From Candidatus Nomurabacteria bacterium (GTDB lineage: Bacteria > Patescibacteriota > Minisyncoccia > Phycocordibacterales > UBA9973), in the NCBI GenBank assembly GCA_052035195.1, contig JBPOHU010000001.1, positions 13,713 to 77,712 of the forward strand: 64,000 nucleotides of DNA, written 5' to 3'. Numbering within the stretch: the first letter of the stretch is position 1; each line of letters opens with the position of its first letter. The notes below the pieces were generated by a model that made no database searches, was not told where the DNA came from, and saw only the letters and a program-made list of their open reading frames with translations. Positions 1-64,000 of the stretch are shown one piece after another. Made by a program: the position numbers and the translations under genes.

Positions 1-414
1 GAACAAGTAAAGACAACTATTGGAAGCGCAGTAGAGACAGAATATTCTGAGCTTGAGGTGCGAGGTAGAGATCTTATCACAGGTCTCCCTAGAGCTCTTG
101 TTGTAACTGATGGTGATATTAGAGAAGCACTGGGTTATCCTGTATCACTTTTAGTTGCTGGTATTCGTGAAGTTCTTGAAACAGCTCCACCAGAGATGAT
201 TTCTGATATTTTATCTTCAGGAGTTATCCTAACTGGAGGAGGAGCGTTACTTAAAGGCCTTCCTGCTCTTTTGCAACAAGAGCTTAAGCTTCCTATTTAT
301 ATTGCCGAAGACCCACTATCTGCTGTTGTTCGCGGTACTGGTATTATTTTAGAATCTTTCGAAGAATATAAGAGTGTACTTCTTTCAATAGATGATCATG
401 TCACCGTATCGTAA
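1..414 (+). CDS. mreB: Rod shape-determining protein MreB, C-terminal portion (5' end lies outside window)
   Basis: Frame-1 ORF is open from position 1. Translation (..GLPRALVVTDGDIREALGYPV..ILTGGGALLKGL..IAEDPLSAVVRGTG) matches the C-terminal subdomains of actin-like MreB. mreC follows immediately. Confidence 0.85.
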   Translation, partial: EQVKTTIGSAVETEYSELEVRGRDLITGLPRALVVTDGDIREALGYPVSLLVAGIREVLETAPPEMISDILSSGVILTGGGALLKGLPALLQQELKLPIYIAEDPLSAVVRGTGIILESFEEYKSVLLSIDDHVTVS

Positions 415-1138
415 TACAAAAAAGAAATATTTTTATACTTTTATTCTAATAATTATTAGTTTAGTTATTTTGTGGCGTATAGCTTCTTGGGTTAGAAACT
501 TTCGAGGTGCTATTTTGCCTGTATATAGTGATTCTGCTTCTCTGGTTTTTAATTCTAAACAATCTTTAATAAAAAAGATTTTAGCTCTGCAGAGTGAGAT
601 AGATGCAAATAAAGCTTCTCTTATTTCTCTTGATGCTCTTGATAAAGAAAATCAAAAATTAAAAAGTGAATTAGGTAGAGATATTAGTGGACATAAAGGC
701 GTAATGGCTAGGGTTATTGTTCCACCAAATAGATCTTTGTATGACACTCTTATTTTAGATATGGGGCATGAAGAAGGTGTTTTTGTAGGTCAAAATGTAT
801 ACGCTTTTGATTCTATTGCTCTTGGTACTATATCTGATACTAAGGCTCATAGTTCTACTGTTCTTTTGTATAGTTCACCAAATAGAGAAACTGTTGGATC
901 TGTTTCCGGCAGTGATCTTACTGTTACCTTAATAGGTCGTGGAGCAGGAGAGTACGAAGTACGAATGCCTAGAGATATTGTTTTTGAACAAGGAGGAATA
1001 ATCACAGAGCAAACATTAAAACTTAATCCAATAGCAGTTATTCAAAAAATAGTTACAGATCCAAGAGATCCATTTCAAAGACTTCTTGCAAAAGTACCAG
1101 TAAACCTTCAAACACTTAAGTACGTGGTGGTGAAGTAG
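392..1138 (+). CDS. mreC: Rod shape-determining protein MreC
   Basis: Overlaps the mreB stop. N-terminal TM helix, coiled-coil segment (QSEIDANKASLISLDALDKENQKLKSEL), then a beta-rich domain (GVMARVIVPP..YDTLILDMGHEEGVFVGQNV) typical of MreC. Confidence 0.75.
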   Translation: MIMSPYRNTKKKYFYTFILIIISLVILWRIASWVRNFRGAILPVYSDSASLVFNSKQSLIKKILALQSEIDANKASLISLDALDKENQKLKSELGRDISGHKGVMARVIVPPNRSLYDTLILDMGHEEGVFVGQNVYAFDSIALGTISDTKAHSSTVLLYSSPNRETVGSVSGSDLTVTLIGRGAGEYEVRMPRDIVFEQGGIITEQTLKLNPIAVIQKIVTDPRDPFQRLLAKVPVNLQTLKYVVVK

Positions 1139-1160
1139 GAGAGGAAAATAAGTATTACTA

Positions 1161-1350
1161 AAAAGAATATTATATTTGTATCTGCGGGGGCAATCACTTA
1201 CGTTTTAGCGGTCCTCGATACAAATATAATATTCTTTTTAGTTAGAACAAAAGTTTTTGGAGAAAAGATAAATAAAAGAAGTACTCATTTTGTATCGAGG
1301 ACTGTTTGAGCGCATAGCGAGTTCCGCAGATAAAAATGAGTACTTCTTTT
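1161..1350. repeat. Two tandem, mutually related palindromic elements (22-bp and ~17-bp perfect inverted repeats with 34-41 nt GC-richer loops)
   Basis: 1161-1182 AAAAGAATATTATATTTGTATC is the exact reverse complement of 1217-1238. 1275-1291 AAAAGAAGTACTCATTT pairs with 1334-1350. The loop of the second element (GTATCGAGGAC..CCGCAG) is approximately the reverse complement of the first loop. Lies between the mreC stop and tgt. Confidence 0.5.
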
Positions 1351-1395
1351 ATGTCTTAGTTTCAAAAAAAGTATCAATGTAGTAAAGTATCAAAT

Positions 1396-2580
1396 ATGAA
1401 ATTCTCTATAGAGAAAAAACTAGAGGGAACCCTTGCTCGTGCGGGAACCATTGAGACTAAAAACGGAGTTATTCAAACTCCGGCTTTTGTGACTGTTGGT
1501 ACTAAGGCTACAGTTAAGGCTTTGACTGCAGAACAAATAAGAAGCCTAGGGGCTCAGGTTGTGCTTGCAAATACGTATCATTTGTACCTTCAGCCGGGAA
1601 CAGAGATAGTAGAAAAAGCTGGAGGCTTCGGTCCTTTTATGGATTGGCATGGGCCAACCATGACAGACTCTGGGGGCTTTCAAGCTTTCTCTCTAGGCGC
1701 TGCTTTCGGAAGCGCTGTATCAAAAGTAGCTTCTGCGGATGCACCAGTAGAAGATATTTCTCCAGTTGCTGGGCAACTTGCGAATGTCACAGATGAAGGC
1801 GTAACTTTCAAAAGTCATATAGATGGTTCTATGCACCTATTTACTCCAGAGAGTTCTATGGAGGCACAGTGGTCCCTCGGTGCTGATATGATTTTTGCAT
1901 TTGATGAGTGCACTAGTCCAACAGCTCCTTATGAATACCAAAAGAAATCTCTTGCTAGAACAGAGAGTTGGGCAAAACGTTGTCTTATTCGGCACAATGA
2001 ATTAGATAAAGAAAATAAACAAGCTCTATTTGGTGTTGTACAGGGCGGAAGACATCAAGATCTTCGTGAAGAAGCCGCAAGAACTATGGGGGCGCTTCCT
2101 TTTGATGGATATGGTATTGGTGGCTCTTTTACTAAGGATGATATTGCTACTGCTGTAGCTTGGGTAAATAAAATTCTTCCAGAAGATAAACCAAGACATC
2201 TTCTTGGAATAGGAGAGCCGAGAGATCTTTTTGATGCCGTAGAATCCGGTTGTGATTTATTTGATTGTATTGCTCCAACACGTATGGGTAGACACGGAAC
2301 ACTACACACTTCAAAGGGTAGGTTAAATATTCGCAACGCTATTTTTGTAAAAGATTTTTCACCTATAGAAGATGGTTGCTCTTGTTACACATGCCTTCAT
2401 CATAGTCGCGCATATTTAGCTCATTTATTTAGAGCAGATGAAATGACTGCTGCAACACTTGCTTCAATACATAATATTCATTTTATACTCCGCCTCGTTG
2501 AGAAAATGAGAGATTCTATATTAGATGGTTCTTTCTTGGAATATAAAAATAGCTTTTGTTCAAACTATTACAATAAGTAG
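1396..2580 (+). CDS. tgt: Queuine tRNA-ribosyltransferase (tRNA-guanine transglycosylase)
   Basis: N-terminal GTIETKNGVIQTPAFVTVGT, catalytic DEC motif (FAFDECT) and C-terminal zinc site CSCYTC..H are all characteristic of Tgt. Confidence 0.9.
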   Translation: MKFSIEKKLEGTLARAGTIETKNGVIQTPAFVTVGTKATVKALTAEQIRSLGAQVVLANTYHLYLQPGTEIVEKAGGFGPFMDWHGPTMTDSGGFQAFSLGAAFGSAVSKVASADAPVEDISPVAGQLANVTDEGVTFKSHIDGSMHLFTPESSMEAQWSLGADMIFAFDECTSPTAPYEYQKKSLARTESWAKRCLIRHNELDKENKQALFGVVQGGRHQDLREEAARTMGALPFDGYGIGGSFTKDDIATAVAWVNKILPEDKPRHLLGIGEPRDLFDAVESGCDLFDCIAPTRMGRHGTLHTSKGRLNIRNAIFVKDFSPIEDGCSCYTCLHHSRAYLAHLFRADEMTAATLASIHNIHFILRLVEKMRDSILDGSFLEYKNSFCSNYYNK

Positions 2581-2771
2581 ATTACTTTTTTAATAAGAGT
2601 ATAATATTGTTCATATGACACTTAGACGTTCACTTATGTACTTCCTTTTATTTACTGTTTTTGCATCTTTTTTTACTTACAGAATAATAGTTCGAGCCTA
2701 CGATACAGCCTATTCTTACGACTTAGATACTTTGGTAAATTAGTTTTCCAAGAGGCTACATTTTCTATATA

Positions 2772-4847
2772 ATGCCTTTTATGGATAGATTTGAGCTTGT
2801 TAGCGATTTTAAACCAGGAGGAGACCAACCAGAAGCCATCAAGGGGCTTATTTCTGGCCTTAAGGATGGTCTCCATATGCAAACCCTTCTTGGTGCCACA
2901 GGTACAGGTAAAACCTTTACTATGGCCAATATTATCGCTCATGAACAAAAACCTACTCTTATAATTGCTCATAATAAAACCTTGGCAGCTCAACTAGCGA
3001 GTGAGTTCAAAAGCTTTTTTCCAAACAATGCAGTGCATTATTTCGTCTCATATTATGACTATTACCAACCAGAAGCATATCTGCCAACAACTGATACATA
3101 TATTGAAAAAGACGCACAAATCAACAAAGAGATAGATAGACTTCGCCATGCTACAACACAAAGCCTTTTAACAAGAAAGGACGTAATAATAGTTGCCTCT
3201 GTTTCTTGTATATATGGATTGGGTTCACCTGTTGAATATGAAAAGGTAAATTTTAAAATAGAAAAAGGTATGTCTCTTAGTCGTACTGAAGCGATGCAAA
3301 GACTTGTAGCTATTCATTATGAGAGAACAAACGCTGATCTTTCACCGGCTCAATTTCGGGCTCTAGGTAATACCATAGAAGTAATGCCTGTTTCAGAGAC
3401 TATTCAATACAGAATACTTTTCTCTGGTAATAAAGTAGAAGAAATTTTAAAAGTCGATCCTGTATCTTCTAGAATATTGCAAGAAGAAAATAGTGTTTTT
3501 ATTTTCCCGGCTAAGCACTTCATAACAGCGCCAGAACAAAAAGATCGTGCCGTAAAAGCAATAGCAAGTGAGCTTAAAGATCAACTTGCGTATTTTGAAA
3601 AAGAAGGGAAGTTGCTTGAGGCTGAAAGAATAAAAAGGCGTACAACTTATGACATGGCAATGATAAAAGAAATGGGCTATTGCTCAGGCATAGAAAACTA
3701 TTCACGACTTCTCTCGGGCAAGGCGCCAGGAGAACCACCAGAGACTCTTCTTTCGTATTTTCCTCATGACAAAGATGGTAATCCAGAGTTTTTACTTTTC
3801 ATAGATGAATCTCATGTGACTTTGCCTCAACTTGGAGCTATGTATGCTGGTGATGCTTCTCGAAAAAGTACTCTTGTTGAGTTCGGTTTTCGTTTGCCGA
3901 GTGCAAAAGATAACAGACCTCTTAAGTTTGAAGAATTTAAAGAGCGAATTGGTCAGACTATTTTTGTTTCAGCGACACCAGGAAAACACGAAGCAGAATT
4001 GAGTGAAAAAACAGTACAACAAATCATCAGACCAACAGGCTTAGTTGATCCTGAAGTAATAGTTAGGCCTATTTTGGAAAAAAATAATTATCTTGGCCAA
4101 GTTCAAGACTTTATAGATGAATCTCTGTCAGAAATAAAAAAAGGCGGTCGGGTACTTGCAACAACGCTTACTAAAAAAATGGCAGAAGACTTGTCTGCTT
4201 ATTTAAAAGAAAAAGGCGTAAAGGCAGAATACATGCACAGTGATATCAAGACGATAGAGCGTATTCAAATAATTACTAAGTTTCGTAAGGGTGCCTTTGA
4301 TGTATTAGTTGGAGTTAACTTGCTTCGAGAAGGTCTCGATATGCCAGAGGTATCTCTTATAGGTATTTTGGATGCTGACAAAGAAGGCTTCTTGCGGAGT
4401 GAAGTCTCTCTTATTCAAACTATTGGCCGAGCAGCTCGAAATGCAAATGGACGTGTGATTTTGTACGCTGATCAGATTACTGGAAGCATGGAACGCGCTA
4501 TGAGCGAAACAAAGCGTCGTCGTGATGTACAGCTCGCTTATAATAAAAAGCACGGTATCACCCCAGTAACTATTTCTAAAGCTATTAATGATATTACTGA
4601 AGGTATGGAAAGTGATCATGCTAAGGCTGTGAACGCTGAGCTTGCTCTTGATATGGAACTCTTTGCTGCAGTAGAAGCAGCAAGCAAAGGTAAAAAGGGA
4701 AGAGGGAAGAAAAATCCTATTGAAAAACTAATTGCAATAAAAGAAGCTGAAATGAAAGAAGCGGTCAAAGTTCTCGACTTCGAAACTGCTGCAATACTCC
4801 GTGATGAGATAGGAGTTTTAAAAGAAAAGACTTATATAAATTCATAG
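2772..4847 (+). CDS. uvrB: Excinuclease ABC subunit B
   Basis: Walker A GATGTGKT, beta-hairpin region YFVSYYDYYQPEAY, helicase motifs and a C-terminal UvrB/UvrC interaction helix (LDFETAAILRDEI). Confidence 0.95.
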   Translation: MPFMDRFELVSDFKPGGDQPEAIKGLISGLKDGLHMQTLLGATGTGKTFTMANIIAHEQKPTLIIAHNKTLAAQLASEFKSFFPNNAVHYFVSYYDYYQPEAYLPTTDTYIEKDAQINKEIDRLRHATTQSLLTRKDVIIVASVSCIYGLGSPVEYEKVNFKIEKGMSLSRTEAMQRLVAIHYERTNADLSPAQFRALGNTIEVMPVSETIQYRILFSGNKVEEILKVDPVSSRILQEENSVFIFPAKHFITAPEQKDRAVKAIASELKDQLAYFEKEGKLLEAERIKRRTTYDMAMIKEMGYCSGIENYSRLLSGKAPGEPPETLLSYFPHDKDGNPEFLLFIDESHVTLPQLGAMYAGDASRKSTLVEFGFRLPSAKDNRPLKFEEFKERIGQTIFVSATPGKHEAELSEKTVQQIIRPTGLVDPEVIVRPILEKNNYLGQVQDFIDESLSEIKKGGRVLATTLTKKMAEDLSAYLKEKGVKAEYMHSDIKTIERIQIITKFRKGAFDVLVGVNLLREGLDMPEVSLIGILDADKEGFLRSEVSLIQTIGRAARNANGRVILYADQITGSMERAMSETKRRRDVQLAYNKKHGITPVTISKAINDITEGMESDHAKAVNAELALDMELFAAVEAASKGKKGRGKKNPIEKLIAIKEAEMKEAVKVLDFETAAILRDEIGVLKEKTYINS

Positions 4848-4849
4848 AT

Positions 4850-5311
4850 ATGTATTCTTTCTCATTATTTTCTTCGCCTATAACCTTCCCGTTTTGTTTT
4901 GCGGTGCACACTTGGGTCGTTTTAGAATCTCCAGAGCTGGGTGTCAAAAGATACGAGATACACAAATTTTTTAATAATAAGACAGGTAATTATTTATACG
5001 TAAACGCTCAGGCCCCAAATGAAGGGATGTCTATTTTTATGATTCCAAAAAAGTTTTATTCAAAAAATAGGTTTAAATCAAGATGTATTTTTAAATTAAC
5101 AGGATTGCAAGCAAAAAATGTTATTGAAAATATAGAGAATAACATCAGTAAATATCCGTATTTAAATAAATATAGTTTATACCCTGGCCCTAACTCAAAC
5201 ACCTTTACTAGGTGGGTATTAGATTTGAACATTACTACTAAAGATTTAAACTTACCTTTTAACGCTTTCGGAAGGTTTTTTAATCGTTCTTTGGATATTG
5301 AGGCGTTATAA
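4850..5311 (+). CDS. Hypothetical protein (153 aa) wedged between uvrB and uvrA
   Basis: ORF starts 3 nt after the uvrB stop. No recognizable motif beyond a hydrophobic N-terminus. Confidence 0.4.
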   Translation: MYSFSLFSSPITFPFCFAVHTWVVLESPELGVKRYEIHKFFNNKTGNYLYVNAQAPNEGMSIFMIPKKFYSKNRFKSRCIFKLTGLQAKNVIENIENNISKYPYLNKYSLYPGPNSNTFTRWVLDLNITTKDLNLPFNAFGRFFNRSLDIEAL

Positions 5312-5351
5312 AAACAGTTTAATTTAGTAATACAAATCGTATACCAATTTT

Positions 5352-8006
5352 GTGGTACAATCGCTTATATTTATGAAGAAAGACGGGCAAAAAAATGAAT
5401 TAAAAGAAGGGCTTATTGTCGTAAAGGGAGCCCGGACACACAATCTCAAGAATGTGTCTGTTGAGATGCCTCGTGGCAAAATGATAGCTATTACAGGGCT
5501 CTCTGGTAGCGGTAAGAGTTCTCTTGCTTTTGATACTATTTTTGCAGAAGGACAGCGTCGTTATGTTGAAAGTCTCTCTTCTTACGCTCGACAATTTTTG
5601 AACCAAATGCCCAAGCCGGATGTAGATGAAATCAGTGGTCTTTCTCCTGCTATTTCTATTGACCAAAAGTCTCGCTCAAATAATCCTCGTTCAACAGTCG
5701 CAACCATCACTGAGATGTATGATTACATGCGTGTACTCTATGCTCGTGTAGGTAAGGCTCACTGTCCGGTCTGTGATACCTTGATTCAAAAACTTTCTAT
5801 TGAAGAGATAAATGGTTTTATTTTGCAAAAGATTAAAGACCTCTCTAAAAAACAAAAAGACAAAACTGTTATGGGTGTATCTTGGAATGATACTCGTATA
5901 CAGATATACGCACCTTTGGTACGAGGAAGAAAAGGAGAGTACTATCAACTTCTTTATGATTTAATAGGTAAAGGTTTTAGTACAGCTCGTATAGATGGCA
6001 AAATTCATAAACTTCGCGATAAGTTAGAAATAAAAAAGAACGATAAGCACACTATAGAAGTGTTGGTAGATGAATTAGCTGTACACGAATTTAAAGATAA
6101 TCCTAGAGATGCTGAGCTTCGTCTTTTTGAAGCTGTTGAGCGAGCACTTCTTGAAGCAGATGGATTGGTACAAGTTGTTTTTGGTGTGTCAGAAGATTTT
6201 GATCTTCAAACAGAACCGATACAAGAGTTTTTGATGTCTTCAAAGTTTTCTTGTCCTAATGATGGGTATTCATTTCCTGAGATTGAGCCTAGGCTTTTCT
6301 CTTTTAACTCTCCTTATGGAGCATGTCCAGAGTGTAACGGTTTGGGTAGTAAGTTTTTTGGAGGAACAGAGGTGTGCGATGTTTGTGGAGGAAAAAGACT
6401 TCGACCTGAAGCATTAAATGTCTTTTTGGGAGAAGATAAAAAAAGAATAAATATAGTAGACCTCACAACCCTCTCTGTTGAACAAGCTTTTGATTTTTTT
6501 GGATCACTTAAACTCTCTGCAAAAGATAGGGAAGTTGCTAATGCTGTTCTAAAAGAAATAGAAGATAGATTAGTTTTTCTCTTAAATGTTGGACTTGAAT
6601 ATTTAAGTTTAAATCGAACAGCCAATACTCTCTCTGGTGGTGAGGCTCAGCGTATCCGTCTTGCTTCACAGCTTGGCTCTCGATTGGTAGGGGCTATGTA
6701 CGTACTTGATGAACCAACTATTGGACTTCACCAAAGAGACAATGAACGTCTCATTAAGACCTTGGAAGAGTTAAGAGATGCAGGAAATACTATTATTGTC
6801 GTGGAGCATGATGAAGATACTATTTATGCATCGGACTACCTTGTTGATATTGGACCAGGTGCAGGAATACACGGAGGGCAAGTTATTGTTTCTGGTTATT
6901 TAGACAAACTTCTTTCAGCTAAGAAAAATGAAAGCGGATCTAGGACACTTGCTTATTTGCGCAAAGAAGAAGAAATAGAAACACCAGATAAGCGTCGTGA
7001 TACAGATAAGGGCACTATAAAAATAATTGGTGCAAACTTGCACAATATTCATAATCAAAATATAGATGTTCCACTTGGAAAAATGGTTGCTATAACAGGC
7101 GTATCTGGAAGTGGTAAAAGTACTTTCTTGTACGACATTTTGTACAAAAATCTTCAAGCGCGTTTTGAAAGAAAGCTTCGTAGTGCCAAAGTTTATAACT
7201 GTGCTTCATTTACTGGTACAGAATACTTGGCACGAGCTATTATGATTGATCAGTCTCCGATAGGAAGAACTCCACGAAGTAATATTGCCACCTATACTGG
7301 TGCATTTACTCATATCAGAGAAATATTTGCTCAGACAGAAGAAGCAAGACTTCGAGGTTGGAAGGTTAATAGATTCTCTTTCAATGTTAAAGGTGGGCGA
7401 TGTGAAGCTTGTGAGGGTAATGGTGAAATAGCTGTAGAAATGCACTTCTTGCCAACAGTTTACGTCACCTGTGATGTTTGTAATGGAAAGCGTTTTGATA
7501 AAGAAACATTAACTGTAAAATATAAACGTAAAAGCATTTATGACGTACTTCAGATGTCTGTAGAAGAAGGTCTTGAATTCTTTTATGAAATACCAGCTAT
7601 TTATGACAGACTCAAAACTCTAAGTGAAGTTGGTCTTGGTTATGTAAAGCTCGGTCAGAGCGCCACAACACTCTCTGGTGGAGAAGCTCAAAGAGTAAAG
7701 ATAGCTTCAGAGCTTTATCGTCCATATTTAGAAAAGACAATGTATCTACTAGATGAGCCTACTGTCGGACTGCACTATGATGATGTTAAAAATCTTATCG
7801 GAGTCCTAAATAGATTGGTTGCCAAGGGTAACACTGTTGTAGTTATTGAACACAATCTTGATCTTATAAAGTGCGCTGATCATCTTATAGATTTTGGACC
7901 ACAAGGAGGTGTTGCCGGAGGAAAAATAATTGCGAAAGGTACACCAGAAGAAGTCGCAAATAATAAGCATAGTTTTACAGGGGAATACCTTAAAAAGATA
8001 CTTTGA
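5352..8006 (+). CDS. uvrA: Excinuclease ABC subunit A
   Basis: Two ABC ATPase modules (GLSGSGKSSLAFDTI and GVSGSGKSTFLYDIL Walker A; LSGGEAQR signatures twice) and zinc-finger Cys clusters (CPVCDT, CPECNG, CEACEG, CDVCNG). The start could be the downstream ATG at about 5373. Confidence 0.95.
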   Translation: MVQSLIFMKKDGQKNELKEGLIVVKGARTHNLKNVSVEMPRGKMIAITGLSGSGKSSLAFDTIFAEGQRRYVESLSSYARQFLNQMPKPDVDEISGLSPAISIDQKSRSNNPRSTVATITEMYDYMRVLYARVGKAHCPVCDTLIQKLSIEEINGFILQKIKDLSKKQKDKTVMGVSWNDTRIQIYAPLVRGRKGEYYQLLYDLIGKGFSTARIDGKIHKLRDKLEIKKNDKHTIEVLVDELAVHEFKDNPRDAELRLFEAVERALLEADGLVQVVFGVSEDFDLQTEPIQEFLMSSKFSCPNDGYSFPEIEPRLFSFNSPYGACPECNGLGSKFFGGTEVCDVCGGKRLRPEALNVFLGEDKKRINIVDLTTLSVEQAFDFFGSLKLSAKDREVANAVLKEIEDRLVFLLNVGLEYLSLNRTANTLSGGEAQRIRLASQLGSRLVGAMYVLDEPTIGLHQRDNERLIKTLEELRDAGNTIIVVEHDEDTIYASDYLVDIGPGAGIHGGQVIVSGYLDKLLSAKKNESGSRTLAYLRKEEEIETPDKRRDTDKGTIKIIGANLHNIHNQNIDVPLGKMVAITGVSGSGKSTFLYDILYKNLQARFERKLRSAKVYNCASFTGTEYLARAIMIDQSPIGRTPRSNIATYTGAFTHIREIFAQTEEARLRGWKVNRFSFNVKGGRCEACEGNGEIAVEMHFLPTVYVTCDVCNGKRFDKETLTVKYKRKSIYDVLQMSVEEGLEFFYEIPAIYDRLKTLSEVGLGYVKLGQSATTLSGGEAQRVKIASELYRPYLEKTMYLLDEPTVGLHYDDVKNLIGVLNRLVAKGNTVVVIEHNLDLIKCADHLIDFGPQGGVAGGKIIAKGTPEEVANNKHSFTGEYLKKIL

Positions 8007-8076
8007 CAGTAACGCTCTATTGTTTCAAAGATAGATAATAATTGCTCATACGCCTTAGCTTGCATATAATCAAGGC

Positions 8077-11000
8077 ATGAAAAAAAAGAATATTTTGTTT
8101 GGTGCTTCATTAGCCGTTTTTATTAGTGTTTTAGGTTTTGTGTTTTTTGAGCCTGTTTCAGCTAGTTCAAAGACTTTTTTAGTAGATTTTGGACGTCAAG
8201 ATTTATCAACATCTGTTTCTGGTTGGAATAATATAACTAATCCTTCCCTAGGAACAAATTCTAATCTCGTTGATTCGACAGGTGCATCATCAAGTTTGAA
8301 TTTACAAATTTCAAATGCATTTGTAACCAATGCGAGTTATCCAACATATTCTGCAAATAACGGAGGTACAACAGCTAGTACTGTCTATCCAGCAAGTGCA
8401 ACTCGGGATTCCTTTTATCTTACTCCTTACGGAACAACAGCTGATACTGCTGGTCAGATAACTATAAGTGGTCTTAATAATGACGCTTCTTACACATTTA
8501 AATTTTTTGCATCTAGAGTAGATTCATCGACAGCCGCACGAACAGCTCAATATACTATAGGAACAAAATCTAGCACTCTTAATGCTACAAACAATGTAAA
8601 TTCTATTGCTCAAATTCAAGATGTAGTTCCAACAAATGGTTCTATTGTAATTAATGTTTCTATTTTGTCTGGTTCAAGTTATGCCTATTTAGGAGCTCTT
8701 GAGATTGTCGAAAATTCTTCAACAACCCCAACAAATATTAATCCAGTTGCAAATGCTGGTTTAGATCAGTCTATTTTACTTCCTATAAATTCAGTGACAT
8801 TTTCAGGCTCAGGTACAGATACAGATGGCTCTATAGTTGGGTATAGTTGGTCTCGAATTTCTGGAACAGGGGCTATCACATCACCTTCTTCTGCTTCAAC
8901 TACAATTACAGGACTTTTACAGGGAACATCGGTATTTCAGTTAACTGTTATTGATAATCAAGGTGCTCTTGGGACAGACACGGTTTCAGTAGTTGTAAAC
9001 CCTGGTACCCCTTCAAACGTTTCTCCTTCTGTTAATGCTGGTACAGATCAAACCATCACCCTCCCAATATCTTCAGTTACCCTCACAGGTTCTGCTACTG
9101 ACACCGACGGAACTATCTCTTCATACTCATGGACTAAAATTTCAGGTACTGGAGGAACTATCACATCACCATCTTCTGCTTCAACTACAATTATAGGACT
9201 ATCTGCAGGTTCATACACCTTCCGTCTTAGTGTTACTGATGATGATGGGGCTGTATCTTCTGATACTTTAGTGGTGGTTGTTAATCCTCAAACCGTAGGA
9301 GTTTGTCCTGTTCCACAAAAGATCGTTATTCTTGGCTCTTCAACCGCAGCAGGAAATGCAGCATCTTCATATCAAAATTCTTGGGCAGGAAGGTTGGCCA
9401 CATATGGTCAATCACAGAATCCAGGAGGGCAAATTATTAATCTTGGCATGTCTACATATACGACTTATCATATTTTAGCTACTGGATCATCTACTCCTTT
9501 AGATAGACCTACTCCTGATACAGCAAGAAACATTACCCGAGCACTTAGTTATTCTCCAGATGCAATTATTATTAATATGCCAACAAATGATGCTGCCAAC
9601 GGATACTCTCTTGCTGAACAACAGGCAAACTTTATTTCTTTGGCTCAAATTGCTGCTGATGCAGGTGTTGATTTATGGATAACAACAACACAGCCCCGTA
9701 ACTTAAACTCTTCACAAAGAGCTCAGCTTATAACAATGAGAGATTGGATTAACCAACAGTTCGGTTTAAAAGCAGTTGATTTTTGGACAACAGTTGCAAA
9801 TGCTGACGGCACAATAAATTCAACATATAATTCAGGTGACGGAATTCACCTAAATGATGCTGGTCATTTAGTACTATTTAATAGTTTGCTTTCTGAAAAT
9901 ATATACGATGTACTTTGTACTGCTAATTCAAATGTTTCTCCTTCTGCTAACGCTGGCACAGATCAATCTATTACTCTTCCGATAAGTTATCTTACCCTCA
10001 CAGGCTCAGGTACAGACTCAGACGGAACTATCTCTTCATACTCATGGACTAAGGTATCAACACTAGCAGGAACTATCACATCTCCATCTTCTGCTTCTAC
10101 TACTATCACTGGTTTAGCACAAGGTACTCATACCTTCCGTCTTACTGTTACAGACAATGGAGGATTAACTGCGAGTGATGATGTGGTGGTTGTGGTGAAT
10201 GCTGATCCGCTTCTTCAAAGTGCAACTACTATTGCTGGATATAATGCGATTGTTCACCTTCCAGGAGATTATGGACAAACTGGAACAAAACAGTATCCAT
10301 TAATATTATTCTTCCCGGGATTGTCTGAAGCTGGTACTGGAAATGTATACGACCTATTGTCTTATGGACCATCAGCTTTTATTGCAGCAGGTAACCCTAT
10401 GGAGTTTAATGTTAACGGTGTAGTAGAAAAGCCAATTGTTATATCGGTTCAAACCGGTCAATGGCCACAACCTTCTATTATAAATACTATTCTTTCAAAT
10501 ATCACATCTCAGTATAGGGTGGATAGTGCTCGGATTTATTTAACAGGTCTTTCAATGGGTGGATGGACAGTTGACACCTATGTAAGTGAAAATGAGACAT
10601 ATGCAAATAAAATTGCCGCAGTAGTAGCAGTTCAGCCAGCTGGTATGGATAATCCAGTTTCTCAAATGAGCACATTTGCTTCTGCTGGTGGTAAATGGTG
10701 GGGGATAAGAGGTATAAATGATGTATGGGGAACAGAAGTACCAACTATTGTCACAAATATGAACAGTCTATCTCCAGGGTCAGCCCGAGGTACTACTGTT
10801 GCTTCTGGTCAGCCTGGATCTACTCATTGTTGCTGGAATACATTTTATGACCCTGTTACATGGGCAACTAATAGCTCAAATAGTTACAGCGAAAGTATTT
10901 ATGAATGGATGCTTAAGCAATCAAAGAATTTTAATCAAGCACCTACTATTTCTTTTGATCCTATTACAATAAATCTGTCTGCAAATGTTGTTGACACCGA

Positions 11001-11178
11001 CGGAACTATCTCTTCATACTTATGGACAAAAGTATCAGGCACGGGAGGAACTATCACTTCACCATCTTCTGCTTCTACTACAATTACAGGACTATCTGCA
11101 GGTTCATACACCTTCCGTCTTAGTGTTACTGATGATGATGGGGCTGTAGTAAGTAAGGATTTTCAATTTTCTTTTTAA
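8077..11178 (+). CDS. Secreted multidomain protein: N-terminal beta-sandwich domain, four PKD-like repeats, SGNH/GDSL hydrolase domain and alpha/beta-hydrolase (esterase) domain
   Basis: Signal peptide MKKKNILFGASLAVFISVLGFVFF. Repeats of the form NAGTDQxITLPISSVTLTGSxTDTDGTISSYSWTKISGTGGTITSPSSASTTITGL..FRLSVTDDDG are PKD-like and occur four times. SGNH motifs (ILGSSTAAG near the N-terminus of the domain, DGIHLNDAGH at its end). Alpha/beta-hydrolase nucleophile elbow GLSMGG. Confidence 0.6.
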   Translation: MKKKNILFGASLAVFISVLGFVFFEPVSASSKTFLVDFGRQDLSTSVSGWNNITNPSLGTNSNLVDSTGASSSLNLQISNAFVTNASYPTYSANNGGTTASTVYPASATRDSFYLTPYGTTADTAGQITISGLNNDASYTFKFFASRVDSSTAARTAQYTIGTKSSTLNATNNVNSIAQIQDVVPTNGSIVINVSILSGSSYAYLGALEIVENSSTTPTNINPVANAGLDQSILLPINSVTFSGSGTDTDGSIVGYSWSRISGTGAITSPSSASTTITGLLQGTSVFQLTVIDNQGALGTDTVSVVVNPGTPSNVSPSVNAGTDQTITLPISSVTLTGSATDTDGTISSYSWTKISGTGGTITSPSSASTTIIGLSAGSYTFRLSVTDDDGAVSSDTLVVVVNPQTVGVCPVPQKIVILGSSTAAGNAASSYQNSWAGRLATYGQSQNPGGQIINLGMSTYTTYHILATGSSTPLDRPTPDTARNITRALSYSPDAIIINMPTNDAANGYSLAEQQANFISLAQIAADAGVDLWITTTQPRNLNSSQRAQLITMRDWINQQFGLKAVDFWTTVANADGTINSTYNSGDGIHLNDAGHLVLFNSLLSENIYDVLCTANSNVSPSANAGTDQSITLPISYLTLTGSGTDSDGTISSYSWTKVSTLAGTITSPSSASTTITGLAQGTHTFRLTVTDNGGLTASDDVVVVVNADPLLQSATTIAGYNAIVHLPGDYGQTGTKQYPLILFFPGLSEAGTGNVYDLLSYGPSAFIAAGNPMEFNVNGVVEKPIVISVQTGQWPQPSIINTILSNITSQYRVDSARIYLTGLSMGGWTVDTYVSENETYANKIAAVVAVQPAGMDNPVSQMSTFASAGGKWWGIRGINDVWGTEVPTIVTNMNSLSPGSARGTTVASGQPGSTHCCWNTFYDPVTWATNSSNSYSESIYEWMLKQSKNFNQAPTISFDPITINLSANVVDTDGTISSYLWTKVSGTGGTITSPSSASTTITGLSAGSYTFRLSVTDDDGAVVSKDFQFSF

Positions 11179-11190
11179 GGCATATTTTAG

Positions 11191-12045
11191 ATGATCAATA
11201 AAGACCTTTTAAAACGTGCGAAATTAATAACACGTCAGTATGGTCGTGGTTTTTATCGATCCTCTTTTTTATTCCCCAAGAAAGTAAGAGAGGCGACTTG
11301 GATTTTTTATGCTTTTGTTCGGTTGCCTGATGAAATGGTTGATACTGAGAAAGATAAAAACAAAGCCTTAGTTGAGCTTAACAAATGGTCTAATGATTGG
11401 AAGAGTGTAATCGATAATAATCCAAACAAAGAAGTAGATCCTTTAATCTTTGCTACTAAAGAGATTTTTGATTTTTATAATATTCCTTATGAATATGTAA
11501 GTAACTTTCTTTTTGCTATGTATCAGGACTTGAATAAAACAAGGTATAACTCTTATAAAGAACTAGAAGAATACATGTATGGCTCAGCTGCTGTTATAGG
11601 TCTCGTTATGAGTCATATTATAGGTTTTCGTGAAGGCGCATTGCCACACGCCAAGGCTCTGGGAGAAGCATTTCAGCTTATAAACTTTATAAGGGATGCA
11701 AAAGAGGATTATGATGTTCGTGGTAGAGTTTATTTACCCAAAGAAGATATGGATAAATTTGGTATTACAGAAGATTATATTAGAAAGAGTGTTTTAGATG
11801 ATTCAATGAAAAAGTTTTTGGCTTTTGAATTAGGTAGAGCCAAAGTTTTATTAGAAGAGGGGCAGAAAGGAATAAAAATGCTTGGTAATGGCAGAAGTGC
11901 TGTTTTTGCTTCTTACTTAATATATAAAAAACTAATAGAAAAAATTGAATTTGAGAATTATGATGTTTTTTCAAAAAGAATAGTTATTAGCCCATTACAA
12001 AAAACAATGTTACTCTTTAAAGCAGTATGGAACAAAAATCAGTAA
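11191..12045 (+). CDS. Squalene/phytoene synthase family enzyme (phytoene or 4,4'-diapophytoene synthase, CrtB/CrtM-like)
   Basis: Isoprenoid head-to-head synthase motifs: FYAFVRLPDEMVD (first Asp-rich region), YMYGSAAVIGLVM, and the second motif NFIRDAKEDYDVRGRVYLP. 284 aa, similar in size to CrtM. Confidence 0.75.
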   Translation: MINKDLLKRAKLITRQYGRGFYRSSFLFPKKVREATWIFYAFVRLPDEMVDTEKDKNKALVELNKWSNDWKSVIDNNPNKEVDPLIFATKEIFDFYNIPYEYVSNFLFAMYQDLNKTRYNSYKELEEYMYGSAAVIGLVMSHIIGFREGALPHAKALGEAFQLINFIRDAKEDYDVRGRVYLPKEDMDKFGITEDYIRKSVLDDSMKKFLAFELGRAKVLLEEGQKGIKMLGNGRSAVFASYLIYKKLIEKIEFENYDVFSKRIVISPLQKTMLLFKAVWNKNQ

Positions 12046-13535
12046 TCATAATAGGCGCAGGATTAGGAGGGCTTGCTCTCTCTGGCATGCTTGGCAAAAA
12101 GGGCTATAAAGTAACCCTGCTTGAAAAAAATGATTCTGTAGGTGGTAGAGCTAGGCTTTGGCAAAAAGATGGTTTTACTTTTGACCTTGGTCCTAGTTGG
12201 TACATGATGCCTGATGTTTTTGAGCACTTTTTTTCTTTAATGGGTGAAGATATAAATGATTATATTTCTTTACAAAAACTTGGTCCTTCATATCGAGTTT
12301 TTCTCAAAAGTAATGGTGCTGAATATGATTTTTATGGTGATATAGAAAAAAATAAACAAACTTTTGAATCAATAGAAAAAGGTTCAGGAGAAGTTTTAGA
12401 AAAGTTTTTAGCTTCAACAAAATATCAATACGAAATAGCAAAACAAGAATTCATGTTTAAAAACTATGATTCTATTTTTGATTTTATGAATAAGAGAATG
12501 ATGACTCTTGGTGCAAAGCTGCCTCTTTTTAAAAAACAAAAAAACATCATCGATAAACTTTTCAAAAGTGAACTCCTTAGAAAGGTTATGCAATATCAAA
12601 CTGTTCTTTTAGGGACATCTCCAGGAGAGACTCCTGGTATATATAGCATGATGAATTATGTGGATTTTGGCCTTGGTGTTTGGTATCCAAAAGGAGGTAT
12701 TATCGCTGTTCCAAATGCTTTGAAATCTATAACTAAAAAATACGGGGTCTCAATACGTACCAATGCAGACGTAGAGAAAATAATAGTAGAAGCTAACAAG
12801 GCTAAAGGAGTTAGACTCAAAGATGGTACAGAGCTTTATGCTGATATTGTAGTTTCTAATGCTGATATTGTTCATACAGATAAGACCCTTCTAGGAGGAG
12901 AGCATCAACAAAAGTCTACAAAGTATTGGGAAAAGAGATCCCTAGCACCGAGCGCTTTCATTCTTTATCTTGGTGTTAAGGGTAAAATCCCAAAAGCAGA
13001 ACATCATAACCTTATTTTTTCAAAATCTTGGGATGGCTACGCAAAAGAAGTTTTCAGTAGTAGTGGTGTTTGGCCGAATGATCCATCTCTATATGTTTGT
13101 GTGCCATCAAAAACAGATATAAGTGTTGCACCAAGTGGGGATGAAAATGTTTTTGTTCTTGTGCCTATTGCTCCAGGACTTGAATATACAGATGAATTTA
13201 TAAAACAATATAAAGAAAAAATTATTTCAGAATTGGCTACTTCTTTTAATGTTCCAGACTTGAAAGACAGAATAGTTGTAGAGAGGACTTATTGTGTTAA
13301 GGATTTTATAGCTGATTACAACGCTTTCAAGGGGACAGCATTAGGCTTGGCTCATACACTTGGTCAAACTGCTATCTTCAGGCCAAACAACGTACACAAG
13401 AAAATCAAAAATCTTTTTTATGTAGGGGCGGGGACAAATCCTGGTATTGGTATGCCGATCTGTCTTATCAGTGCAGAGCTAGCCTATAAGCGTATAGAAA
13501 ACATAACTCACCCATTTCCTTTAGAAAAGATATAA
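12027..13535 (+). CDS. Phytoene/diapophytoene desaturase (CrtI/CrtN family FAD-dependent oxidoreductase)
   Basis: N-terminal dinucleotide-binding fold VIIIGAGLGGLA..LEKNDSVGGRA. 502 aa. Overlaps the upstream synthase gene by 19 nt, suggesting translational coupling. Confidence 0.75.
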   Translation: MEQKSVIIIGAGLGGLALSGMLGKKGYKVTLLEKNDSVGGRARLWQKDGFTFDLGPSWYMMPDVFEHFFSLMGEDINDYISLQKLGPSYRVFLKSNGAEYDFYGDIEKNKQTFESIEKGSGEVLEKFLASTKYQYEIAKQEFMFKNYDSIFDFMNKRMMTLGAKLPLFKKQKNIIDKLFKSELLRKVMQYQTVLLGTSPGETPGIYSMMNYVDFGLGVWYPKGGIIAVPNALKSITKKYGVSIRTNADVEKIIVEANKAKGVRLKDGTELYADIVVSNADIVHTDKTLLGGEHQQKSTKYWEKRSLAPSAFILYLGVKGKIPKAEHHNLIFSKSWDGYAKEVFSSSGVWPNDPSLYVCVPSKTDISVAPSGDENVFVLVPIAPGLEYTDEFIKQYKEKIISELATSFNVPDLKDRIVVERTYCVKDFIADYNAFKGTALGLAHTLGQTAIFRPNNVHKKIKNLFYVGAGTNPGIGMPICLISAELAYKRIENITHPFPLEKI

Positions 13536-13545
13536 AAATAAAAAA

Positions 13546-13566
13546 CCTCCGCCTAGGAGGTTTTTT
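13546..13566. terminator. Bidirectional intrinsic terminator between convergent crtI/N-like and UbiA genes
   Basis: CCTCC-GCCTA-GGAGG hairpin flanked by an A-run (AAAAATAAAAAA) on the left and a T-run (TTTTTTATT) on the right. Confidence 0.55.
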
Positions 13567-13580
13567 ATTAATTAGGGTTT

Positions 13581-14432
13581 TTACCAAATATTTTTTGCAA
13601 ATAGCTCCATTGAAACGATTGCTCCAATTAGAGTATTAATCATAGGGAAGTAGGTATAGAGCTTGAATAGAGCTTCTTCTGTTTTCGCTCTCTGGCTACG
13701 CCACATAAAATAAGAGAAAACTATAGCCCCAACAAAACTTGCTATAGGGACTATATCTTTTACCAAATAACCAGCAAATACATATAAGAACCAACAAAGA
13801 GCTATAGTTCTCTGTTTTCCAATCATGATAGCGATAGTGTGTAGTCCTGCTTCAAAGTCTGCTTTGATATCTGGGACTGCACTATAGGCATGCATTGCAA
13901 CAGCCCAAAGTAGTCCAGCTATTATTCCAACAGCAGGGAAGCTTTCTCCTCCTGCTAGATAGTATCCAAAGACCCCCGTAGCAGTGTAGTGACCAGCAGA
14001 AAACAAGGAATCAATGATAGGTTTAGCTTTGGCTCGTATTGGTTCTGCAGAATAAAAAGAAGCAAAAAATACAAAAGCTAAAAATGAAAGTATTATTGGT
14101 GCAGAAAGTGGAACAAAGAAAAAGAATGGAACATTTGTAAAAATTATCCATTTCCATAGAGATCGTTGTCTTTCTGGTGGAACTAGTGCCTCATAGGCAT
14201 TGTCACCCTTTTTAGGATTTAGTTTATCCGTTTCGTAATCAAAAATATCATTGATACCGTATATCAAGATATTAGCTGGTATTAAAAAGTAGAGTGCAAA
14301 TACCCAATACCGCCAATCTGAAAAAAAGCTTAATCCCTGTAATGCTCCTACGGTTCCCACAAGTCCAAAAGTCGCTGCTTCATATAACCAAAAACGAGGT
14401 CTAGATATTTTAAGTACTTCTTTTATAGTCAT
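13581..14432 (-). CDS. UbiA-family aromatic/isoprenoid prenyltransferase (integral membrane)
   Basis: NDIFDYETD matches the UbiA NDxxDxxxD motif. Multiple TM helices. Start taken at the internal ATG (MTIKEVLKISRPRFW) rather than the ORF-track start at 14591. Confidence 0.65.
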   Translation of the reverse strand: MTIKEVLKISRPRFWLYEAATFGLVGTVGALQGLSFFSDWRYWVFALYFLIPANILIYGINDIFDYETDKLNPKKGDNAYEALVPPERQRSLWKWIIFTNVPFFFFVPLSAPIILSFLAFVFFASFYSAEPIRAKAKPIIDSLFSAGHYTATGVFGYYLAGGESFPAVGIIAGLLWAVAMHAYSAVPDIKADFEAGLHTIAIMIGKQRTIALCWFLYVFAGYLVKDIVPIASFVGAIVFSYFMWRSQRAKTEEALFKLYTYFPMINTLIGAIVSMELFAKNIW

Positions 14433-14490
14433 ATTGCAATAGTAGCATAAACAAAATAAAAACCCTCCCAAAAATTTTGAGAGAGTGAGG

Positions 14491-14709
14491 TTAGTCTTTT
14501 TGGTCTGGCAGTTCAAATTTAATGTACGTTGCCCATATAAACCATCCAATAAGTGTAAATAAAAAAGAATAGAGCACGGACCACAATACACTTATCTTAA
14601 ACACAAAATATAGTATAAACAGAGTAAAGAGTAGTGATCCTAAGGTTATTAATCCCATATGAAACATCAGATGGAAACCAGAGTGTAAATATTTTTTAAA
14701 CTTTTTCAT
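14491..14709 (-). CDS. Small two-TM membrane protein (72 aa), hypothetical
   Basis: ORF lies directly upstream of the UbiA gene on the same strand. Two hydrophobic helices. Assumes the UbiA start at 14432. Confidence 0.3.
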   Translation of the reverse strand: MKKFKKYLHSGFHLMFHMGLITLGSLLFTLFILYFVFKISVLWSVLYSFLFTLIGWFIWATYIKFELPDQKD

Positions 14710-14742
14710 TATACAAATTTTATGTTATAATACACTAACTTT

Positions 14743-15987
14743 ATGATTCGTCAAGATTTCGACAAGTTAAAATTCCCAGAAACACCAGGGGTATATGCCT
14801 GGCGTGATGCAGAAGGCAAAATCCTATATATAGGCAAGGCTACATCACTTCGCGATCGTGTGAGAAGTTATTTTTCTCCTGATGTTATTAAGACTCGTGG
14901 TCCACATATTGTAGATATGGTATTTAAGTCTCACACAGTTACATACCAAGAAACAATGAATGCTCTCGAAGCCCTTATCCTTGAAGCCAACTTAATTAAA
15001 AAATATAAACCTTATTACAATACCAAGGAAAAAGATGATAAGAGCTTTAATTGTGTTGCTATAACAAAAGAAGACTTCCCAAAAGTTATTTTAGTTAGGC
15101 AAAAAGATATAGATATAAAAAATAAAACAGTTAGAGCTCTAAGACACCCTAAGCCTATGTCGTACGATGTTATTTTTGGTCCCTATCCAAAAGGTTCAGC
15201 TATCAAAGAAGCCTTAAAAATCCTTAGACCAATTTTCCCTTTTAGAGATTTAGCTTCTTCAAAGAAAGACAATACTGTTTTTTATAGACAAATAGGACTT
15301 TCTCCAGATGTCATAAATAAAGATGCACAAATAGAATACAAAAAAACAATAAAAAGATTAAAAATGGTTTTTCAAGGGAAGTTTCAGTCTCTTTTAAAAG
15401 AACTCAAAAAAGAAATGTTATCTTTAGCTAATAAACAAAAATTTGAATTAGCAAATGTTTTGAAACAAAAAGTCTTTGCCCTAGAACATATTCAAGATAT
15501 TTCTTTGATAAAAAGAGATTTAGAAAGCACTGTCATAGGAGAAGAATTTCGTATAGAAGCGTATGATGTAGCGCATATTAGCGGAGCGTCTATGGTTGGT
15601 GTTATGACAGTGGTTACAAATTCAAGTTCTGATAAGTCTGCATATCGCAAATTTATTATCAAAGGTTTTGATAAGGCCAATGACGCTGGAGCTTTGAGAG
15701 AAATACTCACACGACGTTTTGGTCATCCAGAATGGGGAACGCCAAATGCTATTGTGGTAGACGGTAACCTTATACAGGTAAATGTAGCCAAAGAAGCTCT
15801 AAAAAATCTATCTTTGGATATACCAATAATTGCCGTTACAAAGGACGAACGTCATAGACCCAAGGCTATTAGCGGACCAAAGGAGATAGTTGAGAAAAAT
15901 AAATACGCAATACTTTTGGCAAATAACGAAGCTCATCGTTACGCTATAACTTTCCACAAAACTCGACGTAAAAAATCATTCGTGTAA
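14743..15987 (+). CDS. uvrC: UvrC-like excinuclease, shortened (GIY-YIG domain plus RNase-H-like endonuclease domain; no UvrBC-interaction or HhH region apparent)
   Basis: GIY-YIG N-terminus (PGVYAWRDAEGKILYIGKATSLRDRVRSYF..EALILEANLIKKYKPYYN) and the UvrC C-half signature EAYDVAHISGASMVGVMTVV..DKSAYRKF. Only 414 aa, against about 600 for a canonical UvrC. Confidence 0.7.
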   Translation: MIRQDFDKLKFPETPGVYAWRDAEGKILYIGKATSLRDRVRSYFSPDVIKTRGPHIVDMVFKSHTVTYQETMNALEALILEANLIKKYKPYYNTKEKDDKSFNCVAITKEDFPKVILVRQKDIDIKNKTVRALRHPKPMSYDVIFGPYPKGSAIKEALKILRPIFPFRDLASSKKDNTVFYRQIGLSPDVINKDAQIEYKKTIKRLKMVFQGKFQSLLKELKKEMLSLANKQKFELANVLKQKVFALEHIQDISLIKRDLESTVIGEEFRIEAYDVAHISGASMVGVMTVVTNSSSDKSAYRKFIIKGFDKANDAGALREILTRRFGHPEWGTPNAIVVDGNLIQVNVAKEALKNLSLDIPIIAVTKDERHRPKAISGPKEIVEKNKYAILLANNEAHRYAITFHKTRRKKSFV

Positions 15988-15998
15988 TATATAAACCA

Positions 15999-16736
15999 AT
16001 GGCAACAGAAAAACTATATTTATATGGCAAACACGCCCTCTCGGAGGCTCTTTTGGCGCGCCCAGAGGTTGTTCAAAAGGTTTTCCTTTCAAAGGAAATT
16101 GAGTCAGATGTTGAACTAGTTAATCTGCTTAAAAAACATTCTATTGGTATTAGTAGTATGAAAGGAGATATTAAAAAAGATGTTGGTAGTGATGCTGTGC
16201 ACCAAGGCGTAATAGCTGTTATCTCTCAAGAAAAACTATATTCATCTATGGATGAAGCACTTAAAAATGCTTCCAAAAAACAAAATCCTTGCATTGTCCT
16301 TCTCGATGAACTTCATGACCCTCATAATGTCGGGGCTATTATTCGTAGTGCGGTAGCCTTTGGTGCTAGCGCAATACTTTTACCAAAGCATAATCAAGCT
16401 CCTATTACAGGGGTAGTCATCAAGACTTCTGTCGGTATGGTATTTCGTATTCCGGTTGTATTGATAGGTAATGTAAATCAAACAATTCGCGACCTTAAAG
16501 ATAAGGGTTACTGGTCTTATGGCCTTGTGATGAACGGAACAACCACTCTTTCAAAGGCTGTATTTGATACACCTACACTTTTCATCGTTGGAAATGAGTC
16601 AGTAGGAATTCGAGAAAAAACTCTTGAGCTTTGTGATGTACCTCTTTCTATTCCTATGAATCCAGATTGTGAATCACTTAATGCCTCAACAGCTGCTTCT
16701 ATTGTTCTATACGAATACAGTCGTACTAACTTATAG
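15999..16736 (+). CDS. TrmH/SpoU-family RNA 2'-O-methyltransferase (RlmB-like)
   Basis: SPOUT motifs HNVGAIIRSAVAFGA and FIVGNESVGI..PMNPDCESLNASTAASIVLYE. Confidence 0.75.
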   Translation: MATEKLYLYGKHALSEALLARPEVVQKVFLSKEIESDVELVNLLKKHSIGISSMKGDIKKDVGSDAVHQGVIAVISQEKLYSSMDEALKNASKKQNPCIVLLDELHDPHNVGAIIRSAVAFGASAILLPKHNQAPITGVVIKTSVGMVFRIPVVLIGNVNQTIRDLKDKGYWSYGLVMNGTTTLSKAVFDTPTLFIVGNESVGIREKTLELCDVPLSIPMNPDCESLNASTAASIVLYEYSRTNL

Positions 16737-16770
16737 CTATTGTTAATAAAAGTTCTGCTATAATATATTC

Positions 16771-18639
16771 ATGATACATCCTAGTGATGGAGAACGAGTA
16801 ACTTATTTCGGCGAAACAAACTTTCGCAACCAACAAACGCGTTTTGGTATAAAAAACCGCGATCGTACTCGTCATATGTATGTGGTAGGAAAGTCTGGGG
16901 TAGGAAAGTCTACACTACTTGAAAATATGGCTATTCAAGACATTCAAAACGGAGAAGGGGTGGCCGTTCTAGATCCGCACGGTAGTTTTGCTGAGAAAAT
17001 GCTTGATTATATTCCTGAAGACCGTATTAAGGATGTGGTTTATTTTGCTCCTTTTGATATAGAAAATCCTATTTCTTTTAATATGCTTGAAGATATCGGA
17101 GAAGACAAGCGTCACTTTGTAGCTTCAGGATTGATGAGTACCTTCAAAAAGATTTGGGTAGACGCATGGAGTGCTCGTATGGAGTATATTCTTAACAATA
17201 TCTTGCTCGCTCTTTTAGAGTACCCAGATGCTACTTTGTTAGGAGTAAACCGAATGCTCTCGGATAAAGCTTTTAGAAAAAAAGTTGTTGAAAATATCAA
17301 AGACCCTTCAGTAAAAGCTTTTTGGACAGATGAATTTGAAAAGTACGGTGAGCGTTATATGCAAGAAGCTGGAGCAGCTATTCAAAATAAAATCGGTCAG
17401 TTTACTGCTAACCCTCTAGTTCGCAATATTATTGGTCAGCCTAAGTCTAGTTTTGATGTACGAGATATTATGGACAATAAGAAAATTCTTATTGTTAACC
17501 TTTCAAAAGGTCGTATTGGTGAACAAAATACAAGTCTCTTAGGTAGTATGATTATTACAAAGATTTATATTGCTGCTATGAGTCGCGCTGATGTTTCTCA
17601 TACTCGTATGGCAGAGCTTCCAAGTTTTTATTTTTATGTTGACGAATTCCAGTCTTTTGCCAACGAGTCCTTTGCTAATATTTTATCTGAGGCTCGTAAA
17701 TATAAACTCGCGCTTATCATTGCGCACCAATATATTGCTCAAATGGAGGAGTCAGTGCGCGATGCTGTTTTTGGAAACGTAGGAACAAGTGTATCTTTTA
17801 GAGTTGGACCACTGGACTCGGAGATGTTAGAGAAGGTATATGCACCACAGTTTACGTCAAACGATCTTGTAAATCTTGGTTTTGCGCAGATATATTTATC
17901 TTTGATGATTAACGATATGGGTTCTCAGCCTTTTTCTGCAAAAACCTTAGCTCCTATACCAAGACCATCTATTTCTTATAGAAATGATGTTATTGAGTGG
18001 ACCAGAGCTCACTTTGCTTTACCTAAAGACATAGTAGAGAAAAATATTAGAGATTGGTTTGGTGCTGGTAGCGAAGAATCTGGACAAAATAATTCCTATG
18101 AAAAGAAGCCGTATTTACAGAATCAAAAATCTTTTAGTCCAGAACAAAAGCCTTATCAAAAACCAACTACCTCTTTCCCAAAAAAGGAATACAAACCAGA
18201 GCAGAAGTTTACTAGTAGTGAGCCAAAAGTTCACATGCCTTTCAAAAAGGTTTTTGAAAAACCAATAGTTAAAGAAGAAACAAACAATATAAAACCAAGC
18301 GAAGAACTGTCGAAGCTTTTAGATGCTATTGATAATAGTCCCACAAAGACTAATGAAGCTCCTGTTGTACAAAAGGTTCCGAGGCCTCCATTTGTTGATG
18401 AAAAGCCTTTAACTCAAACTATAGCACCTGTTAAGCTCGCAGAAAGAGGTCCTACAGAATCTAGTCGCAACCTTCTCAAAGAAGCCTTAATGAAAGCTAC
18501 ATCAGGAACAAATATAAAAAATGAAGAAATAAAAACTCAAAAGACAGAAGATCCTATTTTAGAAAAAAAAGAAGATACTTCTGTAAACAATAATCCAAAA
18601 GAAATATCTCACAGCGAATTAAAAAAGATTTTAGAATAA
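16771..18639 (+). CDS. TraD/TrwB/VirD4-family (type IV coupling protein-like) P-loop ATPase with long Lys/Glu/Pro-rich C-terminal tail
   Basis: Walker A VVGKSGVGKSTLL followed by VLDPHG (matches the DPxG motif after the P-loop in T4CPs). Walker B FYFYVDEFQSF. IIAHQY motif. No N-terminal TM helices. About 190 aa of low-complexity C-terminus. Confidence 0.5.
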   Translation: MIHPSDGERVTYFGETNFRNQQTRFGIKNRDRTRHMYVVGKSGVGKSTLLENMAIQDIQNGEGVAVLDPHGSFAEKMLDYIPEDRIKDVVYFAPFDIENPISFNMLEDIGEDKRHFVASGLMSTFKKIWVDAWSARMEYILNNILLALLEYPDATLLGVNRMLSDKAFRKKVVENIKDPSVKAFWTDEFEKYGERYMQEAGAAIQNKIGQFTANPLVRNIIGQPKSSFDVRDIMDNKKILIVNLSKGRIGEQNTSLLGSMIITKIYIAAMSRADVSHTRMAELPSFYFYVDEFQSFANESFANILSEARKYKLALIIAHQYIAQMEESVRDAVFGNVGTSVSFRVGPLDSEMLEKVYAPQFTSNDLVNLGFAQIYLSLMINDMGSQPFSAKTLAPIPRPSISYRNDVIEWTRAHFALPKDIVEKNIRDWFGAGSEESGQNNSYEKKPYLQNQKSFSPEQKPYQKPTTSFPKKEYKPEQKFTSSEPKVHMPFKKVFEKPIVKEETNNIKPSEELSKLLDAIDNSPTKTNEAPVVQKVPRPPFVDEKPLTQTIAPVKLAERGPTESSRNLLKEALMKATSGTNIKNEEIKTQKTEDPILEKKEDTSVNNNPKEISHSELKKILE

Positions 18640-18653
18640 TTTTTTAAACCATC

Positions 18654-19997
18654 ATGTTTCGTGCCATAGCGCTATCTATCGCTATAGTTCTTGTTTCAGT
18701 AAGCATTTCTTACGCTAGTGTTCGTATCACTGAAATAGCATGGATGGGTAATACAGAGACTTCTTTTGGTGAATGGTTTGAGCTTTATAATGAGGGAGAT
18801 GAGAGTGTAGATCTTTCAGGTTGGAAGCTTTATGAAGATGGGGGAGAGCAAGTTGTTTTTACTCTTACAAAGAGTATTGACCCAAAAGGGTATTTAGTTG
18901 TTGAAAGAACAACCTCTACCAGTACAGATCCTGTTCCAGGTATAAGTGATGAATCAGGTACTTTTGGTGGCAGTGGATTTTCAAATACTGGTGAAAATTT
19001 AATTCTCAAAGATAAAGATGGTGTTTCTGTGCAGTCTTTAAATTTTATTTCTGGTTGGCCAGCAGGAAGTAGTGAGACCAAAGAAACAATGCAGTGGGAT
19101 GGAGCGTCTTGGGTAACAGCTAAATCTACACCAAAAGCCGGGCTTACTACTGATGTTGTTACTCCTGAACAGGTTGTAGCTTCGGGTGGTTCTGAATGGA
19201 TTCCTAAAAAAATAGAGCCAAGAATAGAGCTCTATATACCAAAGATAATTTATACAAAAGTAGCTTCAGAATATAATGCTGTAACTTTCTTAGATTATGA
19301 CAAAGCTTATTCAGGTGTTTTTCTTTGGAATATGGGTGATGGTACTACATACAGAAATACTTACCCTACAGAAATAAAACATACTTATAAATATCCTGGC
19401 ACTTATACTATCTCTTTTGCTTATTATAAAAATCCTTATGATAAAAAACCTTTTCTTTTAAACTTTTCTGAGCGTACAGTAGTAGAGCCTGTTGTTTCTC
19501 TAAGGATTATCAGTGATAAGGGGTTTGAATTTACAAATAGTAGTTCAAATACAGTTGATATCTCCGGATGGTTTGTTTTGCTCGAAGGAGTTTCAAATCC
19601 AAAAGATTCAATATTGGAAATCCCACCTATTACTTTTATTGCTCCTAATAAATCTATTATTATGCCATTTAGTTCTTTTGGATTATCAGAAGTTCCTAGT
19701 GGTGCCACCCTTCAAACTCCTGAGCGAAATAGTGTTACCGAAGAAACATCTTCTGTGGTAAAAAATCAAAATATTGTTGCCCCAAAGCAAAAAGTTATAG
19801 AAAATCAGTATCAAGATGAAATTGTTACAAAAAATAATTTTACAGCTAGCGTCACAACAGAAGGATTAGAAAATAAAGAAATTAGTGATAACCAAAAACA
19901 AAACAACACCAAGATTTTTATTTTTGGTGCTGTTTTACTAGGTGTTATTATTTTATTTTTGTTTGTAAATAGGTTTATTGTGTCGCGGGAAGAGTAG
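18654..19997 (+). CDS. Membrane-anchored protein with two lamin-tail-domain (LTD)-like modules
   Basis: Signal peptide. VRITEIAWMGN..GEWFELYNEGDESVDLSGWKL matches the LTD signature. A second, weaker copy (TNSSSNTVDISGWFVLLEG). C-terminal TM anchor IFIFGAVLLGVIILFLF. Confidence 0.6.
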   Translation: MFRAIALSIAIVLVSVSISYASVRITEIAWMGNTETSFGEWFELYNEGDESVDLSGWKLYEDGGEQVVFTLTKSIDPKGYLVVERTTSTSTDPVPGISDESGTFGGSGFSNTGENLILKDKDGVSVQSLNFISGWPAGSSETKETMQWDGASWVTAKSTPKAGLTTDVVTPEQVVASGGSEWIPKKIEPRIELYIPKIIYTKVASEYNAVTFLDYDKAYSGVFLWNMGDGTTYRNTYPTEIKHTYKYPGTYTISFAYYKNPYDKKPFLLNFSERTVVEPVVSLRIISDKGFEFTNSSSNTVDISGWFVLLEGVSNPKDSILEIPPITFIAPNKSIIMPFSSFGLSEVPSGATLQTPERNSVTEETSSVVKNQNIVAPKQKVIENQYQDEIVTKNNFTASVTTEGLENKEISDNQKQNNTKIFIFGAVLLGVIILFLFVNRFIVSREE

Positions 19998-20742
19998 TAG
20001 GTGGTACCTCAGGAGTAGTTTCAGTTGTATCTTCTACTGTGATATCTGTTTCTGTTACTAAATTTAAATCAGAGGTTAGTTGTTCTATTTCTTTAGATAT
20101 AATCTTATTTTCTTCAGCAGAAACCTTCTCTATAGTAGCATCGACTGCTTTTAATGCGTCACTTTGATCTTCTGTACTACCATCAACTATGTACTTCTGG
20201 ATATCTTCTTTTTGATTTTTAAGACTTTGTTCAAGTGTAGCAGTTACTTTTAGGGCCTCACTCGGCTCTGCGTCAGATAGAGTACCAAGCTCTTTAGAAA
20301 AATCTTTTATATGAGTATCTAGAGCTCTTTGAGCAGTCTCTTGTTTTGCTTTAGTAAGAGTTTTTGAAGCCGCCAAAGTCTTTATTTCACTTAATCGATT
20401 ATCAATACGAGTACTTTGCCATGAGAGTTTTTCTTCAGGAGTTGTTAAGAAGGCACCTTTAACTTCTTCGTTAACATTTATTTTGAAAGAGTATAGAGGG
20501 TCTCCCGGAAGAGAATTATCAGCTACAACAGAAACACTTCCTCCAACAAAGACAACAAATAGGAAAGTAGATAGACCTATTCTTAAGCCATGTTGTATCC
20601 CTCTGTGGAATATTGAAACAACAGGAGTTGATCGAGATATTTGAATATTTCTAGCAATAGAAGCACGAAGAATAGCACGCTCATCATTAGAGAGGTGTAT
20701 GTCTTTAAACATCTTTAATTGTTCGATTTTTTTCTCAATCAT
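19975..20742 (-). CDS. Putative anti-sigma factor / membrane protein with periplasmic coiled-coil domain
   Basis: Overlaps the stop of the upstream ECF sigma gene by 8 nt. Single TM helix (LSTFLFVVFVGGSVSVV), then a helical ectodomain. Confidence 0.4.
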   Translation of the reverse strand: MIEKKIEQLKMFKDIHLSNDERAILRASIARNIQISRSTPVVSIFHRGIQHGLRIGLSTFLFVVFVGGSVSVVADNSLPGDPLYSFKINVNEEVKGAFLTTPEEKLSWQSTRIDNRLSEIKTLAASKTLTKAKQETAQRALDTHIKDFSKELGTLSDAEPSEALKVTATLEQSLKNQKEDIQKYIVDGSTEDQSDALKAVDATIEKVSAEENKIISKEIEQLTSDLNLVTETDITVEDTTETTPEVPPTTLPATQ

Positions 20743-21253
20743 AAATTGTTTCGTTATAGCGACCTTTAAGTTTTTGGATAATTCTATGAATACGAACAGT
20801 CATAGCATTGACGCTTTTGCCGTATAAGCTCGCAATTTCTTCGATAGGTTTTTCTTCTGTGTATCTAAGGAAAATAATTTGCTTACTTTCTTCATCTAGC
20901 TCTTCGAGTAGCCCTTGAACCATTTTGATATCATCATTTCTGAATATTTCATCAGTATGAGTATTTGTTTCTGGGTCAAAACCATTTTCAAGTAGGGAGT
21001 CTAGAGAGGAACTTTTGCTCTTTTTGTAATAATCAATAACAGCATTTTTTGCTATTCGATAGACGAATGCTTGTTCGTGTAGCACCTCTCCTCCTTTGGC
21101 TAAATAGCCCCAAAGCCTTACAAAAGTGTCTTGGGTGATATCTAGGGCAATATGGCGAGAGCCAACACGAAAGAAAACAAAGCGAAATATCGCATCTTGA
21201 TATTCTTCAAATAGCTTGGAAAATAAGGCTTGTTGTTCGTTTTCGCGATTCAT
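20735..21253 (-). CDS. ECF-type RNA polymerase sigma-70 factor
   Basis: Region 2 (QDTFVRLWGYLAKG..AFVYRIAKNAVIDYY) and region 4 HTH (EIASLYGKSVNAMTVRIHRIIQKLK). Start taken at the internal ATG (MNRENEQ). Confidence 0.75.
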   Translation of the reverse strand: MNRENEQQALFSKLFEEYQDAIFRFVFFRVGSRHIALDITQDTFVRLWGYLAKGGEVLHEQAFVYRIAKNAVIDYYKKSKSSSLDSLLENGFDPETNTHTDEIFRNDDIKMVQGLLEELDEESKQIIFLRYTEEKPIEEIASLYGKSVNAMTVRIHRIIQKLKGRYNETIYD

Positions 21254-21346
21254 AGAACGATTCAATCTTAGTGACGAAGTAAAGCCACAGATATTACATA
21301 TTATACACAACATTTTGTTTTAAAGCATATTTGCTATAATAGCCCA

Positions 21347-22549
21347 ATGAATAAGGACCAAAATCGTAAAAAAGTCGTGATTATTGGAGGCGGTTTTGGG
21401 GGTATAGCAGTAGCAAAAAGACTACAAAATGTTGCAGATTTTGATGTCGTTTTGATTACTAAAAACCCGTTCTTTGAATACTACCCAGCCTTGTATAAAC
21501 TTGTTACAGGGGCTCTTGCTATTGAGGTTTGTGTACCTTATGACAAGATTTTTAAGAAAAATAGCAATATTAGTGTTATTCAAGGATTTTATGAGTCTTA
21601 TGATAAAGATAAAAAGATAGTCAGCCTGCTCGATGGCCAAAGTTTCGAATATGATTATTTGGTTTTAGCTATGGGAAGCCAGACAAATTATTTTAATATT
21701 CCTGGTATTGAAAAGTTTGCATTTTCTTTCAAGTCAGCAACTGAGGCGTTGGCGCTCAAACAGCACTTTCTAGATGCTCTTGAGGGATCAAATAATATTA
21801 CTAAAGAAGAATTAATAAAAAAATTCCATGTTACTGTTGTTGGAGGTGGACCATCAGGAGTAGAACTAGCAGGAGACATCACTACTTATCTTAGAGAAAT
21901 GACAAAAAAGTATCATGTTGATCCTAGTTTTGTCACCGTAGATCTTATAGAGTCAAACCCTCGTGTTCTTGCCATGCTTCCTCCTTCTGTTTCCAAAAAA
22001 GCAGAAGCTAGACTTCGTCGCCTCAAGGTTAATATATATACAAACAGAGCTCTTCAAGCTCAAGACTTGGACAATGTAACAGCAAGTGGTATGACAATGA
22101 GATCAGGCACAGTTATTTGGACCGCCGGTACAAAAATAAGTGATTCTTTTACTGGACTTACTCTCGACTCAAAAAAACGAGTAACTGTTAATCCTGATTT
22201 TTCAATTCCAGATGATCAAAATGTTTTTATTGTTGGAGATGGAGCTAGTGCTCCAGGAACTGGTCTTGCTCAAGGAGCTATAACTCATGGTCAATATCTA
22301 GGAGATTTTCTTAAAGCAAAAATAAAAAATAAAAATATCAAACCTTTTAAATCAAAAGCTATGGGATACCTTGTGCCTATTGGAAACTCTTGGGCAGTAT
22401 TTAGTTATAAAAAAATAACAGTAACAGGTTTTATACCATGGCTGATGAGAAGTTTCGTAGACTTCCAGTATTTTACAAGCATCGTGCCACTCTCTTATGT
22501 ATTTAGCGTCTTTAAACAAGGTAAAAAATATAGAAAAGGAGAGTGTTAA
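21347..22549 (+). CDS. ndh: Type II NADH dehydrogenase (NDH-2) / FAD-dependent pyridine nucleotide-disulfide oxidoreductase
   Basis: Two Rossmann GxGxxG motifs (VVIIGGGFGGIAVA and VTVVGGGPSGVELAGD). About 400 aa. Confidence 0.75.
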   Translation: MNKDQNRKKVVIIGGGFGGIAVAKRLQNVADFDVVLITKNPFFEYYPALYKLVTGALAIEVCVPYDKIFKKNSNISVIQGFYESYDKDKKIVSLLDGQSFEYDYLVLAMGSQTNYFNIPGIEKFAFSFKSATEALALKQHFLDALEGSNNITKEELIKKFHVTVVGGGPSGVELAGDITTYLREMTKKYHVDPSFVTVDLIESNPRVLAMLPPSVSKKAEARLRRLKVNIYTNRALQAQDLDNVTASGMTMRSGTVIWTAGTKISDSFTGLTLDSKKRVTVNPDFSIPDDQNVFIVGDGASAPGTGLAQGAITHGQYLGDFLKAKIKNKNIKPFKSKAMGYLVPIGNSWAVFSYKKITVTGFIPWLMRSFVDFQYFTSIVPLSYVFSVFKQGKKYRKGEC

Positions 22550-22554
22550 ATAAA

Positions 22555-23307
22555 ATGAATTCAAAAGAAACAAAATGGGACAATGTGGCATCTTGGTACG
22601 ATAAATATCTCGGAGGAGAAGATACTTACCAGTCAAAAGTTATAGCTCCAAACCTACTTAGAATGCTTTCTATAAAAAAGGGAGACAATGTCTTAGATCT
22701 TGCTTGTGGACAAGGGTATTTTTCAAGACTGGTCAAAGACCAAGGCTCTAGTGTGATAGGGGTGGATCTTTCTGAAAAATTGATAAAAATAGCTAAAGAG
22801 AAAAATTCAGATATTGATTTTGTAGTAGCGAGCGCAGAAAATACAAAACTCAAAAAAGATTTTTTTGATAAAGTTTTCACTGTTTTAGCTTTTGAAAATA
22901 TTAAAAATATAGATGAAACAGTAGGAGAGATAAAGCGTGTTTTGAAAAATAACGGATCTTTTACACTAGTAATGCTTCATCCAGCTTTTAGGATTCCACA
23001 GTATTCAGACTGGAATTTTGATCAAAAAAAAGAAATTCAATACAGACGAGTAGACAAATATTTATCTGAAATAAAAATAAGCATAGAACTAAATCCTCAT
23101 AAAGGTAGAAGTGAAGCATCTTCTGTTACCTTCCACAGGCCTCTTCAGTGGTACACAAAAATATTTAAAAAACATGGTTTGGTTATCACAAGTATTGAGG
23201 AGTGGATATCTCATAAAAAAAGCCAAATAGGACCAAGACAAAAAGCAGAGGATACTGCTCGTAAAGAATTCCCAATGTTTATTGCTTTAGAGCTCAAAAA
23301 GAGCTAG
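22555..23307 (+). CDS. Class I SAM-dependent methyltransferase
   Basis: Motif I VLDLACGQGYF and motif post-I VIGVDLS. Start taken at the ATG (MNSKE). Confidence 0.7.
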   Translation: MNSKETKWDNVASWYDKYLGGEDTYQSKVIAPNLLRMLSIKKGDNVLDLACGQGYFSRLVKDQGSSVIGVDLSEKLIKIAKEKNSDIDFVVASAENTKLKKDFFDKVFTVLAFENIKNIDETVGEIKRVLKNNGSFTLVMLHPAFRIPQYSDWNFDQKKEIQYRRVDKYLSEIKISIELNPHKGRSEASSVTFHRPLQWYTKIFKKHGLVITSIEEWISHKKSQIGPRQKAEDTARKEFPMFIALELKKS

Positions 23308-23331
23308 ATTGTCAGCTATTTTTGTGATAGT

Positions 23332-23577
23332 ATGTCGGATATGTTTGGACTAAAAAAGATGCTCACAAATAAGCTGCTCGAAAGACAGCTCAAAAGTTTA
23401 CCAGAAGCTCAAAGAGAGGCTATTTTGAAAGCTGTTAATGAAAACCCTGATTTTTTTAATAAGTTAGCTAAGGAAATTGAGGCAGAAAAAAAGTCTGGTA
23501 AAAGTGAAATGGCTGCTTCTATGGAAGTCATGAGAAAGCATCAAGGAGAAATCCAAAAGATAATGATGGGTAAATAG
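23332..23577 (+). CDS. Small charged helical protein (81 aa), hypothetical
   Basis: ORF followed by a strong intrinsic terminator. Confidence 0.35.
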   Translation: MSDMFGLKKMLTNKLLERQLKSLPEAQREAILKAVNENPDFFNKLAKEIEAEKKSGKSEMAASMEVMRKHQGEIQKIMMGK

Positions 23578-23596
23578 TACTTTGTTTGTTCAAAAA

Positions 23597-23626
23597 AGCT
23601 ACATAAAAATTATGTAGCTTTTTTGT
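23597..23626 (+). terminator. Intrinsic terminator
   Basis: AGCTACATA-AAAAT-TATGTAGCT hairpin followed by TTTTTT. Confidence 0.55.
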
Positions 23627-23717
23627 TGCACTAATATTTGTATATAGTAAAATATAGTTGCAATATTTGCGTATGCTCAGCTCAAAATATACATTTACTT
23701 TTGTTTCTCGTAAAAAA

Positions 23718-24413
23718 ATGAAATCACTTAAACAAAAAAGTGATGTTTCTTCTACCAGGTCTCTTATTTCTGAGAAAAAGAATATTTCAGAAATCAAAAA
23801 TAGTGAATCAGATGTAGATGCAAATAGAAGAGCTTTTCTTAAAATAGCGGGATTAACAGGGCTTGGTGTTGCTGCAACTGCATTATTTCCAAAAAGTGCC
23901 AGTGCATATGTAACAGGTAGTACTCCAACCTCAAATGTTGTTGGTTCTAAAGACGCATCAAATAATCGTATAAATCCAGCGAAAGAAGATGGTAATCTTG
24001 CGACAATCGCAGGTAAAGACTTTGCAACCCAGACGACATTAGCAGCAATGAAGGCCAAGACAGACCTACTTACGTTTGATGGGAGTAACAACCTTCTAAC
24101 TGCTAGTAGTGGAGGTGCTTCAGTTGTTGGTATAAAAGATTCAAATGATGTTCGTATTAACCCTGCTCAAGACGACAGCGTTGTTTTACTTCGTCGCATG
24201 GTTAAGCTTATGGAGTCGCAAGCAGTTGTTGATAGTCAAATGCGACAAAGAGTTGTGGTTGATACTGGAGCAATTGTTGTATCTGGTTCTGTTACAGTGG
24301 CAACCATAACATCACTCAGTCAGCTTGCAGGTGTTGATTCTCGTTGGCAGATAATAGATTGGTCTAGACAAGCGTATAATAGTGGTATTCGTGGTAATTT
24401 GATTAATTCATAG
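23718..24413 (+). CDS. Predicted Tat-exported protein with internal 25-aa repeats
   Basis: Twin-arginine motif NRRAFLK, hydrophobic h-region IAGLTGLGVAATALF, and an AxA site (SASA-Y). The mature part is Gly/Ser/Thr/Val-rich with two repeats (VVGSKDASNNRINPAKEDG / VVGIKDSNDVRINPAQDD). Start chosen at ATG 23718. Confidence 0.6.
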   Translation: MKSLKQKSDVSSTRSLISEKKNISEIKNSESDVDANRRAFLKIAGLTGLGVAATALFPKSASAYVTGSTPTSNVVGSKDASNNRINPAKEDGNLATIAGKDFATQTTLAAMKAKTDLLTFDGSNNLLTASSGGASVVGIKDSNDVRINPAQDDSVVLLRRMVKLMESQAVVDSQMRQRVVVDTGAIVVSGSVTVATITSLSQLAGVDSRWQIIDWSRQAYNSGIRGNLINS

Positions 24414-24416
24414 TAT

Positions 24417-27296
24417 ATGGCAATTACAAATAATCTTAAAAAACAAGTTGATTTGCCTGTATGGGAATGGTGTAGATTTGCCCCAACAGCAACAACTGCT
24501 GTTTCTTCTATGACAACGGGTAATACTTTACAAAATCGATACTTGTATTATCAGGTTTCAAGTTTACTGTACAGGTATGATACACATGCAGATTCTTGGC
24601 ATCAACTTGCATCAGCTCCAGTTACGGCGCCGACTATCATGAATAACAATGTGATGACAAATTCTATTGGTCACTTTGGACAAGCAATATCTGGTGGTTT
24701 GAATACTATTCAAATGGCAGGACTTTCAGGTCAGGTGCTTGTGGGACAGAAGATTAGAATCATCGGCGGGACAGGAGCAGGTCAAGAAAAAACAATCACC
24801 GCTGTCTCCGCTCCTACATTTCATGAGCGTGGCATGGTAACAACAGCAAGTTCTACACAGGTTATCGATGCTTCAACAGGAGTCGGACTGAAATTATGGA
24901 AAAATAATCAATGGAAAAATTATCAGGTACGTATCGACTGGGGGACAGGAAGAACACAACTTCGAAACATTTTATACAATACACAGAACACACTCACATT
25001 TTCTGATGTAAACCATGTCACCATCAACCCGTGGGCAAACTGTCCACTCGCAGTTGCTACTGTTGCCAACTCTTCATTTTTTGTTATCGAAAGTCATCAG
25101 GTGACTGTAGATACTAACTGGTCAGTAATACCAGACGAGACCTCGAGCTTCATGATTTTATCTGGTGGTATTTGGAATGTGACTCAAGGTACCACGTCTG
25201 CACCATTCTTTTCATTCGCATATTACGACAGGCTTGCAGATGTTTGGTATCAAAAATCTACTCAGTCTGGTCTCAAAACTGCAGTGTTCCTAGCGGGTTC
25301 GGATTTGCAAATGGAGCGCATGACGGAAAATGGTGGTGCAATTTTTACTGAGACAGCATCAGGTGGAGGTGCACGGTATATTACCGCTACCGCAGTATTA
25401 ACCCCGATGGCGTTTGCAAACTTTGAAATTCGAATTGTGGCAGGGACTGGTGTGGGGCAATCGCTTTCAATCCTCAGTAATACAGCGACACGGATCAACG
25501 TGACTCAAGACTGGGATACAAATCCAGATGCTACTTCTGTGTATGAAATATGGAGAGACGTAGGAAAGATATGGCTTATTGGTGGAAACGACGCAGGTAT
25601 GCTTCAGTATTCACAAGACACAGATCAGTGGTCAACAGGTAAACAACTCGATAATGGTCAATGTAATCAGCTTGCTGCAAAAAAGAGTGGAGACAATCCT
25701 ATTGCAATAACTTCGATTACACGCTCACCCGCAGGTATTACAGTGTTAAATTCTACTCCTATTGCAGGAGGAAGTGCGTATAATATTAATGATATACTTA
25801 CGATTACTACCGGTGGTACCGGAGGAACTGCACGAGTTACAGCAGTTTCGAGTACTGGCGCTGTAACAGCGGTTAGCCTCGAAACAGTAGGTACCAACTA
25901 CACAACAGGCACAGGAAAAGCAACAACTGTAGTTCCAACAGGAGGTACTGGATGTACTCTCGATATTACCTCAATTGATTTTATTGAAACAGCGGTGACT
26001 CCGATTGCTCATAATTATAAAATAGGGGACACTGTCACTATCACTGGGGCGACGGGAACTGGGGCATCAAAATTTAATGGAACATACACAGTCACTGGTA
26101 TTCCAACTCCTACAACCAACCTTTCTTTCACATATTGTTCTGTAGGAGATCCTGGTGCTGCTACAGCAACTATTGGAGCATCACCGTCTACTACTCAACT
26201 TGTAGATTGTACTAAGAACTGGGTAGTTAATGAGCATGTAGGAAAGATCGTACAACTATCAACCAATGCAATCTTGTCAGTAGGACAGGCTAGAAGAATT
26301 GTTTCCAATACTGCTACAACACTTGTCTGGACGCTCGCTGCAACTGCACCTGTAAACGGTACAACAAAATACATAATAGAAGATATTAAACCATTTGGTA
26401 CCGATAGAATGTCTAAAGGAGAAACTACAGGGACAGAAGGTTTTGCCACATCAGGATCTACGACAACCATTGTCGATACATCAAAAAACTGGGAGACAAA
26501 TTACTGGTCACGAACAGTTAATAGAAAAGTCAGAATTGTAGAGGGAACAGGAGTTGGTGCTGAAATTGCAATTACTTCTAATACTTCAAACACGCTCACT
26601 TTTGCTGCTCAATCATTTACGGTAGATACTACAACTCGATATATAATAATGGATACTTTTGGCACAGCAACAAGTGGCACAACAACAACCCTAGTTGATT
26701 CTGGTCAGAACTGGGAAACTAACTATTGGGTAGGAAGTCGTGTTCGCTTCTTGTCTGGAACAGGGCAAGGTAATGAATACGCTATTACAGCTAATACCTC
26801 AACTACACTGACATTTGCCACAGGTACTGCCCCTGATACTTCAACTGCTTATGCAATTCTCGAAGCTACACCAAAAGCAAACGGTATACATCTTGACTGT
26901 ATTACAGGGTCAACTGATACTACTCTAAATAGTAACTACATGTATGCTTGGACAGGAACAGCAACTTCAGAACTTTCTCGCTATAATATTCATACTGAAC
27001 ACTGGGAAACTTTGTCATACTTTCCTCAGACGGAAACCATGACAACGGGTGCCATGTATGTGTACGACGGAGAAGATAGAATATATTATATTCAAGGTAT
27101 TACTACTCTTGCAAAATTAATGTACTATGATCTAGTGAAAAACATCGTTGTTCCAGCTTCTCAGCCACCATATGGTATGGGAGCTGCTGTGTCTGGGAAC
27201 CGTATTGAGATAGTTGAGACTGAAGATGGATTAAAATACCTGTACCTCATGAGACATTCTGGTACTGAGATATGGAGGACATTATTATATTGGTAG
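24417..27296 (+). CDS. Large (959 aa) Thr/Gly-rich protein with about six copies of a roughly 65-aa repeat; no signal peptide
   Basis: Starts 4 nt after the stop of the upstream Tat-signal gene. Repeat pattern TTLVDxxxNWETNYWxGxxVRxxxGTGxGxEYAITxNTSTTLTF. Kelch-like strands near the C-terminus (MYVYDGEDRIYYIQG). Confidence 0.5.
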   Translation: MAITNNLKKQVDLPVWEWCRFAPTATTAVSSMTTGNTLQNRYLYYQVSSLLYRYDTHADSWHQLASAPVTAPTIMNNNVMTNSIGHFGQAISGGLNTIQMAGLSGQVLVGQKIRIIGGTGAGQEKTITAVSAPTFHERGMVTTASSTQVIDASTGVGLKLWKNNQWKNYQVRIDWGTGRTQLRNILYNTQNTLTFSDVNHVTINPWANCPLAVATVANSSFFVIESHQVTVDTNWSVIPDETSSFMILSGGIWNVTQGTTSAPFFSFAYYDRLADVWYQKSTQSGLKTAVFLAGSDLQMERMTENGGAIFTETASGGGARYITATAVLTPMAFANFEIRIVAGTGVGQSLSILSNTATRINVTQDWDTNPDATSVYEIWRDVGKIWLIGGNDAGMLQYSQDTDQWSTGKQLDNGQCNQLAAKKSGDNPIAITSITRSPAGITVLNSTPIAGGSAYNINDILTITTGGTGGTARVTAVSSTGAVTAVSLETVGTNYTTGTGKATTVVPTGGTGCTLDITSIDFIETAVTPIAHNYKIGDTVTITGATGTGASKFNGTYTVTGIPTPTTNLSFTYCSVGDPGAATATIGASPSTTQLVDCTKNWVVNEHVGKIVQLSTNAILSVGQARRIVSNTATTLVWTLAATAPVNGTTKYIIEDIKPFGTDRMSKGETTGTEGFATSGSTTTIVDTSKNWETNYWSRTVNRKVRIVEGTGVGAEIAITSNTSNTLTFAAQSFTVDTTTRYIIMDTFGTATSGTTTTLVDSGQNWETNYWVGSRVRFLSGTGQGNEYAITANTSTTLTFATGTAPDTSTAYAILEATPKANGIHLDCITGSTDTTLNSNYMYAWTGTATSELSRYNIHTEHWETLSYFPQTETMTTGAMYVYDGEDRIYYIQGITTLAKLMYYDLVKNIVVPASQPPYGMGAAVSGNRIEIVETEDGLKYLYLMRHSGTEIWRTLLYW

Positions 27297-27302
27297 AATT
27301 AT

Positions 27303-28166
27303 ATGGACATAAATTATCTTATACAATTACTAGGGAATAGATTAAATGGATTAAATCTTGCAAAAGATCAAGCTTTTTCATCTGGAGATTTGGAGAGGAT
27401 AAACACAATAGATGCTGAAATTTTGGAAGTTAAAAATACTATTTCTAAACTAAATTTAGTAGCAAGTATTGAACAAACTGCCGCAGCTACACCTTTTACG
27501 GAGGCTCAGGTTGTACAAAATGGCATTGAAGCATCTTTTAATCCAACAGTTATTACAGATGCAACAAAATGTTTGCTTGAATATGATATTACTCCTTATG
27601 CTACAGATCCAATGCACGAATTAAAAATACAAAATATCCTTGAAAAGATGGGGTTAATGGATTCTCCAGATAAGGTAGATTTTTATATAAAGAAAACAAG
27701 TCCGGATAGTCCATTAGATGGTCTTATGGTATGGAATGCTTCAACTCAGTATTTAGTGGATGTTCGTCTTATGCTCGCACTGATGGAGCTTGATTCTCGT
27801 TTTGGAACTCTTGGCCTAGCAACAAGTACTTTTAATCCAGGTAACGTAGGTAATGATGGTGTAAATACAAAAACATATGATTCTTGGAATGATGGTGTAT
27901 TAGCAGTAGCAATGTGGTTAAATACACATAGAAAAAATAATTTAACTAATACCGACACTATTGATGTTATTCCTGCTCCACAACAAGAGCCTGTACAAAT
28001 TATAGAACCTGTGAATGTTGAAGTTCCAAAAGATACTAATCCTATAGTAGAAGCAGCCCCAGATGAACAAAAAGAAATAATACCTGAAATAGTCCCTGAT
28101 ATAGCCCCCACTCCTCCTGAAACTACTATATCAGAACCGAACACAGAGGTATTAGTAGGAGAGTAA
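27303..28166 (+). CDS. Hypothetical protein with weak lysozyme-like motif and Pro/Glu-rich tail
   Basis: Central segment LMLALMELDSRFGTLGLATSTFNPGNVGN loosely resembles the Glu-Ser..FNP catalytic region of SLT/lysozyme-like folds. C-terminus is low-complexity (PEIVPDIAPTPPETT). Confidence 0.3.
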   Translation: MDINYLIQLLGNRLNGLNLAKDQAFSSGDLERINTIDAEILEVKNTISKLNLVASIEQTAAATPFTEAQVVQNGIEASFNPTVITDATKCLLEYDITPYATDPMHELKIQNILEKMGLMDSPDKVDFYIKKTSPDSPLDGLMVWNASTQYLVDVRLMLALMELDSRFGTLGLATSTFNPGNVGNDGVNTKTYDSWNDGVLAVAMWLNTHRKNNLTNTDTIDVIPAPQQEPVQIIEPVNVEVPKDTNPIVEAAPDEQKEIIPEIVPDIAPTPPETTISEPNTEVLVGE

Positions 28167-28187
28167 AGTTCTTAGTTAGTTTATATC

Positions 28188-28916
28188 GTGAATACACTTC
28201 AAGAAGCAATCACAAAATACTCTCATTATTTTGAGGGTTTTCGTCGCAAGCTGGTTCTCCTGGTAAAGATTTTTGCTATTGTTTTTGTAATAGCATTTTT
28301 AAACGCTGGTCCTGTTATAAAAGTTTTGCTTAAGTACTTAACTATGAAAGGCGTTACTGTCGTTACTACTTCACCATTTCAACTAGTTGAGGTGGCTATG
28401 AGTATTGCTTTTTTCTTGGCTTGCGTAGTAATTATACCTATTTGTATTTATTATTTGTATTTATTTTTAAAACCAGCTCTTTTTAAAAAAGAACAGAGAC
28501 TTTTTTTGTTTTCATTGCCACTAGCTTTACTTTTATTCGCATTAGGTTTTTTATACAGTGTTATTATGCTTTATTACGCTGTTAGATTAATCGCTACGGT
28601 TAATGTAGCTTTGGGGGTTGCTAATTATTGGGATATAAGTACTTTTATTTATCAAATAGTCTTAACTTCAACACTTTTGGGCTTATTATTTATGTTTCCT
28701 TTGGTTATAACACTCTTAATAAAGATGGGGGCAACAACTGTTAGTTTTTTACGGTCTAAACGTAGGCATGCAATCGCTGTAATCTTTGTAATAGTCTCTT
28801 TACTTCCCCCAACCGATGGTTTATCATTAATATTAATGGCGGTGCCGTTGGTGTTAATTTATGAGATCACGGTCTTAATAAACAGAAAAAAACCGGGTCG
28901 TTTATTAGTAAACTAA
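28188..28916 (+). CDS. tatC: Sec-independent protein translocase TatC
   Basis: 242 aa with six predicted TM helices. N-terminal HYFEGFRRKLVLLV matches the TatC HLxELRxRLL start. Size and hydropathy are typical. Confidence 0.75.
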   Translation: MNTLQEAITKYSHYFEGFRRKLVLLVKIFAIVFVIAFLNAGPVIKVLLKYLTMKGVTVVTTSPFQLVEVAMSIAFFLACVVIIPICIYYLYLFLKPALFKKEQRLFLFSLPLALLLFALGFLYSVIMLYYAVRLIATVNVALGVANYWDISTFIYQIVLTSTLLGLLFMFPLVITLLIKMGATTVSFLRSKRRHAIAVIFVIVSLLPPTDGLSLILMAVPLVLIYEITVLINRKKPGRLLVN

Positions 28917-28931
28917 ATAGTGTATTCACCT

Positions 28932-29084
28932 ATGTTTGGATTAGGAACAAAAGAAATTATAATTATTGTTGTTGTCATTGTTTTACTTTTTGGATCAAAG
29001 AAGATTCCAGAACTTACAAAAAGTATCGCTGATGCAGTTCGCCACTTGTTTGGAGCTTTTAAAGACGCTGACACTAAAAAGTAG
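28932..29084 (+). CDS. tatA: Sec-independent translocase TatA/E (50 aa); not in ORF track
   Basis: MFGLGTKEIIIIVVVIVLLFGSKKIPELTKSIADAVRHLFGAFKDADTKK: N-terminal TM helix, FG-hinge and amphipathic helix typical of TatA. Confidence 0.7.
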   Translation: MFGLGTKEIIIIVVVIVLLFGSKKIPELTKSIADAVRHLFGAFKDADTKK

Positions 29085-29126
29085 TATCAAGCGTTTGTTT
29101 ATTATTTATATTTAGATAACATAATC

Positions 29127-29300
29127 ATGTTTGGATTAGGAACAAAAGAAATTATAATTATTGCGGTTGTCCTTATTTTGCTTTTTGGATCAAAGAAGAT
29201 TCCAGAACTCGCAAAGAATCTTGTTGAGGCTTTTAAAAATCTTACCGGTATTTTTAAGAGTTCAGAATCAAGTGCTTCTGAAAAAAATAATAAAAAATAG
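29127..29300 (+). CDS. tatA: Second TatA/E paralogue (57 aa); not in ORF track
   Basis: MFGLGTKEIIIIAVVLILLFGSKKIPELAKNLVEAFKNL.. has the same architecture. Tandem duplicate with a diverged C-terminus. Confidence 0.7.
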   Translation: MFGLGTKEIIIIAVVLILLFGSKKIPELAKNLVEAFKNLTGIFKSSESSASEKNNKK

Positions 29301-29361
29301 CCTTTTAGCTACTTTTTAGTAATTCTATGCTTAGCATAGTATTACTTTTTACAATATCTGT

Positions 29362-31794
29362 GTGAAAAGTAATCATTTTAAAAATACACCAATAATCAAG
29401 ACTGTTACCCTTAGCATTTTATTGTTCGGAGCTTTTTTTGCAACGAATGTCTTCGCAACTGACACTTATATCCCAGGTGAAAGTATAGTTATTGGCGAGT
29501 TTATCTACAATGATGACTATACCCCAACTACTGATGACTGTACGATATCAGTGTATTCACCAGCGGGCGTTTCTCTTGTTAGTGAGGTGACAATGACAGA
29601 TGATGCTACTGGTTGGCATAGTTATTCTTACGGCACTCCTTTAGTAGAAGGGAAATACCCTACATTTATTACATGTGGCTCGCTTATAGGAGGCGACCTT
29701 CTAAAACTAGACAAATCTTTCATACTTAAAGCTCCGGTTGTTACTGATGCCTCTATTGCCTCATCTGTTTGGAGTAGTGCCTCTAGAACTCTGACATCTT
29801 TCGGTTCTCTTGTTTCTGATATATGGAGCTATAGCACTAGAACACTCTCATCTTTTGGAACACTTGCTTCAGATATTTGGAATGATACCTTTGCTCCAAC
29901 TCGAACACTTACAAGTAAAAATATAGCCGGAGGAGGATCTTTCGCAACAGAGAGTTATATTGATGCCTCACAATCAACAATTGTTACAGAAATCCAAACA
30001 AATAGAACTCTTATAAATGCCCTTAATAACATATCAGCTGCAGACGTTTGGACTTATGGAACTCGATCAACAAACTCTGGTAGTGTAAGTATAAATAATG
30101 CTTCAGTTGATGCAATTTGGGACAAGGCTTCTTCTAGTCTTACAACAACAGGTAGTGTAGGTAAATTAATTGTCGACAACCTTGATGCTCAAGTTTCAAC
30201 AAGGGGAACAAGTACTCTTACAGCGGGAGATGTATGGGCATCTGCAACAAGAACTCTTTCTTCTAGCGGGGTAGACGCTGTTTCTGCGGGTGTATGGGCT
30301 AATGCTGGGCGAACTCTTACTAGTTATGGTAATGACATAACTGCCGCTGATGTATGGAATACATTATCTTCATCACTTACTACTGTAGGGTCTATAGGTG
30401 AACAATTAGCAACAAATTCTGATGCTAAAACATCAGATGTAATCACAGCTATTGGAGCACTAAATAATATATCAGCCACAGATGTTTGGACTGCTGGTAC
30501 TAGAACTCTTACCTCTGGTGTAGATATTTCAAATTCTTCAATTTCTGCTATTTGGGATAAAGCAACATCTTCTCTTTCTACTTCCGGTAGTATAGGTAAA
30601 CTTGTTGTCGACAATCTCGATGCTCAAGTTTCAAGTCGAGGAACAGGTAACAGTAGCCTAACTGCTGCTGACGTTTGGTCATCAGCAACCCGAACACTTT
30701 CTGATTATTCTACTTCTGCTGTTGCTACGGCTGTGTGGGCAAATGCCACAAGGACTCTAACAAGTTATGGTAATGATATTACTGCCGCTGATGTTTGGAA
30801 TGTACTTTCGTCAACATTAACTACAGTAGGATCTATCGGAGAACAGGTTAAAACAAATCTTGATGCACCGGTATCTGCTATTGGTGGCTCAACAAACTGG
30901 TCTGTAAAGATGAGTAATGTTGAAAGAGTACAAACAGGTTATACATATAGAACAAAGGTTTTTATTTTGGATTCTAGTGCATCTCCGACTGCTCCTTTTG
31001 CTACACCTACTGTGACTCTCTACGATGTAGATCGTAATGTAGTAGTTTCAAATGTGTCTATGAACCTAATAAGCACAGGTGTTTATGAGTATACATATTT
31101 AGTAAATAACTCTGCAGCACAAGGACTATGGGAAGCAGTTATTTCTTCACAAGTAGAAAGTGGTAAAACAATACAAACGAATGATTATTTTGAAATAGCT
31201 GGGTCTCCAGCTCAGGTGCTTATCAATTCGGTTAATGCAACTAGTCCGTCATCAATTAGTGCAAATGTAACGATAACAAATGAAGGCTTAACTGGTTATG
31301 AATACCAGTATGAGTGGTGTATTGTCTCAAATTTAAATAACGATTGTGGGGGTAACGATGATGCTTATTATGCTTCAGCAGCTAAGTATATAAATCCTGC
31401 TGAGGACTGGAATACAGTTCTCACTGGGTCAGTTACAAATGCTGGAACATATTATTTCAAACTCGTTGTATATTTCGGTACTGAGAGTTCAGGGTCTTCT
31501 AGAGTCTTCACTGTAAATGCCTCTAATACTGGAGGCGGGGGTGGTGGAGGAGGCGGTGGCGGAGGCGGAGGAGGTAACACTCCACCATCTCCTGTAACAG
31601 AAAACAAGTCTTGCAATGGTGCAGATTTTAATAAAAATGGAGTAGTAGACTCCACTGATTTCTCAATATTGTTATATTATTGGAAGACCTCACCGCCTTT
31701 TAAAAACCCTTGTGTTGACATAAACTTGGATAAAAAAGTTGATTCAATAGATTTTTCAATTATGCTCTTCCAGTGGGGTAAAAAACCATTATAA
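29362..31794 (+). CDS. Secreted repeat protein with C-terminal poly-Gly linker and dockerin domain
   Basis: Signal peptide. More than 15 copies of an (A/S)xDVW/IWxxxxRTLTSxG repeat. Gly15 tract. C-terminal pair of Ca-binding dockerin segments DFNKNGVVDSTDFSILL and DINLDKKVDSIDFSIML. Confidence 0.6.
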   Translation: MKSNHFKNTPIIKTVTLSILLFGAFFATNVFATDTYIPGESIVIGEFIYNDDYTPTTDDCTISVYSPAGVSLVSEVTMTDDATGWHSYSYGTPLVEGKYPTFITCGSLIGGDLLKLDKSFILKAPVVTDASIASSVWSSASRTLTSFGSLVSDIWSYSTRTLSSFGTLASDIWNDTFAPTRTLTSKNIAGGGSFATESYIDASQSTIVTEIQTNRTLINALNNISAADVWTYGTRSTNSGSVSINNASVDAIWDKASSSLTTTGSVGKLIVDNLDAQVSTRGTSTLTAGDVWASATRTLSSSGVDAVSAGVWANAGRTLTSYGNDITAADVWNTLSSSLTTVGSIGEQLATNSDAKTSDVITAIGALNNISATDVWTAGTRTLTSGVDISNSSISAIWDKATSSLSTSGSIGKLVVDNLDAQVSSRGTGNSSLTAADVWSSATRTLSDYSTSAVATAVWANATRTLTSYGNDITAADVWNVLSSTLTTVGSIGEQVKTNLDAPVSAIGGSTNWSVKMSNVERVQTGYTYRTKVFILDSSASPTAPFATPTVTLYDVDRNVVVSNVSMNLISTGVYEYTYLVNNSAAQGLWEAVISSQVESGKTIQTNDYFEIAGSPAQVLINSVNATSPSSISANVTITNEGLTGYEYQYEWCIVSNLNNDCGGNDDAYYASAAKYINPAEDWNTVLTGSVTNAGTYYFKLVVYFGTESSGSSRVFTVNASNTGGGGGGGGGGGGGGGNTPPSPVTENKSCNGADFNKNGVVDSTDFSILLYYWKTSPPFKNPCVDINLDKKVDSIDFSIMLFQWGKKPL
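31531..31575 (+). repeat. GGN codon repeat encoding a 15-residue poly-glycine linker
   Basis: ggaggcgggggtggtggaggaggcggtggcggaggcggaggaggt. Confidence 0.7.
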
Positions 31795-31805
31795 AATATA
31801 AAAAA

Positions 31806-32714
31806 ATGAAATACCAAAATTTTTTCCCAGCCTTTATTCTATTTTTAACAACTTTTTTGTTTGTTGTTATTTTATTACCTCAAAGTAGTTACGCCGCTTA
31901 CATTAATGCTTCTGCTGAAAGTAGTATTTCTGCTGGAGATATTAGTATTATAAATATCTATTTAAATACTGAAGGCCAAGAAATCAACTCTCTCGAAGGA
32001 ACGATATCACTTTCAGACAATCGTGATAGTAATTTTGAGGTTAAAGACATTTCTCTTGTTAATTCAGTATTTAGTATGTGGCCACGCAAACCTTCTTTAA
32101 CCACGGGGCATAATATTACGTTTATCGGCGGGGTACCTGGTGGTGTAAAAGGTGACAGACTTTTAATCTTCTCAGCTTTTGTAAAAATAAATAGTCCAGG
32201 TAGTTTTGTTATAAGTCCAAGAGTAATCACTGCTTATAAAAATGATGGTTTAGCAACGGCTATTTCAATCACCAAAGACATTTCAACTATTAATGTTAGT
32301 TCTGCGGGTTCTTCACAAAAGAACGCTTTAGAGGAAGTTATTTCAAACGATAACATAGCCCCAGACCCTTTTAATGTAAGCCTTATAAAAGACCCAAACC
32401 TTTATGACAATAAAAAGTTTATTAATTTTGAAACAAATGATGGGCAATCAGGAATAAGTCATTATGAAGTAAGAGAGGGGAGTTACCCAGCTGTTAGAAG
32501 TGGTACTTCTTATATTCTTGTTGATCAAAACAAAAAAGCTAATGTCGTTGTTACTGCATATGATAAGGCTGGAAATTTTCAAGTTGTTAGCTTCAAAGAA
32601 AAACAACCTATTCGCTGGTTAACTGTCTTTACTTCTGTCATAATTATATTAGTAATAAATAAAATAGTTAAAAATAAAATTAAAAGAAGAAGCAATGCAA
32701 AAATACTGCAATAG
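31806..32714 (+). CDS. Membrane-anchored cohesin-like domain protein (signal peptide, cohesin-like beta-sandwich, Ig-like domain, C-terminal TM)
   Basis: Cohesin-like pattern SAGDISIINIYLNTEGQEINSLEGTISLSDN..FEVKDISLVNSVF..GDRLLIFSAFVKINSPGSF. Ig-like domain ending VVVTAYDKAGNFQVV. C-terminal TM plus basic tail. Confidence 0.5.
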   Translation: MKYQNFFPAFILFLTTFLFVVILLPQSSYAAYINASAESSISAGDISIINIYLNTEGQEINSLEGTISLSDNRDSNFEVKDISLVNSVFSMWPRKPSLTTGHNITFIGGVPGGVKGDRLLIFSAFVKINSPGSFVISPRVITAYKNDGLATAISITKDISTINVSSAGSSQKNALEEVISNDNIAPDPFNVSLIKDPNLYDNKKFINFETNDGQSGISHYEVREGSYPAVRSGTSYILVDQNKKANVVVTAYDKAGNFQVVSFKEKQPIRWLTVFTSVIIILVINKIVKNKIKRRSNAKILQ

Positions 32715-34410
32715 TTTAAGTTTTCTAAAAAGAATATCTGTTCTGATATTTATTTTTTGTATTTTATTGCCTATAAATAAAGTTGAGGCTGCTACTCTTT
32801 CTTTTTCTCCGAGCTCTACAACTGTTTCTGAAGGAAATATTGTTTCAATAAAAGTTGTAACAAATACTCTCGGCAAGTCAGTTAATAATGCAGAAGCTAC
32901 AATACAGTTTCCAACTGATTTACTCGAGGTTGTATCTGTTAATAAGAGCAATTCAATTTTTTCTTTGTGGGTGGAAGAACCTAAATTTTCTAACGCAGCA
33001 GGTACAGTATCGTTTAATGGTGGAGTTTCAAACCCAGGGTATACAGGTAGTAACGGCACGCTTGCTACTATTACCTTTAAAGCAAAGAAATCAGGCGTAG
33101 CCACCGTACTTTTTGCTGATGCAGCTGTCAGAGAAAACGATGGGCTAGGTACTGACATTATCTCTGGTAGGGGTACAAGTGTGATTCAGATTGGTAATCC
33201 AAAAGAAACTGAAACTCCAACTCCTGCCACTCCTACAACTACTACAAAATCTGTTAAGCCTATTGTGACTTCTGATACACATCCAGACCAAAACACATGG
33301 TATTCAAATAGCACCGCGTCTTTCAATTGGAAAACTCCTTCTGGTGTTAATTCTGTTCAAGCTTTTACAAACAGAATTCCAGAATCAGTTCCGACCACTA
33401 CTTATGATAGCTCTGTTACCCAAAAAACACTGACAGAACTTCCTGACGGCACTTTTTATTTCCATATTAGATATTCCGGCTCAAATGGTTGGGGTCCTAT
33501 AACTCACTACAAAATAAAAGTTGATACCAAGGCCCCAGAGGCTTTCACACCAACAATTAAAACCGTTGGCAATCAAAGTATTATTGAATTAAAAGCTGAA
33601 GACTTAACTTCTGGTATAGATTATTACACTCTAAAAATAGATGAAGGTGATATTTTAAACATCAAAAAAGACGATTTAATAAATTCTGAGTACATTCTCC
33701 CTGTTCTAGCTCAAGGAGATCATGTTGTAACTGTTGTAGCTTATGATAAAGCAGGTAACCATACAGAAGCTACCACAAACTTTACTAGCTCTTTTATTAC
33801 CCCTCCTTCAATATCTCTAAGTTCTTCAGAAGTTAAAAAAGGAGATCCAGTAATTATTTTTGGTAAAAGTGATTATCCAAACAAACAAGTTGAAATAATT
33901 TTTGAACTATCTGGAATACAAATCAAAAAATACATAGGAACAACTTCTGATGACGGCTCTTTCTCAGTAACTGTCGAAAATGTTAGAAAAGTTGGACTTA
34001 TAAAAGTATCAGCAAAAAATATTTTATCTGATTCAGTAAAAAGCCAAGCTTCTGAAAGTCTAGATTTGAGAGTTCTCAAGAGTGATTTTGCCAAAGTCAC
34101 AGTGACATTATTCTGGGTAGTTTTGGCAGTCGCCTTATTAGTACTATTGTTGATAGTTTTGTACATTGGTTGGTACAAGTTCTTGTCACTCAAAAAGAAA
34201 AATAAATCAAAATTACAAAATGCAATAGAAGATGCCCATAGAGCAGTGGTTCTTTTGAAAGAGGAGCTAAATGATCAGCTTGCAGAACTCGAAAAGGTTC
34301 GTGTTGATAGAGAATTAAATAAAAATGAAGAAATGGTATTTAAAGAAATTCAAAAAAATGTAGATGACGTAGATAAGTTTATTGAAAAGAAACTCAAAAA
34401 GTTACTTTAG
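32695..34410 (+). CDS. Membrane-anchored cohesin-like domain protein, second paralogue, with Ig-like domains and cytoplasmic coiled-coil tail
   Basis: N-terminal signal/TM. Cohesin-like VSEGNIVSIKVVTNTLGKSVNNAEATIQFPTDLLEVVSV..GTLATITFKAKKSGVATVLF. Thr/Pro linker. Ig-like domain ending VVTVVAYDKAGNHTEA. TM helix LFWVVLAVALLVLLLIVLYIGWY and a charged coiled-coil C-terminus. Confidence 0.5.
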   Translation: MQKYCNSLSFLKRISVLIFIFCILLPINKVEAATLSFSPSSTTVSEGNIVSIKVVTNTLGKSVNNAEATIQFPTDLLEVVSVNKSNSIFSLWVEEPKFSNAAGTVSFNGGVSNPGYTGSNGTLATITFKAKKSGVATVLFADAAVRENDGLGTDIISGRGTSVIQIGNPKETETPTPATPTTTTKSVKPIVTSDTHPDQNTWYSNSTASFNWKTPSGVNSVQAFTNRIPESVPTTTYDSSVTQKTLTELPDGTFYFHIRYSGSNGWGPITHYKIKVDTKAPEAFTPTIKTVGNQSIIELKAEDLTSGIDYYTLKIDEGDILNIKKDDLINSEYILPVLAQGDHVVTVVAYDKAGNHTEATTNFTSSFITPPSISLSSSEVKKGDPVIIFGKSDYPNKQVEIIFELSGIQIKKYIGTTSDDGSFSVTVENVRKVGLIKVSAKNILSDSVKSQASESLDLRVLKSDFAKVTVTLFWVVLAVALLVLLLIVLYIGWYKFLSLKKKNKSKLQNAIEDAHRAVVLLKEELNDQLAELEKVRVDRELNKNEEMVFKEIQKNVDDVDKFIEKKLKKLL

Positions 34411-34442
34411 ATGACTTTTTAGGCTTATTTTGATATAGTGTT

Positions 34443-35450
34443 TTGACTATGGGACTATCTATCGGAATTGTTGGACTACCAAATGTAGGGAAATCAACCC
34501 TCTTTAATGCACTTACTAAAAAGGGTGTACCAGCTGAAAACTACCCTTTTTGTACTATTGATCCATCTGTCGGTATTGTGCCTGTGCCAGATGAAAGACT
34601 TTATAAGCTCGCTGATTTCTCAAAGACAGAGCGTACTATTCCTGCAGCTATAGAGTTTGTAGATATTGCAGGCCTTGTTGCTGGGGCTAGTAAGGGAGAA
34701 GGTTTGGGAAATAAATTCCTCGCAAATATCAGGGAGACTGACGCAATACTTCATATGGTGCGCGTTTTTGAAGACAAGGACGTTATACACGTAGCAAATA
34801 AGGTTGATCCACTATTTGATATCGGTGTTATCAATCTAGAGCTTATTTTGGCTGATTTAGAGACTGTTAATAAACGACTTGAAACAAATGCCAAAGATCA
34901 AAAGCGCGGAGTAAAAGAAGCCGTCATACTCCACGAGGCTTTGGAGAAAATAAAAACTGCGCTCGAAAATGAAGTTATGGCTCATACTGTATCACTCGAA
35001 GATATAGAGAAGCCTCTTGTTGCTCAGCTTAATCTACTGACCATGAAGCCTATGCTTTATGCACTCAACACTTCTTCTGCTAGTGAAAATAAAATACAAG
35101 ATGTTATAAAAGAATTACCTGGTCCATATGTAGAGATAGACCCTGTCTTTGAGACAGGTTTTGATGAAATGATAAAAGCTTGTTATAAGCTTTTGAACCT
35201 TGAGACGTATTTTACTACTGGGGTACAAGAGACTCGTGCTTGGACTATTAAGATAGGTAGTACTGCTCCTATTGCAGGTACCGCTATACATACTGATTTT
35301 AAAGATAAATTCATCCGTGCTGAGGTTGTATTTTGGAAAGACCTACTTGACGCTGGAAGCTATGCTGAAGCGCGTAATAAGGGCCTTGTAAGAACAGAAG
35401 GGAAGGAATACATAGTCAAAGACGGGGATGTGATAGAGTTCAGAATCTAG
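34443..35450 (+). CDS. ychF: Ribosome-binding ATPase YchF (Obg-family GTPase)
   Basis: G1 GIVGLPNVGKSTLFNAL, G2/G3 YPFCTIDP and DIAGLV, and a TGS-like C-terminus (YIVKDGDVIEFR). Confidence 0.9.
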   Translation: MTMGLSIGIVGLPNVGKSTLFNALTKKGVPAENYPFCTIDPSVGIVPVPDERLYKLADFSKTERTIPAAIEFVDIAGLVAGASKGEGLGNKFLANIRETDAILHMVRVFEDKDVIHVANKVDPLFDIGVINLELILADLETVNKRLETNAKDQKRGVKEAVILHEALEKIKTALENEVMAHTVSLEDIEKPLVAQLNLLTMKPMLYALNTSSASENKIQDVIKELPGPYVEIDPVFETGFDEMIKACYKLLNLETYFTTGVQETRAWTIKIGSTAPIAGTAIHTDFKDKFIRAEVVFWKDLLDAGSYAEARNKGLVRTEGKEYIVKDGDVIEFRI

Positions 35451-35584
35451 GAAAATAAAAAAATCCCCGAATCAGCCTAAGCTTCTTCAGGGACTCTTAT
35501 TATAGCATATTTGTATACAAAATAGCAGATTATCTATATTTGTCAAGTAGAAAAATGGAAGTGTTATTAAGTTTAGAATATAGC

Positions 35585-35613
35585 TTGACTTTGACATAAA
35601 AAGGTGCTATAAT
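35585..35613 (+). promoter_or_regulatory. Near-consensus sigma-70 promoter (TTGACT-17-TATAAT)
   Basis: TTGACT at 35585-35590 and TATAAT at 35608-35613. Drives a 48-aa small membrane ORF. Confidence 0.5.
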
Positions 35614-35639
35614 GTATTTAAATCAAATCCTTAATAGTT

Positions 35640-35786
35640 ATGAAGAATATTATTTTTAACCAAGAAGGCAAGCTTACAAAGTTTGCATTTTGGACTACGG
35701 TTTTAGTAATAGTTGCTGCTATTTATTTCCTTTTAGGAGGTGCCTTAGGCGCTCTTCAGGAAGGAGTACCTATCAGAGCAAAATAA
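35640..35786 (+). CDS. Small (48 aa) single-TM protein, hypothetical
   Basis: MKNIIFNQEGKLTKFAFWTTVLVIVAAIYFLLGGALGALQEGVPIRAK. Consensus promoter upstream, terminator downstream. Confidence 0.3.
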   Translation: MKNIIFNQEGKLTKFAFWTTVLVIVAAIYFLLGGALGALQEGVPIRAK

Positions 35787-35797
35787 AAAAATAAAAC

Positions 35798-35828
35798 ACC
35801 CCGGATTAATTCCGGGGTTATTTTTTTA
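35798..35828. terminator. Bidirectional intrinsic terminator
   Basis: CCCCGGA-TTAAT-TCCGGGG hairpin flanked by A-run and T-run. The stop codon of the minus-strand DUF1003 gene abuts the stem. Confidence 0.6.
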
Positions 35829-36321
35829 ATTGCTCTATTTCTTTTTGAAGCTGTGTCAGGATAGTTTGGATAGCAGATATAGCATTGGCTTCTTTGGCCT
35901 CTATTTTTTGGTCTTCGGTGCTGTCTTCTTCGATATCTTCAATGTCTTCTTGAATCTCATCCACATCTTTCTGAATCTCATCCACATCTTTTTCAATCTC
36001 TTCAACACCTTCCTCAATCTCCTCAATATCTTCTTGGATTTCTTCCACGTCTTCTTGAATGATTTCGATGTCTTTGGTGTTTTTGTTAACTGACATTTGT
36101 ATAAAGATAGCTAGATATATTGCTTCGAGAGATAGAAGGGTAGTTAGTACTAGTAACACTCTTTCAAGGCTAATACCAAAAAGAGGAAGACTAAAAGCTC
36201 CTAAAAATAAAATAGTGTGGACTATTAAGCTACGAGTAGAGCCTATCCAGCGCGTAGCTTTGTCAGCACTTTTTTCTAATAAGGCAATATTTTGATATAA
36301 TAAAATATATGGAAAAAACAC
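35818..36321 (-). CDS. DUF1003-like two-TM membrane protein with acidic heptad-repeat N-terminal region
   Basis: TM pair plus LEAIYLAIFIQMSVNKNTKD resembles DUF1003. Acidic repeats EDVEEIQEDIEEIEEGVEEIEKDVDEIQKDVDEIQEDIEDIEED. Confidence 0.5.
   Translation of the reverse strand: MFFPYILLYQNIALLEKSADKATRWIGSTRSLIVHTILFLGAFSLPLFGISLERVLLVLTTLLSLEAIYLAIFIQMSVNKNTKDIEIIQEDVEEIQEDIEEIEEGVEEIEKDVDEIQKDVDEIQEDIEDIEEDSTEDQKIEAKEANAISAIQTILTQLQKEIEQLKK
35926..36078. repeat. About eight tandem 21-nt repeats encoding the acidic heptads of the DUF1003 gene
   Basis: gaatctcatccacatctttct / gaatctcatccacatctttttc / aatctcttcaacaccttcctc and further related units. Confidence 0.6.
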
Positions 36322-37376
36322 CAGAAGGGATAAATGAATCTAGTCAGCAAGAAAACAGAATTGAAAAAATTGTTACCCATGAGGGTTTTTTTCATACTGA
36401 CGAGGTGTTTGCCACCGCAATTTTGAAAGATTTGTTTCCAGAGTCAATGGAATTAAAAGATGGTGGTAAGGCCGATTTTGTTAAATATTTGAGAACTAGA
36501 GATAAGGGGACTATATCTCGATACAAAGAATCACCTTCTACTTTACTAACTGATGTTGGAGGTGAATATGATTTTGAAAATTTTAATATGGATCATCATC
36601 AGATCGAAGGAGCTGGAGCAAGAGAAAATGGTATTAAATACGCTGCAGCAGGTTTGGTATGGAAGCATTTTGGTAAGGAGTGGATAAAGTATGTAGATGT
36701 TTATTCTCGTCGCTTAAATATGTCAGAAGAAGAAATAGACTTTGTTTGGGGGCAGGTTGACGAAACATATGTTCAATTTTTTGATAGTAGTGATACAGGG
36801 CAAATGGAGAGTATTACGTGTGAACTTAAGGACGGAACAGAGCTTAATGGCAAGCCGTTCTCTTTTAGTGAAATAATCAGGCTTTATAATATTGATGTTG
36901 GGGATGGTAGTAAACATCAAAAACGTTTTGACTTAGCTGTAGAAGTAATGAGAACCTCTATGCTTTCAATTGCCTATAAGTATATGCAGATGATTGAAGG
37001 TTTGAGAAAATTTAATCTTGAAAAGTGTGAATTTATTTCAAACGGAAGGGCTGTTATTATTAATCAGGATGTTGGATCAGAGGTGTCTTCATATGTACTA
37101 GATAAGCAAGAAGAATTTAAAAAAGTTGAGTATTACGCAGTACGAAACTTTAAAGATAATTACACTATTTTAGTTGCTCCTGTTGAGAGAGGTCAAAGAA
37201 AGTACCGTAATCCAAATGCAATTCCAGTCGAATTAAGACTCGCTGATAATGTAGAAGAAATTAATAAACTTATTGGAGTAGAAAAAGGTGTTATTTTTTC
37301 ACATACAGCAGGTTTTATGGCCTCATGTAAAGATTTAGAAACTGCTCGAAAATTTTTAGAGTATTGCACAAAATAA
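36309..37376 (+). CDS. MYG1/UPF0160-family metal-dependent hydrolase (RNA 3'-5' exonuclease family)
   Basis: IVTHEGFFHTDEVFATAIL matches the THxGxFHxDE motif. TDVGGEYDFENFNMDHHQ matches the DVGGxYD..DHHQ motif. Confidence 0.75.
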   Translation: MEKTPEGINESSQQENRIEKIVTHEGFFHTDEVFATAILKDLFPESMELKDGGKADFVKYLRTRDKGTISRYKESPSTLLTDVGGEYDFENFNMDHHQIEGAGARENGIKYAAAGLVWKHFGKEWIKYVDVYSRRLNMSEEEIDFVWGQVDETYVQFFDSSDTGQMESITCELKDGTELNGKPFSFSEIIRLYNIDVGDGSKHQKRFDLAVEVMRTSMLSIAYKYMQMIEGLRKFNLEKCEFISNGRAVIINQDVGSEVSSYVLDKQEEFKKVEYYAVRNFKDNYTILVAPVERGQRKYRNPNAIPVELRLADNVEEINKLIGVEKGVIFSHTAGFMASCKDLETARKFLEYCTK

Positions 37377-37428
37377 AATAACCCATAAAGAAATTGTCAT
37401 TAGACTTTTTCTTTATGGGTATGAATGT

Positions 37429-38019
37429 TTAAGCGGTTTTTTGTCCGTACCTTTTTTTGAATTTATCAATCTGTGAACTACCGTAAGGGCTGGTCACTTT
37501 TTGATTACCGGCTTCAACTTTGGGGTTTTTAGCCGGGGTAGGGGCTTGGTTGGAAGGATTAGGAGCAGGCTGGTTGTTTTTTTTATCCTTATTTTCATTT
37601 CGGATATTTTTCTTGAGCAAATTCAGCTTCTTACTGAGCTCAGGGTTTTCCTTCATTGTAGAGGTGCCCTTCCTGAGTGCCATTGCTTTCTGAAAGACCT
37701 TTTTCCTTTCGATCGGGTTTTGCAGTTTGAGACAAAGCGCAACAGCCATTTCGAACCTTTCAGGGTCATTTTTTTCATTCAGCTCCCTGGTTACCACTTC
37801 GGGATTACCTTTTTTCCACATTTTTTCTGCCCACAGGAACTCATCGTACCCTTCTTTGTGATCTTCAAGGGTGTGTTCGTTGTGGGTTTTTCCAATATGC
37901 AGATCGCCAGTCGGTGTCATGTAGAAATGCATGTCGCCTCTGTCATAGAATTCAATCCAGATGCGTGTATTACCTGATGTGCTGGGATAAAGCCCAACCA
38001 CTCTTTTAATTCTTGCCAT
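37429..38019 (-). CDS. Hypothetical protein (196 aa), noticeably GC-richer than neighbours, Lys/Asn/Pro-rich C-terminus
   Basis: ORF with a clear ATG at 38019. Composition by eye is richer in G/C than flanking genes. Confidence 0.4.
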   Translation of the reverse strand: MARIKRVVGLYPSTSGNTRIWIEFYDRGDMHFYMTPTGDLHIGKTHNEHTLEDHKEGYDEFLWAEKMWKKGNPEVVTRELNEKNDPERFEMAVALCLKLQNPIERKKVFQKAMALRKGTSTMKENPELSKKLNLLKKNIRNENKDKKNNQPAPNPSNQAPTPAKNPKVEAGNQKVTSPYGSSQIDKFKKRYGQKTA

Positions 38020-38025
38020 ATTATT

Positions 38026-38095
38026 GGGGGTTTTAATTGTTTACCAAAAACCTTAGGATGTTAGTCTAGAATCTTTGGTAAACAATTAAAACTCC
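38026..38095. promoter_or_regulatory. 19-bp perfect inverted repeat in the 5' leader/promoter of the 37429-38019 gene
   Basis: GGTTTTAATTGTTTACCAAA at 38025-38044, and its reverse complement TTTGGTAAACAATTAAAAC at 38076-38094, separated by about 30 nt. Confidence 0.4.
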
Positions 38096-38218
38096 TTTCA
38101 AAGAACCTTATATTAATATTGTAGCATAATAGAGTAACTATGTCAAGTAGTATTAATATACTTATAAAATAAGGCTAATTGTGTAAATACTTTATTATTA
38201 GTAAACTAAAAGAGACTT

Positions 38219-39598
38219 ATGAAATTTTCTAGTATATACATACCCACAAGGCCACAACCAGACACTATTGTAGCGATTTTCTTACTTAAGGCTTACGGGG
38301 TAACCATTTTTAATGGTATTGATACTGCTGATTATCAAGTTCTTTCTCATACTGATCAAAATAAAGATGAAAAAGAGTATTTGAAAGAAGGTAAAATATT
38401 ACTTGATGTTGGTGGAGGTATTTTTGATCACCACAATAAACTTGAAAAAACTACAGCTAGTGAACTTGTTGCCAAGGCTTTAGGTATACAAAATGAGCCT
38501 GCTATCCAAAAGCTTTTAGCTTACGCTAAGCGAGATGATTTTTATGGAAAGGGTACACAGTCTGATGATCCACTTGATAAAGCTTTTGGACTCTCTGGTT
38601 TAATAGCCGCTATGAATAAAACTCATTTGGACAATCCTACTGTTATTGTCGATACAATCCTTCCTCTTCTGCAGGCTCATCATAATCAAGAAAAACAAAG
38701 AACTATAGAATCGCCTAAAGAAATATCTTTGCTTCGAGAAAGAGGTCTTTTTTCTGAGATAGAAGTACTTCAGAAAAAAAATACACTCAAGGTTTGTTTT
38801 GTAGAATCTGATAACGTTGGTCTTCCAGGGTTTCTTCGAGCAACTGATGGTGGTCGTTATGATGTTGTAGTTCAGAAACGTAGTACTGGCCATGTAAATA
38901 TTTTGACTAAACCACTTAAAAGACCTGATTTGCGACCATTAGTCGGCTTGATCCGGGCAGAAGAGTATAGTATTCGCTCTGGTATTTTTTACCCAAATCC
39001 TGATTTGTTGAAATTACCCGGAAGAAATGACGATGTTCCGTTTTGGTATTTTGATCCAGCAACCAATTCTTTGCAAAATGGAGGTGTTAATCCTGAACAA
39101 ACAGAAGCAACTAAAATCCCCTGGGAAATAATAAAAAAACTCACGGAGAAAGGAATGGCTCTTTTTGAAGGAACAATTTTTAAACAGAAGGATCCGTCAC
39201 GTGTTTTATATACTGCTTTATTTGTAGATTCACCCGACCAACTTCTATCTAGATTTAAACCTAAGCACTCCCAGGTGTATGCGCACCATCTTACACTAAA
39301 TTATAAGCCTGAATCTATAAAAGATTTAGAAATAGGAAAGAAGATTGAACTTAAGATTATAGGGCGAGTTTCAGATGGCAATGGGGACGCCCTTCTTGTT
39401 GAAACTGATTTAAAAACAGAGGGTAGACATCCTCATATTACACTTTCTTGCGCAGAAGGTTTTCGTCCAAACTATTCAAACCAGATGGTTGAAAAGGCGG
39501 TGTTAGATGGCACTGTAGAGTATTTCGATGATGTTGAATATGTTGAAACTACCGAAGGATACGAAAATGGTGAAAATAAGGTTATTATCTCATTATAG
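38219..39598 (+). CDS. Fusion protein: divergent MYG1-like N-terminal domain plus C-terminal 2H-phosphoesterase (LigT/CPDase-like) domain
   Basis: LDVGGGIFDHHN resembles the MYG1 DVGGxYD..DHHQ motif. The C-terminal domain carries two HxT/Sx motifs (AHHLTL and HPHITLS) separated by about 70 aa, as in 2H phosphoesterases. Confidence 0.5.
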   Translation: MKFSSIYIPTRPQPDTIVAIFLLKAYGVTIFNGIDTADYQVLSHTDQNKDEKEYLKEGKILLDVGGGIFDHHNKLEKTTASELVAKALGIQNEPAIQKLLAYAKRDDFYGKGTQSDDPLDKAFGLSGLIAAMNKTHLDNPTVIVDTILPLLQAHHNQEKQRTIESPKEISLLRERGLFSEIEVLQKKNTLKVCFVESDNVGLPGFLRATDGGRYDVVVQKRSTGHVNILTKPLKRPDLRPLVGLIRAEEYSIRSGIFYPNPDLLKLPGRNDDVPFWYFDPATNSLQNGGVNPEQTEATKIPWEIIKKLTEKGMALFEGTIFKQKDPSRVLYTALFVDSPDQLLSRFKPKHSQVYAHHLTLNYKPESIKDLEIGKKIELKIIGRVSDGNGDALLVETDLKTEGRHPHITLSCAEGFRPNYSNQMVEKAVLDGTVEYFDDVEYVETTEGYENGENKVIISL

Positions 39599-39638
39599 CT
39601 TGCCTTAAAAGCACTTTTCTGCTATAGTTCCAGGACAT

Positions 39639-39797
39639 ATGCCACAGCAAAACCTAGTAAAATTAGTAAACAAAGAGACAGGGGAAACCTATTGGTCTAC
39701 AAAAAACCGCAAAAAGCTTGCAGGTATTAAGCTTGAATTCAAGAAATACTCTCGAAAACTTCGAAAGGTTGTATCTTTCAAGGAATCAAAGAAATAA
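39639..39797 (+). CDS. rpmG: 50S ribosomal protein L33 (Cys-less variant); below ORF-track size cutoff
   Basis: MPQQNLVKLVNKETGETYWSTKNRKKLAGIKLEFKKYSRKLRKVVSFKESKK aligns with the L33 pattern (Y.TTKNK....RLELKKY..R..KHV.HKE.K). Followed by a terminator. Confidence 0.65.
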   Translation: MPQQNLVKLVNKETGETYWSTKNRKKLAGIKLEFKKYSRKLRKVVSFKESKK

Positions 39798-39803
39798 TAA
39801 AAA

Positions 39804-39826
39804 CCCTCATTATGAGGGTTTTTATT
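39804..39826 (+). terminator. Intrinsic terminator after rpmG
   Basis: CCCTC-ATTAT-GAGGG followed by TTTTTATTATTT. Confidence 0.5.
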
Positions 39827-39837
39827 ATTTCTTTTTG

Positions 39838-39911
39838 TGGCGGGCGATGTAGGAATCGGACCCACACCAAAGGTTTTGGAGACCTTCGTTCTACCACTAA
39901 ACTAATCGCCC
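39838..39911 (-). tRNA. tRNA-Trp (anticodon CCA)
   Basis: Reverse complement GGGCGATTAGTTTAGTGGTAGAACGAAGGTCTCCAAAACCTTTGGTGTGGGTCCGATTCCTACATCGCCCGCCA. 7-bp acceptor stem, anticodon stem AAGGT/ACCTT with loop CTCCAAA, encoded CCA end. Confidence 0.8.
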
Positions 39912-39947
39912 AACAGTCCATACTATAACAAAAAAGATCAATTTGAG

Positions 39948-40784
39948 CTATTTTGCATATTTCTTAAACCAAGTACGTTGACGCTTGGCATAATGCCAGA
40001 TAGCCATTTCAAGCTCTTTAAGCATCTCTTCTTTGGATAGTTTGTCTTGTAAAAATAATGCCAGATATCGATATTCCAATCCGAAAGATTCAAGTCTTTT
40101 CCAAGAGACGCCTTCAGAGTGCAAACTCTCTACTTCTTTTACCATACCCGTTTTCATTCTTTTCAAAAGTCTTTTGTGTATTCTTTCTTTCAAGACTTCA
40201 TCAGGAAAGTCTAGATATATCCACTCTACATTGTACTTGTGGTGAGCTTGCCGAACCATTTCAGGTACAGAGCCGAGCGCTGTAGCTATTTCTATAGCAC
40301 GGATAAGCCTCACTTTATTTTTCTGATCAACCAATTCAAAACGCCTAGGGTCTAATTTTTGAAGTTTATTTTGAAGTTCTTCGAGAGATAGTTTTTCTAA
40401 AGTTTTTCGAAGTGTTTTATTTGGAGGAACAGCAGGGAAGGCAATATCACAAATAACAGCATCAATATAAAATCCAGTTCCGCCGCAAATAATAGGAGTC
40501 TTGCCACGACTTACGATATCTTTGATAGCTTTGTCGGCAAACTTTTTATAACTAGATACAGAAAATACTCTTTTTGGATTTGCTATATCTAGGCAGTAAT
40601 GAGGTATACCACGCATTTCTTTTTTGGTAATTTTGCCACTACCTATATCTAAACCACGATACACTTGTCGAGAATCAGCAGAGACGATTTCTCCTCGCAC
40701 CTTTTTAGCGAGTTCTACTGCATAGTCACTTTTACCTGTAGCAGTAGGACCACATACTACGATGATTTTTTGTAATGATTTCAT
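39948..40784 (-). CDS. miaA: tRNA dimethylallyltransferase
   Basis: P-loop IVVCGPTATGKS, and SADSRQVYRGLDIGSGK. Confidence 0.9.
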   Translation of the reverse strand: MKSLQKIIVVCGPTATGKSDYAVELAKKVRGEIVSADSRQVYRGLDIGSGKITKKEMRGIPHYCLDIANPKRVFSVSSYKKFADKAIKDIVSRGKTPIICGGTGFYIDAVICDIAFPAVPPNKTLRKTLEKLSLEELQNKLQKLDPRRFELVDQKNKVRLIRAIEIATALGSVPEMVRQAHHKYNVEWIYLDFPDEVLKERIHKRLLKRMKTGMVKEVESLHSEGVSWKRLESFGLEYRYLALFLQDKLSKEEMLKELEMAIWHYAKRQRTWFKKYAK

Positions 40785-40943
40785 ACTTTTACTTTTTTAT
40801 GGGTCACTAGTTACTAAGTATTTTTTCGCTAGTTGGCGAAAAAATACAAAGTACTATCGACCCCGACTCGATTGTCCTTCGGACATATCTCCGTCTCACA
40901 AAATGTCCACAAGCAAAGAAGTTTGCTTGTTTTTCACATTTTG

Positions 40944-41024
40944 TGCCCGAGGGGAGACTTGAACTCCCACCCCTTACGAGACTCGATTTTGAGTCGAGCG
41001 CGTCTACCATTCCGCCACTCGGGC
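40944..41024 (-). tRNA. tRNA-Leu (anticodon CAA)
   Basis: Reverse complement GCCCGAGTGGCGGAATGGTAGACGCGCTCGACTCAAAATCGAGTCTCGTAAGGGGTGGGAGTTCAAGTCTCCCCTCGGGCA. Long variable arm and T-arm GGAGTTCAAGTCTCC. Confidence 0.85.
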
Positions 41025-41114
41025 AACTCGCCCCGCGAAGCTTTATGCGAAGTGGGGTTACGTCCTCATTTTACATGGTTTTTGGGTTAAGTAAACATCA
41101 AATTAATATAATAC

Positions 41115-41142
41115 TTGACAAAGTCTGTCAAAGGTGTATAGT
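41115..41142 (+). promoter_or_regulatory. Near-consensus sigma-70 promoter (TTGACA-16-TATAGT) whose -35 box is embedded in a palindrome TTGACAaagtcTGTCAA
   Basis: TTGACA at 41115-41120, TATAGT at 41137-41142. Palindrome spans 41115-41131. Confidence 0.5.
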
Positions 41143-41148
41143 GTACTC

Positions 41149-41442
41149 AGAGTTCTTACCCGCACGGAATGTCTCCTTGCGGAAACACAAAAAAATAAAA
41201 AATGAAAAGGAAAGTTCCCCCGGGCTACAATGCCCGCAACACATCTTCTGTCGATCCCTTTTATGCCGTAAGTTTTTCCGATGTGATCAGCCTGGATACC
41301 GGCCCCTGCCGCCAGCATCTGAAAAGACTGGACTGACCGACCCCGCTGCCGGGCCCGCTTTAAAACAGTAGGAGCCCAGCTAAAAAAATCTACCCATGCC
41401 TTGTGGTAGTACCCCCGATTTTTTCGGGGGTTCTTTGTTTTT
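41149..41442 (+). ncRNA. Candidate structured ncRNA (~290 nt), GC-rich, class unresolved (some RNase P RNA P4-like strings: AGGAAAGUUCCCCCGGGCU and ACAGUAGGAGCCCAGCUAA)
   Basis: GC-rich block with no credible ORF. Consensus promoter upstream. Predicted ends can pair (5' GUACU with 3' AGUAC). Strong intrinsic terminator CCCCCGA-TTTTT-TCGGGGG plus T-run at 41412-41442. Class assignment is low-confidence. Confidence 0.45.
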
Positions 41443-41474
41443 AAGCTCAAAATTTTTTATGTTATTATGTAGTC

Positions 41475-42509
41475 ATGTCAAACCTGTATTCAAATTCAAT
41501 CTTTTTTATCGACACAGATAAAATTTTTCCAAATCCATACCAACCTCGCCGAGAATTTGAACAAGGGCCACTAAACGATTTAGCAGAATCTATCCGTCAG
41601 TATGGAGTGTTGCAGCCACTAACTGTCTCTCGGGTAGAAAAAGAAACTCCAGACGGGGGGTTAATCACTGAGTATGAACTTATCGCTGGAGAGCGTAGAC
41701 TACGTGCTGCCAAACTTGCTGGTATTCCTACAGTACCTGTGATTATCAGAGTAGGAGATGATCCTATGATGAAGCTAGAGCTCGCTATCATCGAAAATGT
41801 TCAGCGCGAAGATCTCAATCCGGTAGAACGTGCTCGAAGTTTTGCTCGTCTTGTAGAAGAATTCAAACTCACTCACGCTCAAATAGGGCAAAAGGTAGGT
41901 AAGAGTCGAGAATATGTTTCAAACTCCCTTAGACTTTTGTTGATGCCACAAGAATTTCTAGATGCTCTTTCAGAGGGCAAGATAAATGAAGGTCATACAA
42001 GACCACTTCTCATGCTTAGTACTCGCAAAGAAGAGCAGATGACTTTGTTCAAAGAAATAGTTTATCGCAAGATTTCTGTAAGAGAAGCAGAGCGTATTGC
42101 GCGTCGTATTGCTACAGATAAAGCTCGCAAAAAAGAGCTTCTTCCTACGCCAGAGCTCATGGAAATAGAAAAACATTTGCAAGAGAAGCTTGGTACCAGG
42201 GTTCATATTCAGCAAGGTGAAGTCGGTGGCAAAATTACGATAGATTATTTCTCAAATGATGATCTTGATGTGATAGTTGATGTATTAGGCAAAGCACAAG
42301 CTAGAGGCACAACAGAAGAGAATTTCAAGGCTTTTATAGCAACAAAAGAGGGTACTCCTGTATCAGAAAATATTAGTTCAGAGCAAGTCCTTGAAGAAAG
42401 AGCAGAAAAAGAAGAAGTAGCTTTACTTGATGATAGAAATAAAGAAGAAGTCAAAGAATCAGAAGAAGACGTAGATAGTCTATACAATATCAAAAACTTC
42501 TCTCTCTAG
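41475..42509 (+). CDS. parB: Chromosome partitioning protein ParB/Spo0J (no adjacent parA)
   Basis: ParB box (LIAGERRLRAAKLAGIPTVPVII) and HTH region. 344 aa with an acidic C-terminal tail. Confidence 0.85.
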   Translation: MSNLYSNSIFFIDTDKIFPNPYQPRREFEQGPLNDLAESIRQYGVLQPLTVSRVEKETPDGGLITEYELIAGERRLRAAKLAGIPTVPVIIRVGDDPMMKLELAIIENVQREDLNPVERARSFARLVEEFKLTHAQIGQKVGKSREYVSNSLRLLLMPQEFLDALSEGKINEGHTRPLLMLSTRKEEQMTLFKEIVYRKISVREAERIARRIATDKARKKELLPTPELMEIEKHLQEKLGTRVHIQQGEVGGKITIDYFSNDDLDVIVDVLGKAQARGTTEENFKAFIATKEGTPVSENISSEQVLEERAEKEEVALLDDRNKEEVKESEEDVDSLYNIKNFSL

Positions 42510-43990
42510 TCCTTCACTGAAAACCTTTCAGCCAAGCCACCTTTTTCTTCTACATACATTCTGATTTTCTTACGAGCAAAACTTGTTTTGGCGTATTCAA
42601 GCCATTTACTACTCGGATGAGCATTTTTGGCTGTGATTATCTCCACTACGTCACCATTTTGCAGTATTGTATCTAGGCTCGCCATTTTTCTATTTATTTT
42701 TACGGCGCTTACACTGTTACCGATATCAGAGTGTATGGCATATGCGAAGTCTATAGCACTTGCGTCTTCTGGCAAATCTATCACGTCGCCCTTTGGTGTG
42801 AAGACAAAGATTCGATGGTTGAAAAAGTCTAACTTGAGCTCATTCATATCGTCCACGCTACTTACCAAACTAGATAGTTCTTTGAGTTGATCAAGCCAGG
42901 CTTGTTGTTGTTTTTCTGATACTTTTCCTCCTAGAGATTTTTCTTTGTAGACTAGGTGTGAAGCTATACCTAGCTCAGCATCACTATGCATTTCATTTGT
43001 GCGTATTTGGATCTCTACGACTCCTCCAGGGGTAACAACTGTTGTGTGCAATGATTTGTAGCCATTTGGTTTTGGTACGGCTATCCAGTCTTTTATACGG
43101 CCAGGAATAGGTTTCCAGGACATATGCATTAGTCCTAATACTTGATAACAATCAGCGACACTTGGCACCAAGACTCTCAGGGCTACTATGTCATGGATTT
43201 TTTCTCTTTCCATATTGTATTTCACAAGCTTTCTATAGAGGCTATAGACATGCTTAGCTCGAGCATCTACCTGGGCTTGTATATTAAAAGACTCAAGTAT
43301 TTCCTCAACTTCTTTTTTGATGGTATCAACGAGTTTTGTAGCTTCGGGTGTTAGTTCATCCATCAAAGCTTTTGTTTCTTTGTGTTCTTGGGGGTAAGCA
43401 AAAGGGAAGGCTTCATTTTCAAGAAGGCCTTTGAGTTTGCCCATACCGAGTCGTCCAGCAAGAGGGGCATAGACTTCTATTGTTTCTATTGCGATTCTTT
43501 TTTGTTTATCTTCTCTTACATGTTCTAGTGTCTGGATATTGTGAAGTCTATCAGCGAGCTTGATGATAAGTACACGTACATCCTCAGCCAAAGCAATAAA
43601 AAACTTCCTCATACTCTCTACGTGCCTTTCAACTCCTTGGTATTTTAATTTTCCAAGTTTTGTAACTCCTGATACCAAGAAAAGTATTTCTTCTCCAAAT
43701 TCTTTTTTAAATTCTTCTTCAGTAATATCAGTATCCTCTAGCGTGTCATGAAGTAGTGCTCCGGATATCGTGATAGCATCTGCTCCTAGGGAAGCGCAGT
43801 TTTTTGCCACTTCAAAAACATGTGTAAAATACGGCTCTCCACTATTTCGAAGTTGATTTGCGTGTGCCTTTTTTGAGAAAAAGTAAGCCTTCTCTATAAG
43901 AGCTTTTTCTTCTACTCCAAAAGATTTTCCGCTGTATTTATATAGTTCTTCTAAATGTTCTTCTGGACTTTTCATGATATTGTTATACAC
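42506..43990 (-). CDS. RelA/SpoT-family (p)ppGpp synthetase/hydrolase, short form (HD + synthetase + TGS; no ACT domain)
   Basis: HD motif (HDTLEDT), RelA_SpoT synthetase region, and TGS domain (RIFVFTPKGDVIDLPEDASAIDFAYAIHSDIG). 494 aa. Confidence 0.85.
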   Translation of the reverse strand: MYNNIMKSPEEHLEELYKYSGKSFGVEEKALIEKAYFFSKKAHANQLRNSGEPYFTHVFEVAKNCASLGADAITISGALLHDTLEDTDITEEEFKKEFGEEILFLVSGVTKLGKLKYQGVERHVESMRKFFIALAEDVRVLIIKLADRLHNIQTLEHVREDKQKRIAIETIEVYAPLAGRLGMGKLKGLLENEAFPFAYPQEHKETKALMDELTPEATKLVDTIKKEVEEILESFNIQAQVDARAKHVYSLYRKLVKYNMEREKIHDIVALRVLVPSVADCYQVLGLMHMSWKPIPGRIKDWIAVPKPNGYKSLHTTVVTPGGVVEIQIRTNEMHSDAELGIASHLVYKEKSLGGKVSEKQQQAWLDQLKELSSLVSSVDDMNELKLDFFNHRIFVFTPKGDVIDLPEDASAIDFAYAIHSDIGNSVSAVKINRKMASLDTILQNGDVVEIITAKNAHPSSKWLEYAKTSFARKKIRMYVEEKGGLAERFSVKD

Positions 43991-44149
43991 TGTTATTCAG
44001 AAAAAATACAGTATTTTTTGTTTCCATAGCAATCCTAAATAAAAACCCCTCTTTTCCAGGAGGGGTTTGTTTATTGTTGACTTTTTATAGATTTTGTTAT
44101 ATAATATAATTATATATAGTACAGTTCTTTCACTTTTAAAATCATTCAA

Positions 44150-44527
44150 ATGAAAAAGATATTAGTTTTTATTTTAGTAATTTTACTGAGCAACTCTCTT
44201 TATGCTCAGGAAAAAACCCCTGTTCGGGCAGTCGAACTCAAATCATCCGTCTCTTCTTTTGAAACCTTGTTTTCTAAAACCGGCCTCCGTCCTATTTCGG
44301 GGACACAAGAACTACGCACTATTTACAAAGATGTAATGGAAGTCCCTGAGCTTTTTGGGCTAAGCCCTAAGAGCTCCATTTTCTTTGTATATGAGGTTTC
44401 AGGAAAGCTCTGTTTAACAGAGGTTCGCTGGAAAGAGATTGATGCCAGAGGAACACTCATTGTTCAAAATATAAAATGGTTGAGTATAAACATCATCCCG
44501 AAGGGCTCAATCATTATGGGAAGATAA
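44150..44527 (+). CDS. Small secreted protein (125 aa), hypothetical
   Basis: Signal peptide MKKILVFILVILLSNSLYA. Confidence 0.4.
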   Translation: MKKILVFILVILLSNSLYAQEKTPVRAVELKSSVSSFETLFSKTGLRPISGTQELRTIYKDVMEVPELFGLSPKSSIFFVYEVSGKLCLTEVRWKEIDARGTLIVQNIKWLSINIIPKGSIIMGR

Positions 44528-44564
44528 AAAGCTTTTTTAAAAAATCCGACAAGTTCGGATTTTT

Positions 44565-46775
44565 TTATTTAGCTTTCTTTTGGAAACCGCGAGGTTTCTT
44601 TTCTTGAGCAAGAAGTTCTAGTGCTTGTTCCAAAGTGATAGTATAAACATCTAGTGGCACCTTGATTGATCGGAAGTTTCCATCATGGGCTACATAAGGA
44701 CCAAAGCGACCATTGTTAGCAGTGACTTCTTTTTTGCTTTCTGGGTGCTCTCCAAGAGTTCTAGGAAGTGACAAATACTTAAGAGCCATTTCCAAGGTCA
44801 CAGTACTTGGATCTATTGTTTTAGGAATAGAAGCCATTTTTGGTTTCAACTTTTTTTCTCCTTTTTTAGCTTTTCCTTTCTCTGGCATAAGTCCGAGTTG
44901 AACATAAGGACCAAATCTTCCTATTTTGGTAAATATCGGCAATTTTGTTTCTGGGTCAATTCCTATTGGTTCATCGTCTTTTATTTCTGTTCCGTCTATC
45001 ATAAGAGCGCCATCACAATCTGGATATCTATTGCAAGATAGGAATTTGCCTCCGCGACCTAGTTTTACAACCATACCACTACCACAAACTGGACATTTAA
45101 ATTTTTCATCAGCTTCTTCTAGGGTTGTTGCTTTATCAAGCTTTTCTTTTAGCTTAACTTCTTTTTTAAATGGTGTATAAAAATCTCGCAATGTCTTTTC
45201 ATATTCACGATCTCCGTTTGCAATATCGTCGAGCTTATCTTCGATACTAGCTGTAAAAGTGTCAGAGATATATTGCATAAAGTTTTGTTCCAAAAACGTA
45301 GAAACAACTTCGCCTGTGTCAGTCGGCTTGAGAGATCTATTTATTTTTTCTATATAGCCACGAATTTCAAGAGTACTAATAATAGAAGCATAAGTAGATG
45401 GGCGACCTATACCACGGGCTTCCAATTCTTTAACAAGACCTGCTTCAGAGTATCGGTTTGGTGGCTCTGTTTGTTTTTCTAGACTGACTAGTTCAATCAA
45501 ATTAAGTGCTTCGCCTTCTTTAACACTCGGTAGTTCTACATCTTCTCCTTTAGCTCCAACATCAACAGATAGCCATCCAGGGAAAAGTACCTGGCTTCCA
45601 GTAACAGTAAAGTCGGGGATAGAATCACCTTTTACATTTGCAGTAATTCTTGTTTTGAGAAGTTTGGCATCAGCCATTTGAGAAGAAACAGTTCTCTCCC
45701 AAATCAAAGCATAAAGACGCTTTTGTTCTTCATTGTTTCCAGTATTCATTTTCTCAACATGTGTTGGTCTGATTGCTTCGTGTGCTTCTTGAGCATTTTT
45801 TGATTTTGTTTTGTAGGTTCTAGTTTCTAGGTATTCTTTTCCATACTTTTTCTCTACTAGAGAGGCTATAGCACTGAGTGACTGTTTAGAAAGAGTTGTT
45901 GAATCAGTACGCATGTATGATATGTGTCCCGCTTCATAAAGCTTTTGAGCTACTTGCATTGTTCGGCTTGGAGAAAATCCTAGTCGGCTACTTGCAGTTT
46001 GTTGTAGGGTAGAAGTAGTAAAAGGCGCACGAGGAGATCGCTTTTGTTCACTTTCTTTTACTTCTTTTACATACCAAGGTTTACTGTTACCGTCTTTAAG
46101 TATTTTCTCCATCAAAGCTTTGTCTCTAGGCTCTTCTGTACAAGATAAAGTCAAAGATTCTTTCTTTTGAGTTTCGCAATGAGCAGTTAGAGCCCAGTAA
46201 GTCTCAGGTACGAAGGCTTTTATTTCTCGCTCTCTTTCAACCAATATTCTAAGAGCAGGAGATTGAACTCTTCCAGCAGAAAGTCCGTATCTTACTTTTT
46301 GCCAAATTATTCCAGAGAGATCATAACCAACTAGACGGTCGAGCACACGTCTTGCTTCTTGAGCTTTACGTAAATTTGTATCTATTGCTCTAGGGTGCTT
46401 GAGAGCTTCAACTACAGCTTCTTTGGTAATTTCATTAAAGGTTACTCTACTAATAGAAGCTTTAACCTTTTTATCAGCTTTTAGTATTTCTTCTATATGC
46501 CAAGAAATAGCCTCTCCTTCTCGGTCCGGGTCGGTTGCAAGTACAATAGTTTTAGCTTTTTCAGCTAGTGCTTGTAGTTCGTGTACTACTTTGTCTTTAC
46601 CTTTACTGATTTCATAGTGAGGAATAAAACCATTTTCTATATCGATAGCTTTTTTATTTGATTTTGGTAGATCACGCACATGTCCTACAGAAGCGCGAAC
46701 AATATATTCGCCATCTAAGTATTTCTCTATGGTTTTAGCCTTAGAGGGGGACTCAACTATCAAAAGTTTGCTCAT
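44565..46775 (-). CDS. topA: DNA topoisomerase I
   Basis: TOPRIM start LLIVESPSKAKTIEKYLG, active-site Tyr region, and C-terminal Zn-ribbon repeats (CPVCGSGM..CNRYPDC). Confidence 0.95.
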   Translation of the reverse strand: MSKLLIVESPSKAKTIEKYLDGEYIVRASVGHVRDLPKSNKKAIDIENGFIPHYEISKGKDKVVHELQALAEKAKTIVLATDPDREGEAISWHIEEILKADKKVKASISRVTFNEITKEAVVEALKHPRAIDTNLRKAQEARRVLDRLVGYDLSGIIWQKVRYGLSAGRVQSPALRILVEREREIKAFVPETYWALTAHCETQKKESLTLSCTEEPRDKALMEKILKDGNSKPWYVKEVKESEQKRSPRAPFTTSTLQQTASSRLGFSPSRTMQVAQKLYEAGHISYMRTDSTTLSKQSLSAIASLVEKKYGKEYLETRTYKTKSKNAQEAHEAIRPTHVEKMNTGNNEEQKRLYALIWERTVSSQMADAKLLKTRITANVKGDSIPDFTVTGSQVLFPGWLSVDVGAKGEDVELPSVKEGEALNLIELVSLEKQTEPPNRYSEAGLVKELEARGIGRPSTYASIISTLEIRGYIEKINRSLKPTDTGEVVSTFLEQNFMQYISDTFTASIEDKLDDIANGDREYEKTLRDFYTPFKKEVKLKEKLDKATTLEEADEKFKCPVCGSGMVVKLGRGGKFLSCNRYPDCDGALMIDGTEIKDDEPIGIDPETKLPIFTKIGRFGPYVQLGLMPEKGKAKKGEKKLKPKMASIPKTIDPSTVTLEMALKYLSLPRTLGEHPESKKEVTANNGRFGPYVAHDGNFRSIKVPLDVYTITLEQALELLAQEKKPRGFQKKAK

Positions 46776-46821
46776 ATGGTATGCAGTAGTACCATGCTAC
46801 AAAAAAAATGGCAAATTTTAC

Positions 46822-47694
46822 TCAAGCAATTCTTTCTATTATTCCGTAAGTTTCTTTTATAAGACCTTTGATTTCAAGGGTTGAAAGGATGACATTTATT
46901 TCAGAAGATTCCATTTCTAAACTATCTATTAACTGGTCTTTTGTCTTTGGTTCTTTGAGAGCATCAAGAACCAGGCCTTCTTTTTCATTTACCAACAACC
47001 CTGACAAAGGTACATCTTTTGCTTCAAGCCCAAGCTCTTTTAGAATATCTCCACTTGAAGTTATAGGAGTAGCGCCTAGTCGGAGCAACCAGTTTGTCCC
47101 TTGTGAGGAGTTGCTATAAATACTTCCTGGGACAGCACCTACTATTTTATTGTATTCAGTACCGAGTCTGGCTGTGATGAGCGCGCCAGACTTTTCTTGT
47201 GCCTCTATTATGATTATCATGTCGGCAATACCAGCTACTATTCTATTTCTTTGAGGAAAGGTCCAAATAGCCCCGCGAGTCTCTGGTGTATATTCAGAAA
47301 ACAAAGCACCACCTTTTTCTAAAATATCTTTCGCTAAGTCTCTATTTATTGCAGGATAGAGTGTTTTCCAAGAAAGCCCTGATCCGGGAAATGCTATTGT
47401 TGTCAGACCAGAGCTCAAAGCCGCTTTGTGAACTATAGAATCAATACCCATAGCCAAACCAGAGACTATAACTATATTGTATCCACGTAATCCTTCTATA
47501 AGGGTTTTACAAACATTTGCTCCATAGCTAGTACAAGCACGAGAACCAACAAAAGCGATAATTTTCTTATGCTTTACATTATCCATTGTGCCCCTCATAA
47601 AAAACCTTTTAGGTTTTTGGGGTATTTCTGCAAGACTAGGAAATGTCTCAATAGGGTCAACTTCTTGAATGGGAAATTTTTCATTATTTTCCAT
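46822..47694 (-). CDS. dprA: DNA processing protein DprA (Smf)
   Basis: Rossmann-like DprA core (VGSRACTSYGANVCKTLIEGL..IVSGLAMGIDSIVHKAAL) and C-terminal winged-helix-like region. Start taken at the internal ATG 47694 to avoid overlapping serS. Confidence 0.85.
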   Translation of the reverse strand: MENNEKFPIQEVDPIETFPSLAEIPQKPKRFFMRGTMDNVKHKKIIAFVGSRACTSYGANVCKTLIEGLRGYNIVIVSGLAMGIDSIVHKAALSSGLTTIAFPGSGLSWKTLYPAINRDLAKDILEKGGALFSEYTPETRGAIWTFPQRNRIVAGIADMIIIIEAQEKSGALITARLGTEYNKIVGAVPGSIYSNSSQGTNWLLRLGATPITSSGDILKELGLEAKDVPLSGLLVNEKEGLVLDALKEPKTKDQLIDSLEMESSEINVILSTLEIKGLIKETYGIIERIA

Positions 47695-47734
47695 GGTGTT
47701 GAATAATTGTATCACTTTAGGTACTATGTTATAT

Positions 47735-49003
47735 ATGCTCGACATTAAATTCATTCGCGAAAACCCAGATCTTATTAAAGAAGCTGTTAGAAAAAAACAC
47801 CTGTCGTTTGATGTCGACAAGCTATTATCGGCAGAAGAAAAGAGAAAAGAAGCCTTAACTGCTTTTGAGACTATCCGTGCAGAGCAGAACGAGCTCTCTG
47901 ACAAAGTAGCCAAAGCTACTCCAGAAGAGAGAGCAACTTTACTAGAAGCTCTCAAGCCTATCAAAGAGAAAGTTCAAGCTGCTGAAGAGGTTGTTAGAGC
48001 TGTTACAAAAGATTGGCAAGAGTTGATGTTGCAAGTTCCAAACGTTCCAGATGTTTCTGTGCCAGAAGGAGAAGATGATAGTGGTAACGTTGAGGTGCGA
48101 ACTTGGGGAGAGAAAACACAATTTTCTTTCACACCAAAAAACCATATTGAACTTATGGAAAGTTTAGGAATGGCTGACTTTGAAAAAGGCGCAGAGGTTT
48201 CTGGTTTTAGAGGTTACTTTTTGAAAGGAGATGGAGCTTTGCTTGAATTTGCTCTTTGGCAATTTGTTACTGAATTTTTTAGAACAAAAAAGCCGGATTA
48301 TGAATTTATGCTTGTCCCATCACTCGTTCGACGAGAGACTCTTTTGGGTACTGGTTATTTGCCACAAGGGGAAGATGATTTGTATAAAACACAAGATTCA
48401 GACTATCTCTCTGGTACAGCAGAAGTAGCTGTTATGAGTTATTTTTCTGATAAGGTTTTAAATGTTTCTGATTTTCCAATCAAGAAAATAGCATTCTCTA
48501 CTGCTTTCCGCCGAGAAGCAGGAAGTCATAGTAAGGATACAAAGGGTTTGTTTAGAGTTCATGAATTTCACAAGTTCGAACAAGTAATACTCTGTGAAGC
48601 AAATCACGAGACTTCTGTTGCTTTCCATGAAGAACTCCTAGCTAATGCAGAAGAGCTTTTGCAAGCCCTTGAAGTTCCATACCATGTTGTTGTTAACTGC
48701 GGAGGAGATCTAGGACTAGGACAAGTCAAAAAGTATGACATAGAAGCCTGGGTTCCTTCTCAAAATACATACCGAGAAACTCACTCTTGTTCTTATTTCC
48801 ATGATTTTCAATCAAGAAGATTGAACTTGAAATACAAGGATGCTGAAGGCAAAAGCCACTTTGCTCACTCTTTGAACAATACTGCTTTGGCAACTCCTAG
48901 AATCTTGCAACATATAGTAGAGAATTATCAACAAGAAGACGGAACTATCAGAGTGCCTGCTGTTCTACAGAAATATATAGGAAAGGAAATAATGGGTAAA
49001 TAA
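47735..49003 (+). CDS. serS: Seryl-tRNA synthetase
   Basis: N-terminal coiled-coil (MLDIKFIREN..) and class II aaRS motifs (FRREAGSHSKDTKGLFRVHEF, GLGQVKKYDIEAW). Confidence 0.9.
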   Translation: MLDIKFIRENPDLIKEAVRKKHLSFDVDKLLSAEEKRKEALTAFETIRAEQNELSDKVAKATPEERATLLEALKPIKEKVQAAEEVVRAVTKDWQELMLQVPNVPDVSVPEGEDDSGNVEVRTWGEKTQFSFTPKNHIELMESLGMADFEKGAEVSGFRGYFLKGDGALLEFALWQFVTEFFRTKKPDYEFMLVPSLVRRETLLGTGYLPQGEDDLYKTQDSDYLSGTAEVAVMSYFSDKVLNVSDFPIKKIAFSTAFRREAGSHSKDTKGLFRVHEFHKFEQVILCEANHETSVAFHEELLANAEELLQALEVPYHVVVNCGGDLGLGQVKKYDIEAWVPSQNTYRETHSCSYFHDFQSRRLNLKYKDAEGKSHFAHSLNNTALATPRILQHIVENYQQEDGTIRVPAVLQKYIGKEIMGK

Positions 49004-49012
49004 TACATTTTT

Positions 49013-49852
49013 ATGTATGAAAAGACGTATCACACCCGGGTACTAAAACAAGATGAACCAAAAAAGGCCCAAAAGGGTTTTTCTTGGAAAAAGGCATTAA
49101 TTATTTTTCTGATACTAGCTTTTGTTTCGGGTGCTATTTTTGCTATTAGACATCCTCGTTTACAGGTCACTAGTGTGAGTGTTTTAGGTACACAAGTTCT
49201 TGATGTAGAAGATGTTGTCTCTTTTACAAAAGAACAATTAGTTGGAAAAAAATTATGGATTTTGCCCAAGAGTAGTATTTTTCTAGTTGATGAATCTTAT
49301 TTAAAAAATACAATAAAACAAAAATTCTCTAGAATAGAAAATATTTCAGTTTCAAGAGATAACTTTCATGGTTTAACCATAGAAATAAAAGAATTTGATG
49401 CTTTGTATTTATGGTGCAATCAGTCTTCAGCAGAGGATTGTTATTTTATGGACAATCAAGGCATGGTCTATAGCAATGCTCCAGTATTCTCTGGTACAGC
49501 TTATCCAAAAATAATAACAAACAAAGAAGTCTCGCCTCTACCTTTTTCCGCTATGGAAGTGAGTGAAGTATCTAGAATTACTATGTTAAATGATAGGCTC
49601 TCTGTTATAGGTATTACCCCTGTTAGTTTCAAATATATCTCTAGTAGAGAAATGATTGTTGAATTTTTGCATAATAAAGATATTTCAACTATAAAAGTAG
49701 ATCCAAATACAGCAACAGAAACAACTTTGGAATATATTTTTTCAGCTATTAGAACAGAGCCATTTTCTTCTTTGTTTCAAAATTCAGAAAAAAAGCTTTT
49801 GTACATAGATGTTCGTTTCCCAAGTAAAGTAGTTTATAAATTTGAAGAATAA
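49013..49852 (+). CDS. FtsQ/DivIB-like cell-division protein (TM + POTRA)
   Basis: Single TM (ALIIFLILAFVSGAIFAI), then a POTRA-like region (LQVTSVSVLGTQVLDVEDVV..ISVSRDNFHGLTIEIKE). Confidence 0.5.
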   Translation: MYEKTYHTRVLKQDEPKKAQKGFSWKKALIIFLILAFVSGAIFAIRHPRLQVTSVSVLGTQVLDVEDVVSFTKEQLVGKKLWILPKSSIFLVDESYLKNTIKQKFSRIENISVSRDNFHGLTIEIKEFDALYLWCNQSSAEDCYFMDNQGMVYSNAPVFSGTAYPKIITNKEVSPLPFSAMEVSEVSRITMLNDRLSVIGITPVSFKYISSREMIVEFLHNKDISTIKVDPNTATETTLEYIFSAIRTEPFSSLFQNSEKKLLYIDVRFPSKVVYKFEE

Positions 49853-50954
49853 AATGAGTAACTTTTGGTTAGATTTAAAAAATAAAAAACAAGGACCATT
49901 TTTCGCTCTTGCTCCCATGGCGGATGTTACCGATCCTGCTTTTCGTTTACTCATCACAAAATACGGCAAGCCAGATGTTATGTGGACAGAGTTTGTATCT
50001 GCCAATGGTTTAAATAGTAAGGGCAGGGAAGTATTAAAGAGAGATTTAGAATACTCTGAAATAGAAAGACCTATTGTTGCTCAGCTTTTTTCTTCAGACC
50101 CTATTTCTATGAGAGAAGCTTCTAAGCTATGCGCAGAACTTGGTTTTGATGGGATAGACATCAATATGGGTTGTCCAGATAAAACCATAGAAAAACAAGG
50201 CTCTGGTGCTGGCATGATCAAAACTCCAGAAATAGCAAAGACGATAATACAAGCAGTAAAAGACGGGATAGCTTCTTCTGGTAAAGATATTCCTGTATCT
50301 GTAAAAACTCGTGTTGGGTATTACACTCCCGCAATAAAAGAGTGGATAGGTATGATACTAAATCAAGACATCTCTGCTTTGACTGTGCACGCTCGTACTA
50401 GAAAAGATTTGTCTAAAGTTCCAGCAAATTGGGATTATATAAAAGAAGTAGTAGAGCTGAAAAATAAAATATCTCCAAACACAGTTATCATTGGTAATGG
50501 TGATGTAGTGTCTATCTTAGATGGAAAACAAAAAGCCAAATACAGTGGCGCTGATGGAGTGATGGTAGGTAGAGCTCTTTTTGGGAACCCTTGGTTTTTT
50601 GATGAATCAAGAGAGATAGTTGCCACTCTTCCAAAGCGTGCTCCATGGATACTTCGCAAGCTACCATTTATAAAAAGATTTTTTGATACTAAAAGAAGTG
50701 CCGCTGTTTCTAATGTTAAGCCTATCTCTATTAAAGAAAGGCTTGAGACTATGGTAGAGCACTGTGAAATGTTTGAGGCCATGCTCTGTCCGCCAGCTGG
50801 CGGAAAGAACTTTTCTATTATGAAAAAGCATATCAAGGCATATGTTATTGGTTTTCCTGGAGCCAAAGAGCTTCGAGTAGATTTGATGGAAAATGCCAAC
50901 AATTCTAAAGACGTAAAAGCGATAGTTGAGAGGTTTTTGACTTCTAAGTCATAA
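49842..50954 (+). CDS. tRNA-dihydrouridine synthase
   Basis: Dus motifs FALAPMADVTD and DINMGCP. TIM-barrel FMN-binding pattern. Confidence 0.85.
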   Translation: MKNKMSNFWLDLKNKKQGPFFALAPMADVTDPAFRLLITKYGKPDVMWTEFVSANGLNSKGREVLKRDLEYSEIERPIVAQLFSSDPISMREASKLCAELGFDGIDINMGCPDKTIEKQGSGAGMIKTPEIAKTIIQAVKDGIASSGKDIPVSVKTRVGYYTPAIKEWIGMILNQDISALTVHARTRKDLSKVPANWDYIKEVVELKNKISPNTVIIGNGDVVSILDGKQKAKYSGADGVMVGRALFGNPWFFDESREIVATLPKRAPWILRKLPFIKRFFDTKRSAAVSNVKPISIKERLETMVEHCEMFEAMLCPPAGGKNFSIMKKHIKAYVIGFPGAKELRVDLMENANNSKDVKAIVERFLTSKS

Positions 50955-50984
50955 AAAAGCTATATTATTGGCAAACCTATTAAA

Positions 50985-51446
50985 ATGCCAATAGAAGAAC
51001 AAATAACCCCAGCCGTTGAGCCAAATATTTTTTTGCTCAGCACCTCTGAACTTTCTGTCTTGAAAAGTAAACTTGATAAAGCAAATCAGCAAAAACTGAA
51101 GTATGAAAAAGAGATAGACTCTTGGTTTTCGCAGCTAGAAAATAAACTTTTAAAAAAGATCCCAGAAGATCATAATATTTTAAAGATTATTAACTCTAAT
51201 ATTAGAGCCAAAGAAAACAGGACAATTTTAAAGTGTTTTTTGGATGGTACTTTTAATAAAGAAAAAGTGTCCCTGCGTAAGTCCGGCTTTACTGTAAAGA
51301 TATTCACTACCATGATGCCTGTAGTGATTAATCAACAAGACCTTTTGGCTCTTGTAAATGAGTTAAACGGCTTCTGGTTTTCTAACGTTAGCTTAGACGT
51401 TAAATTAGACCAACCTTATGTTTATTTTTCTTTCGCATGGCTATAG
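50985..51446 (+). CDS. Hypothetical protein (153 aa)
   Basis: ORF followed by a terminator hairpin (CCCGCT..AGCGGGG plus T-run at about 51455-51490). Confidence 0.35.
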   Translation: MPIEEQITPAVEPNIFLLSTSELSVLKSKLDKANQQKLKYEKEIDSWFSQLENKLLKKIPEDHNILKIINSNIRAKENRTILKCFLDGTFNKEKVSLRKSGFTVKIFTTMMPVVINQQDLLALVNELNGFWFSNVSLDVKLDQPYVYFSFAWL

Positions 51447-51505
51447 CATCCCATCCCGCTTCAAAAGAGCGGGGTTTTTATTTTTTTGGTACAATGTTTT
51501 CACAT

Positions 51506-52558
51506 ATGGCAAATGAAGAAAATAACCAGGTTCTTTATCGCAAATACAGACCCGCAGACTGGGATGCTGTTTTGGGGCAAGAGCATATAGTCTCTGTACT
51601 TACGCAGTCTATTGCTAATTCTTCATTTGCTCATGCGTATCTCTTTACTGGTAGTCGCGGTACCGGCAAGACTTCTGTGGCTCGTATTTTTGCCCGGGCG
51701 CTTGGCACAACACCAGAAGACGTCATAGAGATAGATGCCGCTTCAAATCGTGGTATAGACGATATTAGAGCCCTTAGGGAGGCTGTGAGGACCTTTCCTT
51801 TCTCTTCTCCTTACAAGGTCTATATTATTGATGAGGTACACATGCTTTCAAAGGATGCTTTCAATGCTCTCCTAAAGACACTAGAGGAGCCACCAAAGCA
51901 TGTGATATTTATCTTGGCGACAACAGAGTTGGACAAAGTACCTGAAACTATTCTTTCTCGTTGTCAGACATTTTCTTTTCGAAAACCAACAGAGAAAATA
52001 CTTACTCTCATGGTAGAAGATATAGCAAAGAGAGAGAAAGTAAATATCGATAATGAATCTGCTTCTTTGATAGGCTTTCTCGGAGATGGATCATTTCGTG
52101 ATACTTATGGTCTCTTGCAGAAAGTCCTCTCTGCAACAGCAGACCGCAAAATCACAAGAGAATTAGTAGAGAAAGTAACAGGAGCTCCATCACTCAAAGT
52201 CATTCATGAGCTCTATGATGCTTTGATAAACAAAGACATAGCGAGCGCTTATGAAGTCTTGGCAAAGAGCAACGAACATCACACTGATATGATGCTCCTG
52301 GCTGAGCTCTTGCTCGATACTATGCGCATGAGTTTGATGTATCGTTATGCTCCTAAGATGCGAGAGCAAATAGAAGCAGAGCACAATGAAAGTTATATAG
52401 AAATAATCAAGCGGGGAGCAGTAGAAGGAGCGGAGGTTATCACTTCAGGAAGTGTTTTAGCTCTCATCAAAGCCGTAGAGCGTATAGCCTATGCTTCTAT
52501 ACCCGTTTTGCCACTTGAACTCGCATTCCTAGAAATGGTTGGGGTTGAAACAAAATAA
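51506..52558 (+). CDS. dnaX: DNA polymerase III subunit gamma/tau, short form
   Basis: YRKYRPADWDAVLGQEHIV, Walker A GSRGTGKTS, and the DEVHML box. About 350 aa. Start taken after the upstream terminator, with a TACAAT -10 box 10 nt upstream. Confidence 0.75.
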   Translation: MANEENNQVLYRKYRPADWDAVLGQEHIVSVLTQSIANSSFAHAYLFTGSRGTGKTSVARIFARALGTTPEDVIEIDAASNRGIDDIRALREAVRTFPFSSPYKVYIIDEVHMLSKDAFNALLKTLEEPPKHVIFILATTELDKVPETILSRCQTFSFRKPTEKILTLMVEDIAKREKVNIDNESASLIGFLGDGSFRDTYGLLQKVLSATADRKITRELVEKVTGAPSLKVIHELYDALINKDIASAYEVLAKSNEHHTDMMLLAELLLDTMRMSLMYRYAPKMREQIEAEHNESYIEIIKRGAVEGAEVITSGSVLALIKAVERIAYASIPVLPLELAFLEMVGVETK

Positions 52559-52603
52559 CTATATAAAACTCTTTGTTCTTGGTATAATACTTGTATCCTA
52601 CCT

Positions 52604-53299
52604 ATGATAAAAAAAGAGTTTGAGAGAAAAAATGCTATCAAGTTAAGAAAGCAAGGTCTCACGTACCAAGAAATTTTAAATAAAATACCTGTTGCCAAGT
52701 CCACGCTCTCTCTGTGGCTTCGTGATGTTGGTTTGGCAAAGAGACAAAAACAAATTCTTTCACAAAAGAAAATTTTATCCGCCAAAAGGGGTGGTATCGC
52801 AAAGAAAAATCAAAGAATTGAAAAGCTTAATACTATTGTTAATAATGCCTCAAAGGATATTGGCACAATCTCTGATAAAGAATTGTTTTTGATAGGTACG
52901 ACGCTCTATTGGGCTGAAGGAGCAAAAGAAAAGCCTGATAGACCAGGCTCTGGATTCCAATTTGGCAACATGGATCCAAGGATGGTGCAGGTGGTTCTCG
53001 CTTGGTTAGAAAGGGTATGTAAAATTCAAAAAAGTATGGTAGTATACGAGCTGTACATTCATAAAAGCCATAAAAACAGGCTCTCAGAGATGGTAAAATA
53101 CTGGGAGAATACTCTTGGTTTGAACAGAGGCAGTATTACTAAAGTTTATTTAAAAAATAACCAATCTAGCAATACAAACCGTAAAAATACAGGATCAGAG
53201 TATCGAGGACTTATCCGCATACGAGTAAATCAAAGCTCTACTCTAGTTAGAGAGATTGCAGGATGGGTCAATGGCATATATAAAGAAATTTGTGAATAA
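52604..53299 (+). CDS. HTH-domain protein with a LAGLIDADG-like motif (possible homing-endonuclease-like DNA-binding protein)
   Basis: N-terminal HTH (LRKQGLTYQEILNKIPVAKSTLSLWLRDV). Central LFLIGTTLYWAEGAK resembles a LAGLIDADG helix. Ends 1 nt before tRNA-Gln. Confidence 0.35.
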   Translation: MIKKEFERKNAIKLRKQGLTYQEILNKIPVAKSTLSLWLRDVGLAKRQKQILSQKKILSAKRGGIAKKNQRIEKLNTIVNNASKDIGTISDKELFLIGTTLYWAEGAKEKPDRPGSGFQFGNMDPRMVQVVLAWLERVCKIQKSMVVYELYIHKSHKNRLSEMVKYWENTLGLNRGSITKVYLKNNQSSNTNRKNTGSEYRGLIRIRVNQSSTLVREIAGWVNGIYKEICE

Positions 53300-53300
53300 A

Positions 53301-53375
53301 GCTGGGGTATCGTCTAACGGCAGGACTACGGTTTTTGGTACCGTCTATCGAGGTTCGAATCCTTGTACCCCAGCT
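53301..53375 (+). tRNA. tRNA-Gln (anticodon UUG)
   Basis: GCTGGGGTATCGTCTAACGGCAGGACTACGGTTTTTGGTACCGTCTATCGAGGTTCGAATCCTTGTACCCCAGCT. Anticodon arm ACGGT-TTTTGGT-ACCGT, T-loop GGTTCGAATCC. No encoded CCA. Confidence 0.8.
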
Positions 53376-53576
53376 TTGCACATAAATTTCTTTTGACTGA
53401 AAAAGTTTTAGGCGACCGCGTGCCACCATAGCTTTCTTTGACCCAACGTAGCTTTAGCGAAGTAGGTAGCGGTGGAGCAAGGAGAGATTCCTTGTCGGGT
53501 AGCTAGAGGAGGGTAATTTGTTATACAGACAAATTATCTTTACATAAAGCAAAAACTTCTATGATAGAATATCTAA

Positions 53577-54191
53577 ATGGCAAAGGTTGCTTTTATTGAT
53601 GTTCAAAATACAGAAACTACAGTTCAGAAATGGTTAGGTTTTTCAATTGATTGGCAAAAATTTGTTTCTTTTCTGAAAACTGACTGGGGTTGTAATCATG
53701 TGTATTTTTATTTAGGTATTCAGCAAGGAGACACGACAAGAGCTCAAGAGTTTGATAGCTTAAAGAGCGCAGATGTTACTGTTCGACCTAAGTACTATTT
53801 TGTACATAAAGTCAGTGATAAAACAGTCAATACAACCTGTCCGGTATGTTCACAAAAAATAACTGTTAAGGTTGATATGGGATATACATGGAAATGTAAC
53901 TGTGATGTTGAGCTAACCGCAGACGTTCTCGACCATGCTCAACCAGACACTCAGATGTATCTTTTTAGTGGTGATGGGGACTTTGAGTTTCTTATCGATA
54001 AAGTCTTAGGAAAAGGAACAGATCTTGTTTCTATAGTTTCAACTTCCAAACCCCGAATAGTGGCTGGTCGTTCTGATTATAGACTCTCAAAAAAACTAAA
54101 GGCTATGACTAGAAATAAATTGGTTAAAATTTTAGAGATTGATAATATTAAAAAGAAAATAGAGAGTGGCGCGGTAATATCTACAGCTTAA
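53577..54191 (+). CDS. NYN/LabA-like (PIN-fold) domain protein with inserted zinc ribbon
   Basis: VAFIDVQN..YFYLG..DVELTADVLDH..YLFSGDGDFEFLI is the NYN pattern. A CPVC..CNC insert. Followed by a terminator hairpin (54197-54217). Confidence 0.6.
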   Translation: MAKVAFIDVQNTETTVQKWLGFSIDWQKFVSFLKTDWGCNHVYFYLGIQQGDTTRAQEFDSLKSADVTVRPKYYFVHKVSDKTVNTTCPVCSQKITVKVDMGYTWKCNCDVELTADVLDHAQPDTQMYLFSGDGDFEFLIDKVLGKGTDLVSIVSTSKPRIVAGRSDYRLSKKLKAMTRNKLVKILEIDNIKKKIESGAVISTA

Positions 54192-54325
54192 AACGCAAAA
54201 GAGCCGCGAAGCGCGACTCTCTTTAGCGATAGTAATACTATATACAAACACTGATTATTTGTCAAGTCAAGATGTGCATAACTCAACCAAACTTAGATAA
54301 ACAACCTTAATTTGCAATAAATACT

Positions 54326-54366
54326 GTTCTAATATCGCCCCAAACCTTCAGCAAATAAGCTATACT
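54326..54366 (+). repeat. Island intergenic motif copy 1 (full, promoter-type: ..GTTCTAATATCGCCCCAAACCTTCAGCAAATAAGCTATACT)
   Basis: Ends in a TATACT -10-like box 6 nt before ATG 54373. Confidence 0.6.
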
Positions 54367-54372
54367 TTAATT

Positions 54373-54837
54373 ATGGAACAATTACTTAATTCGAACGAGA
54401 AGCCAGAATCATCAAAAATAATTGATGAACAACTTGAGGCGCTTAAAAAAAATACTCAAGAAAATATAGAGGATAATGAATTCCTATTAAAACACCATTT
54501 TGAACTTTTAAAGAGATATATTGAAATACTCAAAGATAGTGAAGACTGGATCAAAGAAATGATTGCTTTTAGTAAGCAGAATGAAGAAATGGACAATTTC
54601 TTTAAAGAGCAAGGCAAAGAATCATCATTTTCTAGCAGATCGTATACGGTTGAGGATGTAGAAAGAGAGTTACAAAATATTGAAAAAATAAAATCTGAAA
54701 TAAAAGAAATTCATAGACTTATTACTGATATGCAACTTGATACAGTAAAAGAAAGAGAAGATTTAGATCTATTAAATGAATTGGAAAAAGAATTTAAGGA
54801 AACTGTAATGAGGATTGCCCCAGACCGACTGAATTAA
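54373..54837 (+). CDS. Hypothetical acidic coiled-coil protein (154 aa)
   Basis: ORF with a -10 box 6 nt upstream. No recognizable domain. Confidence 0.4.
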   Translation: MEQLLNSNEKPESSKIIDEQLEALKKNTQENIEDNEFLLKHHFELLKRYIEILKDSEDWIKEMIAFSKQNEEMDNFFKEQGKESSFSSRSYTVEDVERELQNIEKIKSEIKEIHRLITDMQLDTVKEREDLDLLNELEKEFKETVMRIAPDRLN

Positions 54838-54845
54838 TCAGTATA

Positions 54846-54894
54846 GTTCCAACATCGCCCCAAACTGCCAGCTACGACTTTTTTGAGTTATAAT
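54846..54894 (+). repeat. Island intergenic motif copy 2 (GTTCCAACATCGCCCCAAACTGCCAGC..TATAAT)
   Basis: TATAAT at 54889-54894, 6 nt before ATG 54901. Confidence 0.6.
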
Positions 54895-54900
54895 TAAATT

Positions 54901-55425
54901 ATGAAAGTTTTACTAACAGGTGTCGCAGGGACAGGAAAGTCTACAATAATAAATTCTCTAAATGAAAAAGGGTTAGTTGCTATTGATCTTCATGACATAC
55001 CTGGGTTATTTTTTTGGCAAGACAAAATAACTAAAGAGAAGGTTCCATATTCTCCTGTTCAATTAAGAGAGTGGTTTGATAACGTAGATAGACTTTGTGA
55101 TATTGATACATTAAAAGAAATATTAGACCAATATCAAGATGTTGTTATGGCTGGGACAACAAGCGGTAGTAATCAAAAAGAATTCTTATCACTTTTTGAT
55201 AAAGTGATACTTTTGCAAGCAAATCCCCAGACGCTAGTTGATCGTATGGAAACGAGAACAAATAAATCGGGGTACGGGAAGACAAAGGCAGAGCAAGAAG
55301 ATAATGTTGAATGGCAAAAAGAATTCGAACCGCTTTTGCTCTCTTATGGAGCTATTCCTGTAAGTACTGAAGAAGAACTTGATGATGTAGTAGATAGAGT
55401 TATTACAGTATTAAACATTAAGTAA
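54901..55425 (+). CDS. P-loop NTPase, small nucleotide/nucleoside-kinase-like (AAA_33/shikimate-kinase-like fold)
   Basis: Walker A LLTGVAGTGKST at the extreme N-terminus. 174 aa. Confidence 0.5.
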   Translation: MKVLLTGVAGTGKSTIINSLNEKGLVAIDLHDIPGLFFWQDKITKEKVPYSPVQLREWFDNVDRLCDIDTLKEILDQYQDVVMAGTTSGSNQKEFLSLFDKVILLQANPQTLVDRMETRTNKSGYGKTKAEQEDNVEWQKEFEPLLLSYGAIPVSTEEELDDVVDRVITVLNIK

Positions 55426-55477
55426 GGTTCCAACATAAACCTAAACCCTTAGCAAATATTTTGGAAATAAAAAAAAT
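55426..55477 (+). repeat. Island intergenic motif copy 3 (GGTTCCAACATAAACCTAAACCCTTAGCAAATATTTTGGAAATAAAAAAA) followed by terminator hairpin 55478-55499
   Basis: Starts immediately after the stop at 55425. The hairpin GGCTTCG..CGAAGCC plus the A-run act as a terminator for the minus-strand gene 55507-55986. Confidence 0.6.
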
Positions 55478-55506
55478 GGCTTCGCGTATTTACGAAGCCA
55501 TCAAAG

Positions 55507-55986
55507 CTACTTTTCATTTATACTGAAACCGTGGATAGAAACTTTAGCAGGGTCAATATTTTTTTCAAATACAAACACACTCAATTCTTTCAAAGTGACA
55601 ACATTCGTGTTGTTTTGTGCGTGTTGTTCTATCAGAATTTTTATTTTCCCTTTCAATCTGTTTTCTCGAAAATCATTTATGTTCTGAGTAACAACTTCCC
55701 AGTCCTCTATGGATAGGTGGAGAGACTTGTCTTTCGGGTATTTAAGATGATCAAGATATTTACCTATCAAGACCAACGGTTCTACACCCAAAACCTCACT
55801 TATTGCTAAAATGGCATCGAGAGTCGCACGGGATGTACCTAATTCATAAGAACTCCACTGTGCCTGTGATATTTTCAATAATACAGAACAGTTTGCTTGG
55901 GTGAGGTTTTTATACTTCCTCACCTCCTTTAGAGCGAGGCCAAAAGCGTTAGTGTTGTTTTCTTTCATTAATGAAGTTTTGTTCAT
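55507..55986 (-). CDS. XRE-family helix-turn-helix transcriptional regulator
   Basis: HTH_3-like segment LKEVRKYKNLTQANCSVLLKISQAQWSSYELGTSRATLDAILAISEVLGV. Confidence 0.6.
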   Translation of the reverse strand: MNKTSLMKENNTNAFGLALKEVRKYKNLTQANCSVLLKISQAQWSSYELGTSRATLDAILAISEVLGVEPLVLIGKYLDHLKYPKDKSLHLSIEDWEVVTQNINDFRENRLKGKIKILIEQHAQNNTNVVTLKELSVFVFEKNIDPAKVSIHGFSINEK

Positions 55987-56018
55987 CTTACAACTTATCC
56001 AACTTTTGTCAATAAACA

Positions 56019-56115
56019 GGTTCTAACATCTCTTCGGCAAGTTAACAGTGAGTCTGTCGAACTGCTCAGAATAAACTTTCCCATACGGCCAGCAAATATT
56101 TTGGAAATAAAAAAA
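56019..56115 (+). repeat. Island intergenic motif copy 4 (split: GGTTCTAACATC .. about 58-nt insert .. CCAGCAAATATTTTGGAAATAAAAAAA) followed by hairpin 56116-56133
   Basis: The two motif halves are separated by inserted sequence. The hairpin GCCACC..GGTGGC terminates the minus-strand gene 56144-56533. Confidence 0.5.
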
Positions 56116-56143
56116 GCCACCTTTTAGGGTGGCCTGAGGGATA

Positions 56144-56533
56144 TCAGAGCATTTTTTCTCTGAATTCCTTAAGTCCTTCAGCATGTGTTGTGTGTATGAA
56201 CTCTCCGGTATCAGGAGCTCGGAAGCATCCCAGTGTATACGGTCGTCCGTCCTTGGTCTCAATATAAAGAGAATCTCCAGGGCGAATTTCCCAGAAATCT
56301 TTTTTTACGAGAACAAATGTAGTCTCGATGGGTACACTCGCTTTTTTTGTTACGAGGGTTGCTCTTATTCTCATAAGCAAGGCAGGACAATTTTCGAATA
56401 CTTCTTTTTCTTTGCAACTGATTGTGGCCTTTTGAAATTCAAATTCAGTTGAATCAAGAAGAAATTCGATGAGTTTTTTGAGAATGTCTAAAGAGACAAT
56501 CTCGGAGGCGCTAAGTGATTTAAAGAACGTCAT
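56144..56533 (-). CDS. Hypothetical protein (129 aa)
   Basis: ORF with a motif/terminator unit at its 3' end. The palindrome TTGACTACAAGTCAA lies about 85 nt upstream. Confidence 0.35.
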   Translation of the reverse strand: MTFFKSLSASEIVSLDILKKLIEFLLDSTEFEFQKATISCKEKEVFENCPALLMRIRATLVTKKASVPIETTFVLVKKDFWEIRPGDSLYIETKDGRPYTLGCFRAPDTGEFIHTTHAEGLKEFREKML

Positions 56534-56616
56534 AATAATCCAATTTTAGGATTTATTGGCAGGGAATACCCGCTACCAAACTACAGTTTTAGTAGTATTT
56601 ATATTATACTATATTA

Positions 56617-56631
56617 TTGACTACAAGTCAA
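56617..56631. promoter_or_regulatory. Perfect palindrome TTGACT-ACA-AGTCAA
   Basis: Inverted-repeat arms TTGACT/AGTCAA with a 3-nt spacer, upstream of the minus-strand gene 56144-56533. Confidence 0.35.
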
Positions 56632-56663
56632 TGTACTAAAGCCGAACTCTGTACTTTGGTAAT

Positions 56664-56691
56664 CAGTAAATATTTTAGAAATAAAAAAAAA
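56664..56691 (+). repeat. Island motif copy 5 (3' half: CAGTAAATATTTTAGAAATAAAAAAAAA) plus hairpin 56691-56704
   Basis: The hairpin AGAGC-CGAA-GCTCT terminates the minus-strand gene 56715-56999. Confidence 0.5.
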
Positions 56692-56714
56692 GAGCCGAAG
56701 CTCTTTAATCTTTT

Positions 56715-56999
56715 TTAATCAGAAATAGGTTCGAGAAAAAATAAAGTATCAATAAGTCGAACACTGGAAAAAGGGAAGCTGTAAGGATTGTTTCTTATTT
56801 TTACTATCTTATTAACGACTTTATGTCGAGGGAAAATAATAGAAACTATTATAGAAGGTTTATTTTCCATCTCTAACACTTCTTCCTCATCATAAAAATT
56901 ACCGATGTAGGACCGAATTCCATATTGTATTTTCCCTTGACCTCTCATCTTAACCTTAGGGTATTCTAACCCTGCACTATTAGTACTATTATTGTTCAT
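56715..56999 (-). CDS. Hypothetical protein (94 aa)
   Basis: ORF bounded by a motif/terminator unit. Confidence 0.3.
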   Translation of the reverse strand: MNNNSTNSAGLEYPKVKMRGQGKIQYGIRSYIGNFYDEEEVLEMENKPSIIVSIIFPRHKVVNKIVKIRNNPYSFPFSSVRLIDTLFFLEPISD

Positions 57000-57080
57000 A
57001 CCTCTTTTTTAATTATAGTATCTCTTTTGAAATGAAAGTCAAAGTCCAAACTTTCTGTTTACACAGGTAGTCCATATAGT

Positions 57081-57105
57081 CAGCAAATATTTTGGAAATA
57101 AAAAA
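57081..57105 (+). repeat. Island motif copy 6 (3' half: CAGCAAATATTTTGGAAATAAAAAA) plus hairpin 57106-57122
   Basis: The hairpin GTTCCC-GATTT-GGGAAC terminates the minus-strand gene 57145-57747. Confidence 0.5.
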
Positions 57106-57144
57106 GTTCCCGATTTGGGAACTGTTAATCTTTACAAAGTAAAC

Positions 57145-57747
57145 TCAAACCTTTCTTTTTGTTAGGTACATGAACAATGAATTCATTACGAATAAATAAA
57201 GAGGAAAGAGTGCATACACCCATGCATACCCGATACAAATGATAAGAGTAAATGCCCAGGATAATACTCCGTACAACCATGCTGAAGATTTTTCAGATTC
57301 TGGTTTTGTATAAGCATTATGAATGGTTGGGATTGCAACAATAAAATCCGCAATAATTCCGAAGATGGTGGTTACGAGGGCATTTTTTGTAGATAGATAT
57401 ATACCTACACAAATCATGCCTAAAATAAGACACCACCAATCCATAGGTTTTATGCTGTAACTTTTAACTGCAAATGCGGTGACGGCAATGATGACACAGA
57501 AAATTACTGAAGTAAGGATTGTTATCTGGTTCCACTCAAACCCGTTTTTAATGACCTGAGAAGTAAGACTGATTCCCATCATGAGCGCCCAACCGATCCA
57601 TGAGAGGGGGCGTGGCTTTATTCTCTTTTCATGATTTTTGTTAACAATAGAAGCTATATAAGCGAGGCTTGCTGCAACTAGTAATAGCCCAGCAATGGCA
57701 CTTAATGATTGCTCCATAAAACTTGGAAGAAAGCTAATTAATTGCAT
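57145..57747 (-). CDS. Integral membrane protein (about 6 TM), hypothetical
   Basis: Hydrophobic segments throughout. 200 aa. Confidence 0.45.
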   Translation of the reverse strand: MQLISFLPSFMEQSLSAIAGLLLVAASLAYIASIVNKNHEKRIKPRPLSWIGWALMMGISLTSQVIKNGFEWNQITILTSVIFCVIIAVTAFAVKSYSIKPMDWWCLILGMICVGIYLSTKNALVTTIFGIIADFIVAIPTIHNAYTKPESEKSSAWLYGVLSWAFTLIICIGYAWVYALFPLYLFVMNSLFMYLTKRKV

Positions 57748-57815
57748 TTCGTATATTTTTTGTTGTGAAATTTAATTTTAAATTAACACTAAAATATAAT
57801 CTTGTCAAGTATCTT

Positions 57816-57857
57816 GGTTCCAACACTATCCCGCACTGCCAGCAAATAGGTTATAAT
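57816..57857 (+). repeat. Island motif copy 7 (full, promoter-type: GGTTCCAACACTATCCCGCACTGCCAGCAAATAGGTTATAAT)
   Basis: TATAAT at 57852-57857, 6 nt before ATG 57864. TTGTCAAGT lies 25 nt upstream. Confidence 0.6.
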
Positions 57858-57863
57858 CATTTT

Positions 57864-58244
57864 ATGAAAATTAAAGAATCAGATAGAGAGCTTTTCTTTG
57901 GTCTCGAAACAAGTCTCCACAAAAAAGATATCCGGAATTCTATAGAAAAAACCTCAGAACTTCTCGCGGATGATTTTATTGAATTTGGAAGTTCAGGAAT
58001 AAAATATGACAAAGCGTTTACTTTAGATTCTTTAAGTAAAGAACAGGTTGATTTAGAAATAACAGTTGAAGATTTTGAAGTAAAATACCTTTCTGAGGAT
58101 GTAGTGCTCGTAACTTACAAAACTTCAAAGCTAGATCCTAAAAATGGAGAAAAATTCTGTTCACTTAGAAGTTCGATATGGAGATTTAATGGAGATAAGT
58201 GGGCTATGGTATTTCATCAGGGGACTAAGGTATTAAACCAATAG
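57864..58244 (+). CDS. NTF2-like / SnoaL-like (DUF4440-type) small protein
   Basis: MKIKESDREL..; the C-terminal WRFNGDKWAMVFHQGT is typical of NTF2-like DUF4440. The ORF-track start at 57765 would read through the promoter motif. Confidence 0.5.
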   Translation: MKIKESDRELFFGLETSLHKKDIRNSIEKTSELLADDFIEFGSSGIKYDKAFTLDSLSKEQVDLEITVEDFEVKYLSEDVVLVTYKTSKLDPKNGEKFCSLRSSIWRFNGDKWAMVFHQGTKVLNQ

Positions 58245-58292
58245 CGGTCCCAGCTTCGTCCCAAACTCCCAGCAAATTTTTAGAAATAAAAA
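58245..58292 (+). repeat. Island motif copy 8 (GCGGTCCCAGCTTCGTCCCAAACTCCCAGCAAATTTTTAGAAATAAAAA) plus hairpin 58293-58313
   Basis: Starts right after the stop at 58244. The hairpin TTAGCCG..CGGCTAA terminates the minus-strand gene 58321-58614. Confidence 0.6.
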
Positions 58293-58320
58293 TTAGCCGA
58301 TTTAAACGGCTAATGAATAA

Positions 58321-58614
58321 TTATAGTTTTACATTTAACACAGTTAAAACATATCCTCCTATAGCAAATGCTCCGATGATAACTATCACTATTGATAAAG
58401 AAAAAACTAGTTCACCTAGTCGGTCTTCATTATCGAATGAATTTTTTGTTTCTAAGATACCAAAAAAACCAAACAATGTAGTATAGAGAGCAAAACTAAG
58501 CAGGGTAAATGTTGTCTTAAATTTGGGGTTAATAATTTGAATGAACATCAAGATCAAGAATAGGAGAAGCGATATAATCGCGAGTGTTAATAAAACACGT
58601 TTAAATATTTTCAT
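58321..58614 (-). CDS. Small membrane protein (97 aa, 3 TM), hypothetical
   Basis: Hydrophobic ORF. Confidence 0.35.
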   Translation of the reverse strand: MKIFKRVLLTLAIISLLLFLILMFIQIINPKFKTTFTLLSFALYTTLFGFFGILETKNSFDNEDRLGELVFSLSIVIVIIGAFAIGGYVLTVLNVKL

Positions 58615-58663
58615 TAGTTAGATTTTTTTGTATATTACACTATATTACTTGTTTGTCAATAAA

Positions 58664-58705
58664 GCGGTTCTAACATCGACCCAAATCCAACAAATAAGTT
58701 ATACT
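58664..58705 (+). repeat. Island motif copy 9 (full, promoter-type: GCGGTTCTAACATCGACCCAAATCCAACAAATAAGTTATACT)
   Basis: TATACT at 58700-58705, 8 nt before ATG 58714. TTTGTCAAT lies just upstream. Confidence 0.6.
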
Positions 58706-58713
58706 TAGTTTCT

Positions 58714-59214
58714 ATGGAAAATACTCCGTTAAATAATCCTGAACGCAAAGAAACTGTTATTCCTGAGTTGAAAATAATATCAGATAAAGAATTGGTTGAT
58801 CTTATATATCAGAAAAAAAGTTTTCCTCAAGATAACAGGTTTCTTCCTGTAGACCAAGGCGGTGTATTTAAATACTTTGATCTTGAAGATATTATCGGAG
58901 CAAATAGTTATTCAAAAACAAAAAAGTTATATCCTAATGTATCCTTAGAAAATGAAATAGTTGGTTTAGCTGAACTTGAAGAGGACCCTAATAATGAAAA
59001 AAACTATTGGATGAAATTTGTTTCTGTTGATCCAAAATATCAAGGAAGGGGATATGCATCATTATTAATAAATAAAATATTTGAATATGCAAAAGAAAAT
59101 AACTATTCTTTGCAACCATCGTTTTATTCAAATGAAGGAGAATTAAAATTGAAAAAAGTAATGGATAGAGCTATTGCTGAAAGCGGTGTGGTTATTATTG
59201 ATGGTCACAAATAA
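58714..59214 (+). CDS. GNAT-family N-acetyltransferase
   Basis: Motif A region FVSVDPKYQGRGYASLLINKIFEYAKENN (Q/R-x-x-G-x-G/A). Confidence 0.6.
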   Translation: MENTPLNNPERKETVIPELKIISDKELVDLIYQKKSFPQDNRFLPVDQGGVFKYFDLEDIIGANSYSKTKKLYPNVSLENEIVGLAELEEDPNNEKNYWMKFVSVDPKYQGRGYASLLINKIFEYAKENNYSLQPSFYSNEGELKLKKVMDRAIAESGVVIIDGHK

Positions 59215-59254
59215 TATCTCTAACACTCTCCTTGTGCAGGCAGGGCCATACAAT

Positions 59255-59280
59255 CAGTAAATATTTTAGAAATAAAAAAC
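59255..59280 (+). repeat. Island motif copy 10 (3' half: CAGTAAATATTTTAGAAATAAAAAAC)
   Basis: Sequence match to copies 5 and 6. No hairpin follows. Confidence 0.4.
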
Positions 59281-59317
59281 ATTATTCTTCTTGGATCTTC
59301 TGCGCTATTATAAATAT

Positions 59318-59701
59318 ATGCTTGAGTCATTTCCAGAACAAGAAAAATCACCAATACCCGAGAAGCCGTTGATTGAAAAACGACAGATTTTTGATATGTA
59401 TAAGATATCTGGAAAAGAAGATGCTCGTTTTAGAGAAATTTTAATAGCATATCTTGGACAAAGACAAGATCTTTTACATGATGATGAATTGGAGAGTATT
59501 AAGGAAGAAGGAAAAAGAAATGAACATGTTCGAGAGACTATTGAGTGGAATATAGAAAAAGCTGAGATGTTCATCGAAGTTGGTTTGTTGGACGAAGCCC
59601 AAGAAACAATAGAAGATATTATAGATGGCGTAAAAGATCCTTATTTTGGAAAAATGAGAGAGATACTCGATACCATAGAAAAGATGCGTAATTTAAAATA
59701 G
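59318..59701 (+). CDS. Hypothetical acidic protein (about 127 aa)
   Basis: ATG preceded directly by TATAAATAT. The ORF-track start at 59291 is a TTG. Confidence 0.35.
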   Translation: MLESFPEQEKSPIPEKPLIEKRQIFDMYKISGKEDARFREILIAYLGQRQDLLHDDELESIKEEGKRNEHVRETIEWNIEKAEMFIEVGLLDEAQETIEDIIDGVKDPYFGKMREILDTIEKMRNLK

Positions 59702-59781
59702 TTATTTATCAATAAACAGGGTTTCCCTCTGTTCAATAAACTCAGAATAGACTGAGTAAAAATAAAAAGAGCCTGTAATTT

Positions 59782-60540
59782 TTACAAGCTCTTTGGAAAA
59801 AATTTACGCCGAAACATACGACATACCCAATTGAAAAAGAACACCCCAGTAAGTAAAAATAATTTTGGCCTTCGAATACAATGCTTAAGAAAGGCTCCGC
59901 AGGTCTTCAGAGAACAGAAGAAATATACAAGAAGATTCCGAAAGGTAGGCTTAACACTTATTATGTTTGCTTTCCAGTCTCTTTTGAAATCTAACAAAGT
60001 ATCAATCACATCTCCTGCCTTAGAAAGGTCTTCAACAAATGCAGTAAAATCAGGTGTGCTTTTTTCAATAAAAAGAAGTACAAGTTCACTAGTGAGAAGG
60101 CCTTCTTCTTTCGTGAGTTGAAACAATTCTTTCGCAGAACTAGCTTTACGTATCCTTTCTGATTGAGTAAACACTGCTTGTACAGTACGAGATAAATCAA
60201 TACGATCCCTATTTGATCTGATATTTTTTAGCAGATAGGTCATCATTTCATCTATAGCCAAAGGGAAAGCATTGTTGGTCTGGGAATAAAGAATTCTTCG
60301 GATAACCTTATCTTGAAATTCTTTTCTATCTTCCTTACTGCTTGATGAATCAATCTTGTCATCAATAAACACCATGACAGCAAACAATACCTGTAGCACT
60401 TTTTGTTCTTGTTGTGAAGGATTTAATTTGAAAGCTTTTGCAGATTTAAATAAATAGTAGCTACTTTTCTGATACGCGTACCGTAAATGTGGTCGTAAAT
60501 CTTTTTTCCAGTCGGATGAACTAAGAATCAGACTTTCCAT
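59782..60540 (-). CDS. Isoprenoid (squalene/phytoene) synthase-like protein, divergent
   Basis: LFAVMVFIDDKID resembles the first Asp-rich motif (YaFcRxxDDxxD). AGDVIDTLLDFKRD resembles the second. Low similarity otherwise; the C-terminus is hydrophobic and unusual. Confidence 0.35.
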   Translation of the reverse strand: MESLILSSSDWKKDLRPHLRYAYQKSSYYLFKSAKAFKLNPSQQEQKVLQVLFAVMVFIDDKIDSSSSKEDRKEFQDKVIRRILYSQTNNAFPLAIDEMMTYLLKNIRSNRDRIDLSRTVQAVFTQSERIRKASSAKELFQLTKEEGLLTSELVLLFIEKSTPDFTAFVEDLSKAGDVIDTLLDFKRDWKANIISVKPTFRNLLVYFFCSLKTCGAFLKHCIRRPKLFLLTGVFFFNWVCRMFRRKFFPKSL

Positions 60541-60713
60541 TTAAATTAAAGTTTTTAGTTAAAGAACGGACATCTAACTATCTGCACAAATAGTTCGTCA
60601 GAGGTTAGATAACTTGAAACAAACATTATAATCTATTATTCATATTGTCAATATTAATCTTTTAGTTTTAACCTAAAAGATTAAATAACTTAAGATAGGT
60701 TATAATAGAGATT

Positions 60714-61103
60714 ATGAAAACCATTTTAGTTGACGCAATAGATTGTTTTGTTTCTGATAAAGGAGAGATTTTTCAAGAAATGCATGACCTTCTTGAGACA
60801 TATCCAAATAAGAAAATTATTGTAACCGGTGCAGACGATGAACAGTTTAAAACCTTCGGTCTAGATAAAATGCCATACGAAGTATTTACCTTAAAGCATG
60901 ACCCAGAAAAAACTAATCCAAAGTATTTTAAAATGCTTCTTGAACAATATAGATTAGATAAAGATGGCGTTGTTTATTTTGAACACAACCGTTATGCAGT
61001 TGAGAGTGCGCAGATAGCAGGGATCGTTAGTTATTTTTATGATAATTCTTCAAAAGACTTGAAAGCTCTCAAGGCTTTCTTGGATGAAAATCTTGAAAAA
61101 TAA
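60714..61103 (+). CDS. Small HAD-like hydrolase fold protein (129 aa), tentative
   Basis: N-terminal ILVDAIDCF resembles HAD motif I (hhhDxDx). TATAAT lies 7 nt upstream of the ATG. Confidence 0.35.
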   Translation: MKTILVDAIDCFVSDKGEIFQEMHDLLETYPNKKIIVTGADDEQFKTFGLDKMPYEVFTLKHDPEKTNPKYFKMLLEQYRLDKDGVVYFEHNRYAVESAQIAGIVSYFYDNSSKDLKALKAFLDENLEK

Positions 61104-61120
61104 AAAAACCTGAAACTTTT

Positions 61121-61378
61121 TTAAGTTTTCAGGTTTTGATTTATTTTACCGGGCTTTTTCTTCTGATGGATTAGATGTTCTTCCTTTGTTGTCGTATTTT
61201 CTCCATTTGATTCTTTTTCAATCAAAGCTTTTGCTTTTTCCTTGCAAACAGTACAAGTTATTTCATCTATATCTCTAAAGGAAACCCAGTCATGATTTTT
61301 TGGCCAGTCTTTTGCAAATTTTTTCGAGAAACCGCAAAGTGGATCACTCGTACAAAGAGCGTGCATTATCTTTGCCAT
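61121..61378 (-). CDS. Small Cys-containing protein (85 aa), hypothetical
   Basis: Four Cys residues (ALCTSDPLCGF..ITCTVCKEK). Consensus promoter TTGACA-16-TAATAT upstream on the minus strand. Confidence 0.3.
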   Translation of the reverse strand: MAKIMHALCTSDPLCGFSKKFAKDWPKNHDWVSFRDIDEITCTVCKEKAKALIEKESNGENTTTKEEHLIHQKKKPGKINQNLKT

Positions 61379-61403
61379 AAATGTACTTATTTAAATTTGT
61401 CTT

Positions 61404-61470
61404 TATATTACAAGCTAAATTCTCTTTGTCAAATAAAAAAGTCTTTTGTCACAATATGACAAAAGACTTT
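61404..61470 (-). promoter_or_regulatory. Terminator-promoter unit on minus strand (hairpin 61440-61468 plus T-run; TTGACA-16-TAATAT)
   Basis: Reverse complement of tgtcaa at 61427-61432 is the -35 box; reverse complement of atatta at 61405-61410 is the -10 box. The same unit design (conserved flank TGATATTACAAGCTAAA..TTTGTCAAATAAAAAA) recurs at 62307-62338, 62819-62858 and 63768-63838. Confidence 0.5.
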
Positions 61471-61473
61471 GAC

Positions 61474-62277
61474 TTAATCTATCTCTTTTTCGGGGGTAAA
61501 CAAACTGAATGTTTCCTCGTGTAATCCTAAGCGCAGTGCCTCTACCTCAAGAATTCTCTCCGGAGAAATGTTGCTTAGATTACAATTCGTACCGAGAAGT
61601 TGGATAAAGTAAACCTGTTGGAGTTTTTGTGGTGCTCCCCAGACGATTTGTTCCGGAAGTATTTGGGTGATTATTTCTTGCACCAGACCTTCACGTACCT
61701 CACCTGATCCACGGTATATACCCACATTTCCAGCATCTTTACTTTCTGCAAACACGTACTTTGAGCCACATTCGAGTTCTGAACGCATCAGTTCAATCCA
61801 TTTATATGGAGGAATAATGTATGCTGGGTCTTTCGATCCAACCTTGCTGTAAACAGTACCTATTCTTGCAAGCTTTTCGATATAGCTACATTTTTCTGAA
61901 GGATGGATAGTCACACATCCATCACTTACCATAAATGTGTCTATTTGGTTTTTTTCGCACAGTTCCATGTAGCCGTCGAACTTATCTCTTTTCAGAAATG
62001 CTTCGAAAACTATTCCCGACAAAAACGGGGTGATGTTTAGTTTCTTGCAGAGCGATACCCTTTTTTGTAAATCATTACTAATAAGGGCTTCGGGGCCGAT
62101 CTCCAGAACATCGATGTGTTTGTGGTACGATAGTGCGTTTTCGAGAGTTTTAAGAGGGATACCTCTATCTACGAGGACATTGATTCCTGATTGTCTCGGT
62201 TTTGCATTTCGTTCAGGGAGATCAAAATATGAAAACCCTTCTAAGATGGTGTTGTTTTCTTTATTCATTTTTAACAA
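61474..62277 (-). CDS. comA: (2R)-phospho-3-sulfolactate synthase (ComA family)
   Basis: FDLPERNAKPRQSGINVLVDRGIPL matches the ComA N-terminal LPxxxKPRxxGLTxVxDxGL pattern. 267 aa, a typical size. Confidence 0.55.
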   Translation of the reverse strand: MLKMNKENNTILEGFSYFDLPERNAKPRQSGINVLVDRGIPLKTLENALSYHKHIDVLEIGPEALISNDLQKRVSLCKKLNITPFLSGIVFEAFLKRDKFDGYMELCEKNQIDTFMVSDGCVTIHPSEKCSYIEKLARIGTVYSKVGSKDPAYIIPPYKWIELMRSELECGSKYVFAESKDAGNVGIYRGSGEVREGLVQEIITQILPEQIVWGAPQKLQQVYFIQLLGTNCNLSNISPERILEVEALRLGLHEETFSLFTPEKEID

Positions 62278-62355
62278 TTTTCTTTACATTACTATATAAA
62301 AATATGTTGTCAAATAAAAAAGCTGAAATTATTCAGCTTTTGTTTTAGAGGAGTA

Positions 62356-62802
62356 TTAGTTTGCATTTTCGTAGAGATGTGAAGAAAGCTCTATTTCTAT
62401 GAGAGTTTCTTTTGTGAGACTTTTTCTCTTGGCCTTAAAATCATACCTGTTGTCAGAAAGCCATACTGTGTAGGAGAGTAGGTTGTCGTATTCTTTAAAT
62501 TCTCCGTCAGGATGAAATGCTCCTGCGTGTGCAAAAAATAAAAAGTTTGAACCCGCCACCTTCATGATCTCGTTGAGGTGAGTAGTTCCATTTGAAGACT
62601 TCATGTCGTGGATACTATTGTAAATATTCAAGACATCTTTTTTTGAAAACCCATCACTTCCTTCTATGACAGTGATACAGGTCGATATCTTCAGTGCCTC
62701 CGGTTGTTCGAGAAGGAAGAACAGTATCTTTTTTGCCAATTCTGTGGCATCTTTTGAATGGATAATGAGGTACTTTACTGCCTCTGTTTGTGTGTTGTTC
62801 AT
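62356..62802 (-). CDS. Hypothetical protein (148 aa)
   Basis: ORF with a consensus promoter upstream and hairpin terminator (62321-62338) downstream. Confidence 0.35.
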   Translation of the reverse strand: MNNTQTEAVKYLIIHSKDATELAKKILFFLLEQPEALKISTCITVIEGSDGFSKKDVLNIYNSIHDMKSSNGTTHLNEIMKVAGSNFLFFAHAGAFHPDGEFKEYDNLLSYTVWLSDNRYDFKAKRKSLTKETLIEIELSSHLYENAN

Positions 62803-62899
62803 TACTTAAGGTTTTGTTTGATATTACAACCTAAACTCTTTTTGTCAAATAAAAAAAGTTGACTAGCACTTATGTTCTTATTTGAGTATTATTGTTTTA

Positions 62900-63463
62900 A
62901 TGGAAAGATTATTAAAGACATATAGAGCATGGAGATTTAAAAACACTTTTTTGTTGATAGGGATTCTTGTTTTTGTTTTTTATGCTACGGGTACTACAGC
63001 AGGGCAACAAGTTGTCTTGAGTATTTCCAAGCTAGGATACTTCGGGTCTTTTATTGCAGGAATGTTTTTTGTTTCTACTTTTACTGTGGCTCCTGCAGGA
63101 GTTGTACTTTTTAAATTTGCGCAAATATATAATCCGATACTTATAGCACTTTCAGCAGGAGTAGGAGCGGTGATAGGAGATTATATTATTTTTCGATTTT
63201 TGAAAGATAATGTTTTTGAAGAGATAAAACCTGTATTTATGAAATTAGGGGGGTCTCATATTACACACCTGCTCGGGACCCCATATTTTGGATGGTTGGC
63301 GCCAGTTTTAGGGGCTATAATTATCGCTTCACCTTTCCCAGATGAAATAGGGGTAGGACTTATGGGGATCTCAAAGCTTAAAAACTGGCAGTTTCTTTTG
63401 ATATCATTTTTACTCAATAGTGTAGGAATATTACTTATCGTTACTCTGGCAAAATCTATTTAG
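62900..63463 (+). CDS. DedA/SNARE-associated (VTT-domain) family membrane protein, tentative
   Basis: Multi-TM protein with Gly-rich re-entrant-like segments (GYFGSFIAGMFFVSTFTVAPAG; GVGAVIGDYIIF). Start taken at ATG 62900. Confidence 0.4.
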   Translation: MERLLKTYRAWRFKNTFLLIGILVFVFYATGTTAGQQVVLSISKLGYFGSFIAGMFFVSTFTVAPAGVVLFKFAQIYNPILIALSAGVGAVIGDYIIFRFLKDNVFEEIKPVFMKLGGSHITHLLGTPYFGWLAPVLGAIIIASPFPDEIGVGLMGISKLKNWQFLLISFLLNSVGILLIVTLAKSI

Positions 63464-63513
63464 TACTATAGATATTTATTAAAATAAAAAAAGAGCCGTA
63501 GCTCCTTTTAATT

Positions 63514-63753
63514 TTAATGATTTTTGAAATACACCTGGTCTTCGGCGGTTGGTTTGACTCTTGAGTGTCCACGTCCCATTGGAATAAGGGTGACATCGGC
63601 AATACCGTCACCATCTTCATCAATTATTTCTGACCAGCCGTTTGGTGTATTCCGGTCTACTATTTTGTTAGGAATGATCTTCTTAAGTACAGAAGGAGCA
63701 ATAATAGTACACATTAAGACTATTAAAGATGCCCAAATAAATACTTTTCTCAT
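63514..63753 (-). CDS. Small secreted protein (79 aa), hypothetical
   Basis: Signal peptide MRKVFIWASLIVLMCTIIAPS. Consensus TTGACA-16-TAATAT promoter upstream. Confidence 0.35.
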   Translation of the reverse strand: MRKVFIWASLIVLMCTIIAPSVLKKIIPNKIVDRNTPNGWSEIIDEDGDGIADVTLIPMGRGHSRVKPTAEDQVYFKNH

Positions 63754-63814
63754 GTTAACTTTTTTCTTGATATTACAAGTAAACTGCGTTTTGTCAATTT
63801 TTTTAAAACAAAAT

Positions 63815-63838
63815 AAAAAAACCCGTTTAAACGGGCCC
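63815..63838. terminator. Intrinsic terminator (GGGCCCGTTTAAACGGG hairpin with A/T runs)
   Basis: AAAAAAACCCGTTTAAACGGGCCC. Serves the partial minus-strand gene ending at 63859. Confidence 0.55.
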
Positions 63839-63858
63839 TATCTTTAATCACAGACAAC

Positions 63859-64000
63859 TTATTCTTTTCTAGGACCATAGAGTTGTTCAGTGTCATTTTC
63901 GACACAGTAAACGATCATTTGGCCATGAGAAAGGTAATTTCCTAAATTACAACTCTTTCTCAGTTCTTTTCCATACAAACGATCTGTTAGATAGTCTAAG
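63859..64000 (-). CDS. Partial CDS (C-terminal 46 aa), hypothetical; 5' end outside window
   Basis: Open frame ..LDYLTDRLYGKELRKSCNLGNYLSHGQMIVYCVENDTEQLYGPRKE ending at the TAA stop at 63859-63861. Confidence 0.3.
   Translation of the reverse strand, partial: LDYLTDRLYGKELRKSCNLGNYLSHGQMIVYCVENDTEQLYGPRKE

Follow-up and report, generated by a model that had tools for sequence, protein, structure and literature searches.

The roles of CrtI/CrtD, LyeJ and CruF in the bacterioruberin pathway have been described, and in Haloarcula japonica the corresponding cluster, crtI/crtD-lyeJ-cruF, comprises c0507-c0506-c0505 (PMC11946383); the enzyme roles proposed below follow that account. Genes of this pathway, namely lyeJ, crtD and cruF, have already been reported in Patescibacteria, and for those of Lake Baikal a role of the bacterioruberin genes in membrane adaptation has been suggested; in one Baikal genome cruF lies far from lyeJ and crtD (PMC9948471). 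Such genes have been known in Patescibacteria since 2023, and the cluster described here adds another case. By their description, the Baikal Patescibacteria share with it the superphylum and the proposed pathway, but they carry the full gene set, cruF among them, at scattered positions (PMC9948471), whereas the present locus is a tight crtB-crtI/UbiA module that lacks CruF, is linked to uvr genes and is widespread in Paceibacteria.

The locus lies in a 64-kb stretch of DNA (the window) from a member of the Paceibacteria (Parcubacteria, CPR/Patescibacteria), a small and metabolically reduced bacterium. Judged from family models, alignments and gene order, the window probably encodes a minimal bacterioruberin-type carotenoid pathway consisting of CrtB, CrtI/D and LyeJ, with no CruF in the window. 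The first-pass annotation had described a carotenoid-type cluster of four ORFs. All four were recovered in an ORF check of the window, and its general reading holds, with the UbiA enzyme belonging together with the synthase and desaturase.

Two haloarchaeal clusters were examined, on Halarchaeum pCBA1220-01 and on a plasmid of Halocatena salina. Like them, the window combines CrtB, a single CrtI-family desaturase whose top-scoring model is CrtID and a UbiA enzyme passing the model matched by haloarchaeal enzymes in the LyeJ position, and its synthase gene overlaps the desaturase gene. In full-length tblastn alignments, the synthase is 33-34% identical to the CrtB of these clusters, the desaturase 41% to their CrtI and the UbiA enzyme 33-36% to their LyeJ. 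The differences are that identity reaches only 33-41%, that cruF is missing, that the UbiA gene is convergent whereas the haloarchaeal one is co-directional, that the desaturase stays under the CrtID cut-off, that the host is a CPR bacterium, and that the genes lie within uvrA...uvrC rather than near bop-regulator or transport genes. The nearest clusters outside the CPR are the cruF(-idi)/lyeJ-like/crtI/crtB clusters of Acidobacteriota (Pyrinomonadaceae and relatives), Abditibacteriaceae and Armatimonas, which share the convergent crtB-crtI/UbiA layout and show 41-48% (UbiA), 52-53% (CrtI) and 36-40% (CrtB) identity to the window, but have CruF divergent from the UbiA gene and no uvr linkage. 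In Acidobacteriota the CruF beside the UbiA gene forms a fusion protein with a type-1 IPP isomerase (NF002995, 211-220 bits, cut-off 127), which fits a DMAPP-dependent elongase.

An Arthrobacter plasmid cluster, which we take to be the actinobacterial cyclic-C50 crtE-crtB-crtI-crtYe-crtYf-crtEb type that yields decaprenoxanthin, likewise has a UbiA-family lycopene elongase after CrtB and CrtI, with the motifs NDxFDYxxD and PDIxxD. However, on the CrtEb-type model NF009608 (cut-off 217) the window enzyme scores 154 bits against 469 for the Arthrobacter enzyme, and the window lacks the cyclase subunits CrtYe/CrtYf.

The crtB-like gene (11191-12045, + strand) encodes a predicted phytoene (C40) synthase of 284 aa (Pfam SQS_PSY, 197.8 bits), whose translation shows the Asp-rich motifs DEMVD and RDAKEDYDVRGRVYLP. 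It overlaps by 19 nt (12027-12045) the crtI-family gene (12027-13535, + strand, 502 aa), sizes and overlap being as first annotated. This overlap is kept in 15/15 uvr-linked relatives holding both genes; as a staphylococcal hallmark it was rejected, since crtM/crtN of Staphylococcus xylosus overlap by 4 nt and crtB/crtI of Halarchaeum by 10 nt. The desaturase carries a GAGLGG dinucleotide-binding motif at its N-terminus and Pfam matches to Amino_oxidase/NAD_binding_8, and it is nearest the bifunctional phytoene/3,4-desaturase type (CrtI/CrtD). Its best-scoring model is NCBIfam NF058655 (CrtID, the haloarchaeal bifunctional type) with 600.6 bits, under the cut-off of 640, as compared with 750-754 bits for haloarchaeal references and 453 bits for a generic actinobacterial CrtI. 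It passes TIGR02734 (crtI_fam) with 495 bits (cut-off 238), and CrtD models give 205-271 bits. In neighbour-joining trees with bootstrap, built on a small opportunistic reference set, it groups at 86% support with CPR, Acidobacteriota, Armatimonadota and haloarchaeal CrtID sequences and the CrtI of the Arthrobacter C50 cluster.

The UbiA gene (13581-14432, - strand) is predicted to encode a LyeJ-type prenyltransferase, a lycopene elongase/1,2-hydratase of 283 aa. The longer GTG-started ORF of 336 aa is probably over-extended, as homologues measure 281-289 aa and their alignment begins at the ATG at 14432 (MTIKEV...); with this start it does not overlap the upstream 72-aa ORF. The NDIFDYETD motif noticed earlier is present, and both Asp-rich motifs (with PDIKAD) are conserved. 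Besides Pfam UbiA (70.5 bits), the enzyme passes NCBIfam NF009516 with 222.2 bits (cut-off 205); on this model two haloarchaeal enzymes whose genes occupy the LyeJ position between crtI and cruF reach 397-426 bits, and a CrtEb-type enzyme 134 bits. Among the UbiA clades that had been put forward for checking, lycopene elongase is thus favoured, the MenA, UbiA and DGGGP-synthase models giving just 18-41 bits. A tblastn search of 72,556 plasmids returned six matches, five haloarchaeal and one from Arthrobacter, and the three of these loci that were inspected are all C50 carotenoid clusters. Two close homologues (75% and 68% identity) are named 'lycopene elongase/hydratase' by JGI; a PDB search gave no relative.

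Gene order and conservation were followed in related loci. A crtI homologue adjoins the UbiA gene, usually convergently, in 72 of 80 related loci spanning Paceibacteria and related CPR, Acidobacteriota and Armatimonadota, and crtB is also present in 69 of these. The crtB-crtI/UbiA cluster is common in Paceibacteria, a lineage that the first-pass annotation did not recognise. Relative to its relatives, dN/dS is 0.04-0.26 across crtB, crtI and the UbiA gene (0.09-0.26 for the synthase, 0.04-0.06 for the UbiA gene), similar to uvrA and uvrC; the three genes are under purifying selection.

In the proposed pathway, CrtB would condense two GGPP to phytoene, and the single CrtI-family desaturase would convert phytoene to lycopene and then add the 3,4 double bonds, as in haloarchaeal bifunctional CrtI/CrtD. 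This bifunctionality is suggested by its clade and by its being the sole desaturase present. The LyeJ-type UbiA enzyme would add a DMAPP-derived C5 unit at C-2 of each end and hydrate the 1,2 bond. No CruF hydratase was found in the window, so the pathway would be expected to stop short of bacterioruberin, at a C50 carotenoid resembling bisanhydrobacterioruberin or at a C45 intermediate. No supply of FPP or GGPP is visible in the window, as was first remarked: Pfam scans and searches of the 64 kb turned up neither crtE nor idi nor any gene of the IPP/DMAPP pathway, and GGPP and DMAPP must be supplied by genes outside it. A short-chain polyprenyl diphosphate synthase gene (crtE) stands directly upstream of crtB in 40 of 81 related loci, and is not adjacent in the closest relatives (L002, L008, L014, L017). 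The unlinked miaA (tRNA dimethylallyltransferase; 39948-40784, - strand; Pfam IPPT, 217.6 bits), whose product consumes DMAPP, is an indirect indication that the cell has this predicted C5 donor.

The first-pass annotation had likened the pair to staphylococcal C30 crtM-crtN. This would mean a CrtM-like enzyme turning two FPP into dehydrosqualene, a CrtN-like enzyme proceeding to diaponeurosporene/diapolycopene and a UbiA enzyme doing something else, which we regard as very improbable. The window does resemble the staphyloxanthin operon crtO-P-Q-M-N of an S. xylosus plasmid in its overlapping genes of similar size, and the desaturase is slightly nearer S. xylosus CrtN (33-34% identity) than Pantoea CrtI (29-31%), CrtN/CrtP being the sister group of its clade (100% support for the wider clade). 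Furthermore, GGPP synthase is absent from the window and from beside crtB in the closest relatives, and FPP may be expected in the cell for undecaprenyl phosphate synthesis. Several points nevertheless speak against the analogy. Phe26 of CrtM limits size and chain length (PMC13304436); this position is Phe in both C30 references and Ser, Thr or Ala in all C40 CrtB references, and alignment places Ser there in the window synthase. The synthase falls outside the two CrtM references (99% neighbour-joining bootstrap; 21-24% identity), the 86% clade of the desaturase leaves out CrtN/CrtP, and the window has no crtP, crtQ or crtO and instead has a LyeJ-type elongase, a consistent partner in the relatives, as is crtE in the 40 loci mentioned above. 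It is hardly credible that the genes serve an HpnC/HpnD-type pathway to squalene or triterpenoid lipids and make no pigment. The synthase scores 153 bits on HpnD and 148 on HpnC, near its best NCBIfam model (CrtB, 163), with none reaching cut-off, and the neighbour-joining tree gives no robust split of Hpn enzymes from CrtB (20-52% support for placement within this group). But genuine haloarchaeal CrtB is equally ambiguous (HpnD, 182-193 bits), all scores lie under the Hpn cut-offs of 250-279, and identity is 23-24% to HpnC/HpnD against 33-40% to CrtB of elongase clusters. Moreover, there is a single synthase, HpnE is absent (the search matched just crtI, over 61 residues at the FAD motif), the window yielded no cyclase family in Pfam scans, and the partner is a CrtI-family desaturase that passes TIGR02734.

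Two further rival readings concern the assignment of the UbiA enzyme and the absence of CruF. If CrtB and CrtI ended at lycopene or 3,4-didehydrolycopene, the UbiA enzyme would be an unrelated quinone, lipid or cofactor prenyltransferase; its gene is on the opposite strand as its own transcription unit, the enzyme's margin over the NF009516 cut-off is just 17 bits, and 7 kb away lie an NDH-2-like gene and one for a UbiE-like methyltransferase. We consider this improbable given the adjacency of crtI and the UbiA gene in 72/80 loci and in haloarchaea, the low scores on the MenA, UbiA and DGGGP-synthase models, the C50 context of the inspected plasmid homologues and the CruF-IDI fusion adjoining the UbiA orthologue in Acidobacteriota. 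A complete pathway, with CruF or a non-homologous hydratase encoded elsewhere and bacterioruberin as the product, is unlikely. CruF could be encoded elsewhere in this genome, as in the Baikal genome where cruF is distant from lyeJ and crtD (PMC9948471); cruF adjoins the UbiA gene in two CPR loci (L061 and L066), and several relatives have an uncharacterised membrane ORF of 135-161 aa between UbiA and crtI. Against this, tblastn with seven CruF queries found no match in the 64-kb window, and among about 50 CPR loci cruF occurs within 10 kb only at L061 and L066. CPR-type CruF is rare compared with the UbiA enzyme: a search of 5.8 billion proteins gave 32 matches (E <= 1e-10), against 2047 for UbiA enzyme homologues at a looser threshold (E <= 1e-3).

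The carotenoid cluster is embedded between uvrA and uvrC, a setting missed in the first reading. Upstream and on the same strand as crtB-crtI are uvrB (2772-4847, +; Pfam UvrB_inter, UvrB, Helicase_C, UVR), uvrA (5352-8006, +; UvrA_inter, ABC_tran) and the gene of a secreted protein of 1033 aa with PKD repeats and a GDSL hydrolase domain (8077-11178, +; K319L-like_PKD x4, Lipase_GDSL_2), which sits where many relatives have crtE and ends 12 nt short of the crtB start codon. On the UbiA side, and divergent from it, is uvrC (14743-15987, +; GIY-YIG, UvrC_RNaseH_dom). In seven relatives uvrA is followed by crtE-crtB-crtI or crtB-crtI with gaps of 0-27 nt or a short overlap, and in 13 the UbiA gene has uvrC on its other flank, in some cases accompanied by a gene for endonuclease III. 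No + strand terminator-like site was found between 2500 and 13536, and this, together with the spacing, suggests that crtB-crtI are co-transcribed with uvrA. With crtB-crtI trailing uvrB-uvrA without an intervening terminator-like site, and with uvrC just past the UbiA gene, production of the pigment probably goes hand in hand with nucleotide excision repair, as a shield from light and oxidative damage. The pigment may in addition stiffen the membrane as a lipid. A precedent for crt-uvr linkage is the crtB-phr pair of the Thermus thermophilus megaplasmid, where a carotenoid synthase gene is coupled to a UV-repair gene next to carH and ldrP, although there the repair partner is a photolyase and not UvrABC, and no counterparts of the regulators CarH and LdrP were found in the window. 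If this interpretation is correct, a tiny, reduced CPR bacterium keeps three intact genes for a red bacterioruberin-type pigment among its UV-repair genes.

The bidirectional intrinsic terminator proposed for crtI and the UbiA gene (13537-13569) is borne out: between the crtI stop at 13535 and the UbiA stop at 13581 lies a perfect 14-bp palindromic hairpin, AATAAAAAACCTCC-GCCTA-GGAGGTTTTTTATT, with 14 paired bases and with runs of A and of T on its opposite sides. The 72-aa hydrophobic ORF (14491-14709, - strand) had been thought to converge on it as well, but it shares the strand of the UbiA gene, lies 5' of it and has a separate terminator-like hairpin behind it (14462-14486, - strand; 11-bp stem, then a T-run; predicted energy -14.3 kcal/mol, z-score -2.0), just ~30 nt from the UbiA ATG. 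Nor does its inclusion in the cluster stand: it has no Pfam or NCBIfam match, no homologue in any of 81 related loci and one weak match among 1.84 billion representative proteins (58 aa, E 4.7e-7). This orphan has to be left out of the cluster; it probably does not belong to the system and may not be a real gene. In three relatives (L006, L014, L017) an unrelated ORF of 56-65 aa takes its place.

All four open reading frames (ORFs) described in the first-pass annotation are present, namely a 284-aa synthase (11191-12045, + strand; Pfam SQS_PSY), a 502-aa desaturase that overlaps it by 19 nt (12027-13535, + strand; Pfam Amino_oxidase/NAD_binding_8), a UbiA-family ORF carrying the NDIFDYETD motif (longest form 13581-14591, - strand; Pfam UbiA) and a 72-aa ORF with no Pfam match (14491-14709, - strand). 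The bidirectional terminator proposed between the convergent crtI and UbiA genes also stands, as a perfect hairpin (13537-13569), bordered by runs of A and of T, that lies between the crtI stop at 13535 and the UbiA stop at 13581. No terminator-like site was found on the + strand between 2500 and 13536. Homologues of the UbiA enzyme are 281-289 aa long and their alignment begins at the ATG at 14432 of the window ORF; the gene most likely starts there, which would give a product of 283 aa and therefore no overlap with the 72-aa ORF. The GC content is 0.36-0.37 across the cluster, the same as in the flanks, and the coarse 2-kb profile gives no sign of recent transfer.

The 72-aa ORF had been counted as a member of the cluster, but it has neither a family match nor a homologue in the related loci, and only one weak match was returned from 1.84 billion representative proteins. 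The idea that it serves the cluster, perhaps as a small subunit of a cyclase or hydratase, was rejected on these grounds and because CrtYe/CrtYf queries gave no match, and the ORF is treated here as lying outside the carotenoid system. Unrelated ORFs of 56-65 aa occupy its position in three related loci (L006, L014 and L017). The 72-aa ORF is preceded by a promoter-like site, and a terminator-like hairpin of its own (14486-14462, - strand) directly follows it, only some 30 nt ahead of the UbiA start codon.

The synthase and desaturase had been likened to the staphylococcal C30 crtM-crtN pair, and on sequence grounds this reading is judged to be wrong. The position of CrtM Phe26 is Phe in both C30 references (S. 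xylosus CrtM and E. faecium CrtM-like) and Ser, Thr or Ala in all C40 CrtB references; the window synthase has Ser, as in C40 CrtB enzymes. Changing CrtM Phe26 to Ala, Ser or Leu admits GGPP (PMC13304436). Neighbour-joining (NJ) placement with 200 bootstraps excludes CrtM from the group of the window synthase with 99% support, and does not resolve the internal branching order of CrtB versus Hpn enzymes. A squalene-type HpnC/HpnD synthase was weighed against CrtB by its NCBIfam scores, which are all below cut-off and close together (best CrtB model 163 bits; HpnD 153, cut-off 278.6; HpnC 148, cut-off 250.45); this near-equality says nothing either way, since bona fide CrtB of haloarchaea is just as ambiguous. 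Against the squalene reading stand the scores below the Hpn cut-offs, an identity to HpnC/HpnD of 23-24%, and the finding of a single synthase in the window with neither a second synthase nor HpnE, and it was rejected. In sequence comparisons the synthase is nearest to CrtB from elongase clusters, and its PDB matches are distant only (5iys, 4hd1 and CrtM chains). The desaturase likewise speaks against the C30 pair. It groups by NJ with all CPR, Acidobacteriota and Armatimonadota homologues, haloarchaeal CrtID and Arthrobacter CrtI (86%; core 72.5%), and CrtN and CrtP are the nearest neighbours outside this clade, within a larger clade of 100% support. Homologues of crtP, crtQ and crtO (second desaturase, glycosyltransferase and acyltransferase) are absent from the window, and the partner genes are also contrary to a C30 pathway. 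The best model for the desaturase is NF058655 (bifunctional phytoene desaturase/3,4-desaturase CrtID), at 600.6 bits against a curated cut-off of 640; on the same model, crtI of two haloarchaeal bacterioruberin clusters scores 750-754 bits and crtI of an Arthrobacter cyclic-C50 cluster 453. The protein passes TIGR02734 (crtI_fam), CrtD models give 205-271 bits, and its PDB relatives 4rep and 4dgk (~234-248 bits) correspond to equally distant enzymes, Nonlabens CrtD (248) and Pantoea CrtI (234). The activity described by NF058655 is that shown genetically for Haloarcula japonica C0507 and D1086 (PMC11946383).

For the UbiA enzyme, the clade check proposed by the first-pass annotation favours a lycopene elongase. 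The enzyme passes NF009516 (222.2 bits, cut-off 205), on which the Halarchaeum and Halocatena prenyltransferases encoded between crtI and cruF, the position of LyeJ, score 397-426 bits and the Arthrobacter CrtEb-type enzyme 134. Quinone and ether-lipid functions (MenA, UbiA, DGGGPS) were rejected, their models giving 18-41 bits against cut-offs of 264-353. A cyclic C50 pathway of the decaprenoxanthin/sarcinaxanthin type was also rejected: the CrtEb-type model NF009608 gives 154 bits for the window enzyme (cut-off 217) and 469 for that of Arthrobacter, and CrtYe/CrtYf queries found no homologue in the window. Identity to the LyeJ-position haloarchaeal enzymes is 33-36% over the full length, and both Asp-rich motifs are kept in every aligned sequence from the CrtEb-type through the CPR enzymes. 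Among 72,556 plasmids, tblastn with the UbiA enzyme gave six matches only, five haloarchaeal and one from Arthrobacter, and two close homologues have been named 'lycopene elongase/hydratase (dihydrobisanhydrobacterioruberin-forming)' by JGI. No PDB relative was found at E <= 0.01.

To judge from the sequences of its three enzymes, the module probably belongs to the C50 bacterioruberin type, other examples of which come from haloarchaea and some Actinobacteria. Among characterised systems the haloarchaeal crtI/D-lyeJ-cruF cluster is nearest, and the closest sequences outside CPR are uncharacterised clusters of Acidobacteriota and Armatimonadota. Based on the haloarchaeal pathway (PMC11946383), CrtB would condense GGPP to phytoene and the CrtI-family enzyme would desaturate this to lycopene, after which the LyeJ-type enzyme could add a C5 unit and hydrate the 1,2 bond and the same desaturase could introduce a 3,4 double bond; repetition of the last two steps at the opposite end would yield bisanhydrobacterioruberin, for which PMC11946383 lists absorption near 467/490/521 nm. 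Bacterioruberin itself would require CruF, the C50 carotenoid 2'',3''-hydratase, which is apparently absent: tblastn with haloarchaeal, CPR, Abditibacteriaceae and acidobacterial queries found no match in the 64-kb window, and PF04240 matched none of its scanned ORFs. CPR-type CruF is rare, with 32 matches at E <= 1e-10 in a 5.8-billion-protein collection, compared with 2047 for the UbiA enzyme at the looser threshold of E <= 1e-3. The first-pass annotation had also remarked that no FPP/GGPP supply is visible, and this is borne out by Pfam and tblastn searches of the window, which were negative for polyprenyl synthases (including GGPP synthase) and idi/fni, as well as for crtY/Z/X, photolyase and CarH. 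The sources of IPP, DMAPP and GGPP lie outside the window. MiaA is encoded within it, which implies that the cell uses DMAPP.

Searching GTDB species genomes with the UbiA enzyme as query gave 80 related loci, in which the usual order is [crtE]-crtB-crtI facing a convergent UbiA gene. A crtI homologue adjoins the UbiA gene in 72 of the 80, and 69 of these 72 also have crtB. In 40 of 81 loci the gene immediately preceding crtB encodes a short-chain polyprenyl diphosphate synthase, whose chain length no NCBIfam equivalog settles; the window and its nearest relatives (L002, L008, L014 and L017) have no such crtB-adjacent gene. In nearly all loci of Acidobacteriota, Abditibacteriaceae and Armatimonas (L069 is the exception) CruF is divergent from the UbiA gene, an arrangement shared by just two CPR loci. 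The CruF of Acidobacteriota, as in L058 (8460-9815, - strand) and L063 (8662-9966, - strand), is a fusion with a type-1 IPP isomerase (PF04240 + NUDIX; NF002995 211-220 bits, cut-off 127). Such a fusion would set DMAPP supply beside the elongase, which fits a DMAPP-consuming enzyme. All three crt genes are under purifying selection, with dN/dS of 0.04-0.26, similar to uvrA and uvrC; because synonymous sites are saturated (dS >= 1.5 or not computable), these ratios indicate strong constraint only and are not precise values.

The MAGs that hold the nearest desaturase and UbiA homologues bear the names Candidatus Paceibacterota, Parcubacteria, Pacebacteria or Taylorbacteria; the identities are 62-87% for the desaturase and up to 99% for the UbiA enzyme. 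Housekeeping neighbours agree, UvrA for example being 84-92% identical to that of the closest Paceibacterota MAGs. In several CPR relatives crtI and the UbiA gene are separated by an additional multi-transmembrane ORF of 135-161 aa, encoded on the same strand as UbiA (L009 10904-11380, L010 11973-12380, L011 10929-11336, L013 11262-11720, L015 8128-8538, L018 10908-11357, L034 6153-6608 and L036 4284-4769). It has no Pfam match, is absent from the window and could be an accessory of the pathway. One locus titled 'Candidatus Nanoarchaeia archaeon' (L029, DATGWK010000035.1) has crtE-crtB-crtI/UbiA with UbiA and CrtI 65-70% identical to the Paceibacteria genes, which suggests that the contig was misbinned or mislabelled; gene transfer to a DPANN archaeon would be the less likely explanation.

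Bacterial uvrB, uvrA and uvrC are normally dispersed. The window has all three within 13 kb (2772-15987), with the carotenoid genes between uvrA and uvrC, in the order uvrB, DUF3750, uvrA, PKD/GDSL, crtB, crtI, convergent UbiA gene, 72-aa ORF and uvrC. In seven related loci (L002, L010, L011, L013, L017, L018 and L022) uvrA is followed by crtE-crtB-crtI or crtB-crtI after 0-27 nt or a short overlap, and 13 loci have uvrC beyond the UbiA gene, frequently together with an endonuclease III gene. This endonuclease III-like (HhH-GPD) gene sits between the UbiA gene and uvrC in relatives. The PKD/GDSL gene (8077-11178) occupies the crtE slot of many relatives; its product is a secreted protein of 1033 aa in which Pfam recognises four K319L-like PKD repeats and a GDSL lipase/esterase domain but nothing in the long C-terminal region, and the stop of the gene is 12 nt ahead of the crtB start. 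The uvr-crt region looks like a damage-protection and repair neighbourhood. A Thermus thermophilus megaplasmid (pTF25b, L090 160-3241), in which crtB is directly followed by the photolyase gene phr and is divergent from carH and ldrP, provides a precedent for coupling carotenogenesis to UV repair. It is conceivable, although we regard it as rather doubtful, that in one Paceibacteria lineage the carotenoid genes joined a nucleotide excision repair operon (uvrA-[crtE]-crtB-crtI with lyeJ, an endonuclease III gene and uvrC) as a co-regulated 'sunscreen plus repair' module, whose CruF-less route would lead to a bisanhydrobacterioruberin-like C50 lipid, possibly a self-made rivet for the membranes of ultra-small cells, which rely on scavenging for their other lipids. 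In that case the bacteria would live exposed to light and oxygen and would control a membrane property themselves.

The cluster is real, and is an ordinary to moderately interesting carotenoid cluster. The prevailing view of CPR/Patescibacteria is one of minimal biosynthesis, with little ability to produce lipids of their own. The conserved and constrained module indicates that an autonomous pathway to an isoprenoid pigment is retained by many Paceibacteria, and its placement between uvrA and uvrC suggests a light- or oxidative-stress lifestyle and offers a regulatory hypothesis. A literature search on carotenoids and phytoene in Parcubacteria returned no match, and the CPR oxidative-stress literature examined does not mention carotenoids. 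Since Haro-Moreno and co-workers (2023) described lyeJ, crtD and cruF from Patescibacteria of Lake Baikal and suggested a function in the membrane (PMC9948471), both the pathway type and its presence in the superphylum were already known, and the gain over published work is incremental. What is new is that the module is widespread in Paceibacteria, that the CPR loci are usually without CruF, that the C30 reading is corrected and that one lineage has the module built into a uvrA...uvrC neighbourhood. Being few and compact, the three genes are candidates for making C50 carotenoids of the bisanhydrobacterioruberin type in a non-halophilic background; the haloarchaeal enzymes failed in E. coli (PMC11946383).

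Elsewhere, the window has typical CPR content, including MreB/C, Tgt, a VirD4-like coupling protein, TatC, ParB, RelA/SpoT, Topo I and large PKD and lamin-tail-domain (LTD) proteins. At 16771-21313 a lamin-tail and PKD protein comes after the VirD4/TrwB-like type IV coupling protein (622 aa), and just past the two lies a divergent ECF sigma factor with a DUF5667 partner. Several large ORFs (959, 302, 571 and 459 aa), located at 24417-27296, 31806-34410 and 38219-39598, are without a Pfam match at E <= 1e-4. At 21347-23307, an NDH-2-like flavoprotein (Pyr_redox_2, 400 aa) is directly followed by a UbiE/COQ5-like methyltransferase; by their sequences the two look quinone-related, which is surprising for a CPR genome in which no quinone pathway is visible. 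Finally, a ComA-family (2R)-phospho-3-sulfolactate synthase (193.7 bits) is encoded at 61474-62277 on the - strand, an enzyme normally tied to coenzyme M or sulfolipid-related chemistry and unusual in a Paceibacteria genome.

Follow-up and report, generated by a model that had tools for sequence, protein, structure and literature searches.

Why a CPR bacterium keeps a Tat translocase, and what that translocase would export, is the question raised by this locus. The usual account of Tat is the export of cofactor-loaded redox enzymes. To our knowledge, CPR bacteria are nearly devoid of such enzymes, and the reason for which they retain Tat has not been addressed. A CPR survey merely records TatA and TatC as present (PMC9166423). 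Here we examine a 64-kb window (the whole stretch of DNA analysed, from a Candidatus Nomurabacteria genome) in which tat genes follow genes for a signal-bearing protein and two signal-less ones; an original prediction, made from the window alone, had proposed a dedicated Tat-dependent surface module at this position.

Organization of the operon

The open reading frames of the original prediction were all recovered in place. The clustering that it described is real, although the unit does not end with the tat genes but runs on to 34410 to include three genes for surface proteins (g810, g302 and g571), on which, as on the phage relationship and the modular adapter described below, the prediction was silent. 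Positions are those of the window.

23673-24413, + strand: Tat-signal adapter gene, 246 aa (supported by the ORF, a conserved N-terminal motif, the signal and C-domain homology)
24417-27296, + strand: Kelch cargo protein, 959 aa, 102.9 kDa, no signal peptide
27303-28166, + strand: 287-aa protein, 31.5 kDa, no signal peptide, with a GH73-like domain
about 27585-27938, + strand: GH73/lysozyme-like domain of the 287-aa protein (PF01832 matches of orthologs)
28188-28916, + strand: tatC, 242 aa (PF00902)
28920-29084, + strand: tatA copy 1 (PF02416), likely true start ATG 28932, 50 aa
29127-29300, + strand: tatA copy 2, 57 aa (PF02416)
29362-31794, + strand: g810, surface protein with a Sec-type signal, found after tatA in most loci
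31806-32714, + strand: g302, with a signal peptide and a C-terminal TM anchor
32695-34410, + strand: g571, with a signal peptide, Ig-like repeats and a C-terminal TM anchor; final gene of the conserved unit

Intergenic gaps from the adapter gene through g571 are 3, 6, 21, 3, 42, 61, 11 and -20 nt, and the close spacing makes translational coupling of the adapter and cargo genes possible. A scan of the operon for promoters and terminators gave counts not above those of shuffled sequence. An 81-aa gene (23332-23577) that had been included in the predicted range lies outside the system: it is separated from it by an AT-rich hairpin and has no synteny elsewhere. This hairpin, at about 23593-23626, was seen by eye only. 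The operon is flanked by genes for UvrABC, RelA/SpoT, TopA, SerRS and YchF, and a reading of the window as a prophage was rejected, the flanks being housekeeping genes. The locus from 23673 to 34410 is a chromosomal operon with a wide distribution among CPR bacteria.

A modular adapter with a Tat-type signal

Our results establish that the product of the first gene is a modular adapter, in which a long Tat signal and a conserved stalk precede a C-terminal domain that is specific for the product of the following gene. The predicted gene exists and carries a Tat-type signal, but its start is ATG 23673 and not 23718; because of this shift, the signal region comprises 78 aa. The upstream start yields the N terminus MLSSKYTFTFVSRK, a motif kept in orthologs.

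23673-23906, + strand: adapter signal region
23673-23714, + strand: N-terminal motif MLSSKYTFTFVSRK
23823-23843, + strand: NRRAFLK
23844-23891, + strand: h-region, rich in Gly, Ala and Thr
23898-23906, + strand: ASA, with Lys in the c-region; predicted cleavage after 23906
23907-24164, + strand: conserved stalk, YVTGSTPTSNVVG..RINPA repeats
about 24165-24410, + strand: cargo-specific C-domain

The elements on which the signal was first recognized (NRRAFLK, the h-region and ASA ahead of Y) are present and conserved relative to the true start. The pattern [K/R]R-x-F-[L/M]-K occurs in 119 of 120 adapter homologs (90 with KR and 29 with RR), and the second Arg of the basic pair is present in all 119. 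An A-x-A motif stands directly ahead of the conserved mature N terminus in at least 101 homologs, at least 84 of which have Lys or Arg in the c-region. Judged from these alignments, the RR motif is not a chance occurrence, and the adapter is probably cleaved rather than anchored, an inference that rests on the near-invariant A-x-A site. The best 12-residue window of h-region hydrophobicity scores 1.93, compared with 2.57 and 2.87 for the Sec signals of g810 and g571 in the same loci. Against the Tat-signal HMM TIGR01409 the adapter scores 14.1 bits (E = 0.046), below the cut-off of 16.7. Its n-region is unusually long (median of 77 aa from Met1 to A-x-A), and this length, which places RR at residue 52, may contribute to the low score. 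No other credible Tat-type signal was found in the 64-kb window.

The C-domain changes in type with the cargo family, whereas signal and stalk remain constant. Small phage proteins are homologous to the C-domain (E = 5e-23 and 5e-20); in PHROGs and Pfam, neither the adapter nor the Kelch protein has a significant match. AF2 modelled the adapter monomer poorly (pLDDT 59, pTM 0.21), and the model was left out of the fold search.

In a split variant of the system (loci L003, L014 and L008), the adapter of the Kelch protein is signal-less and a separate polytopic protein bears the RR motif. This layout is reminiscent of actinobacterial Rieske proteins, for which insertion by Sec and then by Tat has been described. 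The internal RRKFIK and h-region of the polytopic protein may be compared with Tat-inserted membrane anchors; tail-anchored Tat substrates have been described (PMC10924467).

The signal-less partner proteins

The 959-aa protein had been taken for a fibre or for a repeat protein of low complexity, but it is a compact all-beta protein, the fold of which meets the criterion of six blades for a Kelch-type beta-propeller, with inserted beta domains that bear four [IV]R[IF]..GTG.G motifs. The expectation that it has no signal peptide of its own was borne out, as neither it nor its orthologs have a hydrophobic N-terminal segment. The Kelch gene is the most conserved of the cluster, with 78-81% identity where TatC has 41-56%; such strong conservation is unusual for an adhesin or receptor-binding protein. 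Some orthologous cargo proteins reach approximately 1680 aa, which together with the adapter would exceed any documented Tat cargo. In other genomes the same slot is occupied by a second cargo family, which phages also have, and the cassettes are exchangeable. Remote homology between the two families was considered and rejected (hhalign probability of 0.3%).

The 287-aa protein begins with a helical module of approximately 55 aa (27303-27467) that is homologous to a small gene after the Kelch gene in phages, and ends in a variable tail rich in Pro, Glu and Thr. The lysozyme-like segment noticed in it does correspond to a lysozyme-like domain, but one that is GH73-like and has Asp at the position of the catalytic Glu. 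All 12 of 12 orthologs match PF01832 at E ≤ 0.05 (best 3.7e-9), and the copy in the window scores 25.0 bits, under the gathering score of 30.2. The criterion of a catalytic Glu failed: the position is an invariant Asp164-Ser165 (ELDS/QNDS). GH73-like activity is uncertain for this reason, and the domain may only bind glycan. An SLT/lytic-transglycosylase identity was rejected, resting on just a marginal MltC motif match (E = 0.03), and GH73 fits better. Neither the protein nor its orthologs have a hydrophobic N-terminal segment.

A minimal translocase

The assignments of tatC and of two tatA genes withstood HMM comparison, with E = 8.2e-34 (117.7 bits, cut-off 25.1) for PF00902 and E = 7e-11 and 8e-12 (41.7 and 44.7 bits, cut-off 21) for PF02416. 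TatC aligns over its full length to the E. coli and Aquifex TatC structures (E of about 1e-17) and scores 101 bits against TIGR00945, under the equivalog cut-off of 132.7. The first TatA probably starts at ATG 28932 (MFGLGTKE...), as in the called L001 ortholog, and not at GTG 28920. No separate paralog of TatB length was seen, and from its gene content the translocase is of the minimal TatA/TatC type.

Residues H12, E15, F94, Y100 and E103 of E. coli TatC have roles in binding RR-x-F; the second Arg forms a salt bridge with E103, whereas the first makes only a water-mediated contact (PMC13323110). Four of these correspond to H13, E16, F93 and E102 here, and Y100 is replaced by F99. In 13 CPR orthologs, E102 is invariant and F93 is at least 90% conserved.

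Linkage of tat genes and module across genomes

Among the Kelch-anchored loci, which include rearranged and divergently oriented ones, tat genes adjoin the module in 16 of 17, the 17th being the phage locus L005; they are thus beside it in all 16 cellular loci with flanking sequence (in L008, tatA only). Anchoring on TatC gave the reciprocal result, with module genes in 40 of the 42 loci that had at least 5 kb of flank. tatA adjoins tatC in 71 of 75 TatC-anchored loci. The TatC-anchored sample was picked by similarity to this TatC clade, and other CPR Tat systems may differ. The eight-gene order is kept across several CPR classes with differing flanks, which argues for a long-standing cellular function. 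Comparative evidence therefore supports the proposed Tat-dependent surface module well, and none of the three outcomes set beforehand as refuting it (no Tat signal at the true N terminus, failure of the tat HMMs, or tat genes unlinked to the substrates in related genomes) was met. In open-access papers on Tat in CPR, Patescibacteria or Saccharibacteria and on Kelch proteins or tail fibres in CPR, we found no description of the cluster.

Of the three genes that complete the unit, g810 is found in 35 of 42 TatC-anchored loci and its product combines W..(S/T)R(T/S)LT repeats and an MG2-like domain with a Sec-type signal and a dockerin at the C terminus. The repeats of g571 are of a Big_13 or Lap-adhesin-like kind, and its TM anchor is followed by a cytoplasmic coiled-coil tail; g302 is a conserved partner of both. 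The idea of a cohesin-dockerin pairing between the N-domains of g302 or g571, which have a cohesin-like look, and the g810 dockerin was dropped, as neither Pfam (12 orthologs each) nor PDB profile searches supported a cohesin.

Relationship to phage tail modules

The phage relationship is apparent from a BFVD match with 42% identity and a TM of 0.92, and from Pam2_66, which has 36.5% identity over 85% of the query and sits among tail genes. In Pam2, a phage of Pseudanabaena, ORF65, ORF66 and ORF67 encode a homologous adapter C-domain, a Kelch protein and a 53-55-aa protein in identical gene order. ORF65 and ORF66 are marked as identified by mass spectrometry in virions (PMC9382816, Table S2), and the criterion for a phage-tail module, homologs both in phage tail-gene modules and in virions, is met. 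ORF66 is mislabelled 'FliK', and the role of the Pam2 cassette in the virion is uncharacterised, neither structures nor adsorption data having turned up for any of its members.

More generally, the cassette of adapter C-domain, Kelch protein and 55-aa protein occurs in tailed phages amid tail-fibre genes, with no signal and no Tat genes nearby. Among 77 IMG/VR loci, 68 have a signal-less adapter C-domain, 49 have the 55-aa gene and none has tat genes. Phage hallmarks are present in three loci (L005, L103 and L179). Both cargo families occur in phages, with up to 60-71% identity to the cellular copies. Such identity implies that exchange took place recently, with phages whose hosts are probably CPR cells. 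Cellular copies consistently differ from those of phages in just two respects, the added signal and the tat genes.

Export model and alternatives

We favour, with some reserve, the reading that the minimal TatA/TatC translocase of this operon is dedicated to exporting a pre-folded, phage-derived module, the direction of transfer being unknown. In the cytoplasm, the adapter would bind the Kelch protein and probably also the 287-aa protein, and its signal would carry the resulting 120-152 kDa complex through TatAC by a hitchhiker route, as in E. coli PaoABC. After cleavage by signal peptidase behind A-x-A, the conserved stalk would attach the module to the cell surface, where g810, g302 and g571, exported by Sec, might be its docking site. 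There the module might serve in binding another cell or its wall, and the GH73-like domain might bind peptidoglycan or act on it. The hitchhiker route suggested in the original prediction is strengthened by the absence of signals from the partners, the co-variation of C-domain and cargo, the gaps of 3-6 nt and a complex size within the Tat range: 17.7 + 102.9 (+ 31.5) gives 120.6 (152.1) kDa, and Tat cargo of up to about 150 kDa has been reported (PMC6708511). Co-export is nevertheless inferred, as no experiment or complex prediction addresses binding or export.

The adapter could instead be the sole Tat substrate, with the Kelch and GH73-like proteins remaining cytoplasmic or leaving the cell otherwise (by lysis or an unknown secretion route) and adjacency reflecting co-regulation or inheritance of a phage cassette. 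This agrees with the lack of any export signal in both proteins, with the signal-less Kelch adapter of the split variant, with cargo of approximately 1680 aa that seems too large for Tat and with a Kelch conservation more typical of an intracellular protein. We nonetheless regard it as unlikely: the homologs belong to virions and act outside cells, C-domain and cargo family invariably go together in cells as in phages, the spacing is tight enough for translational coupling, a wall-directed GH73-like domain has no obvious cytoplasmic role, and only the signal and the tat genes consistently set cellular copies apart from phage copies. That the K/R-R-x-F-L-K segment is a Sec-type signal or an uncleaved anchor, and that the tat genes serve substrates encoded elsewhere, seems very improbable. 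The predominance of KR over RR (90 of 119 homologs), the sub-threshold TIGR01409 score and the restriction of the substrate scan to 64 kb of the genome leave some room for it, against which stand the F-L-K that nearly all homologs have behind the basic pair, the invariant second Arg that would form the salt bridge with E103, the weakly hydrophobic h-region and basic c-region (a feature of the Sec-avoidance type), and the adjacency of tatC to the adapter family in 40 of 42 loci.

A more far-reaching form of the favoured reading, export of the module through its own translocase, is that the operon builds an undescribed CPR surface organelle from domesticated phage tail-tip cassettes. The interchangeable cargo proteins, still swapped with the phages of these cells, would fold in the cytoplasm as in phage morphogenesis, leave on the Tat adapter through an essentially dedicated translocase and be plugged by the stalk into a Sec-exported anchor of g810, g302 and g571, there to attach to the host bacterium of these episymbionts or to attack its wall. 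We put this forward only tentatively, as a possibility short of even expectation. The locus could also be the remnant of a degenerate prophage or tailocin, or could display a phage receptor-binding protein for superinfection exclusion or as a decoy, so as to block related phages. The recent phage exchange implied by 60-71% identity speaks for this, yet the operon and its surroundings contain no gene for a capsid, terminase, tube, sheath or integrase, its flanks are made up of housekeeping genes, and the gene order shared across CPR classes points to a long-standing cellular role. These alternatives to a host-attachment organelle appear quite improbable to us, although the decoy idea itself is not excluded.

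Comparison with known systems

The original prediction regarded a Tat system tied to a specific substrate pair as unusual. The linkage is indeed conserved, but Tat genes beside their cargo have a precedent in B. subtilis phoD-tatAd-tatCd, in which a minimal TatAC translocase is encoded with, and dedicated to, one cargo (PMC6708511). As there, a translocase of TatA and TatC only shares an operon with its cargo gene. PhoD, however, is a single cofactor-binding enzyme with its own signal, whereas here a small modular adapter bears the signal and its bulky partners have none; in addition, the cargo is related to phage proteins and the unit includes three surface proteins of the Sec type. PaoABC is a ternary Tat hitchhiker of 135 kDa in which PaoA (21 kDa) carries the signal and the 34- and 78-kDa subunits are signal-less (PMC4273604). 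The present set of a small signal bearer with a medium and a large partner (17.7, 31.5 and 102.9 kDa) resembles it, and HybOC of E. coli as well. PaoABC is a redox enzyme for which cytoplasmic cofactor insertion explains the use of Tat, whereas no cofactor is evident here; the reason would lie in folding and assembly within the cytoplasm, a legacy of phage morphogenesis, co-export itself not having been demonstrated. Unlike the operon, the cassettes of Pam2 and of many uncultured Caudoviricetes lack a Tat signal, a stalk, a GH73 fusion and tat genes, and lie beside collagen-like fibre and baseplate genes.

Implications

The analysis corrects a spreading 'FliK' misannotation of the Kelch family and shows that genes are still being exchanged between CPR cells and their phages. 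It also provides candidate host-interaction proteins for organisms in which episymbiotic attachment is poorly understood, and a natural adapter-plus-cargo system with which to probe the size limits of Tat and KR-type signals. If the organelle reading is true, the Tat hitchhiker route would extend to non-cofactor cargo at or above the known size limit. For the retention of Tat by CPR bacteria, the locus offers a testable answer: in this clade, the export of a phage-derived, pre-folded module.

Operon layout and genomic surroundings

All of the open reading frames in the original prediction are present in the window, which is AT-rich (~36% GC). Nine same-strand genes occupy 23673-34410, separated by intergenic gaps of 3, 6, 21, 3, 42, 61, 11 and -20 nt. 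They encode, in order, an adapter (a 246-aa protein with a signal region, a stalk and a C-domain), a 959-aa beta-propeller (Kelch) protein, a 287-aa GH73-like protein, TatC, two TatA paralogs and the proteins g810, g302 and g571. Profile searches bore out the proposed tat genes, with TatC matching PF00902 (E 8e-34) and each TatA matching PF02416 (~1e-11), all clearly over the Pfam thresholds. Consensus scans for an operon promoter or terminator did no better than chance. The genome that matches the window most closely is a Candidatus Paceibacterota metagenome-assembled genome (MAG; 97% protein identity for the 959-aa protein), which identifies the source as a CPR/Patescibacteria bacterium.

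The range first proposed for the locus also took in a gene for an 81-aa helical protein (23332-23577), which has to be left out: it shows no synteny with the cluster in other genomes, apart from a weak match in one locus (L006). Given this lack of synteny and an AT-rich hairpin and T-run (AAAAAAGCTACATAAAAATTATGTAGCTTTTTT) 3' of the gene (about 23593-23626, by eye), it is probably a separate transcription unit.

On either side lie ordinary genes of the chromosome (UvrA/B/C, an ECF sigma/anti-sigma pair, an NDH-2-like oxidoreductase, YchF, RelA/SpoT, TopA, SerRS and three tRNAs). The ECF-type sigma factor and its DUF5667 partner (a putative anti-sigma factor) lie on the reverse strand at 19975-21313; the NDH-2-like and methyltransferase genes that immediately precede the operon are on the opposite one. 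Further candidates for surface or host-interaction roles in the vicinity are:

16771-18639, VirD4/TraG-like coupling ATPase
18654-19997, protein with Lamin-tail and PKD domains, following the ATPase
8077-11178, further upstream, 1033-aa protein that combines four K319L-like PKD domains with a GDSL lipase domain

Linkage of tat genes to the module

In every cellular locus with flanking sequence (L001-L004 and L006-L017), tat genes adjoin the gene for the 959-aa protein, although tatA alone is visible beside it in L008. The MAGs concerned are labelled Yonathbacteria, Nomurabacteria, Taylorbacteria, Paceibacteria, Saccharibacteria and WWE3, and the linkage persists despite rearranged gene order or oppositely pointing tat genes. 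What is conserved in relatives goes beyond the five genes first proposed and comprises the adapter, large protein, third protein, tatC, tatA (1-4 copies), g810, g302 and g571.

For the reverse test we used 80 metagenomic loci anchored on TatC of the type found in Patescibacteria (CPR; 41-72% identity), a sample that represents the TatC clade most similar to that of the window. Here tatA lies next to tatC in 71/75 loci, g810 was found in 35 of the 42 loci with sufficient flank, and the adapter in 22 of the 27 with at least 5 kb upstream. In most loci that seem to lack an adapter, a second cargo family lies upstream, commonly as two or three paralogs in tandem, so that the adapter gene itself falls outside the available flank. 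One locus (L066) has neither adapter nor cargo gene upstream and retains g810 downstream. Overall, of the 42 loci whose flank reaches at least 5 kb, 40 show the linkage (exceptions, L074 and L087). The genomic linkage of tat genes and module is near-obligate. The number of tatA copies ranges from 1 to 4 among otherwise alike loci (L030, L034, L051, L053, L070, L098 and others).

The Tat signal of the adapter

An extreme N-terminal motif common to the orthologs, ML.S.[YH]SF.L[VI]S.K, places the true adapter start at ATG 23673, 15 codons upstream of the start originally assigned. The resulting 78-aa signal region has a long polar n-region, N-R-R-A-F-L-K, a Gly/Ala/Thr-rich h-region and a c-region that contains Pro-Lys and ends in A-S-A|Y. 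The motif [K/R]R-x-F-[L/M]-K occurs in 119 of 120 database homologs (90 KR, 29 RR). At least 101 of the 120 have A-x-A immediately before a near-invariant mature N terminus, GSTPTSNVVG.K, and at least 84 of these have a basic c-region residue; the median distance from Met1 to A-x-A across the 120 is 77 aa. In hydrophobicity, the h-regions of the adapters (1.93) rank below the Sec-type signals of g810 (2.57) and g571 (2.87) from the same loci. No other credible Tat-type signal was found in the 64-kb window.

The assignment has its difficulties, in that KR is commoner than RR and the Tat-signal model TIGR01409 falls just short on the window adapter (14.1 bits; cut-off, 16.7). However, Arg is present at motif position 2 in 119/119 motif-bearing homologs. 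In the structure of E. coli TatBC with a signal, the first Arg contacts E15 only through water whereas the second forms a salt bridge with E103 (PMC13323110), which fits variation between Lys and Arg at position 1 and retention of Arg at position 2. Among the window TatC equivalents of the E. coli motif-reading residues, H13, E16, F93 and E102 are kept and F99 replaces Y100. The locus encodes a complete minimal Tat system and a modular adapter with a conserved Tat-type signal.

Partner and surface proteins

As predicted, the 959-aa protein has no signal peptide, and neither does the 287-aa protein. The Kelch propeller resembles lectins and sialidases in structure. No gene of the cluster is better conserved between loci (78-81% identity, versus 41-56% for TatC and 39-43% for g810 in the same comparisons). 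Such conservation is unexpected in an adhesin; a constrained ligand or recent spread through phages may explain it. In the 287-aa protein, a helical N-terminal region of ~55 aa precedes a GH73-like domain, and the Pro/Thr/Glu tail is variable. PF01832 matches 12/12 of its orthologs (best E 3.7e-9), with the window copy under the gathering score. Where the MltC motif has its catalytic Glu, the alignment shows an invariant Asp; in our own reading of the GH73 motif, this Asp also occupies the GH73 catalytic Glu position.

The remaining genes of the operon are more constantly tied to tatC than is the Kelch cargo:

29362-34410, Sec-signal surface genes g810, g302 and g571, after tatA in most related loci

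The first combines a Sec-type signal and repeats with an MG2-like domain and a dockerin; g302 has a signal peptide and a C-terminal transmembrane (TM) anchor, as does g571, which adds Big_13/Lap-adhesin-like Ig repeats. A visual impression of cohesin-like N-domains in g302 and g571 found no support in sequence searches.

Phage relatives of the cassette

A phage locus (L005) encodes a Kelch homolog (47% identity) beside baseplate-wedge-like and collagen-like tail-fibre genes and has no tat genes, and BFVD holds another, from an uncultured Caudovirales phage, that spans the full length (42% identity, TM 0.92). In Pam2, a cultured siphovirus of Pseudanabaena, the homolog is ORF66 (36.5% identity, 85% query coverage), whose neighbours encode a distal tail protein, a minor tail subunit and a protein of collagen-like type. 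Profiles of CPR orthologs matched the adapter C-domain to Pam2 ORF65 (E 5e-20) and a small L005 protein (E 5e-23), and the N-terminal ~55 residues of the 287-aa protein to ORF67 (E 4e-5), a 53-aa gene directly after ORF66. The signal-less partners are thus homologs of phage proteins, and two Pam2 proteins, ORF65 and ORF66, are marked 'identified by mass spectrometry' (PMC9382816 Table S2), that is, detected in virions.

GenBank labels ORF66 (L018 8986-11613) 'flagellar hook-length control protein FliK'. The label stems from a BLAST match to a mis-annotated CPR protein ('Parcubacteria bacterium C7867-004'); fold and family searches give it no support, and it is a propagating misannotation.

None of the 77 IMG/VR loci carries tatC, tatA, g810 or g571. 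The adapter C-domain is directly upstream of the Kelch gene in 68/77, and no copy there has an RR/KR signal (of the 9 loci without the C-domain, 7 are truncated at a contig edge); a ~55-aa gene is directly downstream in 49/77. From these profile matches and neighbourhoods, the phage cassette is adapter C-domain/Kelch/55-aa. Cellular loci consistently add to it the Tat signal and stalk (gene 1), the GH73 domain and tail (gene 3), and the tat and g810/g302/g571 genes alongside. A 1042-aa Kelch subtype is 57-71% identical between viral contigs (L099-L103, L108) and cellular CPR loci (L003), and one of these contigs (L103; 60%) carries a large terminase. Such identities imply that genes have passed recently between CPR cells and phages, and those phages probably infect CPR cells.

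Exchangeable cargo and split adapters

Across cellular loci, the adapter signal and stalk are constant and the C-terminal domain, of at least 4 types, changes together with the downstream large-protein family. The adapter N-half family comprises 292 clusters (50% identity) at E<=1e-3 and 101 at E<=1e-10. The commonest alternative cargo, A5 (710-950 aa), has no Pfam match and is not recognisably related to the Kelch protein (hhalign probability 0.3%). Twenty-nine viral contigs, none with tat genes, also carry it, one copy adjoining a collagen-like tail fibre gene. Tandem A5 duplicates or triplicates are common upstream of tatC and occur in phages too (L036, L052, L073, L076, L181, L184, L193 and L196), which suggests cargo diversification through duplication.

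Four adapter-family matches (P0243, P0264, P0351 and P0366; 340-912 aa) carry the stalk repeat ..INPA[TK]E[DE]..L.. 7-10 times without the signal part, and may be fibre-like proteins derived from it. A difficulty for co-export is a split variant (L003, L014 and L008) in which the adapter of the Kelch protein lacks a signal and the RR motif lies within a separate polytopic protein bearing the stalk motif:

L003 11154-11960 (-), polytopic protein, about four TM segments
L014 13252-14082 (-), polytopic protein, about four TM segments

After the TM segments, both carry an internal RRKFIK with an h-region, the stalk motif of the adapter and a C-domain that is distinct, and they may be dual Sec/Tat-inserted adapters.

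Proposed export route and implications

We infer that the adapter C-domain would bind its cargo in the cytoplasm, presumably as in phage assembly, and that the complex would leave by the hitchhiker route, in which a signal-less partner is exported on a signal-bearing subunit. Direct evidence for complex formation and export is lacking, and the structural model of the adapter monomer is of poor quality. The nearest known case is E. coli PaoABC (PMC4273604), a heterotrimer of 135 kDa whose 21-kDa subunit bears the signal and takes its two signal-less partners along; B. subtilis PhoD-TatAdCd likewise encodes a dedicated TatAC with a single cargo, and reported Tat cargoes reach about 150 kDa (PMC6708511). 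The computed complex is 120.6 kDa (1:1) or 152 kDa (1:1:1). Cargo proteins of ~1680 aa in some loci are larger than any known Tat cargo, a difficulty for this route. Cleavage at A-x-A would free the conserved N-terminal stalk, which we speculate could dock on g810, g302 and g571, the surface proteins of the operon that use Sec.

None of Tat, dedicated Tat-cargo operons or hitchhiking is new in itself. Within the literature that could be searched, we found no prior description of the whole unit. A survey of freshwater CPR bacteria (PMC9166423) notes the presence of TatA and TatC and nothing more, and Tat goes unmentioned in a paper on Patescibacteria genetics (PMC10633639). What is new is a Tat cargo of phage tail-module proteins without an evident cofactor, a modular signal-bearing adapter with exchangeable cargo cassettes common to cells and phages, and conservation of the whole unit CPR-wide. 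Its function is inferred: phage ancestry, the lectin/sialidase-like propeller, the GH73-like domain and the episymbiotic CPR lifestyle make it plausible that the module binds another cell or cell wall.

Follow-up and report, generated by a model that had tools for sequence, protein, structure and literature searches.

The closest described relatives of the locus considered here are to be found in Tat export, in Kelch propellers and in phage particles. In Escherichia coli, HybO and HybC form a Tat hitchhiking pair, and in Bacillus subtilis tatAd-tatCd together with phoD constitutes a substrate-linked minimal TatAC operon. That only one of the subunits needs to bear the signal is well established for Tat hitchhiking (PMC10924467). 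TatA and TatC have also been reported in Paceibacteria and Saccharimonadia, with no substrate named (PMC9166423). The Kelch propellers of KLHL12, Keap1 and LZTR1 (Pfam Kelch_1-6) are built of four-stranded blades that carry a Y-x-Y-D...D-x-W motif, and FCCH-type barrels have been described as domains that decorate phage tail proteins and point outward (PMC13576161). Finally, in Pseudanabaena phage Pam2 the products of ORF65 and ORF66 have both been detected in virions by mass spectrometry (PMC9382816).

Here we describe a locus within the window, a stretch of 64,000 nucleotides from Candidatus Nomurabacteria (contig JBPOHU010000001.1), which encodes in succession a small partner protein, a large protein referred to below as the anchor, a hydrolase-like protein (c21) and a minimal Tat system. 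The locus is a conserved operon, with the only recognisable Tat signal of the window on the partner of what appears to be a large phage-type propeller, and constitutes a concrete and testable Tat-substrate candidate. The reading that we favour, to which we would give roughly an even chance, is that Tat exports a phage-type virion module, in which the propeller has no signal of its own and hitchhikes, and that this module serves as a surface appendage; the export, the complex, its location and its function are what we infer.

The anchor gene (24417..27296; + strand, like all features below) has an ATG start codon. Its product of 959 aa has no signal peptide and combines a predicted Kelch-like propeller with further small beta domains, among them six repeats of an FCCH-like barrel. 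Its composition is marked by threonine (16%) and glycine (9%), with 7 Cys. The initial annotation had described a reading frame of this length with an internal repeat, and the ORF call, self-comparison and an iterated repeat HMM all uphold it. When single segments were compared by BLASTP with the masked remainder of the protein, aa 673-746 matched aa 747-820 with 75-78 bits (E about 1e-22), and many more pairs emerged, while shuffled controls (n=10) reached a maximum of 25.8 bits, which places the repeats far beyond chance. The HMM recognises six significant copies (four full, one C-terminally shortened and one partial), in agreement with the earlier count of about six, and exactly six are found in 164 of 207 family members. 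The consensus proposed earlier is essentially correct; the unit, then put at ~65 aa, is really about 68-74 aa long, and the positions then assigned to the copies hold only in part, several being off, with no separate copy at about 640 and with the copy at aa 139-204 overlooked.

Copy 1 (24729..24824, aa 105-136; HMM i-E 8.6e-8) is partial and corresponds to the second half of the unit, and the residues around it (aa 87-134) align with aa 748-797 by BLASTP. Copy 2 (24831..25028, aa 139-204; i-E 1.1e-24) is the C-terminally shortened one, covering HMM positions 1-54 of 69, and copy 3 (25353..25556, aa 313-380; i-E 3.7e-18) matches for the most part the last two-thirds of the unit. Copy 4 (26169..26384, aa 585-656; i-E 5.7e-31) is followed by copy 5 (26439..26654, aa 675-746; i-E 4.1e-34) and copy 6 (26661..26864, aa 749-816; i-E 2.4e-31), the last two forming the pair with 75-78 bits noted above. 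A Guanylate_cyc match of 17 bits in the repeat region was dismissed as spurious.

Modelled alone with AlphaFold2, copy 6 yields a small closed beta-barrel (pLDDT 96.7). Its top PDB matches are the FCCH domains of Uba6 and Uba1 (TM 0.65-0.66, rmsd 3.0 A, probability up to 0.96; 7sol_A with TM 0.65), and Foldseek also returns the tail-tip barrels of phages Chi (8vjh_D, TM 0.70) and JBD30, with E-values (0.2-1) that are non-significant for so small a domain and hence a match at fold level only. Going by this model, the repeat is a small FCCH-type beta-barrel that can be superimposed on the E1 FCCH domain. The suggestion of a previously unrecognised repeat is thus borne out as regards the repeat itself, which is real, but not as regards a wholly new fold. 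In sequence searches, HMMER found nothing meaningful for the repeat profile among PDB sequences, PF09356 (Phage_BR0599) gave no match on the anchor even at E<=1, and summed PF09356 matches appear in repeat-rich relatives only (P0127, 5e-10; P0124, 7e-7), where no single domain passes. Nor is the repeat limited to reduced-genome bacteria, since its profile matches 11,976 protein cluster representatives.

The full-length anchor is predicted with confidence (pLDDT 89, pTM 0.88) as an almost all-beta, compact multidomain globule. In our reading, the model is a Kelch-like propeller of six blades that are interrupted by the ~70-aa repeats; two further small beta domains, besides the six barrels, would occupy its loops. 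The blades are putative assignments from DSSP strands and motifs, made without inspection of coordinates. The N-terminal closing strand and blade 1 (24462..24605, aa 16-63) would comprise DSSP strands of the model and the motif YRYDTHADSW; sub-threshold Pfam Kelch matches fall at aa 45-69, and aa 33-70 align with aa 832-872 by BLASTP. Candidate blade 2 (25146..25256, aa 244-280), also delimited by DSSP strands, has the motif YYDRLADVW, of which the family alignment shows no variation at Y269, Y270, D275 and W277, and candidate blade 3 (25566..25685, aa 384-423; motif LQYSQDTDQW) was placed by model strands and the family alignment. The probable blades 4-6 (26889..27287, aa 825-957) include MYVYDGEDRIYYIQG at aa 880-894, the Kelch-like strands near the C-terminus that the initial annotation had already pointed out, and Kelch domains align here by Foldseek with probability about 1. 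Parts of the model likewise match the Kelch domains of KLHL12, Keap1 and LZTR1 (probability about 1, 150-300 columns), and of the two folds put forward earlier, a beta-propeller or a beta-helix, the model and these matches support the former and not the latter. All Pfam Kelch models stay below their cut-offs on the anchor (Kelch_4 14.1/21.6, Kelch_6 12.1/25.3 and Kelch_1 9.9/20.1 bits), as does Kelch_6 on the relative P0017 (17.5 vs 25.3 bits). As a whole, the model retrieves by Foldseek generic propellers only from the PDB (TM about 0.1), with no PDB equivalent, and one uncharacterised orthologue from BFVD.

The initial annotation could match it to no family known to it, and indeed no match passes the threshold in Pfam or NCBIfam, and PHROGs offer a weak match of aa 837-936 to the unannotated phrog_12615 (E 1.4e-4; unknown function). 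Homology to a known family such as the phage tail fibres, which had been named as a possible objection, applies insofar as the protein is phage-related, but neither PHROGs nor Foldseek searches of PDB and BFVD matched it to a characterised tail-fibre or tailspike family. With the single anchor protein as query, the genome contigs gave two loci; full-length homologues number >360, and 198 relatives are present in IMG/VR. The anchor family is principally a phage virion family, with the tailed-phage virion as its usual home. In locus L010, TerL and a portal/MuF fusion lie upstream of the partner-anchor pair, and a prohead protease and an HK97 MCP downstream; in the T4-like locus L090 the pair is flanked by the genes for the portal (gp20) and the protease (gp21), and a position between portal and protease/MCP recurs in at least seven loci. 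Its place after the portal in L010 and L090 led us to consider an HK97-fold major capsid protein, an idea that was rejected because the model is all-beta without a spine helix and separate MCPs are present (phrog_10 in L010, Gp23 in L090). Collagen-like fibre genes adjoin the pair in phage loci, and a neighbour cluster (c0, 100-2467 aa) that might have passed for a shared fibre family turned out to be held together largely by single linkage through collagen-like G-X-Y low complexity.

The pair of Pam2, gp65/gp66 (ON014754), is truly orthologous to partner and anchor: gp66 shares 36.5% identity with the anchor (85% query coverage) as well as its repeats, and gp65 matches the partner C-domain HMM with E=6e-30. 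In GenBank, gp66 is mislabelled as 'flagellar hook-length control protein FliK'. In phages the pair is part of the particle, as seen for the Pam2 orthologues.

The partner gene (23658..24413) encodes 251 aa as the longest ORF, with a probable true start at the ATG at 23673, and its product consists of a Tat-type signal, a fibrous-looking middle with NPAxxD motifs and a conserved C-domain of ~100 aa (aa about 154-251). The anchor gene begins 3 nt past its stop codon. Of 87 loci, 79 have the C-domain, as recognised by its HMM, in the gene immediately before the anchor; the median intergenic gap is 12 nt, and L086 presents a natural fusion of a collagen-like fibre with the partner domain; an HMM match in L021 was set aside as a collagen-like low-complexity artefact. 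The partner profile found no match among PDB sequences. We infer that the C-domain docks onto the propeller; the N-terminal part of the partner is fibre-like.

The predicted Tat signal peptide of the partner (23673..23906) comprises the conserved N-terminal motif MLSSKYTFTFVS, NRRAFLK, the h-region IAGLTGLGVAATALF and PKSASA, with predicted cleavage before YVTGSTP; in residue numbers, N56-RRAFLK-62 is followed by the hydrophobic stretch and by A-S-A83/Y84. This layout corresponds to that of a Tat signal (S/T-R-R-x-F-L-K motif, moderately hydrophobic h-region and A-x-A site). It is the same in L007, L091-L105, L001 and L006, and 19 distinct partners carry a (K/R)R-x-F-L-K signal, five with RR and 14 with KR. 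The stretch ahead of the RR motif, about 35-50 aa, is unusually long, and curated models score the partner below their cut-offs (TIGR01409, 14.1 vs 16.7 bits; Pfam TAT_signal PF10518, 12.2 vs 22.7 bits). Among the window ORFs no other Tat-like N-terminus was found, the partner being the sole carrier, and phage partners, Pam2 gp65 included, have no Tat signal. The anchor N-termini are conserved and carry no signal in either Tat-type or phage-type loci. In L104 a partner paralogue that bears a Tat signal itself carries four barrels, which would put barrels of this type on exported proteins. In L003 and L004, TatC and TatA adjoin a pair whose partner is without a signal.

Directly 3' of the anchor lies the gene for c21 (27303..28166), whose 287-aa product has a peptidoglycan hydrolase domain resembling GH73 (N-acetylglucosaminidase); its N-terminus is invariant and it lacks a signal peptide. 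PF01832 scores 25.0 bits on the window protein (GA 30.2), 31.0 on the L103 orthologue, which is above GA, and 29.2 on that of L104; against the PDB, the c21 profile gives weak matches to FlgJ and an endo-beta-N-acetylglucosaminidase. This protein is confined to Tat-type loci and always occupies the same position directly 3' of the anchor. It is followed by a TatC gene (28188..28916; TIGR00945 E=7e-29, under the equivalog cut-off, with Pfam TatC on the L001-L004 orthologues) and by two TatA genes, copy 1 (28920..29084; 54 aa, PF02416 E=6.9e-11, 41.7 bits) and copy 2 (29127..29300; 57 aa, E=7.6e-12, 44.7 bits), both above the GA of 21. The order partner, anchor, c21 and TatC, then TatA, is shared by the window, L001, L002, L006, L007, L091, L095, L100, L101, L103 and L104, and L093 has a rearranged version of it. 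Further downstream (29362..34410) are surface proteins, namely two c10 proteins (31806-32714 and 32695-34410) and, ahead of them, an 810-aa dockerin/MG2 protein (29362-31794) that passes the GA of Dockerin_1 with 29.8 bits; as this order recurs in L001, L002, L007, L091 and L104, gene order suggests that they are linked to the Tat system. The remaining gene content of the window, with MreB, Tgt, UvrABC, TopA, SerRS, DnaX and tRNAs, speaks for a cellular context.

Taken together, a surface or appendage role for the anchor is plausible. The propeller would fold in the cytoplasm and bind the partner, and the adjacent dedicated Tat translocase would carry the complex across the membrane, the propeller and possibly the hydrolase hitchhiking. 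The c21 hydrolase could then open the wall locally, and the end state might be a stalk-and-knob surface appendage in which the barrels act as exposed binding modules, for instance in attachment to a host cell. The signal is carried by one subunit only, the partner, with none on the anchor or c21, as expected of hitchhiking. A stable cytoplasmic complex of partner and anchor finds indirect support in their pairing, the 12-nt gap, the joint presence in Pam2 and the fibre-partner fusion, and the favoured reading would further include co-export, a surface location and an adhesive function. Counting against export are the size of the hitchhiker, as 104 kDa is large for a minimal TatAC system, the prevalence of KR rather than RR among Tat-type partners, the scores below the curated cut-offs, the long stretch ahead of the RR motif and the signal-less partners beside TatC and TatA in L003 and L004. 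Nor does anything point to a means by which the exported complex would be kept on the cell.

It could also be that Tat exports the small partner only, and that the propeller remains cytoplasmic, where it might assist the partner in folding or assembly or act as its proofreading chaperone; the genes would then be adjacent through co-regulation only. The anchor does lack a signal peptide, and Tat substrates often have dedicated cytoplasmic chaperones of the TorD/DmsD type encoded nearby. However, a 959-aa six-barrel propeller is unlike these small all-helical chaperones, and the occurrence of both proteins in the purified Pam2 virion marks the large one as structural and not merely a cytoplasmic helper. 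Moreover, FCCH-type barrels face outward in solved phage tails, and the L104 paralogue places barrels behind a Tat signal of its own. We regard this alternative as unlikely.

A further thought is that the anchor might be a propeller enzyme (a sialidase, glycosidase or galactose-oxidase-like depolymerase) with which phages and CPR cells would break down surface polysaccharide, the barrels being carbohydrate-binding modules. Foldseek matches to GlxA and the sialidase NanB, weak ones with E about 5e-4 to 1e-3 and TM 0.10-0.15, would fit, although generic propellers match equally well, and the numerous D, E, R and Y positions that are invariant in the propeller, which might be counted in favour of an enzyme, fit the structural Kelch motif Y-x-Y-D-x-x-x-D-x-W. 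Conservation over the full length is unusually high for a receptor-binding protein, at 36-60% identity across very different phages, but no catalytic family is matched in Pfam or NCBIfam, and an enzyme appears quite improbable. Least credible, and in our view very improbable, is a prophage remnant or mobile-element cargo without cellular function whose Tat neighbours are coincidental: the family is overwhelmingly phage-borne, the closest non-Tat relative (71% identity) sits beside a tail-fibre-like gene and an endolysin, and GC is raised over the anchor gene (0.42 vs about 0.35), but the window holds no further phage genes, its ORFs are undisrupted and, at 79-97% identity among MAGs, highly conserved, the order from partner to TatA persists in at least 11 loci despite partners that are only 37-53% identical, and the Tat signal was gained specifically in these loci, to which c21 is exclusive.

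In this CPR (Paceibacterota-type) bacterium the pair lies in a cellular region that is no prophage, and under the favoured reading of a Tat-exported appendage with a hitchhiking propeller the partner would have gained its twin-arginine signal. With a chance somewhat below even, CPR/Patescibacteria of several clades may have rebuilt a phage appendage (the fibre-like partner with a propeller knob that FCCH barrels decorate) as a surface organelle by gaining the Tat signal, recruiting TatAC and the GH73 hydrolase into one operon and letting the 104-kDa propeller hitchhike in folded form, by which these episymbionts would attach to host cells; the opposite transfer, of a surface module from CPR bacteria to phages, is just as open. 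A rough NJ tree, which puts the Tat-type anchors in three or more places and not in a single clade, favours neither direction of such a domestication.

Much of bacterial diversity falls to the CPR bacteria, which live on other cells, and little is worked out about their attachment. If true, the appendage reading would, for the first time, define a substrate of their otherwise puzzling minimal Tat systems and explain why these exist, and the export model would clearly illustrate how phages and ultra-small bacteria exchange structural modules. Beyond this, a widespread and unannotated phage virion family receives a name and a fold, and an abundant FCCH-type barrel repeat, present in about 12,000 protein clusters and missed by current domain libraries, is defined.

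How, then, does the locus compare with the systems described at the outset? Like the Kelch propellers, the anchor has the shared motif and, going by its model, would have four-stranded blades, six in number, with closure of the propeller by an N-terminal strand. Unlike theirs, its putative blades are split by about 180, 100 and 400 residues of other domains (between 1/2, 2/3 and 3/4), and the BTB/BACK and other partner domains of the eukaryotic Kelch proteins are absent. The repeat shares with the FCCH and Phage_BR0599 barrels the small closed beta-barrel and, in phage tails, an outward placement of the domain, whereas the tail proteins have one barrel appended to a tube protein and the anchor appears to have six inserted into a propeller. 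Pam2 differs from the window in having no signal peptide on gp65, no tat genes and no c21, and its gp66 is shorter (875 aa), with the barrels otherwise distributed. As in Tat hitchhiker pairs, a twin-arginine-type signal is found on one of two adjacent, translationally coupled proteins, and as in the substrate-linked minimal TatAC operons, TatA and TatC are encoded beside the presumed substrate. In contrast to known Tat hitchhikers, the pair is a candidate for export that is of phage-type structural nature rather than a cofactor-containing redox enzyme, its signals are mostly of the KR form, and its cargo is unusually large.

The 959-aa protein, here termed the anchor, is encoded at 24417..27296 on the + strand from an ATG start, exactly where the initial annotation had placed it, and is Thr/Gly-rich (T 16%, G 9%), with seven Cys. 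Because self-BLAST of the whole protein was uninformative for internal repeats, 70-aa segments were compared with the rest of the anchor, each segment's own region being masked. The top off-diagonal pairs (75-78 bits, E ~1e-22) link aa 673-746 with aa 747-820, and dozens more connect aa 85-200, 314-386 and 580-660 to the repeats at aa 673-820; ten composition-preserving shuffles never gave more than 25.8 bits. An iterated HMM settles on a unit of 69 positions: three copies are full (aa 585-656, 675-746 and 749-816), that at aa 313-380 is nearly so, that at aa 139-204 lacks its C-terminal quarter and that at aa 105-136 is partial. The internal repeat is confirmed, with corrected coordinates. 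The count of about six proposed initially was right, since the HMM finds six copies in the anchor and likewise six significant copies in 164 of 207 family members; the unit is closer to 70 aa than to the proposed 65, no separate copy lies at ~640, and the copy at aa 139-204 had been overlooked. The GC content over window 24001-26000, the first half of the gene, is 0.424 vs ~0.33-0.38 in the flanks, which could reflect horizontal origin or simply Gly/Ala/Thr-rich coding.

The AlphaFold2 model of the anchor, built from a 63-sequence alignment (A1), is confident (mean pLDDT 89, pTM 0.88) and nearly all beta. Its strands fall into six sets of three to four (aa 30-63, 244-280, 384-423, 825-866, 880-915 and 930-957), every one of which carries the Kelch-like motif Y-x-Y-D-x-x-x-D-x-W or a remnant of it, and in the model an N-terminal strand (aa 16-18) might complete the final blade of the propeller. 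Foldseek against the PDB returned generic propellers only (TM ~0.1), local alignments to the Kelch domains of KLHL12, Keap1 and LZTR1 had a probability of ~1, and Pfam Kelch models scored under threshold. The original interpretation was partly right, in the unannotated repeat, in the propeller fold that the model suggests and in a surface role, which is plausible.

Modelled on its own from an alignment of 36 repeats (A3), one repeat unit gave a pLDDT of 96.7. Its best PDB matches are the Uba6 and Uba1 FCCH barrel (TM 0.65-0.66, rmsd 3.0 A), small barrels of the phage Chi tail tip (8vjh_D, TM 0.70), the JBD30 baseplate (8rk3_O) and several tailspike N-terminal domains, with Foldseek E-values that are not significant, as expected at 68 residues. 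FCCH-type barrels are known as outward-facing decoration domains of siphophage tail-tube proteins (PMC13576161) and have been noted in a tail-tip protein (PMC13612043). By sequence, the repeat has no match in the PDB and, for the anchor, none in Pfam, and repeat-rich relatives give weak summed matches to PF09356 (Phage_BR0599). Searched against 1.84 billion cluster representatives, the repeat profile matched 11,976 proteins (E<=1e-3), 4,103 of them with E<=1e-10; they are 291 to 7,645 aa long and have 3-13 matched stretches each. The repeat is thus a widespread module without a model in current domain libraries. An unexpected enzymatic companion is arginine deiminase: one of the matched proteins, the 1,542-aa P0124, combines FCCH-like repeats with domains of protein-arginine deiminase (PAD at E=8.5e-43; PAD_M).

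More than 360 full-length anchor homologues (45-94% identity) were found, every one labelled hypothetical, the named sources being CPR MAGs (Yonathbacteria, Saccharibacteria, Paceibacterota). An unexpected finding is that IMG/VR viral contigs carry 198 relatives; several of these contigs are unmistakably phage. Locus L010 reads TerL, portal/MuF fusion, partner and anchor (the pair), prohead protease and HK97 MCP, and the T4-like L090 reads gp17, gp18, gp19, gp20, collagen-like protein, partner, anchor, gp21, gp22 and gp23; the module sits between portal and protease/MCP in at least seven loci. A T4-type DNA polymerase and proteins that PHROG labels "virion structural" are encoded on other contigs. 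Among isolates, Pseudanabaena phage Pam2 alone has a homologue (gp66; Pam2_66, L088 19986-22613, ON014754), and ORF65 and ORF66 are both marked as detected in its virion by mass spectrometry (PMC9382816, Supplementary Table 2). The anchor belongs to an undescribed family of phage-virion proteins. Its public annotation names gp66 'flagellar hook-length control protein FliK', a misannotation propagated from a BLAST match to a Parcubacteria protein, and no FliK resemblance was found in gp66. The L010 portal/MuF (minor head) fusion (1273-4131, 952 aa, with PHROG matches) appears by eye to carry an inserted Hint/intein-like domain in its C-terminal third.

With neighbours defined by our own ORF calling and clustering, one gene, the partner (23658..24413, + strand, in the window), lies almost always directly upstream of the anchor, at a median gap of 12 nt (in the window, 3 nt). 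In 79 of 87 loci the -1 gene is matched by an HMM of the partner's last ~100 residues, which has hardly any other matches; Pam2 gp65 is matched too (E=6e-30). Collagen-like G-X-Y proteins often adjoin the pair, and in L086 a 1,063-aa collagen-like protein carries the partner domain fused at its C-terminus, which suggests that this domain is the fibre end meeting the propeller. L100 and L104 encode a second partner paralogue with four FCCH-like barrels inside its C-domain. The pair-adjoining phage collagen-like proteins of L005 (6652-7413), L090 (6050-7480) and L021 (7159-9372) share a C-terminal motif, ...xxAM(A/S)IAL(G).

The window itself is cellular (MreB, Tgt, UvrABC, TopA, SerRS, DnaX, MiaA and three tRNAs), and no phage hallmark genes were found across its 64 kb. 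Its partner has an N-terminal extension absent from phage partners, N-R-R-A-F-L-K, a mildly hydrophobic stretch and then PKS-A-S-A↓Y, and is the only window ORF with a Tat-like N-terminus; no signal peptide was found on the anchor or on the 287-aa GH73-like hydrolase c21 (27303..28166, + strand), whose N-termini are conserved. Directly after the anchor come c21, TatC, two TatA and a dockerin/MG2 protein. Pfam Glucosaminidase (GA 30.2) scores c21 at 25 bits in the window and its orthologues at 31.0 bits, above GA, in L103 and at 29.2 bits in L104. A metagenome scan with the partner as query retrieved further loci with a signal-bearing partner (Tat-type loci). The order signal-bearing partner, anchor, c21, TatC recurs on every contig long enough to judge (L091, L095, L100, L101, L103 and L104); in L093, TatC and TatA lie immediately upstream. 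Together with the window, L001/L002, L006 and L007, this makes at least 11 Tat-cluster loci. c21 is confined to Tat-type loci. The pattern (K/R)R-x-F-L-K, h-region and A-x-A occurs in 19 distinct partners (five RR, 14 KR). In a survey of freshwater CPR, Paceibacteria and Saccharimonadia were reported to have TatA and TatC, with no substrate named (PMC9166423).

The n-region of the partner signal is unusually long and conserved, with M(L/I)ASK(Y/H)SFRL(L/V)S ~40 residues ahead of the twin-arginine motif in the window (23673-23830) and in the partners of L007 and L097-L105, and may be a chaperone docking site. Downstream of tatA, a block (window 29362-34410) syntenic in L001, L002, L007, L091 and L104 encodes the 810-aa dockerin/MG2 protein (Dockerin_1 29.8 bits, above GA; MG2 just below), with ~15 consecutive glycines near its C-terminus, and then two signal-peptide-bearing proteins of cluster c10, the longer (32695-34410) ending in a membrane anchor; the c10 N-terminal part looks cohesin-like by eye and has no Pfam match. 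Two adjacent ORFs at 11191-13535 (284 and 502 aa) resemble, by eye from their N-terminal sequences, phytoene/squalene synthase and phytoene desaturase; genes of carotenoid type would be atypical of a CPR genome.

In the best-supported model, a phage-type virion pair serves the CPR cell as a Tat-exported complex. The partner would provide the Tat signal, and the folded propeller, perhaps with c21, would hitchhike on its export, an established mechanism for other Tat substrates (PMC10924467); c21 would open the cell wall, by analogy with FlgJ-type hydrolases, and the barrels would serve as binding modules exposed to the outside. We infer that the complex forms, is co-exported and is retained at the surface, and its function is likewise inferred. 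As a caveat to the Tat reading, KR outnumbers RR among partner signals, and curated Tat-signal models score the window partner under their cut-offs. The hitchhiker model leaves unexplained L003 (6316-11129) and L004, where TatC and TatA lie divergently beside a pair (P0033, 1,042 aa) whose partner has no signal peptide. An NJ tree splits the Tat-type anchors among at least three positions, of which one is next to Pam2, and the nearest non-Tat relative (71% identity) belongs to the phage type, a tail-fibre-like gene and an endolysin being encoded near it; transfers between phages and CPR cells may therefore have run either way, once or several times.

The CPR versions of the anchor sit in a conserved Tat operon, of which there is apparently no earlier description in the literature. 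The architecture of the anchor, with barrels inserted into a propeller, is unusual. The Kelch propeller, the FCCH barrel and Tat hitchhiking are each of a known kind.
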